From a virus: a stretch of 64,000 nt of DNA. The notes beneath the pieces are model-generated. The model had not been told where the DNA came from. It searched no databases and saw nothing but the letters and a program-made list of their open reading frames with translations. The stretch lies in IMG/VR virus record IMGVR_UViG_3300005676_000004. The stretch is one strand, 5' to 3'. The position numbers and the translations under genes were made by a program. Positions 1-64,000 of the stretch are shown piece by piece; within the stretch, counting starts at the first letter, position 1; every line of letters starts with the position of its first letter.

Positions 1-1
1 T

Positions 2-544
2 CATTCTATTGAACAAGTTACTGTGCTCACTGTTTGGTGTCGTGCTCATTCGTAACTTGAGCATCTTGGTAATGAAGAACATCAAGACTTCTTTGTTAGT
101 TAATACCGGGTCATAGGGTAGAACTGAGTCTCTATACCACGGTATAGAAGTCGTGTCACGTCTATTGATGATAGATTCTCTAACCCTATCTGAAATGTCA
201 GAACGTTTGAGTTGATCTAACATTCCGATTCGTAGAGTAATATCCCGCATATTGCTACCGACGTTTACAATCTCATTGACGCGATCTCTAAAGTCTATCA
301 GGCATGTTTCGTTATGTTCGCCTTCTACTGGAGAAAATAATGAAACTCCTGCTAATTCATTACTATCCCCTATGATGTCATATCCTGGAAATTTTTTCCT
401 GAAGTGTTTGATTCTGTCGAGTACTACTCGTGTAGCCGTAAACAACACTATACCAGGATAAGCTAGTATCTCCTCTAGCTGTTGCATCTCCTCTTTCCAG
501 AGGATGTAATCTCTACGGCTAGAATTGTCTTGAGGTAGTTGCAT
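2..544 (-). CDS. hypothetical protein, partial (runs off left edge)
   Basis: Open frame read by hand from ATG at 544 (MQLPQDNSSRRDYILWKEEMQQLEEIL...) to the window edge with no stop; absent from the ORF track. Confidence 0.65.
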   Translation of the reverse strand, partial: MQLPQDNSSRRDYILWKEEMQQLEEILAYPGIVLFTATRVVLDRIKHFRKKFPGYDIIGDSNELAGVSLFSPVEGEHNETCLIDFRDRVNEIVNVGSNMRDITLRIGMLDQLKRSDISDRVRESIINRRDTTSIPWYRDSVLPYDPVLTNKEVLMFFITKMLKLRMSTTPNSEHSNLFNRM

Positions 545-1034
545 AGTTGACATAGTTATTAACATTGAGCCGATTTATTAATACATCACGAACCAGACGC
601 TGAGACACTGGTGAGGATTTAGAGGAGACGCCATATTTCTGTGCGAGTTTACGATGCACGATCTTCACTAGACGTTCTATATCGCTTCTAATGGCTGTGA
701 ACTGCCCATACACATCTTCATTATCCGCAATCTTTATATCTAATCCCCATGGTGTGCCCCAAGAATCAGTGACGTCGTACTCAAAAAAATAAAGCATTCG
801 ATCTACAAAATCTTTCTTCGTAAACGAGCCAATATTATCAATCATGTCACCAATGTCCATGCGAACTTTTGTCACTACGTGTATATAGCTGTTATTAAAT
901 TTCTTGATCTTCTTCTCTAGCTCCCTCATCTCTGGCAGAGATTTAAGAATATCGTTAGCGAATCTGACGTAGGTGTCAGATACCATTTCCAAATCAATTT
1001 CTTTTGAGGTTTTTGAGGTCGTTGCTGTGCCCAC
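519..1034 (-). CDS. hypothetical protein
   Basis: 171 aa ORF, GTG start with GGAG upstream. Confidence 0.7.
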   Translation of the reverse strand: MGTATTSKTSKEIDLEMVSDTYVRFANDILKSLPEMRELEKKIKKFNNSYIHVVTKVRMDIGDMIDNIGSFTKKDFVDRMLYFFEYDVTDSWGTPWGLDIKIADNEDVYGQFTAIRSDIERLVKIVHRKLAQKYGVSSKSSPVSQRLVRDVLINRLNVNNYVNYATTSRQF

Positions 1035-1046
1035 GTGATTGCTCCG

Positions 1047-1205
1047 TTAGTTTATGAAAAGAAGGTAGCCCAAATACAGAAATGCAACGCAGACACCAAC
1101 TAAGGTGACCACAAATGCGGTAAGCAATATACAGATAAAGATGAACCTAGACAAAGGTATTTTTACGCAATCGCCATTGTCATTGCGAATTTTAACAGTT
1201 ATCAT
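1047..1205 (-). CDS. small membrane protein (52 aa)
   Basis: Hand-translated MITVKIRNDNGDCVKIPLSRFIFICILLTAFVVTLVGVCVAFLYLGYLLFIN; long hydrophobic stretch; fills gap. Confidence 0.6.
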   Translation of the reverse strand: MITVKIRNDNGDCVKIPLSRFIFICILLTAFVVTLVGVCVAFLYLGYLLFIN

Positions 1206-1244
1206 ATTGCTACCAAAGGTTTGTGTTATGATTGTGGGCTGAGG

Positions 1245-1409
1245 TCATCCGTTGTCTGTTGGGTCGTCATCATCGTCGGGGTCAAGGTAATTGACAATTT
1301 TTTGTATCCAGTTCTGCTCGTACATTTCACGCAAAATGTCTTGTAGTAGTGCTCGTTGTGCATCTGGTTGTTTAGTATCGTCCGAGGTTGGTGTAACTTC
1401 GTCGTTCAT
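1245..1409 (-). CDS. small acidic protein (54 aa)
   Basis: Hand-translated MNDEVTPTSDDTKQPDAQRALLQDILREMYEQ...; abuts upstream stop. Confidence 0.55.
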   Translation of the reverse strand: MNDEVTPTSDDTKQPDAQRALLQDILREMYEQNWIQKIVNYLDPDDDDDPTDNG

Positions 1410-1745
1410 TTAGCACCCATTAAATTCGATACCTGGAATCCAGTCGTTATATGACCCATCTCCACGAGTGTATCGACCACCCGAACTGTACGGAGGACTA
1501 TCATACCAGTGAGGTCTTCTAAAGTTTTCTGGCGGGAGTATTATATCGTCTTCCGATATATCATTTTGCTCACTACGTGGGATCGGACGGAGAGTGATGA
1601 CAATTGAATTAGACCACGTGTTTACATCCGGACCACTGACACCGACAACTTCCATACCATCTGGTATATCAACTGTTACCGAACGACTAGGTTCAGCTAC
1701 TTTGAATTGATCATTTTTCAATTCATTTGGTTCTACTTGTTTCAT
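1410..1745 (-). CDS. hypothetical protein carrying the VxVDIPDGxEV module of family F1
   Basis: RSVTVDIPDGMEVVG matches RAVxVNIPDGWEV in the 35039-37299 genes; ATG 1745 preferred to TTG 1787. Confidence 0.6.
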   Translation of the reverse strand: MKQVEPNELKNDQFKVAEPSRSVTVDIPDGMEVVGVSGPDVNTWSNSIVITLRPIPRSEQNDISEDDIILPPENFRRPHWYDSPPYSSGGRYTRGDGSYNDWIPGIEFNGC

Positions 1746-1790
1746 GATAATTGTTTTTCTTTCAGGAAACTCTTCAAAATCGTTCAATGT

Positions 1791-2132
1791 TTAATATCCG
1801 TCGATGCCATTATATGGAGTACCTTCATTGTCACGACGATTTTTTTCTTGAACTGTTGCTATTCGCTCAATGGCTTTACAATTTTTCTCCAAAAGGTCTA
1901 CTATTCGTTCAAGTGTTGTGTGAATCGCTGATAGATCGCTTAACTCGAAGGATGTTGCGGTTGTATCTACTCTGTCATCCCCTACCTCACACGCTTTCAG
2001 TGATGGGTAGCAGTTACCAAGTTTATAATCTTCTTGAGATATACCACTTCCAGTATACTTACTGAGTTCAGGAAGTCCACCAAGATTCATACGCCAATAA
2101 ATTTCACCGAGTTTTGGTTTCCAAGTGTCCAT
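1791..2132 (-). CDS. hypothetical protein, family F1 (KP-x-G-x-x-Y...GNC[FY])
   Basis: WKPKLGEIYW...YKLGNCYPS; start refined to MDTWKP. Confidence 0.65.
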   Translation of the reverse strand: MDTWKPKLGEIYWRMNLGGLPELSKYTGSGISQEDYKLGNCYPSLKACEVGDDRVDTTATSFELSDLSAIHTTLERIVDLLEKNCKAIERIATVQEKNRRDNEGTPYNGIDGY

Positions 2133-2180
2133 GGTAGTTTCCGTATTATGATTGTTAGAGTTAATTAACAAGTTGTTGTG

Positions 2181-2630
2181 TCAAGCTGAAGGCCAAAGTC
2201 CACTCTTAATGTTCTCGTGAGCCTTTTTAAGTTCATCATGTACAGAATGATTATACCGAGGATCAGACTGAATTGGTGGTGTACTACAACACTTTACTAT
2301 GATAGATGGTAAGTCTATGGTGCTCATCATGTCCCGTATTTCTTCTCGGTCTTCCAAAGCGTTAATAGATGCGTAGTAGTTAGATTCATTTTCCCTGTAA
2401 ACTGAAATGTCAACGGTTTCCCGAGAAGACCACGGATTTTTGACTAGTGACTTATCTGTGTAGTATGTCATCTCAATGGTTATCATTGAAAACTTTTCCA
2501 CAAGAAGTCTGATAAGCTCAGCAAAGTACGCCAAGTTAATCTTCTCAACTTGTTTCGGTGTTAACTCCGTAGCTCCTAACAAGGAGTACGAGTTTGTAAC
2601 ACATTCAAGTTTAATTTTGGTTGCTTTCAT
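2181..2630 (-). CDS. hypothetical protein, family F2 (MKAT...INLAY)
   Basis: Paralogous to 2836-3240 and 3944-4306. Confidence 0.7.
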   Translation of the reverse strand: MKATKIKLECVTNSYSLLGATELTPKQVEKINLAYFAELIRLLVEKFSMITIEMTYYTDKSLVKNPWSSRETVDISVYRENESNYYASINALEDREEIRDMMSTIDLPSIIVKCCSTPPIQSDPRYNHSVHDELKKAHENIKSGLWPSA

Positions 2631-2839
2631 GATTGTTTTCTTTCAATAAGCTCTTTGAAACTTCTCAGTGTTGGGGGTAGACCACGTGCAACGAGTAATG
2701 CTCTGATGCTACGACTTGAAACTTTTCTGTCCAAAAGCCAGTCCGGATATACCTCTTCATTTGGCGTTTTAGCTGCCTTTGGATGGCTAGTGTTAGCATT
2801 CGTGTCTTGGTTATTATTCTTTGCTTTACATGCTTTCAT
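2627..2839 (-). CDS. hypothetical protein
   Basis: 70 aa ORF with ATGA overlaps on both sides. Confidence 0.55.
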   Translation of the reverse strand: MKACKAKNNNQDTNANTSHPKAAKTPNEEVYPDWLLDRKVSSRSIRALLVARGLPPTLRSFKELIERKQS

Positions 2840-3240
2840 GATTGTTCTTCCTCTTCGGACTGCTTTCGTTTGTAGAATATTGTCGCTGTGCGCGGTGAAT
2901 GTTCAGCGATGATGTTATACGTATCTACGTTAACTCGGATCGCCTCTTGAATGTCGGTGAAGTCATGTTGAGCATCCAAAGTCTTCCAGTAGTCTGGGTT
3001 AAGCTCGTCAGACGTTTTGAAGTCAAGTACTCTCAAAATTGAAGGTGACTTGAATGGATCACGCGGCGCGTACTCCACTTCAACGGTTAACGTGTGAAAC
3101 TTTTTCCGTAACACCTTGACACACTGAGCCACATATGCTAAGTTTATGTCTTCAATTTGTTCTTGAGTTAGACCAGAGTCGCGACCTACCAAATCTGTTG
3201 ATGATGGGCGCGTCGTAATCTTGATTTTCGTTGCTTTCAT
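2836..3240 (-). CDS. hypothetical protein, family F2
   Basis: MKATKIKIT...LVGRDSGLT...INLAY; GAGGTG RBS before ATG 3240. Confidence 0.7.
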   Translation of the reverse strand: MKATKIKITTRPSSTDLVGRDSGLTQEQIEDINLAYVAQCVKVLRKKFHTLTVEVEYAPRDPFKSPSILRVLDFKTSDELNPDYWKTLDAQHDFTDIQEAIRVNVDTYNIIAEHSPRTATIFYKRKQSEEEEQS

Positions 3241-3350
3241 GGCTATCACCTCAGAATTAATCAGCGGGGAAAGTGTCTGTTTGGTTGATGTCTGTACGTC
3301 TCTCGTAGGAAAAGGTTTCACTTGTCATTCACCACGGCAACCAAGCGAAA

Positions 3351-3947
3351 TTAAAGTTGCGACTGATCGTATTGAGTCAGCCATAAAATTCGGTCAACGA
3401 CAAATGCTCGTACGTCTTCATACCGCAACGTTGCGGTGCATCGTCCAAGCTCTTGAAGTAAGGCTGTTACTACCTCCTCGGTGATACGGTTAATATCAGC
3501 GTTTAAGCACACGTCTAGATGCCACACATCTTTTCTAAAACGTATGAGCGTCTCTTCGCTATGCGAAGGTATACTAGAAACTCCGTGTCCATTATACGGA
3601 CTACCTAACTCATGTGTGTACCATTCAAACGGCCCACCTTCAACAACGTCGTTTATTTTTGGAAACTTCTGTAAGAAGTCACGAACTAGCGACGACAATT
3701 GTATTAGTCGAGGACCGAAGTGTGAAGATTTATCCATTGAGATAATACGCTTCAGTGCCTTCAGTTCTTGTTGGAAAAGAAATGAAAAAACGTCATCATC
3801 CGAGCCATTGACTCGTTCGGATGATGGTTTCTGTTCGGTTGGTGTGGTTTCGTGCTGCATCGTTTCAACGTACGTAATGTCATGGAGAAATTTGTACTCT
3901 TGTTGGAAAGATTTCATAAGTAAGTCAAAGTAAGATTCTCCTATCAT
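3351..3947 (-). CDS. hypothetical protein
   Basis: 198 aa ORF, ATGA overlap with upstream gene. Confidence 0.65.
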   Translation of the reverse strand: MIGESYFDLLMKSFQQEYKFLHDITYVETMQHETTPTEQKPSSERVNGSDDDVFSFLFQQELKALKRIISMDKSSHFGPRLIQLSSLVRDFLQKFPKINDVVEGGPFEWYTHELGSPYNGHGVSSIPSHSEETLIRFRKDVWHLDVCLNADINRITEEVVTALLQELGRCTATLRYEDVRAFVVDRILWLTQYDQSQL

Positions 3948-4306
3948 GACAGCTTTGGCTTCGGTTGTTCGCGAAGAAATGATTTGATAATCGAGTTTAC
4001 ATCCACTGATGTGATAATGTAGTTGATCTTTGCGAGGTCTTCCTCGCGTTCACGACTCGGTCGATAATCATGGTAGTGGTGGTCGTCGTAACAGGCCGCC
4101 TCTGCAACTGGACCATCGGAGTATCCAGACGAATAGCATTCGGTTTTCACACGCTCAACACCCATACGCTCACGTATGGCGGTTGCACATTCCTCCGTAT
4201 ATACGCGGTTGATGTCTCGTATCACATCGCGTGATAAACTAGAATCGCGACCTACGAGTGCTAACGAGTCAAGATCGGTTAGCAAGTTTATGCGGGTTGC
4301 CTTCAT
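3944..4306 (-). CDS. hypothetical protein, family F2
   Basis: MKATRINLL...LVGRDSSLS...INRVY; GGAG RBS before ATG 4306. Confidence 0.7.
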   Translation of the reverse strand: MKATRINLLTDLDSLALVGRDSSLSRDVIRDINRVYTEECATAIRERMGVERVKTECYSSGYSDGPVAEAACYDDHHYHDYRPSREREEDLAKINYIITSVDVNSIIKSFLREQPKPKLS

Positions 4307-4345
4307 CGTCGTTCTCCGTGGTGGTTGTTGGTGCGTTGAACGTTG

Positions 4346-4376
4346 CAAATATACACACCATGTGCGCAAAGTGCAA
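4346..4376 (-). promoter_or_regulatory. sigma70/sigmaA-like promoter
   Basis: TTGCAC-N17-TATATT; also reads TATATTTG, matching the Bacteroidota -7 element TAnnTTTG; an overlapping degenerate TGAAAC-N16-CGCA lies at 4363-4388. Confidence 0.6.
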
Positions 4377-4400
4377 TAAAAAGTTTCAACAACATATAAA

Positions 4401-4787
4401 TTACGTATTCCTACGTAATACATACTCTTCAAGGTTAGGGAACGTGAGACCAAAATCATTTGCAATAGCACGGAACTTTGCCTCCCATTCGTGTGGAAGA
4501 AACTTGCCGTGTACTACTTGGACATACAGAAACAAATCGGGATTTAAATGCATAACAGACCTCACATGTCCTGAATTGATGATTTTGGTTGATGACTTCC
4601 CTTCTAGTAATGCATAATACTCTTCATCGGGAATTAACACACCAAACGAACACTTCAAGCCACCGTCTCCACGGTATGCGCATCTCTCATAAGTGCTACC
4701 ATCATAACGGAGTACGTTAGTTGTACTTCGTTTTCCTTGCTTAAGAGTATGTCGTACGGCCTTGTTGAATGCTTGCTGATCTGTCAT
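4401..4787 (-). CDS. hypothetical protein, family F3 (C-x-Y..G..KC..G.LIPD)
   Basis: QAFNKAVRHTLKQGKRS...CAYRGDGGLKCSFGVLIPDEEY; five copies in window. Confidence 0.7.
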   Translation of the reverse strand: MTDQQAFNKAVRHTLKQGKRSTTNVLRYDGSTYERCAYRGDGGLKCSFGVLIPDEEYYALLEGKSSTKIINSGHVRSVMHLNPDLFLYVQVVHGKFLPHEWEAKFRAIANDFGLTFPNLEEYVLRRNT

Positions 4788-5146
4788 GACACGTCCTCCC
4801 CTCCAAGAACAGAAAGCGCAAACTCACGAGCCGCTCGATAAATCTTTCCATCCTGAGACCGGACAATATCATATAAAATACCTCGTTTCTCTATTAATTC
4901 ATCATCGTTCGTACCTTCAAATGCAGACAGAACGAACGCAACACCTCCGTTCTCAAAACCCGACGTTCTAGTATAGATAACGCGGATTTGATGTTCTGGA
5001 TACCTTTGTTTGATATCGTTGGCAATGTAGTTTGTGAATCTACGATTTACAATTTCTAACTCTTTACCATTACCACTCCAATACTCGCCGACAATACTGG
5101 TGGAAGCGAGGTCTGTCTTGAGAAGAATTTCTTTCTTTACAGTCAT
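4784..5146 (-). CDS. hypothetical protein, distant family F2
   Basis: LLKTDLASTSIVG...IVNRRF..IANDIKQRYP resembles the F2 layout. Confidence 0.6.
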   Translation of the reverse strand: MTVKKEILLKTDLASTSIVGEYWSGNGKELEIVNRRFTNYIANDIKQRYPEHQIRVIYTRTSGFENGGVAFVLSAFEGTNDDELIEKRGILYDIVRSQDGKIYRAAREFALSVLGGEDVS

Positions 5147-5180
5147 GATCGTTCTCTAAAAATGTTTGTTAGTTGTTGTT

Positions 5181-5816
5181 TCAATACGAGTTCACCCACT
5201 CAAACACTTCCTGAAACTCTTCCACGGTGAGTAATTTCCGCAGATTGTTGTAATTGGTTCGTGTTTCACTGATAGTCTGTGCTATTGAAACAATTGCGTC
5301 AACGGGGTCCATATATTCACGCTCACGTTCCTTTAACTTGTTAACAACAAACCACTCTATTGATTCACCAGACTCAAAAAAGTATTGATAATCTGTGATT
5401 ATACTCGCAATCACTGCTTCTTTGGCATCTTTGGGTGGACTAGCGAGAGCTTTATCGATGCGTTTCTTCACATCAAACCCTCCACTAATGTCACCGTAGA
5501 CAAGTTTAACGAAGTCCTTTCCTGTGCGGTCGTCATGATCAACGAGGATTATCTTGTTAACAAGTTTATCGGGACCAAGGTTGAAGTGCCCGATGCCCCA
5601 TGCGTACTCAACTACAAAGGAGCGAATATCGTTGGAGTTTCTAGGTGTGCTGAATGTAAACTTGTACCGAATGCCTCTCCACCCAGGGACACGGAATTGC
5701 TTCCCTGTCTGCCAGTTCTTGTCCACTCGCGTGTCCCCTACAAGCCAACCTGAACCAAGGAGTTCTAATTTGATTTGATCAAGGCAATCTGGTACTTTTA
5801 CTTTAGTGGTTTCCAT
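5181..5816 (-). CDS. hypothetical phage protein
   Basis: 211 aa ORF, AAGGA RBS. Confidence 0.7.
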   Translation of the reverse strand: METTKVKVPDCLDQIKLELLGSGWLVGDTRVDKNWQTGKQFRVPGWRGIRYKFTFSTPRNSNDIRSFVVEYAWGIGHFNLGPDKLVNKIILVDHDDRTGKDFVKLVYGDISGGFDVKKRIDKALASPPKDAKEAVIASIITDYQYFFESGESIEWFVVNKLKEREREYMDPVDAIVSIAQTISETRTNYNNLRKLLTVEEFQEVFEWVNSY

Positions 5817-5853
5817 GGTAAATTTCCTTTTTGTCGTCGGTTACGTGTGTAGA

Positions 5854-5880
5854 TACGATGGTAGTGTCAAACGGTTACAC
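5854..5880 (-). promoter_or_regulatory. ECF-sigma-type promoter motif
   Basis: G-TGTAAC-N16-CGTA, 38 nt upstream of ATG 5816. Confidence 0.6.
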
Positions 5881-6336
5881 GTCTTCTTTATTGCCGTTCT
5901 CGGCATATTGTTGTGGAATTCCGTGAGCCAAAATTACCGCCTTGAAGTCATCAAACGTTGACGCCATTTCGTATGCATACCGTGATGTATACTTATGCGG
6001 TGGTGAGTTATATTCACGTTGTACAAATCTACTCACAATTGCGTCTTGAGCATCGAATGAATACTTACTCCAAAATGATGAAGATGTGTTTAGGAAGTCA
6101 ATACTGTTCATTGTGGACTGTACCCACCACCACGCATATGACAACAAAATATCAAGCTGATCCTCCCAATCCTTAGTCGCATTGATAGTTTGTATCATAT
6201 CTTCATAAAAGTGCGGTCGCTTTCCATCAAGCTCAGTCTCAAATTTTCCAAGAAGAAATAAGTTTAGTAACTTGTTCTCTTCTTGCTTAGCAAAGTAAAC
6301 TCTGCGATCGTTCAGAATGTTGATGGATGTGTCCAT
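5875..6336 (-). CDS. hypothetical protein
   Basis: 153 aa ORF in minus-strand run. Confidence 0.65.
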   Translation of the reverse strand: MDTSINILNDRRVYFAKQEENKLLNLFLLGKFETELDGKRPHFYEDMIQTINATKDWEDQLDILLSYAWWWVQSTMNSIDFLNTSSSFWSKYSFDAQDAIVSRFVQREYNSPPHKYTSRYAYEMASTFDDFKAVILAHGIPQQYAENGNKEDV

Positions 6337-6365
6337 GAGCTGTCTCTATGTGGTGGTTGAACACT

Positions 6366-6665
6366 CTATTTGATCGGACGAAAATATACCGATAAACATG
6401 ATAGTCCTGCTACTTTGTCTTCGTCTTCCTCAAAGGAATCAAAGACCATATCAGGTGGTACATCTATGACGATAGATCGTTCACTTACTATGCGTTTGAA
6501 CATATCGCGAAATTCAAAGGCACCTTGGAACGTTAAGAAGAAGTTACCAATTTCTAGCCGCCTGCGCTCTGGAGTAGTATCACACCACCTATCGTCCAAT
6601 ATTTCACCGTACTCCGTAATATAGAAATATTGAGTACCGAGCGATAGATTATCGATTATATTCAT
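6366..6665 (-). CDS. hypothetical protein, family F1
   Basis: GTQYFYITEYG...W...RRRLEIGNFFLT...RSIVIDVP. Confidence 0.7.
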   Translation of the reverse strand: MNIIDNLSLGTQYFYITEYGEILDDRWCDTTPERRRLEIGNFFLTFQGAFEFRDMFKRIVSERSIVIDVPPDMVFDSFEEDEDKVAGLSCLSVYFRPIK

Positions 6666-6669
6666 GATG

Positions 6670-6927
6670 TTAGTTAAGTTTGGTGAACGTTAATGTTTGG
6701 AATTTGCCAAGAAACTTTCTCGTAGAGAGATCAACCACTTTGGAGAATTTTATTCCAAATTGATCCGTACCTGGATATACAGCCACCATCGCCATATTCC
6801 AACATACGCCATGATCAGCCGAAATTGAACGCATTACGTCTAGGACTGTATCGTCCGAGCTGTCAACGATATACGCACAGTTGTCATCTGGAAACATTAA
6901 AGCGTACTTCATAGTTGTTGTGCTCAT
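6670..6927 (-). CDS. hypothetical protein
   Basis: 85 aa ORF, ATGA overlap. Confidence 0.6.
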   Translation of the reverse strand: MSTTTMKYALMFPDDNCAYIVDSSDDTVLDVMRSISADHGVCWNMAMVAVYPGTDQFGIKFSKVVDLSTRKFLGKFQTLTFTKLN

Positions 6928-6955
6928 CGTAGAACCTTTTTCAATGTCTTTTTTG
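6914..6955. repeat. direct repeat copy 1 (42 nt); copy 2 at 8265-8305
   Basis: gttg[t/c]tgtgctcatcgtagaacctttt(t)caatgtcttttttg; one substitution and one indel. Confidence 0.85.
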
Positions 6956-7352
6956 TTCCTGACTGTTCACACGCGAAAAAGATAGTGTCTGAAACAATCC
7001 AGAGGTCCCAAGGAAAAAGATCAAGTTTCTCGTGAATTTTCTTAGCTAGCTTTAGTACGTCCTTTTCCAGCGTCTTGTGTTCCTTGTAAATCTGCTCCAG
7101 TTCTGGAGTCATTTTAATGATTGGAACTTCGTCAACATCATAAACCATGTTCGTGATTCCACGTCTGAAACCCAGCTTGTTGGACGAGACTAAATCACCT
7201 GCGTCAAATGATATTGAAACAGTAATTGGGAATTTGTTTCTCTTGAGTGATTTGTATCTTTCAATCAACCCACCAAGTTCTTCACTTGAAGTCACCATCT
7301 CGTACACTTCTTCACGGGTAACTTCTTTGCTCGTATTTTTCATTGTCTTCAT
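6924..7352 (-). CDS. hypothetical protein, family F4
   Basis: MKTMKNTSK..REEVYEMVTSS...YKSLKR..FP..ISFD; near-duplicate of 7378-7827. Confidence 0.75.
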   Translation of the reverse strand: MKTMKNTSKEVTREEVYEMVTSSEELGGLIERYKSLKRNKFPITVSISFDAGDLVSSNKLGFRRGITNMVYDVDEVPIIKMTPELEQIYKEHKTLEKDVLKLAKKIHEKLDLFPWDLWIVSDTIFFACEQSGTKKTLKKVLR

Positions 7353-7377
7353 GGTTGGTGCCCTCTTATGTCGTTGG

Positions 7378-7827
7378 TTACGATACTGAATGTTTACGTC
7401 TATGTGATTGTCCACACACAACAAGAATAATGTCAACAACACTCAAAACATCCCATGTCCAAATATCAATTTGTTTACAAATATCAATTTGTTTACAAAT
7501 TTTCTTAGCTAGTTTTAGTATGTCCTTTTCCAACTTCTTGTGTTCCTTGTAAATCTGCTCTAGTTCTGGAGTCATTTTGATGACTGGATAACTGATGGCA
7601 TCATAAACCATGTCCGTGATTTCTCGCATGAATGTCATCTTGTCGATCGAATTTAGATTAGATGGGTCGAATGATATTGGAACAGGAACTGGGAAGTTGG
7701 TTCTCTTAAGCGATTTGTATCTTTCAACAATTCCATCAATTTCTTTGCTCGAAGTCACCATTTCATATACATCTTCACGGGATACAACATAAGTGACTTG
7801 TTTGCTTGTGTTTTTTGTTGTCTTCAT
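7378..7827 (-). CDS. hypothetical protein, family F4
   Basis: MKTTKNTSK..REDVYEMVTSS; contains an 18-nt tandem duplication (CKQIDI twice). Confidence 0.75.
   Translation of the reverse strand: MKTTKNTSKQVTYVVSREDVYEMVTSSKEIDGIVERYKSLKRTNFPVPVPISFDPSNLNSIDKMTFMREITDMVYDAISYPVIKMTPELEQIYKEHKKLEKDILKLAKKICKQIDICKQIDIWTWDVLSVVDIILVVCGQSHRRKHSVS
7460..7500. repeat. 18-nt tandem repeat (2 copies plus partial)
   Basis: caaatatcaatttgttta twice. Confidence 0.9.
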
Positions 7828-7840
7828 GGTTGGTGTCCTC

Positions 7841-8278
7841 TTAGTTTGTTTCTAGGAAACACATCTGATAGATCATGTTTCGGACATGAGCAATGTGACA
7901 TGTATCTGGATCAAGTTTCTTATAAATTTTCTTAGTTAATTTTTCCATGTCTTTTTCCAACTCCTTGTGTTCGGTGTAAATCTGGTTCAGTTCTGGATTA
8001 TTTTTGAAGACAGAATATACTGAACGTGTAATAGATTCAATAACCGTCCCTATGATTATTTCACCGAAACTCATCTTACTGCATGATTCTAAATCAGACC
8101 CGTCAAACGATATTGGAACAGTGATTGGGAAATCAACTTTCCGAAACGTTTTAGCCCTAACAATCAGTTCATCAATTTCTTTGCTGGAAGATATGATCTC
8201 CCGTAACTGATTGTTATTGGTGTACTTAATGAAGTATAGAGCTTGCTTGATTTTTGACTTCTTGGTTGCTGTGCTCAT
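7841..8278 (-). CDS. hypothetical protein, family F4
   Basis: IISSSKEIDELI..FPITVPISFD...ELNQIYTEHKELEKD. Confidence 0.75.
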   Translation of the reverse strand: MSTATKKSKIKQALYFIKYTNNNQLREIISSSKEIDELIVRAKTFRKVDFPITVPISFDGSDLESCSKMSFGEIIIGTVIESITRSVYSVFKNNPELNQIYTEHKELEKDMEKLTKKIYKKLDPDTCHIAHVRNMIYQMCFLETN

Positions 8279-8305
8279 CGTAGAACCTTTTCAATGTCTT
8301 TTTTG
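8265..8305. repeat. direct repeat copy 2 (41 nt)
   Basis: See 6914-6955. Confidence 0.85.
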
Positions 8306-8514
8306 GAAATGGTGCGAACGTCCTTCGGATGCGAACCGAATACACTGGCCATGATAACTGTTTCAACGTCACCTTTGCGTCCATTCCCGTAGCACACCTG
8401 AAGGTTATACTCGGCCCCTTTTCTTGCGGTCATGAATCGACACGTTTTGTCGTCCATGCGCATGATCCATCCAACCTCGCCGTTTTTCAGCTTGACGTAT
8501 GCAAATCCCATCAT
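8275..8514 (-). CDS. hypothetical protein (pair with 8511-8747)
   Basis: YVKLKNGEVGW...KDIEKVLR. Confidence 0.65.
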   Translation of the reverse strand: MMGFAYVKLKNGEVGWIMRMDDKTCRFMTARKGAEYNLQVCYGNGRKGDVETVIMASVFGSHPKDVRTISKKDIEKVLR

Positions 8515-8747
8515 GACAGTACCCTTTCGATGTCTTGTCGGTGAATAATTCGGAGTGACTCTTTATGATTGTCAAAGATGTACATGAGAGCCGTCTGAGG
8601 TTTTCCGTGCGCAGCTTCGTCACTCATGTAGAATTTGTATCCGTAGTCTGCGCCCTTTTCAACGTCTATGAACTCAAATGTTCCGTCTGGGGATTCAAGC
8701 GTCCACCCGATTTGACCGTTGGTGAGCTTAACGTGTGAGAATTTCAT
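8511..8747 (-). CDS. hypothetical protein (pair with 8275-8514)
   Basis: HVKLTNGQIGW...QDIERVLS. Confidence 0.65.
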   Translation of the reverse strand: MKFSHVKLTNGQIGWTLESPDGTFEFIDVEKGADYGYKFYMSDEAAHGKPQTALMYIFDNHKESLRIIHRQDIERVLS

Positions 8748-8749
8748 TG

Positions 8750-9310
8750 TTAGTCGTTGTTGTTAAAAAATTCATCGTCTATGAGTACCCAAAGGTCTCT
8801 GCCGTGTCGATTACCCCATGCGTCTCTACACCAGTGCATGTAGAGTGCATCATCAATACGATAACCGTCATACCACTCTTTGCAGTCCCAACCTTGTGTC
8901 TTCGGCCCTTCCCAAACTAGTTTAGCTGTAGATACGTTTGATACCATATCCGGATCAATTGTATCCTCGGAGATGTAGTCGGATTCGTCAGGTCTGACGT
9001 GGCCATCGAGATGGTGTCCAAATTTCAATAATTCCTTCAGTTTTTCCAGCAATTCTTCTGTTTCGTGAATTGCAGACTCGATATTTCGACTGTCTTGGTA
9101 GCTGTCGGCACTTGATATGTTGCCAACACAAGATGTAACTTCGCTCAATGCTGATTCTACCTCCGTGTGAGCCGAATCATATTCATCTCGTTCACCTTCC
9201 CACTCTTCAGATACCCATGTACCGTGATCCTGCATCCACTCTTGACGATCCCAATCAGCCAAGAAGTTCTCAATTGCCTCGCTTACTCGTGTTGTTTCTG
9301 TAGTGTTCAT
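8750..9310 (-). CDS. acidic hypothetical protein
   Basis: 186 aa, about a quarter D/E by hand count. Confidence 0.7.
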   Translation of the reverse strand: MNTTETTRVSEAIENFLADWDRQEWMQDHGTWVSEEWEGERDEYDSAHTEVESALSEVTSCVGNISSADSYQDSRNIESAIHETEELLEKLKELLKFGHHLDGHVRPDESDYISEDTIDPDMVSNVSTAKLVWEGPKTQGWDCKEWYDGYRIDDALYMHWCRDAWGNRHGRDLWVLIDDEFFNNND

Positions 9311-9315
9311 GGTGT

Positions 9316-10014
9316 TTATGGTTTGTCAATGATTGCGATTCGTACACAACTGTCATCGGTGTCTATGAAGTACAACGAACTTTTGGCAACATCGATGTTA
9401 GGTGTCTTGGTCGGATGATTGTGGTAGATCGTCATGTCTTTTGCGTACTCCACAAACTTCACTATGTCGTTAAACGTTAGACCACTAAGTTTTTTCGATG
9501 GGTCGATGTAAACTTCAAAGTAGTCAATGGCAGATTGTGTGAGTGTGTAGGTGTTCACCTTGTTGTCAGAAAGGTTAACGTTGTGTGTGTTTATTTTCTC
9601 AAACCGTTGAATAGTTCCAATGACTATTTGATTACGGTTTTTCTTGAAATGGTTCATGAATGCTGGAGTTAATAGTTCATCAACAGCAGACTCAATTTGC
9701 CCCATTGTAGGGGTTTCAATCATACGACGTCGAAGTACGTCAAGAGTCTCGTCTATAAGCGAGTTGATGGTAAACTCTTCATTTCCGTATATCATTGTCG
9801 TCTCCTCTCTCAGTGTTTTCAGTCGTTGAATAGTTCCGAGGATTATTTGATTGCGATTGCGTCTTTCATTTGCTCTGAAGGTGGGGAGTAGTACCTCATC
9901 AACAGCAGACTCAATTTGCCCTAGTGTAGAGTTTTCAATTCCACGTTGTGTGAGAGTATCAAGAGTCAACCCTATGAGCAAATTGATACGAAACTCTTCA
10001 TCTCCGTAATACAT
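9316..10014 (-). CDS. hypothetical protein with two copies of a ~73-aa repeat (family F5) plus a C-terminal domain
   Basis: YGDEEFRIN..QIESAVDEVL..QIILGTIQR occurs twice. Confidence 0.75.
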   Translation of the reverse strand: MYYGDEEFRINLLIGLTLDTLTQRGIENSTLGQIESAVDEVLLPTFRANERRNRNQIILGTIQRLKTLREETTMIYGNEEFTINSLIDETLDVLRRRMIETPTMGQIESAVDELLTPAFMNHFKKNRNQIVIGTIQRFEKINTHNVNLSDNKVNTYTLTQSAIDYFEVYIDPSKKLSGLTFNDIVKFVEYAKDMTIYHNHPTKTPNIDVAKSSLYFIDTDDSCVRIAIIDKP

Positions 10015-10235
10015 TAGTGCTTTTCCTCTCTCAGTGTTTTTATTCGTTGAATAAGCACCATGATTATTTGTCTACGTTTGCTTCTGAAATGAGACATGAA
10101 AGTTGGAGCTAACACTTCGTCAACAGCAGACTCAATTTTTGCAAACGAAGGATACTTAACCCCACGATCCTTCAGTATGTCAAGAGCTTCAGTTGCAAGC
10201 GAGTTGATGGTAAACTCTTCATCTCCGTAAGTCAT
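10014..10235 (-). CDS. hypothetical protein, single F5 repeat
   Basis: MTYGDEEFTINS..KIESAVDEVL; GGAG RBS before ATG 10235. Confidence 0.7.
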   Translation of the reverse strand: MTYGDEEFTINSLATEALDILKDRGVKYPSFAKIESAVDEVLAPTFMSHFRSKRRQIIMVLIQRIKTLREEKH

Positions 10236-10278
10236 TGTCGTTCTCCGTGGCTGATGTTTGTTGGTGACGGTAAAGTGG

Positions 10279-10401
10279 TTTTGCGACAATTCTCGCGACA
10301 AAGTGTCGCAAAAATGTTGTTTCCCGACAATAATCCCGACATTGTGTCGGAATTCAAGTGACTTGCTTGATGTCTCAGCAATAATCCCGACATTGTGTCG
10401 G
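10279..10401. promoter_or_regulatory. three operator-like palindromes S-CGACA-N3-TGTCG-S
   Basis: GCGACAAAGTGTCGC (10295), CCGACATTGTGTCGG (10336 and 10387); first two preceded by an extra CGACA half site; intergenic. Confidence 0.6.
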
Positions 10402-10427
10402 CAAAAGCTAAAAAGTTTTTACAGATT
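10402..10427. repeat. repeat caaaagctaaaaagttttttacagat, also at 11032-11057
   Basis: Identical sequence spanning the stop codons of two adjacent minus-strand genes. Confidence 0.8.
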
Positions 10428-11009
10428 GTTCTGTCTTCTGAAGTCTTCCACATCCTTCCGGTGCTTCAGTGCATCCCCTTTAGTCTTGAAACGGTTTCCA
10501 GAGTCATAATGGTAGTGGTTAAGTGGATTATCACCCCATACTGTCTCAGTAGCCTCACCTTTATCATTGATGTAGAAGTAGGTGTCTCCGTAGTTGGGTT
10601 TCCACGGTGTGGTTGAAGGCCACGATCCGACATCAAAAAATTTACAATCTTTTAATTGTACAGACATTTGTATTGGCTTGTTACTGTATAACGAGTTCGC
10701 TCGTGGTTCTAGTACAAGTATTGCATCAAAATACTGGATGTACTTACCAGTGTATGGAAGTACATCTAGTACCATAGCCATGTTGTCTCCACGTTTTGTA
10801 CTCCACCAAACTTGGAATAATTTACCAACGATTGACTTTTTGTCTATGGGGTCTGTCTTTATTTCTAGACGTAGGGAGTCGTAACAGTTTCCGTGATTAT
10901 AACGATGGTTGTCAAGTACGCCGTCGTTCCACGTCTCTTTGGTGGGCACACCATCCCTATTTACGTGGTAGTAGGTTTCCCCAATTTTCGGTTTCCATCG
11001 TGCCATCAC
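10419..11009 (-). CDS. hypothetical protein with two family-F1 domains flanking a central domain
   Basis: WKPKIGETYY..W..RYNHGNCY and WKPNYGDTYF..W..YDSGNRFKT. Confidence 0.75.
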   Translation of the reverse strand: MMARWKPKIGETYYHVNRDGVPTKETWNDGVLDNHRYNHGNCYDSLRLEIKTDPIDKKSIVGKLFQVWWSTKRGDNMAMVLDVLPYTGKYIQYFDAILVLEPRANSLYSNKPIQMSVQLKDCKFFDVGSWPSTTPWKPNYGDTYFYINDKGEATETVWGDNPLNHYHYDSGNRFKTKGDALKHRKDVEDFRRQNNL

Positions 11010-11048
11010 TCTCTCCTTCGTCTTTGGTTGGCAAAAGCTAAAAAGTTT

Positions 11049-11366
11049 TTACAGATGTGTTTCGTTAGGTAGTGCGACAAGGCCTCGGACATCATAGGGA
11101 ATACCCATCATATCCTCTTCCTTGATTTCGTCAAGAACCGTCACATCAACGTTAGCATCTCCGATGTTGATGTCGCTAATCACCTCCCTCATAGATTCGC
11201 CTACAGCCAAAGCGAGACCAAGGGACTTATTGCAAGCCACCTGAAGTGGCTCGTGCTTGGCGGCAGCTCGACATACCAGTCTCGCTTCTTGTTCGGAGTC
11301 GGCTTCAACGTCAATAGAAAAAACAGCCGAAACCTCAAACTCCACTCTGTAGTATGGCATTGTCAA
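11049..11366 (-). CDS. hypothetical phage protein (VEAxSExEA motif)
   Basis: YRVEFEV..IDVEADSEQEAR; GGAG RBS. Confidence 0.65.
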   Translation of the reverse strand: MTMPYYRVEFEVSAVFSIDVEADSEQEARLVCRAAAKHEPLQVACNKSLGLALAVGESMREVISDINIGDANVDVTVLDEIKEEDMMGIPYDVRGLVALPNETHL

Positions 11367-11746
11367 TTCTCCTCCATTGTGGGGAATGTAAGTCCGTACC
11401 TTTTAGCGACGGAACGGAATTCCTTCTCCCATTCACGGGGAGCATACGTGTCGTGGGTGAACTGTACGGAGCAAAGTAGGTTGGGATTGAGGCCTTGAAG
11501 GGACGGCGTTCCTTTGGTGACGAGTTTGGCAGCACTCTTCCTCTCCATCGTTTTGTCGTACTCTTCGTCAGGAATCAGTGCGCCAACCGGACACATCATT
11601 CCATCTTCTCCACGGTATGCACAGTGTTCAACAATCTCCCCAGAAGAACGTAGTTCTATAATCACACTACGTTTTCCTTGCTTCAGGGCATGTCGTACAG
11701 CCCTGTCGAATGCTTCTTGATCCGTGTACGTGTGGGTGGTCTTCAT
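11363..11746 (-). CDS. hypothetical protein, family F3
   Basis: QEAFDRAVRHALKQGKRS..CAYRGEDGMMCPVGALIPDEEY. Confidence 0.75.
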   Translation of the reverse strand: MKTTHTYTDQEAFDRAVRHALKQGKRSVIIELRSSGEIVEHCAYRGEDGMMCPVGALIPDEEYDKTMERKSAAKLVTKGTPSLQGLNPNLLCSVQFTHDTYAPREWEKEFRSVAKRYGLTFPTMEEN

Positions 11747-11784
11747 CGCTCTCTCCTTCGTCGTTGGTTGGGTTTGAGTGTTGG

Positions 11785-11811
11785 TACGTTCCCGTGAGCC
11801 AAAAGTTTCAC
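11785..11811 (-). promoter_or_regulatory. ECF-sigma-type promoter motif
   Basis: G-TGAAAC-N16-CGTA (exact SigW consensus), 39 nt upstream of ATG 11746. Confidence 0.65.
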
Positions 11812-11875
11812 TGCGGTTTCAACAATTCCGTAAAACTACGGTATCCTATCCAGGACGGGAGAAACTCACGTCGCA

Positions 11876-11904
11876 ATACTACAACAAAAATTCGAGAAAA
11901 GCAA
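11876..11904 (-). promoter_or_regulatory. sigma70-like promoter
   Basis: TTGCTT-N17-TAGTAT with TG just before the -10. Confidence 0.5.
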
Positions 11905-11941
11905 GCCCTTTCTCGGCACACACCTAAAAAATATTCCTCAC

Positions 11942-12781
11942 TTAACTCTTAGGATGTGCATCTTTAATGTCTTGCATCGTCGGCAACTTCCTCATATTCT
12001 TACCAAGTAGCCCCTCTCTATTCATTCTTTTTACCAATTGCTGCAACCATTTCTTTTGTTCTGCTGAGTTCTTTATGCTCTCTAAGACCCAGTACAGCGG
12101 TGGATTTAATATGAATAGGTCAATGAGTGTTAACGTATCCCATTCATTCCGGTGACGTTCCTTGATCTGTTTAATAGCGTGAATTTGTGCTTGTATCTCT
12201 ATGTAGCTAGCATTGACGGAAGAGACACCTAACAATTTCTGCAAACCCTTAGCACCGTCATCGGGTGAGGAAAACCTCGATGAAAACTCTGGAGTATGAA
12301 ACTTTCGGTTTATATGGAAGCTATTGACGCTGTCATCTATCCAGTGAGCTAGCTCGTGGCTGATAGTTCCTTTTAGTCGTGCTACGGATAGCTCATTTTT
12401 AAACAGCATCTGTTGATGCTTCGCTATGCTAGACTGAAGATTTTTGTATATGATCTCTAATATCTGATAAGGAATGTTAATGACAATGTGTTTAAGAGCT
12501 GGAGCATAATGTGACTCTGTGTCCCCGACGCGAAAGAATATCTTTACAGGGTTCATCGCGTGAGCTTTCTTACAGTCGTCACTTACTAGCGCACTGCTAT
12601 CTGTCTCGAAGACGGTAACCTTTGATTTAGTGACGTATCCACGATTTTTGGTGAATATGTCGTATGGACGTTTCCCCGCCTCAATGTCGGATACTAGCTG
12701 AGAGAGTCCCTTCTCGTACAGAGTATCCACGTCATCCTGGATGTTGTACAGTGATTCAATGAGCAAATCTCGTAGTTTCAT
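11942..12781 (-). CDS. HExxH zinc metallopeptidase-like protein, possibly virion-associated
   Basis: TISHELAHWID with downstream EIQAQ; start refined to MKLRDLLIE; TATTTAT 41 nt upstream. Confidence 0.6.
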   Translation of the reverse strand: MKLRDLLIESLYNIQDDVDTLYEKGLSQLVSDIEAGKRPYDIFTKNRGYVTKSKVTVFETDSSALVSDDCKKAHAMNPVKIFFRVGDTESHYAPALKHIVINIPYQILEIIYKNLQSSIAKHQQMLFKNELSVARLKGTISHELAHWIDDSVNSFHINRKFHTPEFSSRFSSPDDGAKGLQKLLGVSSVNASYIEIQAQIHAIKQIKERHRNEWDTLTLIDLFILNPPLYWVLESIKNSAEQKKWLQQLVKRMNREGLLGKNMRKLPTMQDIKDAHPKS

Positions 12782-12822
12782 GTTGTCTGAGCGATAGAAC
12801 GTGATTGGATAACTGTGTCTCC

Positions 12823-12829
12823 ATAAATA
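12823..12829 (-). promoter_or_regulatory. candidate late promoter TATTTAT
   Basis: Sense-strand motif shared with 13168, 49869, 50539, 54609. Confidence 0.4.
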
Positions 12830-13406
12830 GTCTTGGTGGTGACTTCCGTGGTGACTTCCGGGGTGTCTCGGCACACATACAAGAGGATAGAAATAAAATA
12901 GATACATATACACGTAAGCAATATACAATAGCTACTATAGCTGTTAGTTCTTTCCCCCATGTATAGACACCACACGCACACCTATATACCAAGCTATATA
13001 GATGCTCCACCCCTTCAGTGACCTTACCTCCCAGGATATGGTGTCCGTGTCAGGAAGTATGTATCATCCCTTGCAGTAAGCTAGGAAGACAATGGATCGG
13101 TATATGCTTATATGGGTATATACGAGGATATTATGGCGTAAATGGTAGTGATGTTATCGTGGACTTGTATTTATAAGAGAGACAAGCGAAGACGGCAGGA
13201 CTATTGTGAAATTTTGTTCACAGAAGGATGAAGAGCTAGGATGAAGCTATGAATTTTTTTGATCAGTTCTTGGTTTCTCGTGTTTGCGGTAGAGACAGCT
13301 TTGGATTTTTTCTGTGATACTGCTAAACAGCTTTGTGCTTTCTTGGCCTGTAGGATGAAACCATTTTAATAAAGTGGGGGTTTTTAGGAATTTTAGGAAT
13401 ATTTTT

Positions 13407-14228
13407 ATGGAAGATTCAATAAAAAACACAACAAAAAGTTCAAGTACTGGGGGCCGGCCCGCACTTGAATTAACAGAAAAACTTATAAGATATGCAATGG
13501 CAAACACTTGGAGTAACACGGAAGCAGCAAAGTTTCTTGGTGTGAACTACAAGACGTATAGATGGTATGCTAAGCTGTATCGAGAACCGGATGGCAGGAC
13601 ACTGTTTGAAGTACATAAAAAAGTTTCTTTTGATCCGGAGCGGATGAGGAACATCAGAAAGAAAAAAAGTGATAAATCTTATTCTTGTAACAAAGGTTAT
13701 AAAGAAAAGCTCGAAGACATTCTTGCAGGGAAACACCAGGGATATTCACCAAGGAAGTTACGTAAAAGAATTTTACTGTCTGGGTGGATTGAACCAATCT
13801 GTGCAAACTGTGCATGGAATGAATCGAGAGTGACGGATGGAAATTATCCGTTGCTCATCAATTTTAAGGATACAAATTGGAGAAACTGTCACCAAGACAA
13901 CATCGAGCTGTTGTGCTTTAACTGTTATTTTCTGTTGGTGCGGTCACCGTCACGTTCATTCCAGGGATGGAGCTATGGTAAGTTCAGGAAGCAAGTACGT
14001 GCTGATGGGAAACCAAAAGGTTATGGTTCACGGAGATGGAATAAAGAGCACGGGGTCACTGAGAGTTACCGCGTACGTCGGTATAAGCAGCTTCTGGAGC
14101 TGAATGAGGAATACCGAATTAAGTACGGTGAGGACGCGGTGATAAAGGATATTCGAGTACCGTGGGAAATCAGTGGGTATCCAGAAGGTAAAGAGAAGGA
14201 TACCAATGTTGATGGTACGCCGATATAA
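13407..14228 (+). CDS. HTH plus degenerate HNH zinc-finger protein
   Basis: EAAKFLGVNYKTY (HTH); CANC...LLINFKDTNWRN..DNIELLCFNCY (HNH fold, catalytic His positions replaced). Confidence 0.7.
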   Translation: MEDSIKNTTKSSSTGGRPALELTEKLIRYAMANTWSNTEAAKFLGVNYKTYRWYAKLYREPDGRTLFEVHKKVSFDPERMRNIRKKKSDKSYSCNKGYKEKLEDILAGKHQGYSPRKLRKRILLSGWIEPICANCAWNESRVTDGNYPLLINFKDTNWRNCHQDNIELLCFNCYFLLVRSPSRSFQGWSYGKFRKQVRADGKPKGYGSRRWNKEHGVTESYRVRRYKQLLELNEEYRIKYGEDAVIKDIRVPWEISGYPEGKEKDTNVDGTPI

Positions 14229-14230
14229 TA

Positions 14231-14266
14231 AAAAACGGTAAGGCTACAGGTTACCCTACCGTTTTT
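14231..14266. terminator. bidirectional intrinsic terminator
   Basis: AAAAACGGTAAGG / CCCTACCGTTTTT stem right after stop 14228, between convergent genes. Confidence 0.7.
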
Positions 14267-14325
14267 CGGAGAAGATAACTGATGGATGTACCAGTTACCA
14301 ATACTAATTGCCAAATTTATAGAAA

Positions 14326-14341
14326 TGTTCCACGTGAAACA
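14326..14341. other. parS centromere-like site (canonical ParB/Spo0J binding sequence)
   Basis: TGTTCCACGTGAAACA matches consensus TGTTNCACGTGAAACA at all positions; intergenic. Confidence 0.8.
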
Positions 14342-14354
14342 TTTTTAGTTTCCC

Positions 14355-14501
14355 GATGAAGGGGGCAAACTACACTAGGCGGATGAGTTTCTGTTTTACT
14401 ACTGTATAGGTGTTACCCTATATTCCGCCTAGTGCTTGCTTGCCGTTTTGCCGATCATCAAGCGAGAGGTCAACAGGAGGATATAAGCGAACTCTCTCGT
14501 T
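14355..14501. ncRNA. candidate structured RNA or cis element
   Basis: Nested stems GATGA/TCATC, GGCAA/TTGCC, CACTAGGCGGA/TCCGCCTAGTG (11 bp perfect), TATAGG/CCTATA, plus a second hairpin AGCGAGAG/CTCTCGTT. Confidence 0.4.
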
Positions 14502-14572
14502 CAATAACCGTTCAATGACCATGTAACAAATATACGGAGTTCCTACGAGAAATCCAAATTAATTTTTGTTCA

Positions 14573-16039
14573 TTAACAGCTACCGTCAAACTTATCATCA
14601 AAGAGCCAGTCTAAAATAGTGTCCTCTATGATGTTTTTATTCCAAAAATCGTTTAGAGTGAAGAAAACATCACGTTCAGCATCTTCAAATCGTTTGCCCA
14701 TACAGCCTACAACTACACTCGTGTAGTCTGCAATCAAAGAGTCAAGTTCGCTCTCGTACATATCAATAAATTCTTTTCGTACTGCCTCGCGATACTTGTT
14801 TATAATATCAAAGGTTAGTGTATGATACCTCATACCGCCATCTTCATCTTTTTTAGGATAGATTAACTTCGGTATGAACCAACTTGGGATACCAAGAACC
14901 ATAGACTTGTTCTCATGAAACAGCGGATATTCATGGCCATCAAGCATGATGGATGCGGGAAGATCAATAGCTACCTCAAAGTTTTCAGAGCTTGATCGAA
15001 ACCTAGACAGTTGACCATTGAACTGTTCGCTATATCTATGCAAAAACTCCTGCCATGTTGGGAGATTGAGGTGTCCGTTTCTGTCAGTGCTGTAAAAGAG
15101 TAAATCATCAATTTGTTTATCAAGTGGCGTAAAGTCATTAAACTCTTTTATGTATCCATAGAATATATCTCGGAATGACGGTGGAAACCCTTGGGTACCG
15201 AAAACAAACTCCGTCTCAGCGGCGGTTACTGGAACTATAGGCATCAAGCAGGAATAACCTATAACACCTTGAACGCTTGGTATACGCATGTAATTCGGCA
15301 GGACGCGGTATCCTTTACCAAAGATACTATCGTTGACAAAGTCACTTTTAAATGCACTACGCCTCTTAAACTCGTATGCTATCTCTAGTGCAATATCACC
15401 CATCCAACCGTCTGTTGTTTCTACGGTTGATTCTTTCAACATCGTATAACCATACAATGCCTTAACAGACTTCAGTATACGATCTAAAGAATTATAGTAA
15501 CCACGACCATACTCGTTATAAATAGTTGACCCACCAATCGCACCCAACGTACACTCAATTCTCAGTATGGTAGTGTAAATAAACTCAAGTCTACTAAGAT
15601 GTAAAAATTTACTAGCTACCCGAGAGATTTGTTGTACGTCATCAACTGAGAATACAAACTCTGTTGTGTGAGGTATGGATAGCTCAATACGACGTACATC
15701 CAGCTCTTTGATCTGCCTTCTAACGAACTTACGGTTGGATGAGTCCTTTGTTAGTAGGACGTCACCGTGCTCATCAGTTGCATAGGCATCTGCAAGACTA
15801 TCCATTATTGAATAGAATGAAGGTGCAGGGGGTGAGTCCAATACCTCAAAATATTCATGGAAAAGGTGATCTTCATCAAGTGTTGTAAAGAGTTCATCAA
15901 TCCTCGTAGAAGATATGAACGTATGCAACTTTTCACGGCGTGGATACCGTGTGATGTCATCTGCACTGAACGGTGGTAGTGCTACTGTTGATTTATTCTG
16001 ATAGAAGTCAGAAGGCAGTCCTGGGTGAAATCGTTTCAT
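14573..16039 (-). CDS. large hypothetical protein (488 aa)
   Basis: Long ORF, no motif recognised. Confidence 0.8.
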   Translation of the reverse strand: MKRFHPGLPSDFYQNKSTVALPPFSADDITRYPRREKLHTFISSTRIDELFTTLDEDHLFHEYFEVLDSPPAPSFYSIMDSLADAYATDEHGDVLLTKDSSNRKFVRRQIKELDVRRIELSIPHTTEFVFSVDDVQQISRVASKFLHLSRLEFIYTTILRIECTLGAIGGSTIYNEYGRGYYNSLDRILKSVKALYGYTMLKESTVETTDGWMGDIALEIAYEFKRRSAFKSDFVNDSIFGKGYRVLPNYMRIPSVQGVIGYSCLMPIVPVTAAETEFVFGTQGFPPSFRDIFYGYIKEFNDFTPLDKQIDDLLFYSTDRNGHLNLPTWQEFLHRYSEQFNGQLSRFRSSSENFEVAIDLPASIMLDGHEYPLFHENKSMVLGIPSWFIPKLIYPKKDEDGGMRYHTLTFDIINKYREAVRKEFIDMYESELDSLIADYTSVVVGCMGKRFEDAERDVFFTLNDFWNKNIIEDTILDWLFDDKFDGSC

Positions 16040-16053
16040 GGTGATTGTGGTGA

Positions 16054-16608
16054 TTATTGTAAAATTATTTTTGTTAGTGCCGAATGTACCGTGTCAGACT
16101 CATACCACCGAGACGTCCATACGACTCGCAAGGTCATAGTGTCACCCACCATGTCTAAGGTAGGTGCTATTACACCCGAGAAGTTACCGTCGTCGTCTGT
16201 GTACGATGCACCATTTACAGTGGGTACCATCATTGAGTCTGGTGTGACGAAGTGTAGCGTGTCAACGTTTACCCAGAAACCAGAATCGTTTACATTTCTA
16301 CGTACGATGGTAACCGCAGTGTCACCTGGCTCAAACCACCAGAACAACGAACTCTCCCAGATCACACGCTGGGGATACTTTGCCTTGTTATCCGATAGTG
16401 GTATAAGTTTACCTTCCAAGCGATGGATCGTCTGGTATCGATTCCTGTCGAGTGTAAGGTAGTAAAAATCTCCAACCTTCGGTAACCTACCGTCCAGGTC
16501 AATAGTGTACTTCCCTTCCTCGTACGTTGAAGCAGGATCCGTACAAGAGCACAAAAATGCTACCATAGCGATGATGATCGCGTGTAAGCTAGTTCTCATG
16601 GCTTTCAT
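16054..16608 (-). CDS. putative lipoprotein
   Basis: Hydrophobic signal ending FLCSC (lipobox) followed by a beta-rich region. Confidence 0.6.
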   Translation of the reverse strand: MKAMRTSLHAIIIAMVAFLCSCTDPASTYEEGKYTIDLDGRLPKVGDFYYLTLDRNRYQTIHRLEGKLIPLSDNKAKYPQRVIWESSLFWWFEPGDTAVTIVRRNVNDSGFWVNVDTLHFVTPDSMMVPTVNGASYTDDDGNFSGVIAPTLDMVGDTMTLRVVWTSRWYESDTVHSALTKIILQ

Positions 16609-16816
16609 GTGTTTTGGTGGTAAGGTGGTGCATCATCACGTCTTCCGTGTATCTCTGAAGATGTAACGATGACGTTAGGTTGTCGCCTATCCCTAGCGTT
16701 AAAACTACAGCTATAGTAAAAGACGGAGGCACTAGAGCATCATACCCCAGTGCCAACGCCGTAATGCAGATAATAACATCCACAGCTATCAACCACGATA
16801 ATAACTTTTTTTTCAT
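16589..16816 (-). CDS. small membrane protein
   Basis: MKKKLLSWLIAVDVIICITALALG..; two hydrophobic segments; start refined. Confidence 0.55.
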   Translation of the reverse strand: MKKKLLSWLIAVDVIICITALALGYDALVPPSFTIAVVLTLGIGDNLTSSLHLQRYTEDVMMHHLTTKTHESHEN

Positions 16817-16922
16817 TTTCTGTTCTCTGCCATGAAGAAGAACCACAGCAGCCCAATGAAGGCGACTAGAGCAATTCCAAATCCCATAGTCGGTTCCCTA
16901 TGTTGATGAAGGTAAAATTGTT

Positions 16923-17141
16923 TTATACATCTCGGATCGTGCCGAGAAATTCACCAGTAGTCTTGTGGTGAATCAGACAGCGATCATTCTCGCGTCGTAC
17001 GTGAATGTACGCATTGTGCCATGGTTGACCATACTTCCGTGCGAGTGTCCTTGCAGCTCCTGTGATGGAGTCGGATGTTGACTTCCCGACGAGTGTCATT
17101 CCGCTCGGGAGCGTCAAGACGTATGTTTTGGTTGGTTTCAT
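16923..17141 (-). CDS. hypothetical protein
   Basis: 72 aa ORF in minus-strand run. Confidence 0.6.
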   Translation of the reverse strand: MKPTKTYVLTLPSGMTLVGKSTSDSITGAARTLARKYGQPWHNAYIHVRRENDRCLIHHKTTGEFLGTIRDV

Positions 17142-17160
17142 GGTAGGATGTAAAAGTTTT

Positions 17161-17382
17161 TTAGTTTATTGCCGTTTGGTTGACGAGTGTAGCATCTGCC
17201 GGACGAAGGACACCAGCTTCAATGAAGTCGTGCGCCGCGCGTCCATACCATCCCTGAAGAAACCAAACAACTCCAGTATCAATAAGATACTGCCAAGCCC
17301 CGAGGTACTGATCTTCCGTCGTATCGTCGGGTGGGTTTTCAATGAGCAAGACAGCGGCAAGGATTTCTTGAGTTGCTAGCAT
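17161..17382 (-). CDS. conserved small phage protein (AWQxLIDTG..WxLQGxYGR; DUF7417-like)
   Basis: Motif recognised from memory of this phage family. Confidence 0.65.
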   Translation of the reverse strand: MLATQEILAAVLLIENPPDDTTEDQYLGAWQYLIDTGVVWFLQGWYGRAAHDFIEAGVLRPADATLVNQTAIN

Positions 17383-17399
17383 GACAGCATTCCACTACT

Positions 17400-17428
17400 A
17401 GTTTACGAAAAAATTTTGAGATTTCCAA
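17400..17428 (-). promoter_or_regulatory. sigma70-like promoter
   Basis: TTGGAA-N17-TAAACT upstream of 17382. Confidence 0.4.
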
Positions 17429-17436
17429 ATGCTCAT

Positions 17437-17724
17437 TTAGTGAGCAGCGATCCGGAAGGGAGCAGCATCGAACAACCGACGTGCAGTCTTCTCAACGTTT
17501 TGAGCCTGTGGGGACGTCTGACGAAAGATAGTATAGAAGTCTACAGTTCCTTCGTTGACGTTGTCAATTGCTACCTGAAGTACACCGTTCATCATGGTAG
17601 CGTGAGAGACAATCGTGTCCTGATCAATTTCCTCAGCGATGTCGTTGAGGTCGCTTGATGAGGCGTTAGCGATTGAGTTCTTAAGCGTGGAGATAACGTT
17701 CTCGGTGCTGTATGGGGAGCGCAT
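17437..17724 (-). CDS. hypothetical protein
   Basis: 95 aa ORF. Confidence 0.6.
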   Translation of the reverse strand: MRSPYSTENVISTLKNSIANASSSDLNDIAEEIDQDTIVSHATMMNGVLQVAIDNVNEGTVDFYTIFRQTSPQAQNVEKTARRLFDAAPFRIAAH

Positions 17725-17763
17725 GGGTGTGTTGGTTTGTGGTTGAAAGAAAGGTAAAAAACT

Positions 17764-18033
17764 TTAAGCTCGTTGCGCGACCATGCGCATCTTGGTACCG
17801 TTGTCTGTCTGCTCACAGAGCCAGACGGCTCCGTAATGAGTTGCAATCATGTGAGGAAAGTAAACTTCCTCTTCAATTGGGTCATCGAGGTTAACCCACC
17901 TTACTTCAGCACCAGCGCAATGTATCGCTGTAGCTAACAGCTCATCACGGGTAAGGTCGTTGCCGAGGCTTGGATCGTGTGCTCCACCGAAAAGATGTAA
18001 GCCATCGATCGTGAGGTTAAAGCGTTCTTCCAT
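17764..18033 (-). CDS. hypothetical protein
   Basis: 89 aa ORF, AAGGA RBS. Confidence 0.65.
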   Translation of the reverse strand: MEERFNLTIDGLHLFGGAHDPSLGNDLTRDELLATAIHCAGAEVRWVNLDDPIEEEVYFPHMIATHYGAVWLCEQTDNGTKMRMVAQRA

Positions 18034-18076
18034 GACAGTAATCCTTGGGGATGTGGTTGTTGGTTTAGATGCAATA

Positions 18077-18103
18077 TACGGAAGTGTTCTGAAAAGGTTT
18101 CAC
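18077..18103 (-). promoter_or_regulatory. ECF-sigma-type promoter motif
   Basis: G-TGAAAC-N16-CGTA; shares CGTATATTGCATCTAAACCAAC with the 18571 site. Confidence 0.65.
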
Positions 18104-18531
18104 CACGTTTGAAACCAGCCACCATATTTTGATGCTAGGGTCTCCATCTTACCGAGTGAAGGCCATCGGAAGGTTTCACCAATGTCAGCGACAACGGCAT
18201 ACAGCTCGTTAAACGCTTGTATCACTTGAACAGGTGCCATCTTCTCTGGAAAATTTATAGTTGCACCCGAGTCACCAGTCGATTTAATCAAGAATGCCAC
18301 TGCTACGACACCGATGGCGGGCTGAAACCATAACTTCGCTTCGGCATAAAGGAAGTGATCACCGTTGTCGTTAACGAACTTGCAATTTGCAGTTGGAAAC
18401 GTACCACCAATCTTTACGATTTGTTCATCCTCCGTAGCCTCAATGTGAGGCGGATACGTTGGCCTTTTCTCCTCCACCTCGGCTCTACAGAGCTTTCTTA
18501 GTTCGGCAAGGGTGGTCTCTAGTGAGTTCAT
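18100..18531 (-). CDS. hypothetical protein
   Basis: 143 aa ORF, GGAG RBS. Confidence 0.7.
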   Translation of the reverse strand: MNSLETTLAELRKLCRAEVEEKRPTYPPHIEATEDEQIVKIGGTFPTANCKFVNDNGDHFLYAEAKLWFQPAIGVVAVAFLIKSTGDSGATINFPEKMAPVQVIQAFNELYAVVADIGETFRWPSLGKMETLASKYGGWFQTW

Positions 18532-18570
18532 GACGACGTCTCCAAGTGTTGTGTTGGTTTAGATGCAATA

Positions 18571-18597
18571 TACGAAAATCCTAATACCAGGTTACAC
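18571..18597 (-). promoter_or_regulatory. ECF-sigma-type promoter motif
   Basis: G-TGTAAC-N16-CGTA, 40 nt upstream of ATG 18531. Confidence 0.6.
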
Positions 18598-18637
18598 TTT
18601 TCCAAAGAAAAATAACAAGTCTTTATGTATCAATGAC

Positions 18638-19267
18638 TTACCAAGCCAAAACGCACGGAAACGATCGTGTACTAGCTATAACTCTTTGTCGCTGATGTAC
18701 TAGAAACGTTGACCCACCGCCATCAAAATTCAGTGCATCTCTACAGCCAATCTCGTACATACGTGCTTGAAGCTCTCGGATAGATGCTCGGTTGGTAACA
18801 AAAATTATAATTGATCCATCTCGGTGGATGCCGATCGCAGTACGTGGACATTGACGACGATAGAACCTACGTCGTAGTAGTGGTTGCGGCTCACCGTCGC
18901 ACAATAGTAACGGGTATCCAGACGCGACGTAATCAAAGCTATCAAACATCGATGGCGTTATGTATCCTATGTATGCTGAGGTCTGTGATATACCTAGAGA
19001 GTACCAGCCCTTTGGGTTATGGTGTCGTTCCATGCGATCATCTTTATAGAGTCCAACCATGGAGCGTTTGGAAAAGTAAGAAAGATTTATTATGTTTGTT
19101 ACGTTGTACCGCCACATGAACCAGCTAGTACGATGGAACTGTGGCTCAGAGCTAAACATCTTTACTGCTGACGGCGGCATCTTGAAGATGTACTCTCGGT
19201 ATGATGCTGAGACGCTAGCGAACGTTGTTAGGAACACGAGCAGTATGTATATGATGGAGTTACGCAT
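18638..19267 (-). CDS. secreted phosphodiester glycosidase family protein (NAGPA/DUF2233-like)
   Basis: Signal peptide; PRTAIG...ALNFDGGGST signature. Confidence 0.8.
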   Translation of the reverse strand: MRNSIIYILLVFLTTFASVSASYREYIFKMPPSAVKMFSSEPQFHRTSWFMWRYNVTNIINLSYFSKRSMVGLYKDDRMERHHNPKGWYSLGISQTSAYIGYITPSMFDSFDYVASGYPLLLCDGEPQPLLRRRFYRRQCPRTAIGIHRDGSIIIFVTNRASIRELQARMYEIGCRDALNFDGGGSTFLVHQRQRVIASTRSFPCVLAW

Positions 19268-19314
19268 AGTAGTTCACCTGAGTTGTTAACGATTGTAATT
19301 TAATCAAAACAAGT

Positions 19315-19343
19315 AGTGTACGAAATTACTTCCACTCTACCAA
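19315..19343 (-). promoter_or_regulatory. sigma70-like promoter
   Basis: TTGGTA-N17-TACACT upstream of 19267. Confidence 0.4.
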
Positions 19344-19470
19344 ATGAATTTTTGTTCATTCACTATTTGGAATTTACGTCACCTATACTTATATTAGAGC
19401 CTTGGTTTTCACGCCACTCTTCAAAAGGACTCGCATGAAACTGTAACAATTTTTATGAGGTTCACATGCC

Positions 19471-20025
19471 ATGATTCGGACTCGCCGACTACGGAAATTT
19501 GCACGGGATTGGAAATATGTCCCCAACCGAGACGTACCAATTTACTCCGTTACAGAGCGCGTAGTCAACGAGGAAATTATAAACGAATTTCTAGATTATT
19601 GTGTGGCATGGTGTTACAAGAAGTTTGGTGAGAAACCTAAGGTTGAACTTCCGTTCATCGAATGGGACTTTAATAACCGATCATACCAACGCGACGGTAC
19701 TCTCGGCGAGTACGACACCATACAGAACACCATATATCTCCGAATCACTGGTCACCGGAACTTCTACAATCTTGCACGTACACTCATTCACGAGTACGTT
19801 CACTACCTTCAGACTGAATACTCTGATCAACTGTACACAGAGTATATGAAAATCTACGGATATGAAGACAATCCGTATGAAGTTGAAGCTGTGTACATAT
19901 CAGAACTGTACATGGTTGAATGCACCAAATGGGTTCTCACTCAGATGATGGACTCAATTAAAAAACAACAAAGAAAGTTACGATCCTATGACAAGCACAA
20001 GCGTAAGACGTCCAGTCGCATTTGA
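19471..20025 (+). CDS. HExxH metallopeptidase-like protein
   Basis: LGEY..IYLR..RTLIHEYVHYLQ..YEDNPYEVEA. Confidence 0.75.
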   Translation: MIRTRRLRKFARDWKYVPNRDVPIYSVTERVVNEEIINEFLDYCVAWCYKKFGEKPKVELPFIEWDFNNRSYQRDGTLGEYDTIQNTIYLRITGHRNFYNLARTLIHEYVHYLQTEYSDQLYTEYMKIYGYEDNPYEVEAVYISELYMVECTKWVLTQMMDSIKKQQRKLRSYDKHKRKTSSRI

Positions 20026-20254
20026 TTGGTCTCGCACTTCGGCAAATGGTCATAAAGTTTTTATTGCAGACAAAGATGCGTATGCTACACTTGGTGTGGA
20101 CATCACCCCCAACGAGCTAGCACACTCACTGCACATTCACAATAAGGTTGTTGAACTTCACGTTAAGAAACAAATCATCAGGAACGGGCTATTCTTATCG
20201 ATAGCGTTGATTCCAGTAGTAGTATTCTTTATTAACATATTAGGGTTGTTATGA
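19988..20254 (+). CDS. hypothetical protein with C-terminal TM helix
   Basis: LFLSIALIPVVVFFINILGLL. Confidence 0.6.
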   Translation: MTSTSVRRPVAFDWSRTSANGHKVFIADKDAYATLGVDITPNELAHSLHIHNKVVELHVKKQIIRNGLFLSIALIPVVVFFINILGLL

Positions 20255-20628
20255 TAGCTAATAAGCATCTAAACCAGATCATCATCTCACCGACGCTATA
20301 TCGAGAGCAGTTGGTAAATAAACTATGTTCTCTCTTGGAGAAGCAGCCGAAGCGTACGTATAAGCTCCCACAGCCAGTGGAAGTTCTACGACAAGGCAGA
20401 GACTATGATCTTCCTACCATCCCCGAGGCACGGTCAATTACTGCCGTCTCATCAAAGAATCTCAAGATCACGTGTTCGGTAGACGCTGGTGCCGGCACCA
20501 AGCAGACACGGGAGATTACAACGAACGACTCTACAGTTACCATCGAGGAACTGTTTAGTATCTACGAAGTGTGTGGTGAACTCTATCCTGAGAAGTTTGA
20601 GGACTATACGGCAATCCCACAAGAGTAA
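20251..20628 (+). CDS. hypothetical protein
   Basis: 125 aa, ATGA overlap. Confidence 0.65.
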   Translation: MIANKHLNQIIISPTLYREQLVNKLCSLLEKQPKRTYKLPQPVEVLRQGRDYDLPTIPEARSITAVSSKNLKITCSVDAGAGTKQTREITTNDSTVTIEELFSIYEVCGELYPEKFEDYTAIPQE

Positions 20629-20666
20629 AAAACTTTTTTATAGTACACATAATCCACGAGGAACAC

Positions 20667-20888
20667 ATGAACATCTACAAGGTCAAGGTCAAGTTTGAAG
20701 TGACCAACGACAATGGTAAGGTTAAGTACACCACTGAGACATACCTAACCACAGCAGTCAATCCAACAGACGCCGAGGCATCGGTGTATAGATGGCTTGA
20801 GAAGAATGGTGAAGGTGGCGGCGGTGCACCATTCTTTATTACTGAAGCCGTAGAAACAAAGTTTGTTAGATTCATTGAAAACGAGTAA
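20667..20888 (+). CDS. DUF4494-like small protein
   Basis: YKVKVKFE..NGKVKYTTETYLT.A...TDAEA resembles the Bacteroidota DUF4494 pattern; GAGG RBS. Confidence 0.55.
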   Translation: MNIYKVKVKFEVTNDNGKVKYTTETYLTTAVNPTDAEASVYRWLEKNGEGGGGAPFFITEAVETKFVRFIENE

Positions 20889-20889
20889 C

Positions 20890-21972
20890 ATGTCGTATTC
20901 GTACTTCAACGAGTTACACCCGAAAGGTATAACCGTACCAAAGCATGGCGTATCGATTCAATCATTCAAGACGTTACTTGACACCTACAAGAAGTCTGTA
21001 GAGATTAATGACGTCTTCCTGGAAATCAATAAGATTGTTGAGGATAGTACTTCCGTAGAAACTACGGACATGCAAGAACGTTTTGAGTTGCGCGAGAGTG
21101 CAGTTGCAAGTGTCCTTGTCTTCTTGAACCTTCTTATTCATCGATACCAAACTAGTATATTTCCTATCGAGGCAGACTTCTGTCGTGAATATGAAAAGTT
21201 ATTCATAAAGGAAAGTAATACTGGTAAGGTGAACTTTAGCGCATCAATCCGCAAGAACGGTGAGCAGATTAAAAACTTCGTTGAGATGTTGCCAGAGGTA
21301 CGGTATCTTCGTCTGTCTATGTTTTGGGCAGTAGCCGAGAAGATAGATCGACTTGTTAGGAACTATGACGTGTGGTGGACTCCGACTATAAATGGACTCG
21401 TACGCATAAGCGAGAACCCTAACCTTTATGCTGATGAGTCTGTACCAAGTCGGTATACGACACAGAACTTGTTTGTAGAACATGAGTCGTACTTTTCTCG
21501 CTTTGGTATCCTTCCGTGGCAGTTTGATGCCGAGTGGCAGCGTAACCCATACACCATCATGTCAAACGCACACACCACACACAATTGGCACAATACAACG
21601 TTCCCTCTTGATATGTCACTCATTAGTAATATTTTAGATACTTGCATTATTGCGTATCCCCAGGCAGGGACGCCATTTGATCAGATGGTGTCTGACCTTG
21701 CTGATGAGCTTCGCGGACATAGCTATGAGAATCGTTCAGTATACAACCAGTATATCGGATGCAATGGTATCTCCAACGAGTTCTTAATGTCCATGCACCT
21801 ACATTATAAGGAACTAGCGGATGAACTTAATAGTGTAACTCCCGAAGCACAAAACTTACTTGTTGCTCATAGCAATCGGTCAATACTTATGCAGTACGGA
21901 CATGTTTTCAATCCCATGTTGCCGGACGTTCTTGTGATTAAGCGTCCTGACTACATCATGGCAAACGTTTAA
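20890..21972 (+). CDS. hypothetical protein (360 aa)
   Basis: Long ORF; start refined to MSYSYF. Confidence 0.75.
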   Translation: MSYSYFNELHPKGITVPKHGVSIQSFKTLLDTYKKSVEINDVFLEINKIVEDSTSVETTDMQERFELRESAVASVLVFLNLLIHRYQTSIFPIEADFCREYEKLFIKESNTGKVNFSASIRKNGEQIKNFVEMLPEVRYLRLSMFWAVAEKIDRLVRNYDVWWTPTINGLVRISENPNLYADESVPSRYTTQNLFVEHESYFSRFGILPWQFDAEWQRNPYTIMSNAHTTHNWHNTTFPLDMSLISNILDTCIIAYPQAGTPFDQMVSDLADELRGHSYENRSVYNQYIGCNGISNEFLMSMHLHYKELADELNSVTPEAQNLLVAHSNRSILMQYGHVFNPMLPDVLVIKRPDYIMANV

Positions 21973-21991
21973 AAGTTATATAAGGGGCAGT

Positions 21992-22291
21992 ATGAAGCCG
22001 ACGGTAATGCGGTTGGAAGATGGTGAATTTTACGAAGTGTTGCGTACGATACGAGAAAATTCTTTTGTATCGGATGCAACAAGTAGCTCTGAAGAGAAAG
22101 CAAAAGAGTTAGCAGAGAGGATAGCATCTAACAATGACGCTAACTGCTTGTATATGTACAGTTCATCTGGACATATATGGTGTATCTGCAAGCGTATAGT
22201 TACTGCTAATTTCCGTGACATTATCCCTGGCGATGGGGTTGCCTTAAGTGCACAGAAGCAATGGGGTTACGAGATTGTAGAGTCTTCGTAA
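21992..22291 (+). CDS. hypothetical protein
   Basis: 99 aa ORF. Confidence 0.65.
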   Translation: MKPTVMRLEDGEFYEVLRTIRENSFVSDATSSSEEKAKELAERIASNNDANCLYMYSSSGHIWCICKRIVTANFRDIIPGDGVALSAQKQWGYEIVESS

Positions 22292-22303
22292 CCTCTTGCT
22301 CTG

Positions 22304-22320
22304 TATGTAGTTCTACGTAT
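22304..22320. promoter_or_regulatory. operator-like palindrome; inverted copy at 24041-24057
   Basis: TATGTAGTTCTACGTAT; its reverse complement ATACGTAGAACTACATA matches ATACGTAGAACTACTTA at 16/17. Confidence 0.45.
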
Positions 22321-22344
22321 CTTCGGCACTCACTAAAAAAGTTC

Positions 22345-22373
22345 TTGCTTTTTCCCCGCTATTGTTGTAAGTT
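22345..22373 (+). promoter_or_regulatory. sigma70-like promoter
   Basis: TTGCTT-N17-TAAGTT with TG before the -10 and an A-tract upstream. Confidence 0.5.
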
Positions 22374-22378
22374 CGGAA

Positions 22379-22741
22379 ATGAAAACCAACAGCAGTAACT
22401 ACGAGCATACTCGCGTTAAGTTTGAAATACACAACGCGCAAGTTGAATACGATTTGTTTGATGAGTCTAACGCGGTAGCTGTGGAATTGCCTCTACCCGA
22501 GATATTTGAGCAACTTGAGGAAGAATTTGACTATGACATTGTTGAGCTTGGGGTTGCTCTCATTGATCACCTATCACATAAAAAACTTACAGCGTTTGTC
22601 TGTGCTGAAATCATGGCACGGTTCGCTGAACGTGGCTCAGACTCAATAGTCTTAACCCCGAGAACTCTTGAAGAGGTTACAGTCTTACAAGAGGCACTAG
22701 AGCCTGTACTTGAAAGGTTTCCATTGCTGAGGACAGTGTAA
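22379..22741 (+). CDS. acidic hypothetical protein
   Basis: 120 aa ORF. Confidence 0.65.
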   Translation: MKTNSSNYEHTRVKFEIHNAQVEYDLFDESNAVAVELPLPEIFEQLEEEFDYDIVELGVALIDHLSHKKLTAFVCAEIMARFAERGSDSIVLTPRTLEEVTVLQEALEPVLERFPLLRTV

Positions 22742-22742
22742 C

Positions 22743-23036
22743 ATGGACATTCATCCCAAACCTAGCGTAGTTGATCGGGTAACCGCTTCAATGTCACCAA
22801 CGGAAGATTTATACTACCGTTGGTTATTTTCGTTAGCATGGCACGTCGCATCGCACATCGAGGACAATCAGATACCAATCTCGGAGTTTGCTGAGAAGAC
22901 TGGACTGAGCGTCTACACGATAACGAACGTCATGCGAGGCAATGGCGGAGATTTAACCTTGTTTGACATTGCTCGGATCGCGGCAGCTTTGCCTTTTCCG
23001 TTGCTTTCGTTCACACCAACAGCGGGTGGAAACTAA
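22743..23036 (+). CDS. XRE-family HTH transcriptional regulator
   Basis: ISEFAEKTGLSVYTITNVMRGNGGDLTLFDIARIAAAL. Confidence 0.75.
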   Translation: MDIHPKPSVVDRVTASMSPTEDLYYRWLFSLAWHVASHIEDNQIPISEFAEKTGLSVYTITNVMRGNGGDLTLFDIARIAAALPFPLLSFTPTAGGN

Positions 23037-23038
23037 CA

Positions 23039-23155
23039 ATGTATATGGATTTTATGGACAATCACCGTACGTTCTTCTTCATAGTAGCTATCGCTATCTA
23101 TGTGGGGGCGACAGCTTTTGCTTTATGGCGTAGCTATCAAGACGACGGCAACTAA
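23039..23155 (+). CDS. small membrane protein (38 aa)
   Basis: Hand-translated MYMDFMDNHRTFFFIVAIAIYVGATAFALWRSYQDDGN. Confidence 0.5.
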   Translation: MYMDFMDNHRTFFFIVAIAIYVGATAFALWRSYQDDGN

Positions 23156-23171
23156 AAAAGATTTACTGTAT

Positions 23172-23828
23172 ATGAGCGCAAAAGTATTAGTCGCTTGTGA
23201 AGAGTCACAGGCAGTTACCATCGAGTTCCGTAAACTCGGCATTGAAGCATATTCATGTGACATTGAAGAGTGTTCAGGAGGGCATCCCGAATGGCATATT
23301 CAGCAGGACGTGACACCGTTACTTCAAGAACCTCATTGGGACCTTGTGATAGCATTCCCACCGTGTACGCATCTAGCGTCAAGCGGTGCAGCGTGGTTTG
23401 AGAAGAAACGTCAAGATGGACGACAACAGCAAGGCATAGACTTCTTTATGCTGTTTGCTAACTGTCCGGCACCTCGTGTCGCAATCGAGAACCCAGTTGG
23501 TATCATGTCGTCGCACTACCGAAAGCCTGATCAGATCATTCAGCCTTGGCAGTTCGGTGACTCGGTAACAAAGAAAACTTGTCTATGGTTAAAAAATTTA
23601 CCATTACTTACACCGACAGATATTGTTGGTAAAGGTGAGTTTGTTACCTTTGCAAGTGGTAGGAAAATGAATAAGTGGTATGCTGACGCATGGAAGTTAT
23701 CACCGTACGAACGAGCTAAACAACGAAGTAAAACTTTTCCAGGTATTGCCAAAGCTATGGCAACCCAATGGGGAGCAGTCTTGCTTAATAACGAAAGTTA
23801 TAATAACGATGAAGGTAATGATATGTAG
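23172..23828 (+). CDS. phage-type DNA cytosine-C5 methyltransferase-like protein
   Basis: KVLVACEES..AYSCD..WDLVIAFPPCT..AIENPVG..QPWQFG..KKTCLWL..RSKTFPGIAKAMA.QW. Confidence 0.75.
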   Translation: MSAKVLVACEESQAVTIEFRKLGIEAYSCDIEECSGGHPEWHIQQDVTPLLQEPHWDLVIAFPPCTHLASSGAAWFEKKRQDGRQQQGIDFFMLFANCPAPRVAIENPVGIMSSHYRKPDQIIQPWQFGDSVTKKTCLWLKNLPLLTPTDIVGKGEFVTFASGRKMNKWYADAWKLSPYERAKQRSKTFPGIAKAMATQWGAVLLNNESYNNDEGNDM

Positions 23829-23829
23829 T

Positions 23830-24100
23830 AAGTTCCTTTACATATTGACCTTAATATAGTTTATGACCTTGTATACCCTAACCTAGTTTAAGGGGGGTGG
23901 GGGTCAAACTAAGGGGGTCCTAGGTGTAGACTAGGGGGGAGGGGCATAATTTCCCGTATACCCCCCTGGTAGGGGGACTTGTCTATAGGGGTCCCCCCTG
24001 CGTTTTTCTATCGGGGTCAATTTTTTTCTAGGATTTTTGAATACGTAGAACTACTTAATGGGTAACCCATTAAAGAGCACAAACACCAAAAATCGGGTCA
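23830..24100. other. G-run/C-run and palindrome-rich non-coding element
   Basis: Five G-tracts of 4 or more in 23892-23944, GGGGTC four times, perfect palindrome TTAATGGGT-A-ACCCATTAA at 24055-24073. Confidence 0.7.
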
Positions 24101-24175
24101 TACGTCGGGCCATCATAGCCCAAAGCCAAAGAAACAATAACAAAAAAAGAAATACTAAACGGGTATACATTCTCC

Positions 24176-24568
24176 ATGGCAACAGTCAACCTTAAATTTA
24201 ATATTCACTCAACGGAACTCATAGACATATTCCTCGATGAACATCCATACTTCGAGTGGAGGGGTACTGATGCTGACCTAAGGACCATAAACACTGGGTT
24301 CTCGTTGGTAGTTGCCAAAGACCTCCAATACACCTACCCACACCTATCGGTAGTAGTAGCAACAGACTATATACCCGATTCAAAAGACGATCCGTTACTC
24401 ATCGTTGAAGGCCTTGACTACGACGGTAAAGATATTACTGTCAGATTCCCAGAAATTTTATCAACTATAGTATTTCACCTTGAAGAAGGTAACTGGAACT
24501 TTTCCGAGCTAATGGAGCTTGGTAAGCAACAACAAGAGATAACCCGACATGATAGCAATTTACCTTAA
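24176..24568 (+). CDS. hypothetical protein, distant family F2
   Basis: VNLKFNIHS..LRTINTGF..VAKDLQYTYP; paralog of 24549-24992. Confidence 0.65.
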   Translation: MATVNLKFNIHSTELIDIFLDEHPYFEWRGTDADLRTINTGFSLVVAKDLQYTYPHLSVVVATDYIPDSKDDPLLIVEGLDYDGKDITVRFPEILSTIVFHLEEGNWNFSELMELGKQQQEITRHDSNLP

Positions 24569-24992
24569 ATTCAACATGAAGTCAAAGGAAATCAAGAACT
24601 TACTCCAAGAGAAAGACCCAGTTTACGCGGAAGCTCTGAAGGACGTCAAGATAAACTATCCACATCTTGATCGTCAAGTTAGGATATTCACAAGAATTAG
24701 TTCACTTAACGGGGCATTCATCTTGCTTCTGAAACGAGAGCTTACGGCTATGTTTCCCGAAGGTACATCCTTCGTGTTTCGCTACGAAGATACGACATTA
24801 CATGATCCACTTTGTATCGTGGAAGACGTCAAGTCCAATAACAGCGAATTTCCAGAATCTATCGCCGAAGCTGAGCGGGTGATAACATCCTTCATTCAAC
24901 ATGGTAACTGGAATCATGCTGATATAGCCACCGAATATCAAAATGTAATTGATAGAGGGATGCAAAGACGTTTACGAGGATACGGTTTCTAA
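24549..24992 (+). CDS. hypothetical protein, distant family F2
   Basis: IYLKFNMKS..DPLCIVE..GNWN shared with the previous gene. Confidence 0.7.
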   Translation: MIAIYLKFNMKSKEIKNLLQEKDPVYAEALKDVKINYPHLDRQVRIFTRISSLNGAFILLLKRELTAMFPEGTSFVFRYEDTTLHDPLCIVEDVKSNNSEFPESIAEAERVITSFIQHGNWNHADIATEYQNVIDRGMQRRLRGYGF

Positions 24993-25018
24993 TCTACGGT
25001 TAGTAAGGATACATACGC

Positions 25019-25540
25019 ATGGAATACCTTGGCATAAAAACATATAAGCTCACCGAAGACTTCGCTCAACGTCTGAAGGTAGACCAAGATCAATTAACAG
25101 AGGAACGTACGTTAAACCAAATTGTTGAATTGTACAAAAACATTACAGAATATGATAATGTGCCAACAATTGTTGACAGTGGTGACACGTTGTGGCTGAC
25201 CGAAGATGGTGAAACGTATGATCTAATAGCAACACTTGAACGTTCGTATGATGACTATGGTAGGATAATTGACCGAAGATGTTATAATCTGTATTACTTT
25301 TTTCACCATACCAACGAGTGCCCGATAATCTGTTCTAAATTCATTCACGCCGATACGCTAGATGATGCATATCGTCGGTGGTTTGAAGAAGCGTTAAATT
25401 TCTATCACTCACCAGATGAACCAATAGAAAGACGTGGGAAGATTGAACACTATGCATCATGTAACTGGTATGAAGTATCAATGACAGTTACACCAGTCAA
25501 CGGAAGTATACCAAAAAACAAGAAAAGGAAAAAAGTATGA
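25019..25540 (+). CDS. hypothetical protein
   Basis: 173 aa ORF. Confidence 0.7.
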   Translation: MEYLGIKTYKLTEDFAQRLKVDQDQLTEERTLNQIVELYKNITEYDNVPTIVDSGDTLWLTEDGETYDLIATLERSYDDYGRIIDRRCYNLYYFFHHTNECPIICSKFIHADTLDDAYRRWFEEALNFYHSPDEPIERRGKIEHYASCNWYEVSMTVTPVNGSIPKNKKRKKV

Positions 25541-25606
25541 ATATACCTTCAGCAAGTGCGCGAGTCTGAACACTTTTTAAACAAACCAACAACTTGATGA
25601 GGACTT

Positions 25607-26110
25607 ATGGGAACGAGATCAATCGTCTCAATCAATAAAAATGGACGACAATATGCCGAAATCTATAAGCACTATGATGGATACCCCAACAACATGTTAT
25701 TTCTTATTGCTCGTGGGTTAATGTGTACGTTTGAAGATGGACGGCAAGAAGTTGAGGAGATTGTACCGAAGGTGCTGTTCGGACTAATGTCGGGGTTTGC
25801 AACGACACATTTGGAGTATCCAGACAGTGGCGACGTGAGGCTATTTTACTATGACATGAACGGTAGACCACTTCCACCTCCCCCTGACGTGTGGGAAGAG
25901 TACACCTTTCACATCAACCTTCTTGACAGCGGGGCGTTTGAAATTCAATTTTCAGATGGCAACCGTAAACACTCATTCACTCTCCCGAGTAGGGTCGGAG
26001 CATCAAATTCCTCAGAGATAGAGGCTAACTGGCACACAATTATCAGTGGAGTGCTTCTAGGGTGCCGTCATCCCGTGCTTCACAAATCACGCATTTTTCA
26101 CTGGGATTGA
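25607..26110 (+). CDS. conserved phage protein (MGTRS..IYxHYDGYP)
   Basis: N-terminal motif common in phage early genes; GAGG RBS. Confidence 0.7.
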   Translation: MGTRSIVSINKNGRQYAEIYKHYDGYPNNMLFLIARGLMCTFEDGRQEVEEIVPKVLFGLMSGFATTHLEYPDSGDVRLFYYDMNGRPLPPPPDVWEEYTFHINLLDSGAFEIQFSDGNRKHSFTLPSRVGASNSSEIEANWHTIISGVLLGCRHPVLHKSRIFHWD

Positions 26111-26117
26111 ATTAAAT

Positions 26118-26146
26118 TTGCATTTTACGTGCGACGTTCGTATATT
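26118..26146 (+). promoter_or_regulatory. sigma70-like promoter
   Basis: TTGCAT-N17-TATATT upstream of ATG 26178. Confidence 0.6.
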
Positions 26147-26177
26147 GCCTCAAAACACTACAACGGAGTTAAGGAAC

Positions 26178-26531
26178 ATGGGCAAGATTGTAAACATTTC
26201 ACACGATACGATCGTCTTTGACGACGGACATACACTCTACGCATACCACGACAGAGATTGCTGTGAACACCATTGGCTGCAATTTGATTACGTGGATATT
26301 GACGAAGTGAAAGGGTTGGAGTTTGACTTAAACCCAGACGGGTCATTTTTTGAGCGGGTGGATGGGTATGGTATCCGTTTGGTGTCGACTAATGGACACG
26401 CTGTATCAATACCAGGGTATGGCTCAAACAACGGTTACTACTCATCAAACATCACCTTAGTGTTAGTGAGACCTGATGATACGTCGTTGAAATGGGACGT
26501 CTCGGAGTGCCAACAGGAAGAAGATAGGTAG
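26178..26531 (+). CDS. conserved phage protein (HxxDCCE...GxxNGYYS; DUF7448-like)
   Basis: YHDRDCCEHHWL..GYGSNNGYYSS. Confidence 0.7.
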   Translation: MGKIVNISHDTIVFDDGHTLYAYHDRDCCEHHWLQFDYVDIDEVKGLEFDLNPDGSFFERVDGYGIRLVSTNGHAVSIPGYGSNNGYYSSNITLVLVRPDDTSLKWDVSECQQEEDR

Positions 26532-26536
26532 TAACC

Positions 26537-26791
26537 GTGAAGACCATCGAAGAGATGAAGAGAGAAGCTATGCTGACTCCACTGCGGTTGGTGGACCCAC
26601 AGCCACCCGAAACGCTACCAGCGGAAGGTATCGTATTTGTACTCGATGCGAATGGTAGCTTATGGGATGACTTTGCTAAGTACATACATGAATATTTCAC
26701 AGAATATAAAATCATAGCATGGTCATACACCGCAACACACGAACCGCAAGAGCCTACTCAACATGAGATCAAGACGAAAGGGTGGATATGA
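26537..26791 (+). CDS. hypothetical protein, family F6 (LRL..P.ETLP...AWSYTAT)
   Basis: Dispersed paralog of the 37967-38859 array. Confidence 0.7.
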   Translation: MKTIEEMKREAMLTPLRLVDPQPPETLPAEGIVFVLDANGSLWDDFAKYIHEYFTEYKIIAWSYTATHEPQEPTQHEIKTKGWI

Positions 26792-27156
26792 CCAATCAAT
26801 CAGTATTCAACAAAGTCGTTAAACACCTTCTAACACAAAAAGAACGCAGCGTGGACGATGATGATAAATGTATGTATTACGGCCCAAAAGGAAGGAAATG
26901 CGCTATTGGTGTGCTTATTCCACGACATGAATATGATCCTTACATGGAAGGATTAACTATTTATGATCTTTTAGGATACTCTACCGAGTTCGGCTGGGAT
27001 TTTCCATTTGATAATCCTCGTGTAAACATAGACTTATTAGACGATTTACGAGAAGTTCATGACGTACACCCTGTTTACGAATGGTACAAACTTTTAAAAT
27101 CACTTGCTAAAAAATATAATCTAAAGTTCAACCCACCGAAGGAATACCAACGATGA
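26788..27156 (+). CDS. hypothetical protein, family F3
   Basis: QSVFNKVVKHLLTQKERS..CMYYG..GRKCAIGVLIP..HD. Confidence 0.75.
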   Translation: MTNQSVFNKVVKHLLTQKERSVDDDDKCMYYGPKGRKCAIGVLIPRHEYDPYMEGLTIYDLLGYSTEFGWDFPFDNPRVNIDLLDDLREVHDVHPVYEWYKLLKSLAKKYNLKFNPPKEYQR

Positions 27157-27524
27157 CACCCCAAGAAGCATTTACGAAGTCGGTGGTGCATACCTTGCAA
27201 CAAGGAAAGAGATCAACGCGATTGATGCCGTATTCAGCAAAAAAGGTATGCGCTTACCGAGGAGACAATGGACTTAAATGCGCCATCGGTGCATTGATAC
27301 CAGATAACGAATATATACCCGAGATGGAAGGTAATTTAATAATTGATAATTTTAGACGTGGCTTCATTCCACCATCGTTGGCTGGATTTGAAGATATATG
27401 GCTGTTATCATCAATTCAATCCGTACACGATAATGAGGATGTATCGGAGTGGGAAAACGGGTTTCGTAGAGTTGCTCACGTATACAATCTTATCTTTCCA
27501 GATTTTAAGTTGAGGTCAGCATGA
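27153..27524 (+). CDS. hypothetical protein, family F3
   Basis: QEAFTKSVVHTLQQGKRS..CAYRGDNGLKCAIGALIPD..HD. Confidence 0.75.
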   Translation: MTPQEAFTKSVVHTLQQGKRSTRLMPYSAKKVCAYRGDNGLKCAIGALIPDNEYIPEMEGNLIIDNFRRGFIPPSLAGFEDIWLLSSIQSVHDNEDVSEWENGFRRVAHVYNLIFPDFKLRSA

Positions 27525-27958
27525 CAAACCAAGAAATATTTGAGATTGCCGTATGGCACTTTCTCTACAATAAGAGGTATGAAACATCAATGGATATAAA
27601 ACCATTGGAGAAGACACCTGATATGGACATTCATTCGTTTGATCACCATGTCAGCATAACAGAACGATACAAATTCCTTCCTAAGTACAAGTATAGATAC
27701 AACGGTAAAATTGAACCACGTTGTAGTTTTATTAGTCTCCTCATCTTAGACGAGTCGTATACACCCGAGATGGATGGTAAGACGGTAAAACAGCTTATAA
27801 CTGAAGGGCTGTGGCAACCTAGATTCACTGATGCAAATATATCTTTACTTGAGGCTCTTCAAGAAAGTCAAGTATCAGGTGATCTGCCACAATGGGAAGA
27901 AAATCTCCATAATGTTGCTACGACATTTCAATTGGAGTTTATAGAATGGAGTTCATAG
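27521..27958 (+). CDS. hypothetical protein, divergent family F3
   Basis: QEIFEIAVWHFL..RC..LI.DESYTPEMDG..WEE.L..VA..F.L. Confidence 0.65.
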   Translation: MTNQEIFEIAVWHFLYNKRYETSMDIKPLEKTPDMDIHSFDHHVSITERYKFLPKYKYRYNGKIEPRCSFISLLILDESYTPEMDGKTVKQLITEGLWQPRFTDANISLLEALQESQVSGDLPQWEENLHNVATTFQLEFIEWSS

Positions 27959-27961
27959 AAG

Positions 27962-28222
27962 ATGCTAAATAACGACTACACCAAAATCATGAGTAAAATT
28001 CAAGTATTATGGAAACTCGTTGAGGATCGCACGAAAACGGGATCAATATGTGTGTACGTTTCACGGGACATCTTAAATTGTCAAACCGTGTCTCCACACC
28101 CCGAGGGATTCTTGTACGACAAAACAAATACACTCATACGACTTGAAGAATGCCAAGAACCATTGACGCCAGAAGGAATTTTAATGCATTTGTTACACAA
28201 CAGTCAGGAGAAGACAACATGA
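27962..28222 (+). CDS. hypothetical protein
   Basis: 86 aa ORF. Confidence 0.6.
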   Translation: MLNNDYTKIMSKIQVLWKLVEDRTKTGSICVYVSRDILNCQTVSPHPEGFLYDKTNTLIRLEECQEPLTPEGILMHLLHNSQEKTT

Positions 28223-28407
28223 AAACACTACTAATTCTCATCACCGCCCTGTTGTTAACTGGATGTTACAACCGTGGGGAAAAAGTTGAAGATACTGGCG
28301 CATGGATATTGCGCGTACGAGATTGCGAATACGTTCGCGTATTTGATCGTGCTATCGTTCACGCTGGAGATTGTAGTAACCCTAAGCACAAGGAACAACT
28401 GAAATGA
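28219..28407 (+). CDS. small lipoprotein
   Basis: MKTLLILITALLLTGC lipobox; CEYV..HAGDCSNP.H; GGAG RBS. Confidence 0.7.
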   Translation: MKTLLILITALLLTGCYNRGEKVEDTGAWILRVRDCEYVRVFDRAIVHAGDCSNPKHKEQLK

Positions 28408-28616
28408 AATCATTGCTAATAATTGTTACTTGTCTAGTATTGTCGGGTTGTGTTCAACGTGAACCATCTCACAAAGAGCTACATAACGATTTGAGCCATG
28501 TAACAAAAATCAAGGTAGATAATTGTCAGTACGTCGTGTTTGAAAGTTACAGATCAGGCGGTATCACTCATGCCGGAGATTGTAGTAACCCTGCGCACAA
28601 GGAACAGCCAAAATGA
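28404..28616 (+). CDS. small lipoprotein (paralog of the previous gene)
   Basis: MKSLLIIVTCLVLSGC; CQYV..HAGDCSNP.H. Confidence 0.7.
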   Translation: MKSLLIIVTCLVLSGCVQREPSHKELHNDLSHVTKIKVDNCQYVVFESYRSGGITHAGDCSNPAHKEQPK

Positions 28617-29005
28617 AGCTGTGCAAGGATTGTAAACATGTAAAGAGGGGTGTTCTCCCACTAGATATTTCCGCCCCGATTGCGGTTTGCGAAGCAGTGT
28701 CGTTAACTGACATTGATTATGTCAATGGCGATAAGGTTATAATAGAATCTGTGACTTGTTGGGATGCAAGGAAAGAAGGTGCGAAATGCGGCCCAGAGGG
28801 AAAACTCTTTGAGCTACGAGAGCCTCTTAACCTTCACCCCATTGTCAAGACTAGCATATCGCCTTCGCGGATAGATCGTGTTATGAACATTGCCCATCGA
28901 ATTACTGGTTGGCTGTATGGTAACTTTGATCTAATCATGTACGTGGTAGCCTCATTCTTAATGATCATCTTCATTATTGTTCTATTCACGTCGGTGACAC
29001 CGTGA
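28613..29005 (+). CDS. Cys-rich protein with C-terminal TM helix
   Basis: MKLCKDCKH..C..C..R...CGPEG. Confidence 0.65.
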   Translation: MKLCKDCKHVKRGVLPLDISAPIAVCEAVSLTDIDYVNGDKVIIESVTCWDARKEGAKCGPEGKLFELREPLNLHPIVKTSISPSRIDRVMNIAHRITGWLYGNFDLIMYVVASFLMIIFIIVLFTSVTP

Positions 29006-29205
29006 AACTTTGCAAGAATTGTAAATATTACGCTGGAGAGCGACAGTGTGCCAATAGCGATGACTGCTATTTAGGATGTGTTCATCCTAAGGCTATTGAA
29101 ATTGACATTGTAACTGGCGTCGGGAGAATGGCCGATGCAAGAGAACAACGGGAGTCATTCTTCAAATGCGGTCCATTTGGTAGACGATGGGAACCGAAGC
29201 GGTGA
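29002..29205 (+). CDS. Cys-rich small protein (paralog of the previous N-terminal domain)
   Basis: MKLCKNCKY..C..R...CGPFG. Confidence 0.6.
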   Translation: MKLCKNCKYYAGERQCANSDDCYLGCVHPKAIEIDIVTGVGRMADAREQRESFFKCGPFGRRWEPKR

Positions 29206-29289
29206 CAAAGTACAACTTGATGTGATACAAAACGCAACATGTCAACAGGCACGATCAGCGAGACACCTTTGCGGCAAAGATGGTAAATT

Positions 29290-29655
29290 ATGGGAGACGA
29301 AATGAATACCAAGACAATTGATGTATGGGCTGAAAATGACATCTATGAGAACCTTGACGAAGACGGTTTTCTTTATGATGGTATTGGTACTATTGCAAAG
29401 TCTAATAGTATTCCCGTTACCGTTATAAATGGTCATCTTTCGGAGTCGCTGAGGTGGCGGAAGGTGGGGGAGGAGGTTCTTGACGGTAATCAATTTTACG
29501 TCGTGAATGGTGTTGGCGTTTGCAGTGTCGACCTTGACACAGTAGATGGACCATACTGGGTCATAAAAGCACTTGACAACATGATGCTTTGCGAAGCCGA
29601 CGACACTTACCGCCCAGCCATCCCTGGCATCGATTACGTGGAGGGGGAGGTATGA
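29290..29655 (+). CDS. hypothetical protein
   Basis: 121 aa ORF. Confidence 0.6.
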   Translation: MGDEMNTKTIDVWAENDIYENLDEDGFLYDGIGTIAKSNSIPVTVINGHLSESLRWRKVGEEVLDGNQFYVVNGVGVCSVDLDTVDGPYWVIKALDNMMLCEADDTYRPAIPGIDYVEGEV

Positions 29656-29936
29656 TCGAAGACATGTTCACCCAATTCCGCGACGACAACGGCAACCGGA
29701 CGGGAGTAACGTGGCCCGCCACCCCTACCGAAATCTCCGCCGCCCATCCGAAATGTAAGAGCTGTGATCATTGCGAAGTTCACGTACACCTTGCAGGGGG
29801 AGGAGCTATCTATGAGTGTTCACCACCCGAAGAAATAGATGGATTTCCTATGCGTGGGCAGACTGTTTTTCCCGCTAGTGATTACTGTCGTCTTCACAGT
29901 GAGTTAATGAAAGGTAAACAAGATGACAAAGGATGA
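29652..29936 (+). CDS. Cys-rich small protein
   Basis: CKSCDHC..C..DYC; GGAGG RBS before ATG 29652. Confidence 0.65.
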   Translation: MIEDMFTQFRDDNGNRTGVTWPATPTEISAAHPKCKSCDHCEVHVHLAGGGAIYECSPPEEIDGFPMRGQTVFPASDYCRLHSELMKGKQDDKG

Positions 29937-30192
29937 GATAATTAAAGAGCTGAAGAATTTATCGTGGGCGTACCAACAGGCAATGTCTACACCTAATTGG
30001 CGGCAAGATTGCTGGATATCCGACATGCTCGCTGAAGCGGCGGGTATGATAGAATCCTACGACGAACGCAAGATCATCAATGATTTTATTGCGAAGGTTG
30101 AAGCAATAGCTCTTGTCCCGATGGGCTTTTCGTACGTCGCTCACTATGAGGGAATGAAGAAGTTACAGCGAGAGATGAACAATGAAGCGTAA
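29923..30192 (+). CDS. hypothetical protein
   Basis: 89 aa ORF. Confidence 0.6.
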   Translation: MTKDEIIKELKNLSWAYQQAMSTPNWRQDCWISDMLAEAAGMIESYDERKIINDFIAKVEAIALVPMGFSYVAHYEGMKKLQREMNNEA

Positions 30193-30484
30193 AACAATAG
30201 AGGAGGCTGCAATCGCATACGTGGCTGCCTATAACACCCGTAAAGCTGCAAAGCAGGCGTTACGCAATTGGTTTAATGATAACAGTGACGGCGGTGAAAG
30301 CTATCCTTGTATCCACGGTAGAGAGCGAGCTTGCTTCAAAGGAGCACACCGCGATGAGTATTGCGAGTATTGTGTTGAACACCACCGTTTATATGAGGCT
30401 TACTATGTAACGATAGCAAAACAACAAGCGCGATTGAAAACATTGGATAGAGCTGTAAACAGAACAGAAGGAATACATACGTAG
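30182..30484 (+). CDS. Cys-containing helical-hairpin protein (pair with next)
   Basis: AAIAYV..RKAAK.AL..YPC..ACF..YC..C. Confidence 0.7.
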   Translation: MKRKTIEEAAIAYVAAYNTRKAAKQALRNWFNDNSDGGESYPCIHGRERACFKGAHRDEYCEYCVEHHRLYEAYYVTIAKQQARLKTLDRAVNRTEGIHT

Positions 30485-30489
30485 GAGAC

Positions 30490-31017
30490 ATGATGGATGA
30501 CTATAAAGGTTTAGAAGTAGTTGATATTCACCACAACGTTGAGGCAAATATCACGATACGAAAACAAATCATAGAGGAGTTGGGACGACTGTGTCTTATA
30601 TTTTATTACAAGGCATGTGCTCCGTTCTTAACAAACACTAAGTATTTTGAGCACATAAGGTCGTCAAGAGTACTCCGATATGCCATTGAATTGATTGAAT
30701 CTTTTGAGGAAGGCGTTATCATTCAAGACGCCGCAATTGCATATGTCAAGGCGCGGAATGCACGAAAGGCGGCGAAAGAAGCATTACAACAATGGTGTGA
30801 AGAAAACAAGTTTGAAGACGGAGATTACCCGTGTGTTAACTACTACAAAGGTCAAGCATGTTTTCAACAAAATTTACCAACAGCCGACTACTGTGACCTA
30901 TGCAACACTAGACAACCTCTATACCATACGTATAGACAAGCCGCCGCGAAACAACAAGATGCATTAAGAACTTTGGATAATTTAGTAAACAAAACAACTA
31001 TAAGAGAAATACAATGA
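30490..31017 (+). CDS. hypothetical protein; C-terminal half paralogous to 30182-30484
   Basis: Same motif series in the C-terminal ~100 aa. Confidence 0.7.
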   Translation: MMDDYKGLEVVDIHHNVEANITIRKQIIEELGRLCLIFYYKACAPFLTNTKYFEHIRSSRVLRYAIELIESFEEGVIIQDAAIAYVKARNARKAAKEALQQWCEENKFEDGDYPCVNYYKGQACFQQNLPTADYCDLCNTRQPLYHTYRQAAAKQQDALRTLDNLVNKTTIREIQ

Positions 31018-31349
31018 ATAACTTCAAAGAAATAAGTAACGATGAACTTGCCAAATCAATAATTGATCTGACAAATGGCGGAGATGTATCAATTGCTCAC
31101 CTACACGAGGCCGCTCGACGTCTGTCGGCAATGCCACGTATCTACGACGTGGCAACGGGAGAGAGGCCAGAAGAAAACATATACGTTGATTGCATTGCGA
31201 TAGACGCGCACGGTGGATATATTATGGGAGAATACTTCTCCGAGAGATTTGACAGACACGATACGCTTGAAACGGTAGATTTGAACGAAGACGTCAAGTT
31301 CATGATCAAGATTCCCGACATCATCGCATGGGTAAAAGGAGATGGCTAA
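31014..31349 (+). CDS. hypothetical protein (pair with next)
   Basis: MNNFKEISNDELA..RRL..MP.IY. Confidence 0.7.
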   Translation: MNNFKEISNDELAKSIIDLTNGGDVSIAHLHEAARRLSAMPRIYDVATGERPEENIYVDCIAIDAHGGYIMGEYFSERFDRHDTLETVDLNEDVKFMIKIPDIIAWVKGDG

Positions 31350-31708
31350 TGGATAACTTCAAAGAAATAAGCAACGAAGAGCTTGCCATGCGTCTACCCG
31401 CACTCAACCCTGTTGATGAACTACAGAGTATGATTGTAAACGAGACAGGACGTAGACTTATGATGATGCCTAGTATCTACCACGCGCCGAGTGACTCAAG
31501 ACCAAAAAATGGGGCGGTAATTGTTGCATTTTTTACCGAACAAACTAGTCACAGTGGAGTTGTGTTGGGTAACTATGAATCGAAAACTGATAAGATCAGA
31601 GTAAATTTTATAAAGAAAGGGCAGGCATCCAAATATTCGTTCAACAATGTTGAATATTGGTGTTATGCTCATGACATGGCAGTATGGGTGAAAGGAGTAG
31701 TAAGATGA
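31349..31708 (+). CDS. hypothetical protein (pair with previous)
   Basis: MDNFKEISNEELA..RRLMMMPSIY; TAATG overlap. Confidence 0.7.
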   Translation: MDNFKEISNEELAMRLPALNPVDELQSMIVNETGRRLMMMPSIYHAPSDSRPKNGAVIVAFFTEQTSHSGVVLGNYESKTDKIRVNFIKKGQASKYSFNNVEYWCYAHDMAVWVKGVVR

Positions 31709-32028
31709 TTGAACTTGTAGTTGCACACTTCATTGGCGACTGGTTGCTGCAACCGAGATGGATGGGTGTGAGTAAGTCAACTCGTGTATCATCCCTGTTA
31801 GCACATTTAGCATTAGTTGCGTTACCACTGCTTGTAGTGTGCTTTATGCGAGGTACTCTACTGTGGCTTCCTATATATTTGATCCTGCATGGTATCCAGG
31901 ATTGGTTCATTTGGAGACTTGCTAAGCGATACATACCAGCAGATAACTGGTATAATGATAGTCGTTTTTGGCATACGGTTGGATTTGATCAATGCCTCCA
32001 CTACATAGCAATGGGATTGTTATTATGA
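31705..32028 (+). CDS. DUF3307-like membrane protein
   Basis: AHFIGDWLLQ..M..K..H...DQCLH; GGAG RBS. Confidence 0.7.
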   Translation: MIELVVAHFIGDWLLQPRWMGVSKSTRVSSLLAHLALVALPLLVVCFMRGTLLWLPIYLILHGIQDWFIWRLAKRYIPADNWYNDSRFWHTVGFDQCLHYIAMGLLL

Positions 32029-32065
32029 ACTTAGAACATTGCAGTGAGAAACGAGGTGATGACTT

Positions 32066-32581
32066 ATGACAGAGCAAACCACACACCTCAATGGTAGACC
32101 GATATTTGAGTCTGCAATAAAAGCTATTGTTGAAAACTTAGGTGGAGAGATACTTGACCTAAAAGATTACTTTTACCCGAAAGATCGTGAATGGTCGTTC
32201 ACGTACAAACCTTGGAATACTATTGACATCTCATTTTACGTGGAGATGTCATATTTTATCCCGACATTTTTGGAAGAAGATGTTAAAGTTGCTCAATTTC
32301 TGTTGCACATTACAGATACAAACCGACTTTATGAAGGCATGAATATACGGCGTTCGTTTCCGACCTACCCGCAGCAAATGAATATTGATCCGTTTCTTTT
32401 CCTCAACTTACACGTCGTTGATTTAGTGCAAAGTGCAATTATAAATTACACGATGCGGCACATCACGTCGTATTCAAGCATAACAAATGATTACTACGAA
32501 TTTGTTCGGAACGTTTTTGAAAACATTCGGCGGCTTGACATCGGATACAAATTTCCACCATTAAACTCAAAACAACAATGA
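32066..32581 (+). CDS. hypothetical protein (pair with next)
   Basis: LNG..FESA..FTYKPW..IDI. Confidence 0.7.
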   Translation: MTEQTTHLNGRPIFESAIKAIVENLGGEILDLKDYFYPKDREWSFTYKPWNTIDISFYVEMSYFIPTFLEEDVKVAQFLLHITDTNRLYEGMNIRRSFPTYPQQMNIDPFLFLNLHVVDLVQSAIINYTMRHITSYSSITNDYYEFVRNVFENIRRLDIGYKFPPLNSKQQ

Positions 32582-33489
32582 ATAACGACCAAAAACAATC
32601 TCAAACTTTGAACGGCACGGTAGTGTTTGAGTCAGCAGTTAATGAGATTTTTAAAGAATTTCATAAAAAAATCTGTAACAGACTTAAATCTCTAGACGGC
32701 AGTTATCCACACAAACATATTGAGACGTTCACATACAGACCTTGGAAAGCTATTGATATAGCGTTTGATGTGAAATTATCATATACCATCCATGGACCTT
32801 TTGAACATCTTGACACTGAGGAAGAGGACTATGACGAAATTGTGGACGAAATTGCAGATTTTGAGGTGTCTATAGTAGATACGAACTCCATGTTTGAGGA
32901 ACAAACAATTAATCATTATGTCATGGATGTTAAAAAGTTTATTAACTGGGGACGAATCTACCGCATAGAACTAGGCGTCCTTGACATGATTCAAGCCATT
33001 GTCCTAAACTACACACTGCAATTTATTATAGATAGTAACTACATCTCCCCCGAAAATGTAAGACTATGCAATCAATTACAAGAAGCACTAATTCATTTTG
33101 ATGAAAAACTTTTTACTGACAATGAATGTGTAGAACCTTCAAAGGTAGTATATGATTACCTCTCGTTCGCTGAACGGTTTGCGATGTTTAGGAGGAGTTT
33201 TCCGGATGTAAACAAAAAGAACCTCACAGAGTTAGTAGAGCGTGTGAAAGATATGAACCCTAGTTTTCTCTGGGGCGTAGGGGGTGAAGTGGAGATTGTG
33301 TTTGACTTAATCCGAAAAAATGAATCGTCGGATACTGTCATAATTTTCAAAACTGTAATTGTTTGGTTTGACACTGATGGTAACATGACGCTCACCGACG
33401 TGTGGTTTCAGCCGGATAAGGAAGATGGTATCCCGTTTTCAGACGTTGACGCACTGTTTCAATACTTTCAGCAACCGTACACGGTGTAG
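32578..33489 (+). CDS. hypothetical protein (N-terminal part paralogous to previous)
   Basis: LNG..FESA..FTYRPW..IDI. Confidence 0.75.
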   Translation: MNNDQKQSQTLNGTVVFESAVNEIFKEFHKKICNRLKSLDGSYPHKHIETFTYRPWKAIDIAFDVKLSYTIHGPFEHLDTEEEDYDEIVDEIADFEVSIVDTNSMFEEQTINHYVMDVKKFINWGRIYRIELGVLDMIQAIVLNYTLQFIIDSNYISPENVRLCNQLQEALIHFDEKLFTDNECVEPSKVVYDYLSFAERFAMFRRSFPDVNKKNLTELVERVKDMNPSFLWGVGGEVEIVFDLIRKNESSDTVIIFKTVIVWFDTDGNMTLTDVWFQPDKEDGIPFSDVDALFQYFQQPYTV

Positions 33490-33517
33490 CTGAATACGAA
33501 AAAAAATGTCAAGGAAA

Positions 33518-33544
33518 GTGAATCTTTTGTGCAGATTTGGCGTA
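33518..33544 (+). promoter_or_regulatory. ECF-sigma-type promoter motif
   Basis: G-TGAATC-TTTT..N16-CGTA, 32 nt upstream of ATG 33576. Confidence 0.55.
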
Positions 33545-33575
33545 TATTGCTCAAAACTTCACAGGAGATTACAAC

Positions 33576-34031
33576 ATGTTTTCGGACTTCACAGCACTCA
33601 AACCAAGACAATTCCGAAAGTTTAGCGGACTAGATCGCAGCGATGCGGTTGCGCTGAAGGATGAATTGTCCGCTAAACTCTCGGAAGTGTATGCCAAGAT
33701 TGCAGACGACCCCACTAACATTGAACTCATACGGTTAGTAGATGTCCTAGATGCAGACTTAGGGGCGGTGAATACGTATATTCACCTAGAATACTACCGT
33801 TACACCACCGTTGAATCCATAGACCGTCGTATTGAATGTATAGAAGACGACCTCCAGCGAATACGAAACGAGTATGCTGAGGTTGAGGATGCGGTTAATA
33901 GTTTGGGACTTACTGACTCATGCCGAGAGGATCACCTTTTCTATGCCACAGGTCGCCTTGAATATGAACTGGAAGTTATGCAAATTCTTCGCAAGAACGT
34001 CCTAAAAACTCGCAATCGAAAACAACGATAA
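33576..34031 (+). CDS. coiled-coil hypothetical protein
   Basis: GGAG RBS; helical heptads. Confidence 0.7.
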   Translation: MFSDFTALKPRQFRKFSGLDRSDAVALKDELSAKLSEVYAKIADDPTNIELIRLVDVLDADLGAVNTYIHLEYYRYTTVESIDRRIECIEDDLQRIRNEYAEVEDAVNSLGLTDSCREDHLFYATGRLEYELEVMQILRKNVLKTRNRKQR

Positions 34032-34036
34032 CGTGC

Positions 34037-34076
34037 CTGCTCGTGGTAAGTATTTTTTCGTATTTACCACGAGCAG
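34037..34076 (+). terminator. hairpin terminator
   Basis: CTGCTCGTGGTAA / TTACCACGAGCAG 13-bp perfect stem just after stop 34031. Confidence 0.6.
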
Positions 34077-34077
34077 T

Positions 34078-34106
34078 TTGTGCGTTTCACGAATAATTCG
34101 TATAAT
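34078..34106 (+). promoter_or_regulatory. sigma70-like promoter for the F1 array
   Basis: TTGTGC-N17-TATAAT. Confidence 0.55.
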
Positions 34107-34171
34107 CGCTGTCGCTACTCGGTATGTAGCTAATTTACAAGTCTTCTTGATCAACACTTTGGAACACTCAC

Positions 34172-34771
34172 GTGAAATGTACACAACCGAATCGTGGGGA
34201 GAAATATTGGTTTCTCAACGGTGATGGGGACGTCTGGAAAGCGATATGGAAAGATTCTGTTGCCGACGGCAAACGTTTTCGCATCGGAAACGTTTTCTTA
34301 ACAGAAAGTGCGGCGGAGACTCATCGTGATCTTTTACATCGGATAGCCGCTGAAGAAGTTATTCTCGTTGAAGTTCCTACTAACATGAAATGTGTGAACA
34401 TTGAGCATTCAGATCACACCTTTTCAGATGAAACGGTTGGTAAGGCAGTTCGTGTGGAGTTCAGACAAAAGTTCAAGCCTCCTACTCAATGTTACGTGCA
34501 TATCTATGAAGTATCTCATCATGGGAAGCCAGATGACTCACGTCATTGGGACTTCTTAGGGGATAGTGAAGAATTTTACATTTACCTTGATGATATTGAA
34601 TTTCTTAACAACCAACCAGATTCCGATGGTGGTAGTATGCTAGAAGATTTTGAAGGTTTCAATACATCGTTAAGGAAACAAGAATCTTTTAAGTTAGCTC
34701 CCCATTTTACTGAAATGGATCATGATCATGCGGAGGAGGACGGATTTTTTCCAGAATTTGCACCCTTTTAA
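34172..34771 (+). CDS. hypothetical protein, family F1
   Basis: QPNRGEKYW..W..RFRIGNVFLT..VILVEVP..HGKPD. Confidence 0.7.
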   Translation: MKCTQPNRGEKYWFLNGDGDVWKAIWKDSVADGKRFRIGNVFLTESAAETHRDLLHRIAAEEVILVEVPTNMKCVNIEHSDHTFSDETVGKAVRVEFRQKFKPPTQCYVHIYEVSHHGKPDDSRHWDFLGDSEEFYIYLDDIEFLNNQPDSDGGSMLEDFEGFNTSLRKQESFKLAPHFTEMDHDHAEEDGFFPEFAPF

Positions 34772-34806
34772 CTTCACAAAACGAACACATCTCAATTGGA
34801 ACAGCT

Positions 34807-35010
34807 ATGACTGCTGAAATTAAACTCAAAGGATATGTCGCGGGAAGTATGAGTGACATGTCAACTTTTGATGACAATTGGTCAGAAGAAGAGAAGAACG
34901 CGTACTTTGAGAGTTACAATGTTGGAGTTACTGATACAAAGGAGTTTAATAAAGTCCTTGATCAGCTAGTTCCAAAAGTTCACTCTCACGTTCGTCGACG
35001 TGTGAAGTAA
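34807..35010 (+). CDS. hypothetical protein
   Basis: 67 aa ORF. Confidence 0.55.
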   Translation: MTAEIKLKGYVAGSMSDMSTFDDNWSEEEKNAYFESYNVGVTDTKEFNKVLDQLVPKVHSHVRRRVK

Positions 35011-35038
35011 ACATTTTGAAATAAAAAAGAAACGAGCA

Positions 35039-35485
35039 ATGAAACAAGCAAAGAAACAATTTAAGCCAACACCGGGACAAACGTACTGGTATCTCAATTC
35101 TGAGGTCATGCCTGCAAGTGCAATATGGGCAGATACCGTTGTACATTGGACACGCCTTAGTGTCGGTAACTGTTTTGAAGACAGTGAGGGAGAAATAACT
35201 GAATACGAACGGATGTTACGCAACATCACTTCGGGACGCTCTGTAGTGGTTGAAGCACCCGAAGGGTGGGATGTCGTCGGTGTTGGTACAAATATCCCCG
35301 ATGCGGACTCAGAACTATGTGCGCACTCAATAGTATACTTTAAGCGTATCATGCCGCCACCCAAAGAGATCGTGGTAAAGGTGTATAATATTGCGGAACA
35401 CGGTGAGCCTGATACAAGACTTGGTGTGTACAATTTTATCTACCCTGGTAATTACGTCTACGTAAATGAATTGGAGGGATTGTGA
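35039..35485 (+). CDS. family F1 tandem copy 1
   Basis: FKP..GQTYW..GNCF..RSVVVEAPEGW..PPPKEIVVKVY..HG.P..ELEGL. Confidence 0.8.
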   Translation: MKQAKKQFKPTPGQTYWYLNSEVMPASAIWADTVVHWTRLSVGNCFEDSEGEITEYERMLRNITSGRSVVVEAPEGWDVVGVGTNIPDADSELCAHSIVYFKRIMPPPKEIVVKVYNIAEHGEPDTRLGVYNFIYPGNYVYVNELEGL

Positions 35486-35937
35486 TGGAACGATTTAAAC
35501 CAGAGGTGGGACAACCGTATCACTATGTAACCCACTATGGCAGTGTAGAGGTTACTCGTTGGGTAGATGACACTTCGGATCATTTCCGCTACGATGTGGG
35601 TAATTGCTTTCGTACTCACGATGAAGCGAAAGGTAAGATTGATCGCGACGCGGCAATCACTTCTGGCCGCGCTGTTGTTGTTGACCTACCGGAAGGATGG
35701 GAGCTGGATCGGGGTAGAGTTGACAAGGGTATCGCTGGGCTTTATGATTACGAGGCCGATAGAGGCTACGGCGGTCTGGTGGTATGTGTCAAGCGCACTC
35801 CCACTCCCCCACCACCGAAGGAGATTGTGGTGAGGGTGTATGATGTGGAAACACATGGCGATCCGGTTCATGGACGCCTGTACGTGTACATCGGTAAGGG
35901 GCTGTATATCTATCCAAATGAAGCGGAGGGATTGTGA
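35482..35937 (+). CDS. family F1 tandem copy 2
   Basis: Same motifs; GTGA overlap. Confidence 0.8.
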   Translation: MMERFKPEVGQPYHYVTHYGSVEVTRWVDDTSDHFRYDVGNCFRTHDEAKGKIDRDAAITSGRAVVVDLPEGWELDRGRVDKGIAGLYDYEADRGYGGLVVCVKRTPTPPPPKEIVVRVYDVETHGDPVHGRLYVYIGKGLYIYPNEAEGL

Positions 35938-36398
35938 TGGAACGATTTAAACCAGAGGTGGGGCAAGTGTACTACTACGTGGGTAATCATGGTAGGATAG
36001 AGGTTGACACGTGGACAGCCGAAACTATAGATAGGTATCGCTATGATATGGGTAACTGTTTTGGCACGAAAGAGGATTGTCAAGCTAAAATTGACCGCGA
36101 TATAGATATACTTGAACGGATCGCTTGCGGTCAAGCCGTAGTTGTTAATATACCGGATGGATGGGAGGTGGATGCAAGTATGGGTGATTCAGGTTTGACT
36201 GAGCTTTTTGACTGGCAAATGAAGAAAGGGCGTGGGCATGTAAATGTTTTTCTTCAGCGTAAACCATCACTCGCACCCTTAAACATGAACCTTAAAGTAT
36301 ATGATCGAAGAACGCACGGTAAACCGGACGATAATCGAGGATATTGGGTTATGGATGATTTCTTTTACGCCTATCTTAACGAAGCGAAGGAATTGTAA
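35934..36398 (+). CDS. family F1 tandem copy 3
   Basis: Same motifs; 38-nt junction identical to copy 2 (35473-35510 vs 35925-35962). Confidence 0.8.
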   Translation: MMERFKPEVGQVYYYVGNHGRIEVDTWTAETIDRYRYDMGNCFGTKEDCQAKIDRDIDILERIACGQAVVVNIPDGWEVDASMGDSGLTELFDWQMKKGRGHVNVFLQRKPSLAPLNMNLKVYDRRTHGKPDDNRGYWVMDDFFYAYLNEAKEL

Positions 36399-36868
36399 TG
36401 AAACGTTTTAAACCAAAAAGTGAAGAGAAGTACTGGTCATGTGGGGGCGATGGTTTTCCATTTCTACAGACGTGGGGTGGTTCGGATGATGACAAACGTA
36501 GATATGAAATAGGCAACTGTTTTCGAACTGTGGAGGATGCCGAAGTATATGCAGACATGTTCAAAGCAATCGCCTCGGGTCGTGCCGTCATGGTAAATAT
36601 ACCGGATGGATGGGAGGTAGATAGGGATAGGGGAGTAGATGGCATAAACGACCTTGTTCCTGGTGAAATTCAACTACAGCGTGGATCAATACATGTTTAT
36701 GTAAAGAAATGTACCACACCACCACAACCTCCGCCGAAAAAGGCTAAGGTGACGGTGAAGGTATATGATGTTACGATACACGGCGAACCAAATAAACAGC
36801 GTCCACACCAATACCTTACAAATTCGTATCTGTGCTACATCTACACTGACGAAATGGAAGGGCTGTGA
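36398..36868 (+). CDS. family F1 tandem copy 4
   Basis: Same motifs; TAATG overlap. Confidence 0.8.
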   Translation: MKRFKPKSEEKYWSCGGDGFPFLQTWGGSDDDKRRYEIGNCFRTVEDAEVYADMFKAIASGRAVMVNIPDGWEVDRDRGVDGINDLVPGEIQLQRGSIHVYVKKCTTPPQPPPKKAKVTVKVYDVTIHGEPNKQRPHQYLTNSYLCYIYTDEMEGL

Positions 36869-37299
36869 TGAAGCGTTTTAAGCCAGGCAATGGAGAAGAA
36901 TACCATTTTAGCACTAGTGCTGGTGAGATTGGGACAGCCGTATGGCAAGATAATTACAGTGACATCCAGAGGTATCTTCTTGGTAACTGTTTCCGAACAA
37001 TAAAGGAAACTCAAGCTAAAATAAACAACGACAAAGCTATTGCCGCAGGACGTGTTGTTATGGTCAATGTTCCAGATGGATACGAAATAGATTTTATACG
37101 ACCAAGCGAACATAACAATTTTCGTTGGTCTGAAGTACATTTCAAGCCTATCCCACCACCACTACCGCCGAAGGAGATTGTAGTGAAGGTGTATGACGAG
37201 GCTATCCATGGGCAACCTTCACCGAGTAGGCCGTGGGAGCTAATCGATGATCGCCTTCTTACAAAGTATTACTACACCGACGAACTGGAGGGGCTGTGA
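36865..37299 (+). CDS. family F1 tandem copy 5
   Basis: Same motifs; GTGA overlap. Confidence 0.8.
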   Translation: MMKRFKPGNGEEYHFSTSAGEIGTAVWQDNYSDIQRYLLGNCFRTIKETQAKINNDKAIAAGRVVMVNVPDGYEIDFIRPSEHNNFRWSEVHFKPIPPPLPPKEIVVKVYDEAIHGQPSPSRPWELIDDRLLTKYYYTDELEGL

Positions 37300-37493
37300 A
37301 GCGGTACGATCAATTTGGCTACGATTCGGGCTTGTTCCCATGCAAGGATGGTGAATGGGTTTTCTACGACGAAGTGGAAGAGATAGCCAAACGGCTGGAG
37401 ACGCTTAAACTGTTTCTTCGGGAAGACCCGAAATACGTGTACGAGCAACTCACCGCCATCGTCAACGAAATCAGAGGTACTAATGAACATTGA
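37296..37493 (+). CDS. small protein (pair with 37731-37970)
   Basis: RYDQFG..GEW..Y.EV.EIA.RLE.L..AIVNEI. Confidence 0.65.
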   Translation: MKRYDQFGYDSGLFPCKDGEWVFYDEVEEIAKRLETLKLFLREDPKYVYEQLTAIVNEIRGTNEH

Positions 37494-37734
37494 GGAAGCA
37501 CTCGCAGAAATCAAGCGGTTACGTGATGCACTGGGCCTTATTGCCAGTATCTACGAGCGTGAGTCTCCGACAGTGATGTATCGTGTGGCGCAAGCCGCAT
37601 ACGATATGCGGTGTGTTGCACGTACAGTACTTCTGCCAGTAGAGGAGCGGAAACATACTAATGTTCAGCCACCACAACCTCCGCCACCTACAAGCCCAGG
37701 TGTGGTAGCAATAACGGAAGGAGTAAAACCATGA
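37483..37734 (+). CDS. hypothetical protein
   Basis: 83 aa, GAGG RBS. Confidence 0.6.
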   Translation: MNIEEALAEIKRLRDALGLIASIYERESPTVMYRVAQAAYDMRCVARTVLLPVEERKHTNVQPPQPPPPTSPGVVAITEGVKP

Positions 37735-37970
37735 GCATCCCAACAAAAGAGCAACTTGATGAAATACTATTAAGACGCTACAATCAATTCGGCTTTGAAG
37801 GTAGAATGGTAGAGTCTGAATATGGGGATTGGACATGGTATCACGATGTAAAAGAGATAGCTGAGAGGTTAGAAAATTTACGGGTGATTCTGTCGCCCGA
37901 TATGCATGTCATAGACAATGTAACAAATGAACTCGCCGCTATTATCAACGAAATTAAGGGAAAACAATGA
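37731..37970 (+). CDS. small protein (pair with 37296-37493)
   Basis: RYNQFG..GDW..Y.DV.EIA.RLE.L..AIINEI. Confidence 0.65.
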   Translation: MSIPTKEQLDEILLRRYNQFGFEGRMVESEYGDWTWYHDVKEIAERLENLRVILSPDMHVIDNVTNELAAIINEIKGKQ

Positions 37971-38242
37971 GTACCCTACGACTTGTAAACAAACAACCGA
38001 TGGAGACGCTGCCTGTAGCTGGCGACAGAGGATGTTTTATTGAGTACAATGATGTCAGCGTACACATGATATGGCGGCGTGATTTAATCGAAGAACTTCG
38101 AGAGTACGAGGCGGTAAAGCGTGGAGAGAGGACGATGATGAGTCCAACCGCTTGGTCGTATACCGCAACATTTGAACCGGAAATAACAAATAAAGAGAGC
38201 AAAAATGAGCACCCTACGACTTGTAAACGGTCAACCGATTAA
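37967..38242 (+). CDS. family F6 unit 1
   Basis: MSTLRLVN..ETLP..AWSYTATFEPE. Confidence 0.7.
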   Translation: MSTLRLVNKQPMETLPVAGDRGCFIEYNDVSVHMIWRRDLIEELREYEAVKRGERTMMSPTAWSYTATFEPEITNKESKNEHPTTCKRSTD

Positions 38243-38696
38243 TACCTTACCCGAAGAAGACATATTGGTCTTTTTTCAAATCGTATGGATTGACGATGGA
38301 CCATTACAAGGATCATCGATAGTAAAATCTAGCCATGTTAATTGTGTCCGTGACCATTTAAGGGATGGCTGTGGAATGATTCCAATAGCTTGGTCATATA
38401 CCGCAACATTTGAACCAGAAACAACCACACGGGAGCAAAAACATGAAAACCCTACGACTTGAGAATCCACAACGAATGGAAGACCTACCGTGGCCCGCTG
38501 AGCACGAAGGTTTGTTTTATGACTACACATGGCAGGATAGTTATAAAGATTCACCGAAACGTCAAGTATCTGCCTTGACAACAGATACTATTGAGGAGTG
38601 GCGTAAATATGCACATTGCTTGTTTGTACTACACGCCTGGTCGTACACTGCAACATTTGAACCAGAAATAACAAATAAAGAGAGCAAAAATGAGCA
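38151..38696. repeat. three conserved ~60-78 nt junction repeats (38151, 38389, 38637)
   Basis: ggtcRtaYacYgcaacatttgaaccRgaaa..gagcaaaaa(c)atga; unit ATGs spaced 238, 238 and 247 nt. Confidence 0.85.
38205..38462 (+). CDS. family F6 unit 2
   Basis: MSTLRLVN..NTLP..AWSYTATFEPE. Confidence 0.7.
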   Translation: MSTLRLVNGQPINTLPEEDILVFFQIVWIDDGPLQGSSIVKSSHVNCVRDHLRDGCGMIPIAWSYTATFEPETTTREQKHENPTT

Positions 38697-38859
38697 AAAG
38701 ACAATCCCAATGCCCGAACTGAAGTTGGGAGGTGATCATGACCTTTCAGTGTACCTGAACGACGTATGCATTTTTGCACACCCTTTTGACAAAGATAGTG
38801 TTGTGGGTATTTACTCCACGTTAAAAGAAGCCCTAAACAAGGAGACGAACGATGAGTGA
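38443..38859 (+). CDS. family F6 unit 3 fused to an unrelated C-terminal segment
   Basis: MKTLRLEN..AWSYTATFEPEITNKESKNE, then continues ~55 aa. Confidence 0.65.
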   Translation: MKTLRLENPQRMEDLPWPAEHEGLFYDYTWQDSYKDSPKRQVSALTTDTIEEWRKYAHCLFVLHAWSYTATFEPEITNKESKNEQKTIPMPELKLGGDHDLSVYLNDVCIFAHPFDKDSVVGIYSTLKEALNKETNDE

Positions 38860-38947
38860 AGAAATTCCCGTTATTGTCAACGTAGCATTTGTGGCGATAA
38901 TCGTTACTTTGATCCTAGCATTTGTTTTTTGGATACAGGAATATTAA
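38852..38947 (+). CDS. small membrane peptide (31 aa)
   Basis: Hand-translated MSEEIPVIVNVAFVAIIVTLILAFVFWIQEY; GGAG RBS. Confidence 0.5.
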   Translation: MSEEIPVIVNVAFVAIIVTLILAFVFWIQEY

Positions 38948-38953
38948 TGAACA

Positions 38954-39193
38954 ATGAATACAGGAGACCACTCAATGAGTGAAGCAGACGGTAGTAATCG
39001 ATTCCTACAGGGCTACTTGTGCGCAGTCGCGACACTCCAGCGCATTGAGAATCCAACAAGCAATGGCATCTCAATGCTCGTTTCCGAATTGTACAAAGCT
39101 GGAGTCGGGAACATGACGATTGAAGAAATCAAAAAAGCTGGTATTGATGAGTATGACCTTGAAGTAATCAGGAGAATCGCCAGCGATGAGTAA
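38954..39193 (+). CDS. hypothetical protein
   Basis: 79 aa ORF. Confidence 0.6.
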   Translation: MNTGDHSMSEADGSNRFLQGYLCAVATLQRIENPTSNGISMLVSELYKAGVGNMTIEEIKKAGIDEYDLEVIRRIASDE

Positions 39194-39428
39194 CCGTAGA
39201 TGGAGACAGGGTGTGTCGTCACGCGACCCGTATTGTCCGCACTGTGACGCATACGTAGGTCGCATCGTTGCGGATGAAAGTCAATTTCCTCCAATGGAGA
39301 TTTCCGCAAACACGTCGACCGACCACGATGTCGTTATGACGTGTAATCAATGCGGCAAGGATTTTGGGTTGACGCGATCAATTCTACTAACAGTAACCTA
39401 TGAGACAAAAAAGGAGACTACTCGATGA
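39186..39428 (+). CDS. zinc-ribbon protein
   Basis: CPHC...CNQCGKDF. Confidence 0.7.
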   Translation: MSNRRWRQGVSSRDPYCPHCDAYVGRIVADESQFPPMEISANTSTDHDVVMTCNQCGKDFGLTRSILLTVTYETKKETTR

Positions 39429-39910
39429 AGCTAGATGACATTGACTGGAAGATATCCCAAGAAGATGAAGCCTTGATCCGGAAAATTGTAAACCGAGTTG
39501 CTGAACATGCTTTTGATAAGTTTGACGTCGTGTCGGCGATGATGGACGTTTACGTGGTACATCGCTACATTTGTCCGCTAGACCTCAAACGTATGGCAGA
39601 CGGCAAGGATGCGGACATCATACACGACGTGTATGGCATCATGAAGAACCTCAACCGCAACTCTATAAAGCTCAAAAATTACTTCATCCCACGATTTGAA
39701 CTGCGGGACAAGGATAGTGAAGACAGTGACGCAACTACGTCACCATCAGTTGAACTACTTCACACGTATCTTCAAATTCCCGACCTTACGCAGTTTTCAA
39801 CACAAGAAATAGATAAAATTTTGGTATTGGCTGACACCATTGCTCAAACCATGATGTTTGAACTTAAAAAACGGCACTCATCAGAACTCATAGAGGAGAA
39901 TAAATCATGA
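39425..39910 (+). CDS. DUF6874-like protein
   Basis: MD..VH..CPLDL..HDVYGI..LNR..L.N.FIPRF. Confidence 0.65.
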   Translation: MKLDDIDWKISQEDEALIRKIVNRVAEHAFDKFDVVSAMMDVYVVHRYICPLDLKRMADGKDADIIHDVYGIMKNLNRNSIKLKNYFIPRFELRDKDSEDSDATTSPSVELLHTYLQIPDLTQFSTQEIDKILVLADTIAQTMMFELKKRHSSELIEENKS

Positions 39911-40299
39911 CTGTATTTGAAGAATTTTTCGCAAATCTAGATTCTGACTCTAAAAATTTTTTTGAACAATTTTATGGTTTTGTAGAAAGCACCTCCGCTC
40001 AACGTGCGATGATCGTAGACCTACAAGATAAGATTAAGAAACATGAAATCACTATAGCTGAACAAGAGGCACAGATTAGTGAGTTGGAGCTTCTTCTCAA
40101 CAAACGAAACGCATACATATCACAACTTGAATACGCTGTTAAGGTCAACTTACAAGATGAGCCAAATCTAACCGAAATACGACGCAAGTTGTTTGATGAG
40201 ATACAGGAAGGAATCAAGTATCTAGAAACTGCTCGTGATATGGTAGCTAGTCTTAAGAATGACGTTGAAAAATCAACACAAACCAACACAGAGTCCTAA
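39907..40299 (+). CDS. coiled-coil protein
   Basis: Heptad-rich 130 aa. Confidence 0.65.
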   Translation: MTVFEEFFANLDSDSKNFFEQFYGFVESTSAQRAMIVDLQDKIKKHEITIAEQEAQISELELLLNKRNAYISQLEYAVKVNLQDEPNLTEIRRKLFDEIQEGIKYLETARDMVASLKNDVEKSTQTNTES

Positions 40300-40301
40300 C
40301 A

Positions 40302-40508
40302 ATGACTATCAGAAAATTTTTTAAGAAGTTACATTCATTGGTAACTCTTGAGTTCATCTCTCCCGCCGAAAACATTAGTAAAGTTGTACTGTTTGATGAA
40401 CTTTCTAAAGCATTTGAGCGAGAACGAAAATTGCGTAATGAAGTTTATGCTTTGACGCTAGAAGTAGCCTCCCTTAAAGAGCAACTCGCACAACGCCAAC
40501 ATGACTAG
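40302..40508 (+). CDS. small coiled-coil protein
   Basis: 68 aa ORF. Confidence 0.55.
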   Translation: MTIRKFFKKLHSLVTLEFISPAENISKVVLFDELSKAFERERKLRNEVYALTLEVASLKEQLAQRQHD

Positions 40509-40722
40509 AAAACATAAGACTCGGGAAGAACTTATTCGGGAGATGCGTATACTCCGAAAGAAGCAGAAACGAACCCAAGAGCAGTTGGACACTATTCAAA
40601 CGAATATTGAGAACGTGACAGACGCCTTGACAGTCATCGTAAACACGACCCGAGCATTAAAACGAAAGATGAATCCTCTGCGCATACTGACGTCAATATT
40701 GCAGTCAGATGACGAGGGTTAA
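40501..40722 (+). CDS. small coiled-coil protein
   Basis: 73 aa ORF. Confidence 0.55.
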   Translation: MTRKHKTREELIREMRILRKKQKRTQEQLDTIQTNIENVTDALTVIVNTTRALKRKMNPLRILTSILQSDDEG

Positions 40723-40814
40723 CACCATTCTACATGTTGGACGTGATACAAAAACGAGAAAATGCATAATACGTATAAGTACGTAGTGTTTTTGCAATAT
40801 ATGGCTGTATATTC

Positions 40815-40841
40815 GTGAAACATTTGAACGGCAAGGTCGTT
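40815..40841 (+). promoter_or_regulatory. ECF-sigma-type promoter motif
   Basis: G-TGAAAC-N16-CGTT, 20 nt upstream of ATG 40862. Confidence 0.5.
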
Positions 40842-40861
40842 GTAACCCCCAAGGTGGAATT

Positions 40862-41296
40862 ATGAAACACAAGAAAACAAGTGAGGTGTCTTTGGTTGAG
40901 CGTGGTAAAATGTTTTGCATCAATCACGGTGCAAATCAAACTCCGTACTGGGGAGGTAAAAGCTGTGATAACTTCACAACATCATTTGGAACGACAACTG
41001 TGAAGTACGTATGTCCAGATTGTGTAGCTAAACTTGTTCCAGTTGAACGTCGAAAGACTGAAGTGATTGATCCATTAACGGGTGAGAAACGAAAACCAGG
41101 TAGACCACGAAAAAATCCACCAAAGGTTTTACAACTAGATGAAAATGGTCAACCTATTCGTCGTGGTAGAGGACGGCCAGCAGGTGCAAAAAATAAGGCT
41201 ACGTTGGAACGGGAGCGTATGATTCGAGAAGGAACTATCGTCGTAGACAGCAGACCAAAACGTGGTCGAGGACGTCCACGTAAAGACTCTAACTAA
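40862..41296 (+). CDS. Cys/His-motif plus triple AT-hook DNA-binding protein
   Basis: CINH..C..CPDC; KPGRPRK, RGRGRP, RGRGRPRK. Confidence 0.75.
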   Translation: MKHKKTSEVSLVERGKMFCINHGANQTPYWGGKSCDNFTTSFGTTTVKYVCPDCVAKLVPVERRKTEVIDPLTGEKRKPGRPRKNPPKVLQLDENGQPIRRGRGRPAGAKNKATLERERMIREGTIVVDSRPKRGRGRPRKDSN

Positions 41297-41319
41297 ATTA
41301 AACTTTCTCAACAAAACGA

Positions 41320-41850
41320 ATGCGACCAATCATGACTGCAATACAAGCAAGAAACAAGCATATCCGTCGATGGAGTGCATACGTAATTATGTTCTTCGTA
41401 ATTGACTGGCTCATAATGTTTTTTAACGGCACTTGGAACTCATTCATAACGGGAGCTATAAAGGACATGGGGCATCTATACCCATTTGGGTTTGTATGGT
41501 TTATAAATCTCATTGGGTTGCCCAACTTAGCTACAAATTTAGGTTCTCTTATCTATATTCTAGTTACAAAGCACGTGTTGATATGGTCACTCGGCGTAAT
41601 ACCTCTAACACTCACCTTTGAATCTGAGCGTCTCGCTGGGGTAACGTTACGATCGTTCATCATCACCATTAGTGTCGTTTTAGTGTCATTAATGTTAGGT
41701 TTACTATGTGGTTGGTATGGATGGTTACCAGTTTTACTCTTTATAGCTAAAATTATGTCAACGAGTAACTACACCAATTCATTCGGCGACAACGGCGAAC
41801 TCAGTAAGACATTACGAGTCATAATTAATGACGAGGAGACACCAGAATGA
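41320..41850 (+). CDS. multi-pass membrane protein
   Basis: About four to five hydrophobic segments. Confidence 0.7.
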   Translation: MRPIMTAIQARNKHIRRWSAYVIMFFVIDWLIMFFNGTWNSFITGAIKDMGHLYPFGFVWFINLIGLPNLATNLGSLIYILVTKHVLIWSLGVIPLTLTFESERLAGVTLRSFIITISVVLVSLMLGLLCGWYGWLPVLLFIAKIMSTSNYTNSFGDNGELSKTLRVIINDEETPE

Positions 41851-41987
41851 GTATCTTACTAATATTAGCCACAATCGTCGTACTGATTGTTACAGCGGTT
41901 ATTGTGGCACTAGTAATTGAACGAAACTCGTATGAGAACGACTCCTACGATGACAGTGTACTCACATCGTTGTATAGTGAAGAATGA
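41847..41987 (+). CDS. small membrane protein (46 aa)
   Basis: Hand-translated MSILLILATIVVLIVTAVIVALVIERN..; ATGA overlaps at both ends. Confidence 0.55.
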   Translation: MSILLILATIVVLIVTAVIVALVIERNSYENDSYDDSVLTSLYSEE

Positions 41988-43060
41988 ACGATACACAATT
42001 ACAGCGCGTTGAGTTTAGACTTGGAGAACTGTTTAGTGGGCCAGGTGGGTTAGCACTTGGAGCTATCAACAGCTCCATTGAAGCTAATGAAAGGATATAT
42101 TCCATACAACACGCTTGGGCTTCTGACTACGATAAGGATACGTGTGAGACATACCGTCGGAACATCTGTCCTGATAATCACACATCTGTAATTTGTGAAG
42201 ATGTTAGTAATTTAGAGTTTGATCAGTTAGGGGAAATAGACGCCCTGTCATTTGGATTTCCATGTAACGACTTCAGTGTTGTGGGGGAGCGAAAAGGTAC
42301 TAATGGTAAGTTTGGACAATTGTATCAATATGGAGTTTCGGCACTTAAATTTTTCCAACCTTTATTTTTCGTTGCTGAGAACGTGGGTGGTTTGCGCAAT
42401 TCAAACGATGGGAATGCCCTCCGCACAATCTTGAATGAGTTGGAGAGTAGCGGATACAACGTAGTCCCACACTACTATCAGTTTGAACAATACGGAGTGC
42501 CACAAGCAAGGCATAGAATAGTTATTGTAGGAATACGTGATGATTTGGGAATCGATTTCAAGGTTCCAGCTCCGTTAACAACACCTCCGATTACATCCCG
42601 CATGGCACTTGAAAATCCACCAATTGATATTAATGCTCCCAACCATACATTTGTAAAGCAGTCTGACCGAGTGGTTGAACGTTTGAAATACATCAAGGCT
42701 GGTGAAAATGCGTTTACTGCTAACATTCCAGACGACTTAAAATTAAATGTCAAAGGCGCGAAGATCAGCACAATATACAAAAGACTTGATCCCGACAAGC
42801 CAGCATACACCATTACAGGGAGCGGGGGCGGAGGAACACATGTTTACCATTGGAGTGAAAATCGCGCATTAACAAATCGCGAACGTGCACGACTACAAAC
42901 TTTTCCAGATTCATTTGTATTTTCAGGCTCTCGTGAAAGTGTTCGTAAACAAATCGGCATGGCTGTGCCACCCGTGGCATCTAAAATAATTTTTACGTCA
43001 ATTTTACAATGTTTGGCTGGGGTTGAATACCCAAATGTAGAACACTCAATTTGGAAATGA
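41984..43060 (+). CDS. DNA (cytosine-5)-methyltransferase, Dcm-like
   Basis: Motif I ELFSGPGG, IV GFPCNDFS, VI ENVGGL, VIII QARHRIV, IX RERARLQTFPD, X QIGMAVPP. Confidence 0.92.
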   Translation: MNDTQLQRVEFRLGELFSGPGGLALGAINSSIEANERIYSIQHAWASDYDKDTCETYRRNICPDNHTSVICEDVSNLEFDQLGEIDALSFGFPCNDFSVVGERKGTNGKFGQLYQYGVSALKFFQPLFFVAENVGGLRNSNDGNALRTILNELESSGYNVVPHYYQFEQYGVPQARHRIVIVGIRDDLGIDFKVPAPLTTPPITSRMALENPPIDINAPNHTFVKQSDRVVERLKYIKAGENAFTANIPDDLKLNVKGAKISTIYKRLDPDKPAYTITGSGGGGTHVYHWSENRALTNRERARLQTFPDSFVFSGSRESVRKQIGMAVPPVASKIIFTSILQCLAGVEYPNVEHSIWK

Positions 43061-43368
43061 AACGGTTTTTTCGTATATTTGAAACCATGGACACAAAACT
43101 TCGCATCAAGTACTCCACGAAGTTCATCACCGATCTTCGTCGTTTTTTCCCAGATGATCCTGAAATAGTTGAGATGGCGGAAAATGGGGACACTAGTATT
43201 GGAACCATCCTACTCAGACGATCCGAGATCATTAAGGGGTTGATAAGAACACAAAAACGGTACGCAAACACGCGAGTACCGAAGTTTAATCGTATAAACG
43301 ATCTTATTAAGACGTGGCAAACTGAGATAGCAGATGCTGGTATCATAATTCCGCTTGAGGGTAACTAA
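43051..43368 (+). CDS. hypothetical protein
   Basis: 105 aa ORF. Confidence 0.55.
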   Translation: MEMKRFFRIFETMDTKLRIKYSTKFITDLRRFFPDDPEIVEMAENGDTSIGTILLRRSEIIKGLIRTQKRYANTRVPKFNRINDLIKTWQTEIADAGIIIPLEGN

Positions 43369-43583
43369 TGCGTGATGTAGCTATATCTCTAGATCAGATG
43401 CGCTTCATACTAGAAGAAGAGTATGCAGCTTGGGTTGGCGAAGACTTTGATCGCGAATATACATTAGTGGAACTACAAGATATGTTCGGTCATCTTCTGC
43501 TGACTGTTGAGAAGAATGGAATCATTCGCGGCAAAGATTTTGGCGGTAAGACTAGAAAACTTGCACATACAATACAACAATAA
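43368..43583 (+). CDS. hypothetical protein
   Basis: 71 aa, TAATG overlap. Confidence 0.6.
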   Translation: MRDVAISLDQMRFILEEEYAAWVGEDFDREYTLVELQDMFGHLLLTVEKNGIIRGKDFGGKTRKLAHTIQQ

Positions 43584-43595
43584 CTAAGGAACACT

Positions 43596-45404
43596 ATGAG
43601 TTTAAAATCTGAAGACATATTGCAGCAGATGAAGGATGAGATTGCAGATGTTAACGTGTGGGTATCAAAAGACGGCGAAGTATTTGAGATGTCTGAACTT
43701 TCGAGTTTACGATTAGACCAGTTAATAGTAATCTTACGGAAGAATATTGAGAAGCGGGGAACTGCCGCGTGTTACGGTCAGGCGCACAAGTTAGAAAGTC
43801 TTCAACGTTGGAGAGCAATACGTGATCAGTCTGATAATGACATTAACGTTGATTCTAAGGTTGAAAGTAAGTATACCGTAGTTCTTCAGACAGATTTACA
43901 GAATTGGAACGAAAAAGATTTACGTAAAATTGTAGATGGAAATGCTACGGTTCGTCTTAGCTCTAACATGTCTGCAAATACATCATACTTCATTCCCGTA
44001 ATTGAACCTACAGCTCCCGATACTACACTTTTTACAGTGGCTGATGCGTCGGGGGTTAGTTCATTCTTATACCGACATGTCGCACTCAAAGTCGCTGAAA
44101 ATTTTCAGGAGATAGCTAATGCCGTGCTGGAGGAGAAGACTGGAATACGAAAGAAGATGGATAGCCCATTCCCAGGTAAGGAAGGTTTGGGAGAGCTTAC
44201 GAATCTGCCATTTTACGAAAGGTTAACACGTCTTCTGAGTATAGAGGACGCACTAACTGTATTGCTAGCGTATCGCCACAGATATACGCGGCACGTGGCG
44301 TGGAGTTTTGCGAATCCAGCACAGACCATTGGTGCTACGTATGGACTTCCTAACTTTACTCAGGAAGACGAACGTAAAATGTATAATTTCATTTTCAACT
44401 GGTTCGAATCTCATGCTGTAGCTGAAAATAACGTGAAGCGTATCTTTGACGAAGATGGAAATGTGACGGATGACATATTGAGTGCGGTGTTTTATGTAAC
44501 ACAGTCTACGGGCAATCGTGATCCATTGACCAAATCTCTAGCACTGGATTGGTACAGAAGTAATGAAATATTAGCTTCAATGACTACTACTGACGTGTGT
44601 AACAAGATGGATCGAGTTGTTAACGGTAGCGCGGTATGGAAATACAATGACATTACAAGTTGGATACAGGACGGATTTTATTTCAAAACTGGATTGACGT
44701 ATGCACATATACTTTCTTTAAGCGTGTTACCTTTTATAGAAGAGTGTGTAAAAAAACTTCGGTATGCAAATGTGACTGGTGTCCTTGACACAAAAGCAAT
44801 GAAAGAAATAAACATCACGCCTGTCTTTGGAGTAAGCATTGATGATCTTCTACGACTAGAAGCATTCTTTCGAGAGAAGTCTGCCGATTCCACTATATCA
44901 GTTGAAGAATCACAAGTAGATGAATCGTTCCCACTTACAACAGATGACATTCAAGAAATAATAGCGTGTGGATTTATCATCGATCCATCCGGCGTATTCA
45001 ACGAAGGTGACAGCGGCAGAGAATTTGAACTTGTATTCAAGTTTAACTCTGATGTATCAGAGGGGCCGATAGAGCTTAGAGTTCTTCTTGATTTTAATGA
45101 TAACGAGTTCTCATACGTCACATCGGAATCAAGTTACACGAGTAACGACATACAACAATTCATTGAAGTTGTTAACTCGTATCTCAAGAATATGAGTCTA
45201 GTCCATGGGCTGAAAAATTCGAACAGTTATTATCGTCCGTTTACCAATAACAAACATTCAGTTGCGGACAAACCATCTCGTACATCAACTACAGGTGACA
45301 CGTCCGATTCTGATCCATATTTTGAATCGTCCAAAAGACCATCTGGACTAGAGTTTCAAGCGGTCATGAGTTCCATCAACACGGTTATGAATTCCATCAT
45401 ATGA
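43596..45404 (+). CDS. large hypothetical protein (602 aa)
   Basis: Long ORF, AAGGA RBS; no motif recognised. Confidence 0.8.
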   Translation: MSLKSEDILQQMKDEIADVNVWVSKDGEVFEMSELSSLRLDQLIVILRKNIEKRGTAACYGQAHKLESLQRWRAIRDQSDNDINVDSKVESKYTVVLQTDLQNWNEKDLRKIVDGNATVRLSSNMSANTSYFIPVIEPTAPDTTLFTVADASGVSSFLYRHVALKVAENFQEIANAVLEEKTGIRKKMDSPFPGKEGLGELTNLPFYERLTRLLSIEDALTVLLAYRHRYTRHVAWSFANPAQTIGATYGLPNFTQEDERKMYNFIFNWFESHAVAENNVKRIFDEDGNVTDDILSAVFYVTQSTGNRDPLTKSLALDWYRSNEILASMTTTDVCNKMDRVVNGSAVWKYNDITSWIQDGFYFKTGLTYAHILSLSVLPFIEECVKKLRYANVTGVLDTKAMKEINITPVFGVSIDDLLRLEAFFREKSADSTISVEESQVDESFPLTTDDIQEIIACGFIIDPSGVFNEGDSGREFELVFKFNSDVSEGPIELRVLLDFNDNEFSYVTSESSYTSNDIQQFIEVVNSYLKNMSLVHGLKNSNSYYRPFTNNKHSVADKPSRTSTTGDTSDSDPYFESSKRPSGLEFQAVMSSINTVMNSII

Positions 45405-45444
45405 GTTCCACCAACAATTTCACCACTAGCTTCTGAAAGGATTA

Positions 45445-45672
45445 ATGTATATGTGCTTAACAATGTTTATAATCGCCGCATTAGTAGTGTATCTAGTATT
45501 CAAAGAACGATCCTGGATAGCTGAGAAGTTATCAAGTGGTAAGGATACCTCAACCCCAAACAGCATACAAGTAGATGCTCCAACGGGAACAGTATATGCT
45601 GGTAGAATGCAAGAAGACTTAGACGAAAATCACACATCAATCACGCTAGTATTTGAAAGAGTTCAAAAATGA
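45445..45672 (+). CDS. small protein with N-terminal TM anchor
   Basis: MFIIAALVVYLVF. Confidence 0.55.
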   Translation: MYMCLTMFIIAALVVYLVFKERSWIAEKLSSGKDTSTPNSIQVDAPTGTVYAGRMQEDLDENHTSITLVFERVQK

Positions 45673-46721
45673 AGCCAAACATCCAATATGGCAAGTCACC
45701 CGTAACGATTAAACGAATTCTTAATAAGAAATTACATGATTGGATTTCGTCTATTACGGATAGAGAAGTAGCTAGTATTGCAAAGGATAACGCAATAGTT
45801 ACGGGTGGTGCAATAGCGTCATTATTACTTGGAGAAACTGTAAACGATTATGATATCTACTTCAAGACAAAAGATGCCGCTAATGTTATTGCTCAGTACT
45901 ATGCTTCGCAGTATCAAAAACTACAAGATGAAGCAAATGGGGTAAGTGAGTCGGATACACCGAATGAGGAGAAGATACCATACATAGACGTTATCGTAGG
46001 GGAAGATCGAGTCACCTTCTTCAATAGGTCTGTCCGGTATACTGGAGACTTGAAGAAACTACCAAAATATTCTCCGATATTTTTTAGTCAGAATGCTATC
46101 ACCTTGACGGATGCAGTTCAAATCATTACTAGGTTTTACGGGGACGTGACTGAGATTCATAAAAATTTTGATTTTGTACATGCAACATGTTCGTTTGACT
46201 ACAAAACCAACACGCTACATACTCCAGTTGAAGCGTTACAATCTCTCCTCAGTAGGAATCTAAGTTATTGCGGCTCACTCTATCCAGTGGCTAGTATCTT
46301 TAGGATGAAAAAATTCCTCCAACGAGGTTGGCGTATTAACGCTGGTCAGCAGTTGAAGATTATGATGCAAATTAATTCTCTCGACTTAAAAAACCTTGAC
46401 GTCTTTAAAGAGCAAATGACTGGCGTTGACATAAGTCTTCTTAACGCCATAGTTATGGCAGTTGAAAAAGAACAACTTAAACACGAAGAAGCAGAATCTT
46501 ATCGGGTCTCATTTGATTATGTTTCGACACTAATTGATAGGTTCTTTGGCGATTCGGATGACGATGCGGATGTTGAACATAGTGAAGAAAATGCTTTGTT
46601 TGCTATTTCCCACACCGATGTTGCGGGGGCTATTGACCTCCGCAACATTAAAGATACTACTGACCAAGGTGACGCCGAGAATGATAGCGATGATGATGAC
46701 GTTGATACGTTTAACTGGTAA
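45669..46721 (+). CDS. class II nucleotidyltransferase-like protein (CCA/polyA polymerase head)
   Basis: VTGGAIASLLLG..NDYDIYF (GG..DxD) and NFDFVHA at the RRDFT position; R..KFLQRGW. Confidence 0.65.
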   Translation: MKPNIQYGKSPVTIKRILNKKLHDWISSITDREVASIAKDNAIVTGGAIASLLLGETVNDYDIYFKTKDAANVIAQYYASQYQKLQDEANGVSESDTPNEEKIPYIDVIVGEDRVTFFNRSVRYTGDLKKLPKYSPIFFSQNAITLTDAVQIITRFYGDVTEIHKNFDFVHATCSFDYKTNTLHTPVEALQSLLSRNLSYCGSLYPVASIFRMKKFLQRGWRINAGQQLKIMMQINSLDLKNLDVFKEQMTGVDISLLNAIVMAVEKEQLKHEEAESYRVSFDYVSTLIDRFFGDSDDDADVEHSEENALFAISHTDVAGAIDLRNIKDTTDQGDAENDSDDDDVDTFNW

Positions 46722-46732
46722 GGTGTACGCAC

Positions 46733-46966
46733 ATGATGCCTGAAAGTTTGACGTCTGAGTTAGTTTCTGCGTTAGATACGCACGAGACACTGTATGCTGT
46801 CTACGATGGGGCTGGTCAATTAGTCTTTTATCGCGGCAAATCTACCTTCACTAGTGAGCAAGAAGTTGACCGTGCTATTGAATTTATATCAAATGTCAGT
46901 GGCGTTAGCTTGGCGTATCCACCACCATTTTCAGTTATAGCATACCAATTACACAAGAAGGTGTAA
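46733..46966 (+). CDS. hypothetical protein
   Basis: 77 aa ORF. Confidence 0.55.
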   Translation: MMPESLTSELVSALDTHETLYAVYDGAGQLVFYRGKSTFTSEQEVDRAIEFISNVSGVSLAYPPPFSVIAYQLHKKV

Positions 46967-47051
46967 TGTGTTGAATACGTAAAATTACCTATTCAAACTG
47001 TGAGTTAACTAGCGTAGATTGCACAACATTCTACATCAAGCACTAAACGCA

Positions 47052-48122
47052 ATGTCCACTCAGCACATACCTCAAATCTCATTAGACCATCTCCGTTCGC
47101 TAGAGCTAGATGGTCTAATCACGTTACGGCAACACCCCGAACTTGAAATGTTCATTGCAAACTACACACCTAAGGTGCAGTACGAGCGTCTATGGACTCC
47201 AACACTATTGGAATGCCGTGGCTTGATAATTTCAGAGTCGGGCGAAATTTTGGCTAGACCATTCCCAAAGTTTTTTAACGTTGGAGAACTTGAAGGTTTA
47301 TCAATATCAATTCCAGACTCGGAGTTTGAAGTGTACGAAAAGGTGGACGGGTCTCTAGGCATTTTGTATTGGGATGGTGATACACCTAAGATAGCAACAC
47401 GAGGATCGTTTACGTCAGATCAAGCAATTGAAGCAACTCGGATGTTATCTCAATACGATCTAACACCATGCTACGCGAATCGGGATAAAACATTTCTCTT
47501 TGAAATTGTGTATCCTGAAAATCGCGTGGTTGTCAACTATGGAGACTTACGACACCTAGTATTTCTAGGGTGCAGGACTCTTGATGGGAATGATGTAACC
47601 GACTGGAGAAACCTATGTCCAGGTGGGATGATTTCGGCCACTATCTATGACTATGCAGACTGGCGAACTATTCCCACCAATCTTACGCATGGCGAAGGTT
47701 TCGTAATTAAGTTTTCTAATGGCTTTCGAATGAAGATCAAGATGGAGGATTATTTACGAATCCATTATGTACGTTCACAGCTAACTGATACCGCAGTCTG
47801 GAATAATTTATCAACGGGAGTATCTCTTTCGTTGCTAGACATTCCCGATGAGTTCGCAGATTGGTATCGTACAACCGAGACTCGGCTCAAAGAGCAGTAC
47901 GAAGACATTTATCAGCAAGCTGTGTCCTTGTACATGCGTCACCGAGACGCAATTCAGTCTGGTCAGCGAACACGAAAAGACGTCGCCTTAGAACTACTTG
48001 AAAACCACAAATCACTAGCGTCAATTGTCTTCAGAATGTTGGATGAAAAGTCTTATGCTGATCAAATTTGGTCAATGATTAAACCGTCAAATGTGACGAG
48101 TTACGGTGAAATATCCGAATAA
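47052..48122 (+). CDS. RNA ligase (T4 Rnl1/RnlA-like)
   Basis: ECRGLI..RPFPKFFN, motif I EKVDGSLG, ATRGSF, FEIV.P.NRVVV.Y, EGFV, RMKIK. Confidence 0.88.
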   Translation: MSTQHIPQISLDHLRSLELDGLITLRQHPELEMFIANYTPKVQYERLWTPTLLECRGLIISESGEILARPFPKFFNVGELEGLSISIPDSEFEVYEKVDGSLGILYWDGDTPKIATRGSFTSDQAIEATRMLSQYDLTPCYANRDKTFLFEIVYPENRVVVNYGDLRHLVFLGCRTLDGNDVTDWRNLCPGGMISATIYDYADWRTIPTNLTHGEGFVIKFSNGFRMKIKMEDYLRIHYVRSQLTDTAVWNNLSTGVSLSLLDIPDEFADWYRTTETRLKEQYEDIYQQAVSLYMRHRDAIQSGQRTRKDVALELLENHKSLASIVFRMLDEKSYADQIWSMIKPSNVTSYGEISE

Positions 48123-48159
48123 CTCGTCATTATTGACGACTAACTTGAAGGCGTCTACT

Positions 48160-48408
48160 ATGCAAAAAATTCAGAGAACTATACGACACGTATTTCCGAC
48201 GGAATTGCATGTTGGATTAAGTGTCATGTATATACCGAATTACGCAATAGGGATTGACGACCATCCCGATGTGGAGCATGGCTTTATATCAAGCGTCAAT
48301 ACTACCGAGCATGGTACAGTAGTCTTCGTACGATACATTCGTCGCGATGGCAAACTTGGAGCGACTGGTAAAGCCACGCCTATCGAAAATCTATTTACAT
48401 TTGCATAA
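48160..48408 (+). CDS. hypothetical protein
   Basis: V.YIP..HPD.EHG.ISS..VFVRY. Confidence 0.6.
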   Translation: MQKIQRTIRHVFPTELHVGLSVMYIPNYAIGIDDHPDVEHGFISSVNTTEHGTVVFVRYIRRDGKLGATGKATPIENLFTFA

Positions 48409-48435
48409 GTGTAACCTTTTTCGTAGGTTTGCGTA
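48401..48435 (+). promoter_or_regulatory. overlapping sigma70/Bacteroidota-type and ECF-type promoters
   Basis: TTGCAT-N17-TAGGTT (full TTTG-N20-TAGGTTTG) and G-TGTAAC-N16-CGTA at 48409-48435. Confidence 0.6.
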
Positions 48436-48473
48436 TGAGCATGGAAACTGAAACTACTTTCACAGGAGACATC

Positions 48474-49079
48474 ATGGGCTGGCACGGATCACAAATGGGA
48501 TTGCATCAGTCAAAACTTGAGTTTGTTCTGGAGATGGGAAGACCAGCCGAGGGAGTTTCTATCGTGGACTATGCTCAACGAGGCCACACATTCTACATCG
48601 CGTACAAACGTGCAGATACAGGACGTGTGACAGCATGTGTGGCTCTGCTAAAAACGACTAAGGACGGGTGGGGCTACGTAAAATTTATAGATGAAGAATG
48701 CGGCCCACTCCACTACGATTGCCCCAAACGCATCCTAGACAAACTTAGCCCAACTACACACGAATATGCTCTGGAATGGCGTAAGAAGTGTCACGCTCAG
48801 CGAGGCGAAGCTGCGGCTCAACGTAATGGGAAGACAAACTTTGTACCAGAGTCTGTTATCACGTTAGAACAGCCGATTGCGTTCGTGTTACGTGGTAAAA
48901 ATGTGCTAGTACGACAGTTCCAGATACCAGCCGATTTTGAACCACGGAAACCTCGATTCATAGCAATTCCAGACGACACCGATCACCCCCCATTCCGTTG
49001 TAGGTTGTCCCATTGGGCACTTCGAAAACTTCGTACCAACGGAACTGTACGAAGTTCTCTGAACGTAGAAACGGCTTAA
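48474..49079 (+). CDS. DUF6927-like protein
   Basis: MGW start after GGAG; GYVKF.DE.CGP.HYDCP..ILD.LSPT..YALEWR.KC. Confidence 0.65.
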   Translation: MGWHGSQMGLHQSKLEFVLEMGRPAEGVSIVDYAQRGHTFYIAYKRADTGRVTACVALLKTTKDGWGYVKFIDEECGPLHYDCPKRILDKLSPTTHEYALEWRKKCHAQRGEAAAQRNGKTNFVPESVITLEQPIAFVLRGKNVLVRQFQIPADFEPRKPRFIAIPDDTDHPPFRCRLSHWALRKLRTNGTVRSSLNVETA

Positions 49080-49139
49080 TAAAATCTTTTCATGACGGTA
49101 ACGTATCTACCAACAAAAATCAATAAACAAGGAACTTGC

Positions 49140-49841
49140 ATGAGTCATTGCATAAAGGCTACCATCATAACAAAATCTGAGGCGGATGCTCTTCTGAGAA
49201 AAACTGAGAGTTTAGAGCACGATACTTCACTGACTGATGATGAATTTGACGAAAAGCTAGAGGTGAGGCGTGACGCCATACTTAAAACATTTGAGGACTC
49301 ACTGTCTATTTTTAGAATTTCAGCGTTTGACAAGCTACGGCGTCTTCTGTTCTACAACCTAATCGGCGCACAGCATTTTAACGGTGGAGTCAGTGGTAAT
49401 GGTGGTGTTGGACAGTTCCCGATAAAAGAACTACGCTCGTCTATTCAAAAGGCAACGTTCTTTTATGATGACACTGAAACACTCAAGAGCGCACCGTATC
49501 TGTTTGAAGAGAGTTCGCTAATCAACGAGGACTCCAAGTCAGTTCTTCGGTTTTTGGCTGAACGTTTGGATGACGTACTTCGTCAAGGGGGATTTGACCT
49601 CAACGATGTTATAATGTATGAAGTTTCTTCAAGTGGCACACCAAGTAATTCCGATAGCATTACTCACACGTGGTCTGGATCATTAGAGGATGCACTCAGT
49701 GTAGCATTCTATCCCGAGCAACTAGATGATTTTATTAACGCCGCACGTGAACACCTAGCGGACATTATCTTGTTCTTACAAACAATAGTCGATAACTATG
49801 ACGATAACAACGATGATGTAATTGTGTTGTATTTTGGTTGA
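49140..49841 (+). CDS. hypothetical protein
   Basis: AAGGA RBS before MSHCIK. Confidence 0.7.
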   Translation: MSHCIKATIITKSEADALLRKTESLEHDTSLTDDEFDEKLEVRRDAILKTFEDSLSIFRISAFDKLRRLLFYNLIGAQHFNGGVSGNGGVGQFPIKELRSSIQKATFFYDDTETLKSAPYLFEESSLINEDSKSVLRFLAERLDDVLRQGGFDLNDVIMYEVSSSGTPSNSDSITHTWSGSLEDALSVAFYPEQLDDFINAAREHLADIILFLQTIVDNYDDNNDDVIVLYFG

Positions 49842-49868
49842 AATCAACAACTTACATGAATTTGGAGA

Positions 49869-49875
49869 TATTTAT
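49869..49875 (+). promoter_or_regulatory. candidate late promoter TATTTAT
   Basis: Intergenic, upstream of the lysozyme-like gene. Confidence 0.45.
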
Positions 49876-49969
49876 AAGTAAGGTCGGTATAATAAGTGTT
49901 CCAAGTAACACCTTCTGCAACAGCAGAAAAGAATGTAAAACATTTATGTAAAACCAACGTGAGAGTTCA

Positions 49970-50464
49970 ATGAAAACAAAGTCTAAGGTTGGCGTCACTA
50001 TGATGATCGTCTGCTGCGTAATGCTTGCATTAGCGTTTGCAACGCCATCATTAAATCGTAATGACGTCATGAAAGATGTGTTGTATTCGTCAATATCCTG
50101 GGTTGAATCTAAGGGTAAACCGAATGCAAAGTCGAGAGATGGTTCAGTAGGTATCGTTCAAATAAAACCAGTAATGGTAGCAGAGGTTAATCGAATCTGT
50201 AAAATACGAAACCTTGATAAGAAATTTACACTCAAGGATCGCCTTGATCCTGAAAAGTCCAAGGAGATGTTCTGGATTTTTCACGAGTTCTATGATGATG
50301 ACATTAATTGGGACTCGCTGTCAACAGCAGACCTTGAAACGTTAGCCCGAAGATGGAACGGCGGTCCAATAGGACACCGAAAACGTTCAACGAAAAAATA
50401 CTGGAAACGAGTACTAAATCGAATTAACTTGGAGATGGAGACTCGTAATTTTAGCGAACTGTAA
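49970..50464 (+). CDS. lysozyme-like / lytic transglycosylase with N-terminal signal or anchor
   Basis: WVES.G..NA..GSVG.VQI.P...LARRWNGGP.G..K..T..YW. Confidence 0.8.
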   Translation: MKTKSKVGVTMMIVCCVMLALAFATPSLNRNDVMKDVLYSSISWVESKGKPNAKSRDGSVGIVQIKPVMVAEVNRICKIRNLDKKFTLKDRLDPEKSKEMFWIFHEFYDDDINWDSLSTADLETLARRWNGGPIGHRKRSTKKYWKRVLNRINLEMETRNFSEL

Positions 50465-50471
50465 GACAATC

Positions 50472-50519
50472 TAGGTGGTGAAGGCACATTATACTGACCA
50501 ACTTTGCCTTCACCACCTA
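50472..50519 (+). terminator. hairpin terminator
   Basis: TAGGTGGTGAAGGCA / TGCCTTCACCACCTA 15-bp perfect stem. Confidence 0.7.
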
Positions 50520-50568
50520 TTATTATAAGTTTTGCCTATATTTATCGTAAGAAAGTCATTGGAAAAAT

Positions 50569-50844
50569 TTGCTTTTGGAGAAGTTATTGATTATATTGGA
50601 ATACATAACCATGTTCATATTTGTCCTCCTGTTTGCATGGATTACGCGAAGTGAGATAGAATCGTATGAACACCGAGAAAATGAAATTGATGCGCTGAAG
50701 ACAATTATGCATACATCACTAGCACACAACCCGAAGATTATCTCGCTCGTACATGACATTGCTCAGAACGGGATTGAAAGTGGAATTTCAGACTATGCCG
50801 AGATAGTTCAATTAACAGAAAACTCTACTACTAACAGAAAGTGA
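50569..50844 (+). CDS. membrane protein (holin- or spanin-like possible)
   Basis: N-terminal TM; next to the lysozyme-like gene; TATTTAT at 50539. Confidence 0.5.
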   Translation: MLLEKLLIILEYITMFIFVLLFAWITRSEIESYEHRENEIDALKTIMHTSLAHNPKIISLVHDIAQNGIESGISDYAEIVQLTENSTTNRK

Positions 50845-50850
50845 TGTATT

Positions 50851-51282
50851 ATGGAACTTCATAATAAATCTAAGAATTTCCAAGAAAAACTAGTTTCGCT
50901 GTTGGAGTTCCTTCATATAAATCCGGTAGGAACCCGAGATGAAGCTATGAACAGTCATAATAAAGAAGAGTTCATTAACAAGTTTCTACACATCTACACC
51001 CAGCATTCAATGGCCGATCATATCATAAATGAAATTGATAAAATGTTCAAAGAATCAGAGACAGAAGATGCTGACTACTATTTAGAAGATTTAGCTGGGG
51101 AAGAAGATGAAGACGCACCATACGATATATCCATTGAAGTTTTGATTTCGCAGATTTCGTCACATCTGTATGCGATGAACAAAGAGAGTAATTTCACTCC
51201 GACAGGATTCTCAATCAACACTAATGCGAACGGGGTAGTTGAAATTCGCATTCTACCCGAAGACCATGGCAACGATAAATGA
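50851..51282 (+). CDS. acidic hypothetical protein
   Basis: 143 aa ORF. Confidence 0.65.
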   Translation: MELHNKSKNFQEKLVSLLEFLHINPVGTRDEAMNSHNKEEFINKFLHIYTQHSMADHIINEIDKMFKESETEDADYYLEDLAGEEDEDAPYDISIEVLISQISSHLYAMNKESNFTPTGFSINTNANGVVEIRILPEDHGNDK

Positions 51283-51589
51283 TTATATGGATTGGGTAAT
51301 CCAACTAGAAAGTAATCTTAACGAGATAGGAATTGAATTTTCACAATATGACGAGTTCTACATCAATCAAGCAATTTTGTTCATCGAGGGTATAGTTAAA
51401 GAACAAAACTTTGACAACCACGCCTCAATAACAGAGACGCTACTTGATGAATATTTACAGAATGCTTTGCATCTACACGCACACGATCAGAAAATGATAA
51501 ATTATTACACAACGTTATCGGAATATTTACGACGACGATTTACTCCAAAACGCTTGGAGTCTCATAAGAGAAATCGCAAAAGACGGTAA
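51266..51589 (+). CDS. hypothetical protein
   Basis: Start refined to MATIND. Confidence 0.6.
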   Translation: MATINDYMDWVIQLESNLNEIGIEFSQYDEFYINQAILFIEGIVKEQNFDNHASITETLLDEYLQNALHLHAHDQKMINYYTTLSEYLRRRFTPKRLESHKRNRKRR

Positions 51590-51629
51590 TGTTTATTTTT
51601 TGGTATTGCAATAATGGTAAGGTATACAG

Positions 51630-51851
51630 ATGGGTAAGGATTATCGCCACAAGGCGAAGAATCGTTTCCGCCGATATGATGACGACGGATTTGCTGGTAT
51701 GCGTAAGTTGGAGTATTATGATCCATCAAAGGCAAGAAAACAAAACAAGATCAACATATCACAGTTGTCACCACTAGATGAAGAAGACAGTGGATTGTCT
51801 TTCACCGGAGACAACACAACTGATGATAGTGATCAATTAACGATAGACTAA
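51630..51851 (+). CDS. hypothetical protein
   Basis: 73 aa; basic N-terminus, acidic C-terminus. Confidence 0.6.
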   Translation: MGKDYRHKAKNRFRRYDDDGFAGMRKLEYYDPSKARKQNKINISQLSPLDEEDSGLSFTGDNTTDDSDQLTID

Positions 51852-51855
51852 CATT

Positions 51856-52527
51856 ATGGTAAAATTAGTTTCATCAACTAGGCCATCGGAAGACCTAGAG
51901 CGGCGAGGTATTCTAACACCAGAAGACCTTATAGTTCATTGTGCTAGAGTGAGCAATCCCAAAAATCAATTCAACACAGCCACTGGTGATAAACTAATCA
52001 AATATCTGATGGAACATCATCACTGGTCTCCATTTGAGATGGTGTCAATGACAGTTGAAATTCAAACGTCTCGGGCAATCTCAACGCAAATCTTACGGCA
52101 TCGTTCTTTTTCGTTTCAGGAATATAGCCAACGCTATTCGTCCGTAGCTAATGTAGAAGACATCTCAATACGAAAACAAGCCGACAAAAATCGACAAAGC
52201 AGCTCAGAAGAGTTTGATCCTTGGTTGACTTCCTTAGACAAGTCCACCACTGCTGCAACAGCAGAATACATTGAGGCGGGAATGCGTTTGTATGCTGAGA
52301 TGATTGAAGCTGGTGTTGCTAAGGAATGTGCTAGGATGGTTCTTCCGTTAGCATCATCTACGACGTTATACATGAGTGGCACAGTTCGCTCTTGGATTCA
52401 CTACTTACAACTACGGTGCGCCGATGATACTCAGCTTGAGCACCAAGAGATAGCTATACAAATCAGGAATATATTTATAGGTAAATTCCCAATAATATCA
52501 AGTTGTTTATGGAACGAGGCGGAGTAA
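51856..52527 (+). CDS. thyX: flavin-dependent thymidylate synthase
   Basis: ARVS, HWSPFE, QILRHRSFSFQEYSQRY, AKECARMVLP, R.W.HY..LR...TQLEH. Confidence 0.96.
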   Translation: MVKLVSSTRPSEDLERRGILTPEDLIVHCARVSNPKNQFNTATGDKLIKYLMEHHHWSPFEMVSMTVEIQTSRAISTQILRHRSFSFQEYSQRYSSVANVEDISIRKQADKNRQSSSEEFDPWLTSLDKSTTAATAEYIEAGMRLYAEMIEAGVAKECARMVLPLASSTTLYMSGTVRSWIHYLQLRCADDTQLEHQEIAIQIRNIFIGKFPIISSCLWNEAE

Positions 52528-52790
52528 ATAATGCGTCAGGATCATTGCAATCAGAATATAAATTTTTTGAAGAACATGTCTTATTCAATTGGGATATGAT
52601 TCAAGATGATCCACAACATTTTGTTAACAGCAACTCACTTTCTATGTCCGAAAAGCTAGAGCAGTTGTATACACTCCTTATTTACTTTCTTGATCTTGAA
52701 GATTACAAGGCATGTCAAGTCATCAAGAACCAAATTGAAATGGTGAAGGTATCATATCGAAACAAGGACATATCTCAAAAAGGTTTCTAG
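52503..52790 (+). CDS. small protein with a UVR (UvrB/UvrC)-like motif
   Basis: FLDLEDYKACQVIKNQI resembles E.YE.AA.IRD.I; true start uncertain (TTG 52545 or ATG 52596). Confidence 0.5.
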   Translation: MFMERGGVNNASGSLQSEYKFFEEHVLFNWDMIQDDPQHFVNSNSLSMSEKLEQLYTLLIYFLDLEDYKACQVIKNQIEMVKVSYRNKDISQKGF

Positions 52791-52794
52791 AGTT

Positions 52795-53334
52795 ATGAAA
52801 ACTAAGAACACAGTGTGGTTTGGGTTGCCACTTGAAACGATAAAATCCATAAACGATCATGAGTCAATTCTTTCAATGACGATTGGTGACTCCGAATCAA
52901 TACTCTTCGTAGATGCAGATCAATCTAAGATCAACATCATGTCCGACGTAACGTCTCGGTATCAGCCCCCGTACAAGAAAGCGTATGACGTCAAATACAG
53001 TTTTCAAGCGAATGCTATGCAAGACGTTGCGCATGACTTACCAACCGACGTTAACACCATCGTAATTGATAGCATCTTCGACACACCCGCGTACGAAGTT
53101 AATCATCAATATAGTTTCTTATTTGAAACGATTGATCATTTTGTCTCAATGGAAAACATACGAGACATCACGATACTCCTAACGCCGCATTCATCAACCC
53201 CATGGATTAACGTCTGCTATGTCTTCACGTACTTGTACGGAATCTACTCAGACCCCGAAAAAGTTACTAAACCAATGCAACTAAATTTTTCAATTGAAGC
53301 AAATAGGCTTCTCATAAACATCTCTAAAACGTAA
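52795..53334 (+). CDS. hypothetical protein
   Basis: 179 aa ORF. Confidence 0.65.
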   Translation: MKTKNTVWFGLPLETIKSINDHESILSMTIGDSESILFVDADQSKINIMSDVTSRYQPPYKKAYDVKYSFQANAMQDVAHDLPTDVNTIVIDSIFDTPAYEVNHQYSFLFETIDHFVSMENIRDITILLTPHSSTPWINVCYVFTYLYGIYSDPEKVTKPMQLNFSIEANRLLINISKT

Positions 53335-53345
53335 GGAGTCATACC

Positions 53346-53747
53346 ATGGTATTTGGCCTTTTCATTGGCAGCGCAGTCACAGGAATTATTATGTGGCTAT
53401 ACTACAGAACCATTGTAAATAAAGTTGAAGATCAACAGATCACTATTCGAGAGTTACAGGAACAATGTTCTCGTTGCTCATCTATTCAAGAAAGCGTAGA
53501 CCGTTTTGAACGTGGTAACACTACATCAATGCCAGACATGGTATTAGGTGATTCTACACTAACGAATGCAAACACTATTGCATCCCAGGTGAATGTGACC
53601 AATAAGCCAAAGTCAACGCGATCAAAGAAATCAAATCCCCAGCAAGAGTCTGCTACTCAATCATCGCGTTCCAAATCTAGGAATCGGCAACGTGCTGCCA
53701 ACAAGCGTAAGAAAGCAGAAGCTCAAAAGTCGCTATTAAACGGGTAA
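53346..53747 (+). CDS. membrane-anchored protein with coiled coil and basic tail
   Basis: N-terminal TM; GGAG RBS. Confidence 0.65.
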   Translation: MVFGLFIGSAVTGIIMWLYYRTIVNKVEDQQITIRELQEQCSRCSSIQESVDRFERGNTTSMPDMVLGDSTLTNANTIASQVNVTNKPKSTRSKKSNPQQESATQSSRSKSRNRQRAANKRKKAEAQKSLLNG

Positions 53748-53760
53748 GGGGGATATCGCT

Positions 53761-54492
53761 ATGATGCTACGCGTTAACTACGACAATTACTTCACTCGTC
53801 ATGGTTTTGTTGACACCGAAACTGGTAATAAACTATGGGAGTTTGATGTCATTACTCCATCGTGGAAGATAACTCCATGGGAACCTTTTGATGAATATGT
53901 AAATCCATTTGATAACCAACGTTGGTTTCCTCGTCCTGGAGATGTAACATATCCTCAACCATCAACTACACCGCATGACGAATTTGACAAGCTCAAACGG
54001 ATGTTTAATGAAATGAAATCACCACCACCGACGCTCAAAGGAGATACTATGGTTTATACTACAAAAAGTTTAATAATAACAACAGACATTCCACATACGC
54101 ATAGGCATCTACTCGTTGTTAAAGAATGTGATGTATTGTCCGTGGGAAATTGTACCACACGCACAGAGGTTAGATTTTTGTTTGCCATGCCTGGGTGTAC
54201 TAAGGAATCAATTTCGGTTCATGCTCATCGTGATGGTGTTGGTAGCATACGAATAGTAATTGCTTCTGGCGTCAACACGATTGATATGTTCACAGACATT
54301 GATATGTTTACCGACGCGTTTCTAACCAACGTGAATATATCCGTTAACTTCAACCCGAGTGTAACGGCTAGTAAACGATTTGAGTTTGATCTAGATAAAG
54401 CACAGGGAAATTACGAGAACGGAATCGTAAGTGTCATAATCCCCACAAAATCTCTAGATAATGACAACAACTACAAGAAAATAGAGCTATGA
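53761..54492 (+). CDS. Hsp20/alpha-crystallin-like small heat-shock protein with N-terminal extension
   Basis: FAMPGCTKESISV..FEFDLDKAQGNYENGIVSVIIP. Confidence 0.7.
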   Translation: MMLRVNYDNYFTRHGFVDTETGNKLWEFDVITPSWKITPWEPFDEYVNPFDNQRWFPRPGDVTYPQPSTTPHDEFDKLKRMFNEMKSPPPTLKGDTMVYTTKSLIITTDIPHTHRHLLVVKECDVLSVGNCTTRTEVRFLFAMPGCTKESISVHAHRDGVGSIRIVIASGVNTIDMFTDIDMFTDAFLTNVNISVNFNPSVTASKRFEFDLDKAQGNYENGIVSVIIPTKSLDNDNNYKKIEL

Positions 54493-54526
54493 AATAGCAT
54501 TTATTGAATTTTGTACTATTTTTATG

Positions 54527-54566
54527 ATGGCAAAGAACTGTATTCTACACGTGCGTTCTTTGCCAT
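54527..54566 (+). terminator. hairpin terminator
   Basis: ATGGCAAAGAAC / GTTCTTTGCCAT 12-bp stem followed by a T-rich tract. Confidence 0.65.
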
Positions 54567-54645
54567 TGTCTTTTTGGTGAACTGTGGTAAGTTACCATGA
54601 GGTGACGATATTTATGTTCAAACGAACTCATGGCAGAAATCCACA

Positions 54646-55971
54646 ATGATCTCAAAAATTTTTAGCTTACGGAACATCCTTTGGTTCTGTGCAATAGGAC
54701 TTGCAACGTTTTCCGGCTACTATTCGGTGTATGGAATATCACAACTTTTTGCTAGTAGTACGACGTATTCAATCGTCGGCATGGCGATTATGCTTGAGTG
54801 CTCAAAGCTAGCTATAGTTGCATTCCTACATAAAAACTTCAAACAGCTATCGCGAACTCTAAAGGGCTATCTACTTACCGCAGCATGTGTCCTGATGGTA
54901 ATAACCTCAATGGGAGTGTACGGATACCTAACGTCAGCTTATTCTGAAACTTCAAAGCGAATAGCAGATGCACAAGGCCAACTAACGCTGATAGACACAA
55001 AGATCGCACTATTTACATCACAACGAACTGCGATTGAAAACGACATTAAATCAACCAACGAACGCATATCTTCGTACGACAACATGAGATTAACTCAGGA
55101 GAACACGTTTAACCAACTGAGTTCATCTCGTCGTTCAACCCGATCACTTGACCGCCGGAATCAATCGCTGAGTGGTCAAATCGATGCATTGACACAAAAC
55201 GTGTCAGCACTCAACGCGAAGACTTTAGCAATTACCGATTCTATAGCGGCATTGGAAGTCCAAAAGCTCAACATAGCTTCGGAATCATTTACCGCCGAGT
55301 TAGGACCTCTGATGTACGTGAGTAGAATAACGGGTCTTGATATGGACGTTATTGCAAACTTATTTATACTTCTACTCGTCAGTGTAATTGATCCGTTGGC
55401 AGTCAGTCTAATAATCGCAGTAAATGTTTTAAATCGTAAGCGTGAAAAGACACACGAGACCATTTCTGAAATATCCAACGATTTTGTAGGTGGTAAAGAA
55501 CCACATTCTAGCAGCACCTCAGACACTGAATCTGATATACACACGCCCCTAGCTGATGATCGTCACCATGAGAAAGAAAACTCTGAGGTTGGTGAGGTTA
55601 ATGAACAAATTTCTAATACTAATTTGGAAAAGTCAAATTTTTTTCGTAACATGTATTTAGAGGGCAGTTTGCAGGACATAGGTTCAACTGAAACAGTACA
55701 TGAATTAAATGATGTAAATGATGTAAATGATGATACTATAGATACTGATACTGATACTAATACTAATACTAATAATACTAAAGCTATAGAAGAAGATAAT
55801 AGTTTTATAGATACTGAAAGTACTAAAGAAGATGAAGATAATAATAGTAGTAGTAGTATAGTAGATAATACAGTAAACAATGTAAATGAAATTACTGATA
55901 GTAACATTTTAGATCAAAATGTGTTTTATGATGAGAAGAAGCGGGTAAATCGATCTTCAACTGGTTTATAG
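54646..55971 (+). CDS. multi-TM coiled-coil phage membrane protein with low-complexity acidic tail
   Basis: Three N-terminal TMs, long coiled coil, LGPL.Y..TM, D/N/T repeats; TATTTAT at 54609. Confidence 0.75.
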   Translation: MISKIFSLRNILWFCAIGLATFSGYYSVYGISQLFASSTTYSIVGMAIMLECSKLAIVAFLHKNFKQLSRTLKGYLLTAACVLMVITSMGVYGYLTSAYSETSKRIADAQGQLTLIDTKIALFTSQRTAIENDIKSTNERISSYDNMRLTQENTFNQLSSSRRSTRSLDRRNQSLSGQIDALTQNVSALNAKTLAITDSIAALEVQKLNIASESFTAELGPLMYVSRITGLDMDVIANLFILLLVSVIDPLAVSLIIAVNVLNRKREKTHETISEISNDFVGGKEPHSSSTSDTESDIHTPLADDRHHEKENSEVGEVNEQISNTNLEKSNFFRNMYLEGSLQDIGSTETVHELNDVNDVNDDTIDTDTDTNTNTNNTKAIEEDNSFIDTESTKEDEDNNSSSSIVDNTVNNVNEITDSNILDQNVFYDEKKRVNRSSTGL

Positions 55972-55983
55972 ACTTTTTAAGTT

Positions 55984-56472
55984 ATGAAAATAGTATCGTG
56001 TAAGAATAACAAATCTGATAGTAAGTACTTCAAAGGTAAGGTATGTCACGAAGAAATCCTTGTTGAAGATTCAGTGGTTAGTGCTTTATGTTGGAAGTGT
56101 TCTGCACAATTAGTTCCAGTAGAAGAAAAGAAGCCGTTGCATCCTGACTATCCTAGAGGTTGGGCTTTACTCAAACAGTTTGTTGATGCGGAAGGAAATG
56201 TATATCACAAGGGAGTTCTTCAGAAAGACTTGTTTGGTAAATTTCCACCCACTGATCTTCAGAAGAAGACTTCCACTAAGAAGAAATCTTCTCAGAAAAA
56301 AGATACGCTAGATGATAAAATTCTTGAAGAATATAGTATGAGGTTACAGATGGCAAAGAAGCGGGAACAAGAGAAGAAAGAGAAGCGTAAGCAGAGTTCT
56401 CAGAGACCACGGGTTGCTAAAATAATTCCTAGAGTAGTAGATAAATTATCAGTATATGAGGTAAGTGTATGA
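55984..56472 (+). CDS. conserved phage protein with Zn-ribbon-like N-terminus
   Basis: C..C..CWKC; PRGW..K.FVD.EGNVYHKG. Confidence 0.7.
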   Translation: MKIVSCKNNKSDSKYFKGKVCHEEILVEDSVVSALCWKCSAQLVPVEEKKPLHPDYPRGWALLKQFVDAEGNVYHKGVLQKDLFGKFPPTDLQKKTSTKKKSSQKKDTLDDKILEEYSMRLQMAKKREQEKKEKRKQSSQRPRVAKIIPRVVDKLSVYEVSV

Positions 56473-57119
56473 ATGGAGACAATCTGTACGGTGACCCGAT
56501 CTTTGGAAATGAGAAACATCAGCATCAACATGTAGCATCAACCCTCGTCTCTGACGAGCTAGACGATAAGTGGAAGAAGACTATAACTCAGCTTGATATG
56601 ATGTTTGATGTTGACTCTAGCACTATATTCTTAGTCGGTGAAATTGTTGAAGGTACTATGTATGACGTTATTGCGAAGGTAAGAGCTATACTAAAACTCA
56701 GAAGCGAAGCGTCAAAAGATTCCCCGATAAATTTAGTTATAAACTCAGTTGGAGGAGACGTCTACGAGGTTTTAGGATTGATTGACTACATCAACAGTAT
56801 GACTGTGAAAGTTAACACCATCTGCCGTGGGAAAGCATTCTCTGCGGCAGCTTTGTTATTGGCATGTGGTACTGGTAAACGTTATGTTTCCAAAAATAGT
56901 AGCATCATGGTTCACGAAATTTCAACCGAAGTCTTTGGTAAGTCTTCAGACATCAAAGTTCAGAACAAGCATCTTGCAACGCTTGATGCCGCTATGCTAG
57001 ACTTGCTTACTTCCCACTCAACACAAGATAAAGAGTTCTGGCGTACCGCTACTGAGAAAGATTTCTATATGACGGTTGATACTGCGTTAGAGTACGGAAT
57101 TGTTGATGAGGTATTATGA
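56469..57119 (+). CDS. clpP: ATP-dependent Clp protease proteolytic subunit
   Basis: INSVGGDV, AFSAA (Ser), MVHE (His), KDFYMT..ALEYGIVDEV (Asp). Confidence 0.92.
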   Translation: MNGDNLYGDPIFGNEKHQHQHVASTLVSDELDDKWKKTITQLDMMFDVDSSTIFLVGEIVEGTMYDVIAKVRAILKLRSEASKDSPINLVINSVGGDVYEVLGLIDYINSMTVKVNTICRGKAFSAAALLLACGTGKRYVSKNSSIMVHEISTEVFGKSSDIKVQNKHLATLDAAMLDLLTSHSTQDKEFWRTATEKDFYMTVDTALEYGIVDEVL

Positions 57120-57457
57120 TATTTTTCTATATTTTTATAGCTATTCTAGTTCTCGTATTACTGTTCTTTATTTATAACTTATATGGTAATGTACTCACCC
57201 TTCAAGAGGTTCTTGAAGATCAAGAGTCGGAACTTCAGAGATACTTTCAATTTTTAGAAAGTCTGCAAAATCAGATGGCAATTGATATTGCAGAGCTAGA
57301 GGAAATTGATCGCATTGGAGCATTTGAATCTGATGACGAAGTTGGTCACTTCTTTAGTGCGCTGCGTAGAAGTCATCTTACGATTAAAGACATGCTAGAT
57401 GAGGCAATGCTTCCGGAGAGTGAGTTCATTGAGGAGGTAGCCAATGATCAAGACTAA
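57116..57457 (+). CDS. membrane-anchored coiled-coil protein
   Basis: N-terminal TM; GAFESDDEVG. Confidence 0.7.
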   Translation: MIFFYIFIAILVLVLLFFIYNLYGNVLTLQEVLEDQESELQRYFQFLESLQNQMAIDIAELEEIDRIGAFESDDEVGHFFSALRRSHLTIKDMLDEAMLPESEFIEEVANDQD

Positions 57458-58235
57458 ACCGTCTGGTAGTAACTTCTACTTCACGAAGGAGACGGAGGAG
57501 GCTATCATAGCGTACAATAACTCCACCGATAATGTCGAACGAAACATAATCTATTCTAGGAAAATTCATCCAGCGTTACACAAACTTGCTGAGATTATGG
57601 TTCATCGGTTTAAGTTTGAATACCTAGACATGTCATACGACGACGCCAAGCACGAAGTGATTGCGTTCCTTTTTGAACGACTTCATAAATTTGATGATAC
57701 TAAAGGTTTCAAGGCATTCTCGTTTTTCTCTATCGTCGCTAAGAATTTCTTGATGGCGGAGAACAACAAAAACTATGCAACTAGGAAGCGTCGAGAATCT
57801 GTTGATGCTATTGATAGTAGTAGAAATGTTGTCAATGAGGAACTACGTAGGGACTTCATAGAAACTCAAATGGATTTCATTGAAATGTTTGTGGAAGTAT
57901 TAGACGAGCACATGTCGGTATTATTCCAGAAACAGATCGATCAACAGATTGTGGAGTCAATACTATACTTGTTCCGAAAACGAGAATCTATTGAAAATTT
58001 CAATAAAAAGGCTTTGTACATAATTATTAAAGAGAGAACCAACGCAAAACCTCAGCAGATCACGAGTGTTATAAAGCAAGTGAAGACGTTATATTCAAGA
58101 TTATTAGCACTTTATGAGTGTGGAATTGACTTAACAAGCCTAGACTGGTATGAGGTGAAGCGTATATTTGATGGTACTGACGGTAATGTCTTTGGTGAAG
58201 CTGGAGACTTTAACGAAGAAACTGATTATGAATGA
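57444..58235 (+). CDS. phage sigma factor, T4 gp55-like N-terminal domain with C-terminal extension
   Basis: YF..E.EEAI..Y, LAE..RFKF.Y, LHKFD..K.F.FFS..AKN align by eye to gp55/sigma region 2. Confidence 0.75.
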   Translation: MIKTKPSGSNFYFTKETEEAIIAYNNSTDNVERNIIYSRKIHPALHKLAEIMVHRFKFEYLDMSYDDAKHEVIAFLFERLHKFDDTKGFKAFSFFSIVAKNFLMAENNKNYATRKRRESVDAIDSSRNVVNEELRRDFIETQMDFIEMFVEVLDEHMSVLFQKQIDQQIVESILYLFRKRESIENFNKKALYIIIKERTNAKPQQITSVIKQVKTLYSRLLALYECGIDLTSLDWYEVKRIFDGTDGNVFGEAGDFNEETDYE

Positions 58236-58255
58236 TACGTATATGAGGATAAGAA

Positions 58256-58699
58256 ATGGCTGGATTTGAGACCACTGTATTTGATCGTAAAAAGTTTGGG
58301 GATATTCTCAAGGAGATACATGCTAATCAGAAGCGTAGAAATACTCAACTTTTATCGTTCATCACCGATGTTCAACCACTTATAACTGATCTAGCGACAG
58401 CACAAGTTATACTTCCATACATTAGAGATTACATGGAAATTGTTGTCAGAAATGACGAACAACTTGTTAAGATGGCGGCCATAGCCCAGAGAATGATTTC
58501 CGCAAGTGCCGGAGCGGACGTTGGAAGTATGTTCTTGACGGAGGAAGAACGGCAAGAGATTGCAAAGCAGTTACAAGCTGCTGAGAATGAGTTGAACGAT
58601 TCAATGAACACCAAGACGGATGTAGAGGATATTTCGGAAACATTAAAGAATATTAAAGATGGACAATCTGAAGATCACAGCGAACGGACAGAGTTATGA
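58256..58699 (+). CDS. conserved helical phage protein
   Basis: F.D.LKEI..P.I.DYMEI.VRNDEQLVKMAAI.QR. Confidence 0.7.
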   Translation: MAGFETTVFDRKKFGDILKEIHANQKRRNTQLLSFITDVQPLITDLATAQVILPYIRDYMEIVVRNDEQLVKMAAIAQRMISASAGADVGSMFLTEEERQEIAKQLQAAENELNDSMNTKTDVEDISETLKNIKDGQSEDHSERTEL

Positions 58700-59990
58700 G
58701 TTTATGCCAGCGGAAGTTGTTTCCGTTGACTATGATTCGCGTGATGCAGACAACTTATACACGATATTATGTAAGTTTCTAAACTCATCCTCAGCAAAAT
58801 CTCCCAACGATCTTATCCGAGCACGTGCTTTGAACTCAAACATCAAGCACATTCCAGTGTCGGGTGAGATCGTTTTTGTTTGTAAAGCTCCGACACCATA
58901 CCACTCAGGTGCAAGTTTTGGTAGAGAATACTACTACACTAGCCCAATTTCAATACAATCCTCGGTGCATCACAATGGTTTGCCAGGTGCAAACAAAGTA
59001 AGTATTGACGGTAAGACGAAGGAACAGAGGATTAGCAACGCTACAACTGGTATACCTCAAAAACTTTCTGATAGTAAAATAGTTAAGGATCAAATTGATC
59101 CAGGGTTTCCAGAGAGAATTGACGTCCACCCATTACAGCCGTTTCCTGGAGACATCATATTTGAAGGTCGCTGGGGACAATCAATTCGGTTTGGCTCAAG
59201 CCCAGACACTAGACGACGATTCCCACAGCCTCCTAACTGGGGAATTGGCACTGGTGCAACTGGTAACCCAGTTATGATTCTATCTAATGGTACTAACCCT
59301 CGAAACAAAAAATACAATCAATTTCACATTGAATCTCCCGATGATGACGACTCATCAATATGGTTGACGTCGGGGCAGTCGGTATCATTTACACCAGCCG
59401 CATCATATAGACCATCTGTCATTGATAAAGAAGTTGATCTCTACAAGAAAAACTCGTTCGGTGGGAATCAAGTCATATTAGCGTCAGATAGAATCATATT
59501 TAACGCGAAGGCGCAAGAGATAGTTGGATTTGCAAAGCAAGGTATAGGGTTTGCCACTGATGGATCGTTGGTGTTAAATGGCCGCCGCGTAGTTGAGATT
59601 GAAAGCGAAAGAATATCACTAGGATTTAATGCAACATCCCCAGTGATATTAGGTGACAGGATGATACAGTTACTATCTGATTTTCTTAATACGATGATTG
59701 ACTTGAATAAGTCCCTGCTTCAGTTAACAGTTCCTACTGGCGTAGGGCCGTCTGGGATACCACTTAATAGCGGAGACTTTGTTGGGATTATCAACGAATT
59801 ACAGAAACTTATAAATCAGTTGCCAAGGACAGCTAGTAAGTTTGCATTCGTAAATGAGTATGCAAACGGTCCATCTGATGCAGATAGGGAGAACTTTAAA
59901 CAGCTCAAGGATAATCGTTTCGTGGTTAAGCCACAAGGCAAGCAGCGTGGTGATACTAATCGTGGTGTATCTTTTGAGAGTCTTGGATAA
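58659..59990 (+). CDS. baseplate hub/spike-like protein (gp5-like OB plus beta repeats)
   Basis: IP..GEIV, GDIIFEGRWGQSIRFG, SSIWLTS, repeated short beta strands; upstream of gp25/gp6-like genes. Confidence 0.55.
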   Translation: MDNLKITANGQSYEFMPAEVVSVDYDSRDADNLYTILCKFLNSSSAKSPNDLIRARALNSNIKHIPVSGEIVFVCKAPTPYHSGASFGREYYYTSPISIQSSVHHNGLPGANKVSIDGKTKEQRISNATTGIPQKLSDSKIVKDQIDPGFPERIDVHPLQPFPGDIIFEGRWGQSIRFGSSPDTRRRFPQPPNWGIGTGATGNPVMILSNGTNPRNKKYNQFHIESPDDDDSSIWLTSGQSVSFTPAASYRPSVIDKEVDLYKKNSFGGNQVILASDRIIFNAKAQEIVGFAKQGIGFATDGSLVLNGRRVVEIESERISLGFNATSPVILGDRMIQLLSDFLNTMIDLNKSLLQLTVPTGVGPSGIPLNSGDFVGIINELQKLINQLPRTASKFAFVNEYANGPSDADRENFKQLKDNRFVVKPQGKQRGDTNRGVSFESLG

Positions 59991-62329
59991 TGGCTGATAA
60001 CGAAAAATATAAGTTAGCGTTACTTGATCTTGCTAAAGCATTGAACGGTAGGTTGACGGCAGTTATTTCAACCCAAGCTAGAAATGCGGTGTCGGAAGTT
60101 GTTGCAGTAACAAACGTCTCTGCAAACGACAAAGTGTTAGATCGTCTTAACAATCCAACACCACAAGAGCGGACAAGACGACATGCTGAGTTTCAAAAGT
60201 TCATTGCACAGCAATACAAGATAGATTCTGAACTACCAGAGAAGCAACAGGCTTCAAGAACACTTATCTACGAAGTTAGTCCTCTAGTATCTGTCACTGG
60301 AACAAAGGCCACGGTTGTATTGGGAGTAAAGGTTAACGTCTACGTTAAAAGCTCGTTGGTAGCTACTGTCGCAAACGATACCACGTTTGCAAATTACGTC
60401 GGTGAAGTTCGTAATTTTGTTGAGCTAAAAAAATTCTTATCTGGGGTGCTAGCTGGGCCATGTAAGGAAAAATTTGATGTGTACTTGGCCGACGCCAACA
60501 AGACATTAAAGAGTCTAGGCGAAGATAAAGTGGAGAGAGGTATAGTTACTATACTTGATAGTATTAACATTCCGAACGATGATAATGGTATTCTTTTTTC
60601 ACAAGTCAGTAGTACCTCTAACGCTCAAAATAACACCGCTCCACCACCAACTACACCCCAAACTGGTGGTTCGCAGCGGCAAGGACAGGGTAATCAATCC
60701 ACGTCAACTGGTAATAGTGAAGATTCTCAGCCACCATCCGCACAAAACCAATCACGTCAGCCTTTTTTACGGATTGAATCCGTTGATGAATTATTGACTA
60801 GAGATGAGTTAGAAAAGCAGTTTATTTCTGTTAGGTTAGATTCGGAGGATACCGAAGAACTTCTCACTAGAGATTCTTCAACTACAAACATCACGGTTAC
60901 GCCTAGTGGCGATGAAGATACTTCTGAGAAAGATTTACAGAATGTCACTAATGAACCGGAACAGAAGCCAAAGGACGTTCCTGCTAGCAAAAGTGTAAAG
61001 ACTACACTTGAAACACAAACCGAAGCTCAACAGCAAGCCGAGCAGTCTGATGCATTGTTGAAGGAGAAGCCAAAATCAAAGAGTCAATCTTCTCCGGTTG
61101 GAGTAAGTGTTGCTGTTAGAGAAGAAGGCGGTATGCAAAACGCAAAGGAGGCTATAAAAGATTCTGATAAGCCCGAAGAGAAACCACCGATACCTCCGAA
61201 AGCAAAGTACTTTTTAGAATGGGCTAAGAAAGATGGGTATGACCCTAATGGTATAATCTATCGTGGTGTTAATCCGAGAGATTATAGACGAGGCACAACG
61301 CCTCCTGTGACATATGGGTTAGTTGAAACACGATACAAGAGTTTGTTTGATTATGGTGCTAACTTGAGTTCTGTGTTTAGCGGTTATTCCATTAAGTCCC
61401 CAGTTGATGTTGGGTTGTTGCTTAACTCTGGTGCAGTTGGTCTGTTCAACAAGAACATACCGTATCTATTTGGGGAGGGTTCTGAGACGCACTTAGTAAT
61501 AACTCGCGCAAATTCCGTTATACGCAAATCTGAAGGTGGTATAGGCAACTTTAGTGCAGGGCGCGAGTTCAACGATGCGAATTGGGCAGCTAATCCACAT
61601 TGGTGTGGTTTGTTTGTAAATTTTGTGTTAGAACGTAATGGGCAATATTCATCCGATGGTGACTTCATTGACATTACCGCGACGGGGGTAGCTGACAAAT
61701 TATACTCAAAGTCCCCTTTCAATGCTATACCAAAGAAACTTACTAAACAGGAACGAACTAATTTGCTTACTAGGTTAGATGAATTGAATGCAGACACAAC
61801 TGGTGAAACTGATACTGAGAAGCAGGAAATTCGTAAGAAGTTGGATGGAGAGGAAACGGTTAAACTCGCAAACACTGTTGCTTTGTTTGAGAAAGGATTT
61901 CACTGGAATGATGGTGGACTAACTCCAGCAGGAGTAAAACTCTTGGGTCTAATAAAGGATTGGCCTGGAGCTATCGTGGTACGTCGTCATAAGGGGAAAA
62001 CGAGCGGTCACACCGAGCTTTTACTTCACATGTCGTCCTCGGGTGCTATTTATACTATAGGTGGTAACACTGGATTAGCAGATTCAGACGGCAACGGTTC
62101 TGAGTACGGATTTAAGAAGTACGCATCTATATCAGAATTTTGCTCAAAGGGTACATATTCAAAATTTTACGTGATTAAGCGTGGTACAAAGGCACCGTAT
62201 ACAAACGGTATAGGTGTTAGCGTCAAGAAGACTGAAACTTACAACAGATATGTTTCGGAACTTGACAAGAAGAATCCTGAACTGAATACTTCCACATTTA
62301 ACATTTTGCGAACTATAATGGAGACTTGA
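59990..62329 (+). CDS. large tail-associated protein with C-terminal CHAP-like amidase domain
   Basis: WCGLFVNFV (Cys), GHTELL (His), TIGGNT; low-complexity Q/S/T linker. Confidence 0.65.
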   Translation: MADNEKYKLALLDLAKALNGRLTAVISTQARNAVSEVVAVTNVSANDKVLDRLNNPTPQERTRRHAEFQKFIAQQYKIDSELPEKQQASRTLIYEVSPLVSVTGTKATVVLGVKVNVYVKSSLVATVANDTTFANYVGEVRNFVELKKFLSGVLAGPCKEKFDVYLADANKTLKSLGEDKVERGIVTILDSINIPNDDNGILFSQVSSTSNAQNNTAPPPTTPQTGGSQRQGQGNQSTSTGNSEDSQPPSAQNQSRQPFLRIESVDELLTRDELEKQFISVRLDSEDTEELLTRDSSTTNITVTPSGDEDTSEKDLQNVTNEPEQKPKDVPASKSVKTTLETQTEAQQQAEQSDALLKEKPKSKSQSSPVGVSVAVREEGGMQNAKEAIKDSDKPEEKPPIPPKAKYFLEWAKKDGYDPNGIIYRGVNPRDYRRGTTPPVTYGLVETRYKSLFDYGANLSSVFSGYSIKSPVDVGLLLNSGAVGLFNKNIPYLFGEGSETHLVITRANSVIRKSEGGIGNFSAGREFNDANWAANPHWCGLFVNFVLERNGQYSSDGDFIDITATGVADKLYSKSPFNAIPKKLTKQERTNLLTRLDELNADTTGETDTEKQEIRKKLDGEETVKLANTVALFEKGFHWNDGGLTPAGVKLLGLIKDWPGAIVVRRHKGKTSGHTELLLHMSSSGAIYTIGGNTGLADSDGNGSEYGFKKYASISEFCSKGTYSKFYVIKRGTKAPYTNGIGVSVKKTETYNRYVSELDKKNPELNTSTFNILRTIMET

Positions 62330-62997
62330 TCATGTCAGGTTCAACAGAATTACTACTAAAACAAATCAGAAAGATTGTACGGGAAGAGGTTGAGATGGCG
62401 GTTGAGAAGATCGTCAACGAGAATGCCAACAAGGTTAAAAGCTCAATGGTTACGGTATTAAAGGAAGTTCTTGCTCTTAAGAAGAAACAACAAGGTGCTG
62501 TTAACGAAAACTCAAGTAAGAAATCGGAGCAATACCGAATTGCAGACATGTTGAATGTTCCTAAGAACACAAAAAATGTAAAATCTAATACTAAGAAGCC
62601 ATCTAGTAATGGTTCACTATTTGATGCTAAGCGCGATAATATGCCGAGTCAGATTGCTAGTATATTGAACGAGACTTTTGATGAGATTCGTTCGGGTAAG
62701 ACGGATCGAGTGATGGGAGATAATACTGGGCCTATGGCTATGATGGCTGACTATGGTCAGTATGACGACGTGGCTGGTTATTATCAAGAGGATCCATCTG
62801 CGTATATGAGTCAGGGAGGTAATGTCGATGACGGTACAATTTATATGACGTCAAATAACGTTCCAGGTGCCACGATTCATTCAATGTATTCTGACGACAT
62901 GCACGACGACTTTGATGTTGATCAGAATGTTAATGATCTGTTTGGAAAAGATTTTAAAGCTATTCTTGATAAGTCAATGACTATTAAGAGAGGATAA
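62326..62997 (+). CDS. conserved hypothetical protein (possibly virion)
   Basis: IRKIVREEV N-terminus, ILNET, acidic C-terminus. Confidence 0.65.
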   Translation: MIMSGSTELLLKQIRKIVREEVEMAVEKIVNENANKVKSSMVTVLKEVLALKKKQQGAVNENSSKKSEQYRIADMLNVPKNTKNVKSNTKKPSSNGSLFDAKRDNMPSQIASILNETFDEIRSGKTDRVMGDNTGPMAMMADYGQYDDVAGYYQEDPSAYMSQGGNVDDGTIYMTSNNVPGATIHSMYSDDMHDDFDVDQNVNDLFGKDFKAILDKSMTIKRG

Positions 62998-63016
62998 CGT
63001 AGTTAGGAGATAGATC

Positions 63017-63511
63017 ATGGCATTTAGGAGAAAGACGACAATTATCAATCCGGATAATGATCGTCGCAACCCAGAACAAGTTAAACCTATTGGGATTCTA
63101 ATACCGTTTAATAACCCTAATGGTATATTTCCATTGAGCTACACCACTCGAATGCAGATGTTTTCTAATTTGAAAAATTTGCTATTAACCGCGAAGGGAG
63201 AGCGATTCTTTCAACCAGACTTTGGTACTGACATAAAAGGTGTTCTCTTTGACAACATCACCGAGACTGAAGAATTTGAAAATCGTCTGCGGGGTGAAAT
63301 TGAAAGTGCTATTACGCTGTGGATGCCACATCTGATAATTCAATCCATTGATGTTAAGTTGAATGCTGACGAACTTGGTAGGGTGGACGACCCGTCACAT
63401 GCAGTCGCAATTTTTATAAATGTTTTGATTTCCGGTACGAACATATATGTTCCAGTTCGGCTATTTATATCGGAGAGTGCTGAACTTAGAGTAGAAGAAC
63501 TCGGGGTGTAA
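63017..63511 (+). CDS. gp25-like baseplate wedge / sheath initiator
   Basis: NLKNLLLT.KGERFFQPDFGT..LFD...I.LWMP.L.I..IDV. Confidence 0.88.
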   Translation: MAFRRKTTIINPDNDRRNPEQVKPIGILIPFNNPNGIFPLSYTTRMQMFSNLKNLLLTAKGERFFQPDFGTDIKGVLFDNITETEEFENRLRGEIESAITLWMPHLIIQSIDVKLNADELGRVDDPSHAVAIFINVLISGTNIYVPVRLFISESAELRVEELGV

Positions 63512-63516
63512 TTATC

Positions 63517-64000
63517 ATGGCAGATTTAGTAAAACGCGATATACGGTATCTCAATAGGGACTTTGGATCACTCCGACAGGCTCTCATTGATTTTACCAAA
63601 AACTACTTTCCAAATTCCTACCAAGACTTCAATGAATCATCTCCAGGTATGATGTTCATTGAAATGGCGGCTGCGGCTGGAGACGTATTGTCTTACTATA
63701 CTGACGTAGCACTTCAAGAGGGTATGATTCTCAACGCTAACGAGCGTCAAAACATCTTCAATATTGCTCAATCTCTCGGCTACACGCCAAAGACTTCAGT
63801 AGCCGCTAACGTTACGCTAGAAGTATTTCAGATAGTTCCAGCCATAGGTAGTGGTACAAACAATCGTCCAGATTGGAACTATGCTGTAGCAGTTGAACCT
63901 GGTATGCGTGTCGGGCATAACAAAAATTCCGACATTGAATTTAGAACTATTGACTATCTAGATTTTAGGTTTAGTAGTAGTTTTGACCCTACTGAAGTTA
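63517..64000 (+). CDS. gp6-like baseplate wedge protein, partial (runs off right edge)
   Basis: Hand-translated MADLVKRDIRYLNRDFGSLRQALIDFTKNYFPNSYQDFNESSPGMMFIEMAAAAGDVLSYY..A..LGYTP. Confidence 0.88.
   Translation, partial: MADLVKRDIRYLNRDFGSLRQALIDFTKNYFPNSYQDFNESSPGMMFIEMAAAAGDVLSYYTDVALQEGMILNANERQNIFNIAQSLGYTPKTSVAANVTLEVFQIVPAIGSGTNNRPDWNYAVAVEPGMRVGHNKNSDIEFRTIDYLDFRFSSSFDPTEV

Follow-up and report, generated by a model that had tools for sequence, protein, structure and literature searches.

The parS site and its immediate setting

The stretch of DNA analysed here, hereafter the window, comprises 64,000 nucleotides of the IMG/VR virus record IMGVR_UViG_3300005676_000004 and corresponds to G000:C1:93316-157315 (minus strand) of that 253,401-bp record, which CheckV rates as complete. 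A 16-bp pattern search of the window recovers, within the letters ...tatagAAATGTTCCACGTGAAACATTTttag..., the sequence TGTTCCACGTGAAACA with no mismatch to the parS consensus TGTTNCACGTGAAACA; in every letter it equals the site originally described within spo0J of B. subtilis. Seven of the eight pairs of the 16-bp core obey dyad symmetry. Once the flanks are included, the core extends into a 22-bp near-palindrome with one asymmetric pair, namely C5/A12 on the plus strand, which reads as U.G on the minus strand. The site is located in a 344-bp intergenic gap, 60 nt past a bidirectional terminator, and the gap is flanked by two convergent genes, of which the plus-strand HTH/HNH-like gene stops at 14228 and the minus-strand 488-aa gene at 14573 (Table 1). 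The preliminary description of this DNA, made from the letters of the window, had pointed to a parS match in an intergenic gap with palindromic flanks, convergent genes and a nearby terminator, and each of these elements was found again in the sequence. Its suggestion to scan the full genome for further sites led to no second one: at a tolerance of one mismatch parS is single in the complete 253,401-bp genome, where it occupies an internal position (142,975 of 253,401). The same site is present in 12 independent metagenome assemblies of the phage species, which are at least 99.8% identical, and hence it is no assembly artefact.

Table 1. Features in and around the parS-bearing gap, and the cytosine methylase gene (window coordinates)
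Feature	Position	Strand	Remarks
HTH + HNH-like zinc-finger protein, 273 aa	13407..14228	+	converges on gap
Putative structured non-coding transcript or 3' UTR of 488-aa gene	14229..14525	-	would read through parS
Bidirectional intrinsic terminator	14230..14267		15-bp stem between A-run and T-run
22-bp near-palindrome AAATGTTCCACGTGAAACATTT	14323..14344		9-bp hairpin, ACGU loop on minus-strand RNA
parS core, 16 bp	14326..14341		exact consensus match, unique in genome
Promoter-like TTTG-N20-TATATTTG	14527..14558	-	points towards parS
488-aa gene, ORFan	14573..16039	-	converges on gap
C-5 cytosine-specific DNA methylase	41984..43060	+	Pfam match, 231 bits

The plus-strand neighbour encodes a protein that matches HNH endonuclease families of PHROG (E = 7e-8) and, weakly, HTH_28. 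Both of its CxxC pairs are kept and the usual catalytic histidine is apparently missing. In relatives of the phage, homologues with 54-69% identity occupy a different locus, where a co-chaperonin-like gene follows them and no parS is nearby. The gene is suggestive of a mobile or domesticated homing endonuclease. The 488-aa protein on the other side belongs to no Pfam, PHROG or NCBIfam family and has no homologue outside the phage species in IMG/VR or among 5.8 billion proteins; its Atlas model has a pLDDT of 0.29, and it is not ParB-like by any test. Given that the HNH-like gene lies elsewhere in relatives and that the 488-aa gene is an ORFan, parS falls in a part of the early region that is specific to this lineage and probably mobile. 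At about 16000-18000, upstream of the 488-aa gene, contigs of the same species (loci L115-L125) vary in their content of small genes, with ORFs of 72, 75 and 85 aa being present or absent and one gene measuring either 170 or 184 aa, in DNA that is otherwise at least 99.8% identical where shared; the interval has the appearance of a hot spot at which gene cassettes are exchanged.

The phage and its lack of partition genes

The preliminary description had called the phage T4-like, a label borne out by the capsid protein, which belongs to the T4-type Gp23 family (218 bits). The genome further encodes a family-B DNA polymerase, a portal protein, a homologue of the T4 RNA-ligase/fibre-attachment protein and 33 tRNA genes. 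In terms of capsid identity, the nearest relatives in GenBank are Microcystis phage Mel-JY01 (70%) and Flavobacterium phages of the genus Immutovirus (54%), with an uncultured 484-kb phage (53%) and Rhodothermus phage RM378 (37%) at a greater distance; the DNA polymerase shares 58.5% identity with that of Mel-JY01 and about 65% with the polymerases encoded on a set of IMG/VR contigs. GC skew tracks gene orientation alone and gives no independent signal of an origin.

A six-frame search of the whole genome for ParB_N, HTH_ParB and the ParA-type AAA_31 domain produced no match at E-values up to 1, under conditions in which control genomes gave matches. The earlier remark that no parAB was in view thus extends from the window to the entire genome, and the proposed search for a phage-encoded ParB elsewhere found none at the same threshold. 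Neither an integrase nor plasmid functions were detected in the 253,401-bp genome. The possibility of a hidden ParB among the neighbours, including the 488-aa ORFan and a 1107-aa methyltransferase/glycosyltransferase protein, was rejected, as none of them carries a ParB-like domain. The C-5 cytosine-specific methylase encoded in the window might modify the CpG in the parS core and so affect the binding of ParB.

Conservation and chance expectation

The conservation check in relatives that the preliminary description had proposed went against the site, which is kept in contigs of the same species alone. At up to one mismatch, parS is found in none of 20 records of IMG/VR relatives (four of them complete), nor in Mel-JY01, Flavobacterium phage immuto 3-5A, LR756508 and RM378, i.e., in 0 of 24 relatives' records. 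It is likewise missing, at up to two mismatches, from all 20 metagenome fragments carrying a homologue (54-69% identity) of the HNH-like gene. The collections include no relatives of intermediate distance, and megablast against GenBank phages gave no match. Within the species, the 12 contigs display no SNP in 14229-14572 and too few SNPs overall for this to be informative; at 99.8% identity or more they say nothing on selection.

From base composition, parS is expected 1.6e-4 times per window, in agreement with the rough estimate of 1e-4 to 1e-3 in 64 kb made beforehand, and 6.4e-4 times per genome. Overall, the genome has about as many palindromes as chance predicts: among 16-mers, 6 perfect ones and 121 with one mismatch were observed against about 5 and about 114 expected from base composition, together with two 22-mers. 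As very many windows were scanned, a few chance matches in large phages are to be expected. For a single-site match in a large phage, we put the share due to chance at roughly between a quarter and a third; an intergenic location and A-rich inner flanks bring this figure down a little, and the absence of conservation together with the RNA structure described below pushes it back up.

A separate accumulation of parS half-sites occurs outside the window, in the gene for a collagen-like (G-S-S-G-T-S)n fibre protein of about 1136 codons (genome G000 58,586-61,993, L026 ~4586-7993, minus strand). Its AGT-GGA-ACA codons generate 47 direct copies of the half-site octamer TGTTCCAC in 1.6 kb, where 3.4 per strand would be expected over the entire genome. 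The array is probably a by-product at the codon level.

RNA structure over the gap

Folding of the interval 14229-14525 gives -103.9 kcal/mol for the minus strand (z = -7.8; 92 pairs, 15 of them G.U) as compared with -79.9 kcal/mol for the plus strand (z = -2.1; 85 pairs, 9 of them G.U). In the minus-strand fold the parS dyad forms a hairpin of 9 bp, in which the asymmetric pair becomes a U.G wobble; the hairpin has an energy of -6.3 kcal/mol versus -2.3 kcal/mol on the plus strand. The promoter-like sequence, read from 14558 to 14527, points into the structured element, which the terminator closes; two further gaps between genes of this phage have similar copies of the form TTTGGA...GTATATTTG. 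On the strength of the predicted fold, the minus strand of 14229-14525 is a candidate for a small RNA of the phage or for a 3' UTR with structure, and the DNA is probably transcribed through parS. A search of 13800-15000 against Rfam returned no match, and self-BLAST revealed no paralogous element in the genome. A role of the parS hairpin as an intrinsic terminator was discarded, as it is AU-rich, reaches only -6.3 kcal/mol and has CUAUAAAU after it; termination is instead assigned to the separate hairpin at 14230-14267. The RNA fold accounts for there being a hairpin at this point and not for the hairpin spelling parS.

parS across viral contigs

The exact 16-mer occurs in at least 119 IMG/VR contigs, as against 2 for the reversed sequence ACAAAGTGCACCTTGT and 6 for TTGTCCACGTGAACAA, a palindrome in which the arms were scrambled and the core CCACGTGA was kept, both controls being matched in composition. 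At least 95% of the parS matches in viral contigs are above this control background. With the flanks included, the 22-mer is present in 13 other viral contigs and its reversed control in none. The control matches fall largely in contigs of at least 80 kb (3 of the 6 for the scrambled version), which implies about 1-2 chance matches per 16-mer among large IMG/VR contigs; among the 80 parS matches listed, 7 contigs reach 80 kb and 4 of these have several sites. At viral loci with a single site, 24 of 64 sites are intergenic, compared with about 16% of non-ORF sequence. A ParB_N domain was detected in only 4 of 40 parS-bearing viral records, namely 2 of 13 and 2 of a further 27, a set that includes 16 records with a completeness of 90% or more and 11 with direct terminal repeats. 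Sites of the host type are in excess in phages devoid of ParB.

Phi29-like viruses account for 15 of 93 parS-bearing loci, as recognised by their protein-primed polymerase, Gp16 ATPase, connector and phi29-type capsid protein. Records of this kind that were searched whole display parS arrays at both genome ends. The phi29-like contigs, many from sample 3300045988, measure 11-15 kb and have 2-6 canonical parS in inverted orientation at both ends; their loci include L332, L303, L318, L340, L353, L354, L364, L006 and L007 among others. No ParB_N gene was found in L004, L006 and L007, the loci checked for it. These arrays match the published biology of phi29 and Spo0J and attest to its wide occurrence in metagenomes.

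Three larger records extend the pattern. G245 (L315; 169 kb) has 13 parS sites and G260 (L350; 117 kb) has 24, each with an integrase and no ParB_N; G256 (L339; 100 kb, with direct terminal repeats) has 6 sites and neither ParB_N nor an integrase. Arrays of 13, 24 and 6 sites in records without ParB cannot be due to chance, and these three records are candidates for the use of host ParB outside the phi29 family.

Closer to the phage studied here is G261 (IMGVR_UViG_3300028048_000079, L416), a second Gp23-bearing contig whose capsid protein is 43% identical to the phage's. It contains one one-mismatch and one exact parS, at 2896-2911 and 6236-6251 of L416, 3.3 kb apart. Both are intergenic and abut the stop of a minus-strand gene, one of them right after a terminator-like hairpin. 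Neither ParB_N nor an integrase was found in this 125-kb fragment, and its parS region has no similarity to that of the studied phage.

The probable host and its centromere

In the preliminary description the sequence had been equated with the widespread chromosomal ParB (Spo0J) site, an identification that proves well founded, as the site is archetypal. The exact 22-mer is present in more than 120 bacterial genomes, with Bacteroidota named in the titles of about 33 of the 80 bacterial matches listed (counted by record title). Of 201 genomes sampled in the phylum to which a Chitinophagaceae MAG belongs, 130 contain the exact 16-mer and 1 the reversed control; this sample represents the phylum to which the hints of a host, given below, point. 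In the sampled Bacteroidota genomes parS usually comes in pairs or clusters within 0.05-5 kb. Across 39 Bacteroidota sites chosen without bias, A occupies position -1 in 54% and position -2 in 47%, and the full AAA..TTT flanks occur in none. These flanks were accordingly dropped as strong evidence, an earlier figure of 13% having come from a biased choice of loci.

The hints of a Bacteroidota host consist of adhesin look-alikes of the T9SS type and the relationship to Flavobacterium and Rhodothermus phages. Should the host indeed belong to this phylum, the phage site would be the host's own centromere sequence. The nearest cultured relative, Mel-JY01, was reported on Microcystis. Two further signals are ambiguous as to the host: a strict Bacteroidetes promoter motif is weakly enriched (14 versus about 5, half of the matches lying inside ORFs), and Shine-Dalgarno-like motifs precede 31% of genes as compared with a background of 6%. 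One adhesin of interest is encoded outside the window, at genome G000 184,567-188,970 (L029 7567-11970, minus strand). This IgGFc-binding-like protein of 1467 aa contains Ig-like domains, and its C-terminus matches the sorting domain of type IX secretion (CTD) at a score just below the cut-off; the Atlas clusters closest to it carry Por_Secre_tail, and in most of those with recorded taxa Bacteroidota are the commonest.

Weighing the explanations

The explanation that we favour, with a confidence somewhat short of even, is that the site is a genuine orphan parS, i.e., a loading site for the chromosomal ParB of the host on a lytic-type T4-like phage without ParAB. An exact match is expected at 6.4e-4 per genome, the site is intergenic, and a single parS suffices for ParB function (PMC7022226). 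Beyond this genome, the contrast of at least 119 contigs with the 2 and 6 of the controls, the scarcity of ParB_N (4 of 40 records), the arrays in ParB-less records, the sites of G261, the precedent of phi29 (PMC2731898) and the use of the exact sequence by the probable host phylum all speak for it. On the other side, the clear cases have several sites and this phage has one; the site is absent from relatives; the AAA/TTT flanks add little; the C-5 methylase might modify the site; the host is placed by hints; and the palindrome lies inside a predicted minus-strand RNA that is exceptionally structured, which would be an independent reason for a hairpin. The recruitment of host ParB put forward in the preliminary description is accordingly upheld in so far as the site is archetypal, the phage has no ParAB and orphan sites outnumber the controls, and is weakened by the absence from relatives.

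The structured RNA leads to the main rival, which we regard as rather unlikely and nonetheless substantial: one of the five or six hairpins in the structured minus-strand RNA or 3' UTR happens to spell parS, in which case host ParB might still bind, with no selection for its doing so. The strand asymmetry of the fold (z = -7.8 with 15 G.U pairs versus z = -2.1) and of the hairpin itself (-6.3 versus -2.3 kcal/mol) speaks for such a coincidence, as do the promoter-like site pointing into the element and the terminator at its end. Palindromes at chance frequency, the singleness of the site, its absence from all relatives tested and the 1-2 chance matches per motif implied by the control 16-mers among large IMG/VR contigs point the same way. 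However, a hairpin need not spell parS, and the match comes at a cost of about 6e-4 per genome; at least 95% of viral parS matches exceed the control background; the parS hairpin is weak and AU-rich relative to its neighbours; the RNA element has neither an Rfam family nor a paralogue; and transcription across parS is compatible with a role at the DNA level.

Two other readings carry much less weight. The dyad could be an operator or recognition site for a DNA-binding protein of the phage, for instance the adjacent HTH/HNH-like one, and merely resemble parS. A loop-less 22-bp dyad is typical for dimeric proteins, and the neighbouring gene combines an HTH-like N-terminus with an HNH-like zinc finger. 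However, this is the sole such site in 253 kb and 28 HNH-like homologues in relatives have no parS-like dyad nearby, which makes a phage-encoded binder unlikely; the genome has no ParB-type HTH at E-values up to 1, and identity at all 15 fixed positions of the consensus would go unexplained. We therefore consider this reading improbable. The remaining alternative, that a captured bit of host DNA with a chromosomal parS persists in the variable early region and has not yet decayed, is similarly improbable. It would fit a lineage-specific region with an ORFan and a mobile-looking HNH-like gene, as well as the frequency of the exact 22-mer in bacterial chromosomes, including the Bacteroidota share (33 of 80) among the matches listed. 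Against it, a comparison of the gap with 80 bacterial parS loci found similarity to end about 35-40 bp around the site, so that the gap resembles none of them beyond the core and capture of host DNA was rejected on this ground; the flanking 300 nt resemble a phage transcription unit. Moreover, a random host fragment of such a size would hold parS about once in 1,000 to 3,000 cases. A passenger is a priori no likelier than chance and finds no support in the flanks.

A proposed role for host ParB

If the orphan site is indeed used, dimers of host ParB-CTP would recognise the 16-bp dyad after injection, form closed clamps and move by sliding over a few kilobases of the early-gene region around it, and the resulting complex could couple the phage chromosome to host ParA and/or SMC. 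By analogy with phi29, the likeliest pay-off would be that a genome which is not yet replicated, or replicates slowly, is positioned and inherited in slow-growing hosts, i.e., in a carrier state or hibernation; less likely, the phage DNA would titrate ParB once its copies are numerous.

If host ParB does load on this DNA, a virulent T4-like phage would have a handle on the chromosome-segregation and condensin-loading machinery of its host. Large lytic phages have long been suspected of pseudolysogeny or 'hibernation' in environmental bacteria that grow slowly, with little said of the mechanism, and such loading would provide a concrete molecular route. The database pattern (at least 119 contigs versus 2 and 6; a ParB domain in 4 of 40 records) suggests a general phenomenon. 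We propose, with reservations and at a confidence well below even, that orphan parS of the host type is a widespread phage strategy that goes far outside the phi29 family and includes large lytic-type myoviruses of non-sporulating bacteria, such as this phage and G261, and serves positioning or inheritance in delayed or carrier-state infection. If the match is a coincidence, it teaches nothing beyond caution on single short-motif matches.

Comparison with known systems

The chromosomal ParABS system, as represented by Spo0J/parS of B. subtilis, shares the identical 16-bp sequence with the phage, and in it one site nucleates the ParB complex, a single parS being sufficient for ParB function on both chromosomes and plasmids (review PMC7022226). 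Chromosomal sites are, however, clustered near oriC beside parAB, whereas the phage has a single site and no parAB. In the ParAB-parS system of P1 and SopAB of N15, a centromere on phage DNA likewise serves inheritance. Unlike the present case, these elements encode their own ParA and ParB and have unrelated centromere sequences of their own; neither parA nor parB is found on the studied phage, which also lacks an integrase and plasmid functions, and self-encoded partition of this type does not apply. A closer formal parallel is the relationship between SGI1 and the parABS of IncC plasmids, in which a mobile element with only a cis site borrows the ParAB of another replicon (PMC10954446). There, the borrower is an integrative mobilisable island that uses a helper plasmid, whereas here it would be a virus using the chromosome's system.

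The best precedent, and the only phage so far known to use host ParB in this way, is the Bacillus phage phi29, which is classed as lytic, has five parS sites and relies on Spo0J among the factors that move its genome into the prespore (Meijer et al. 2005, as cited in PMC2731898). Like phi29, the phage is lytic in type, carries the host-type TGTTNCACGTGAAACA and has no ParB of its own; ParA and an integrase are likewise missing. Host ParB acts on the phi29 genome as an alternative to immediate lysis, in a 19-kb protein-primed podovirus with its five sites towards the genome ends and with Spo0A boxes for spore entry. In contrast, the studied phage is a 253-kb T4-like myovirus with one site, internal at 142,975 rather than several towards the ends, and its host is probably no spore-former, so that the pay-off must differ from that in phi29. 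The preliminary statement that such a site was not known to have been described for a lytic T4-like phage appears to hold for T4-like phages; for lytic phages at large the idea is not new, since PMC2731898 documents the use of host ParB by phi29. With the principle already on record for phi29, what the present site would add is the T4-like setting, the single internal position and a host that is probably non-sporulating.
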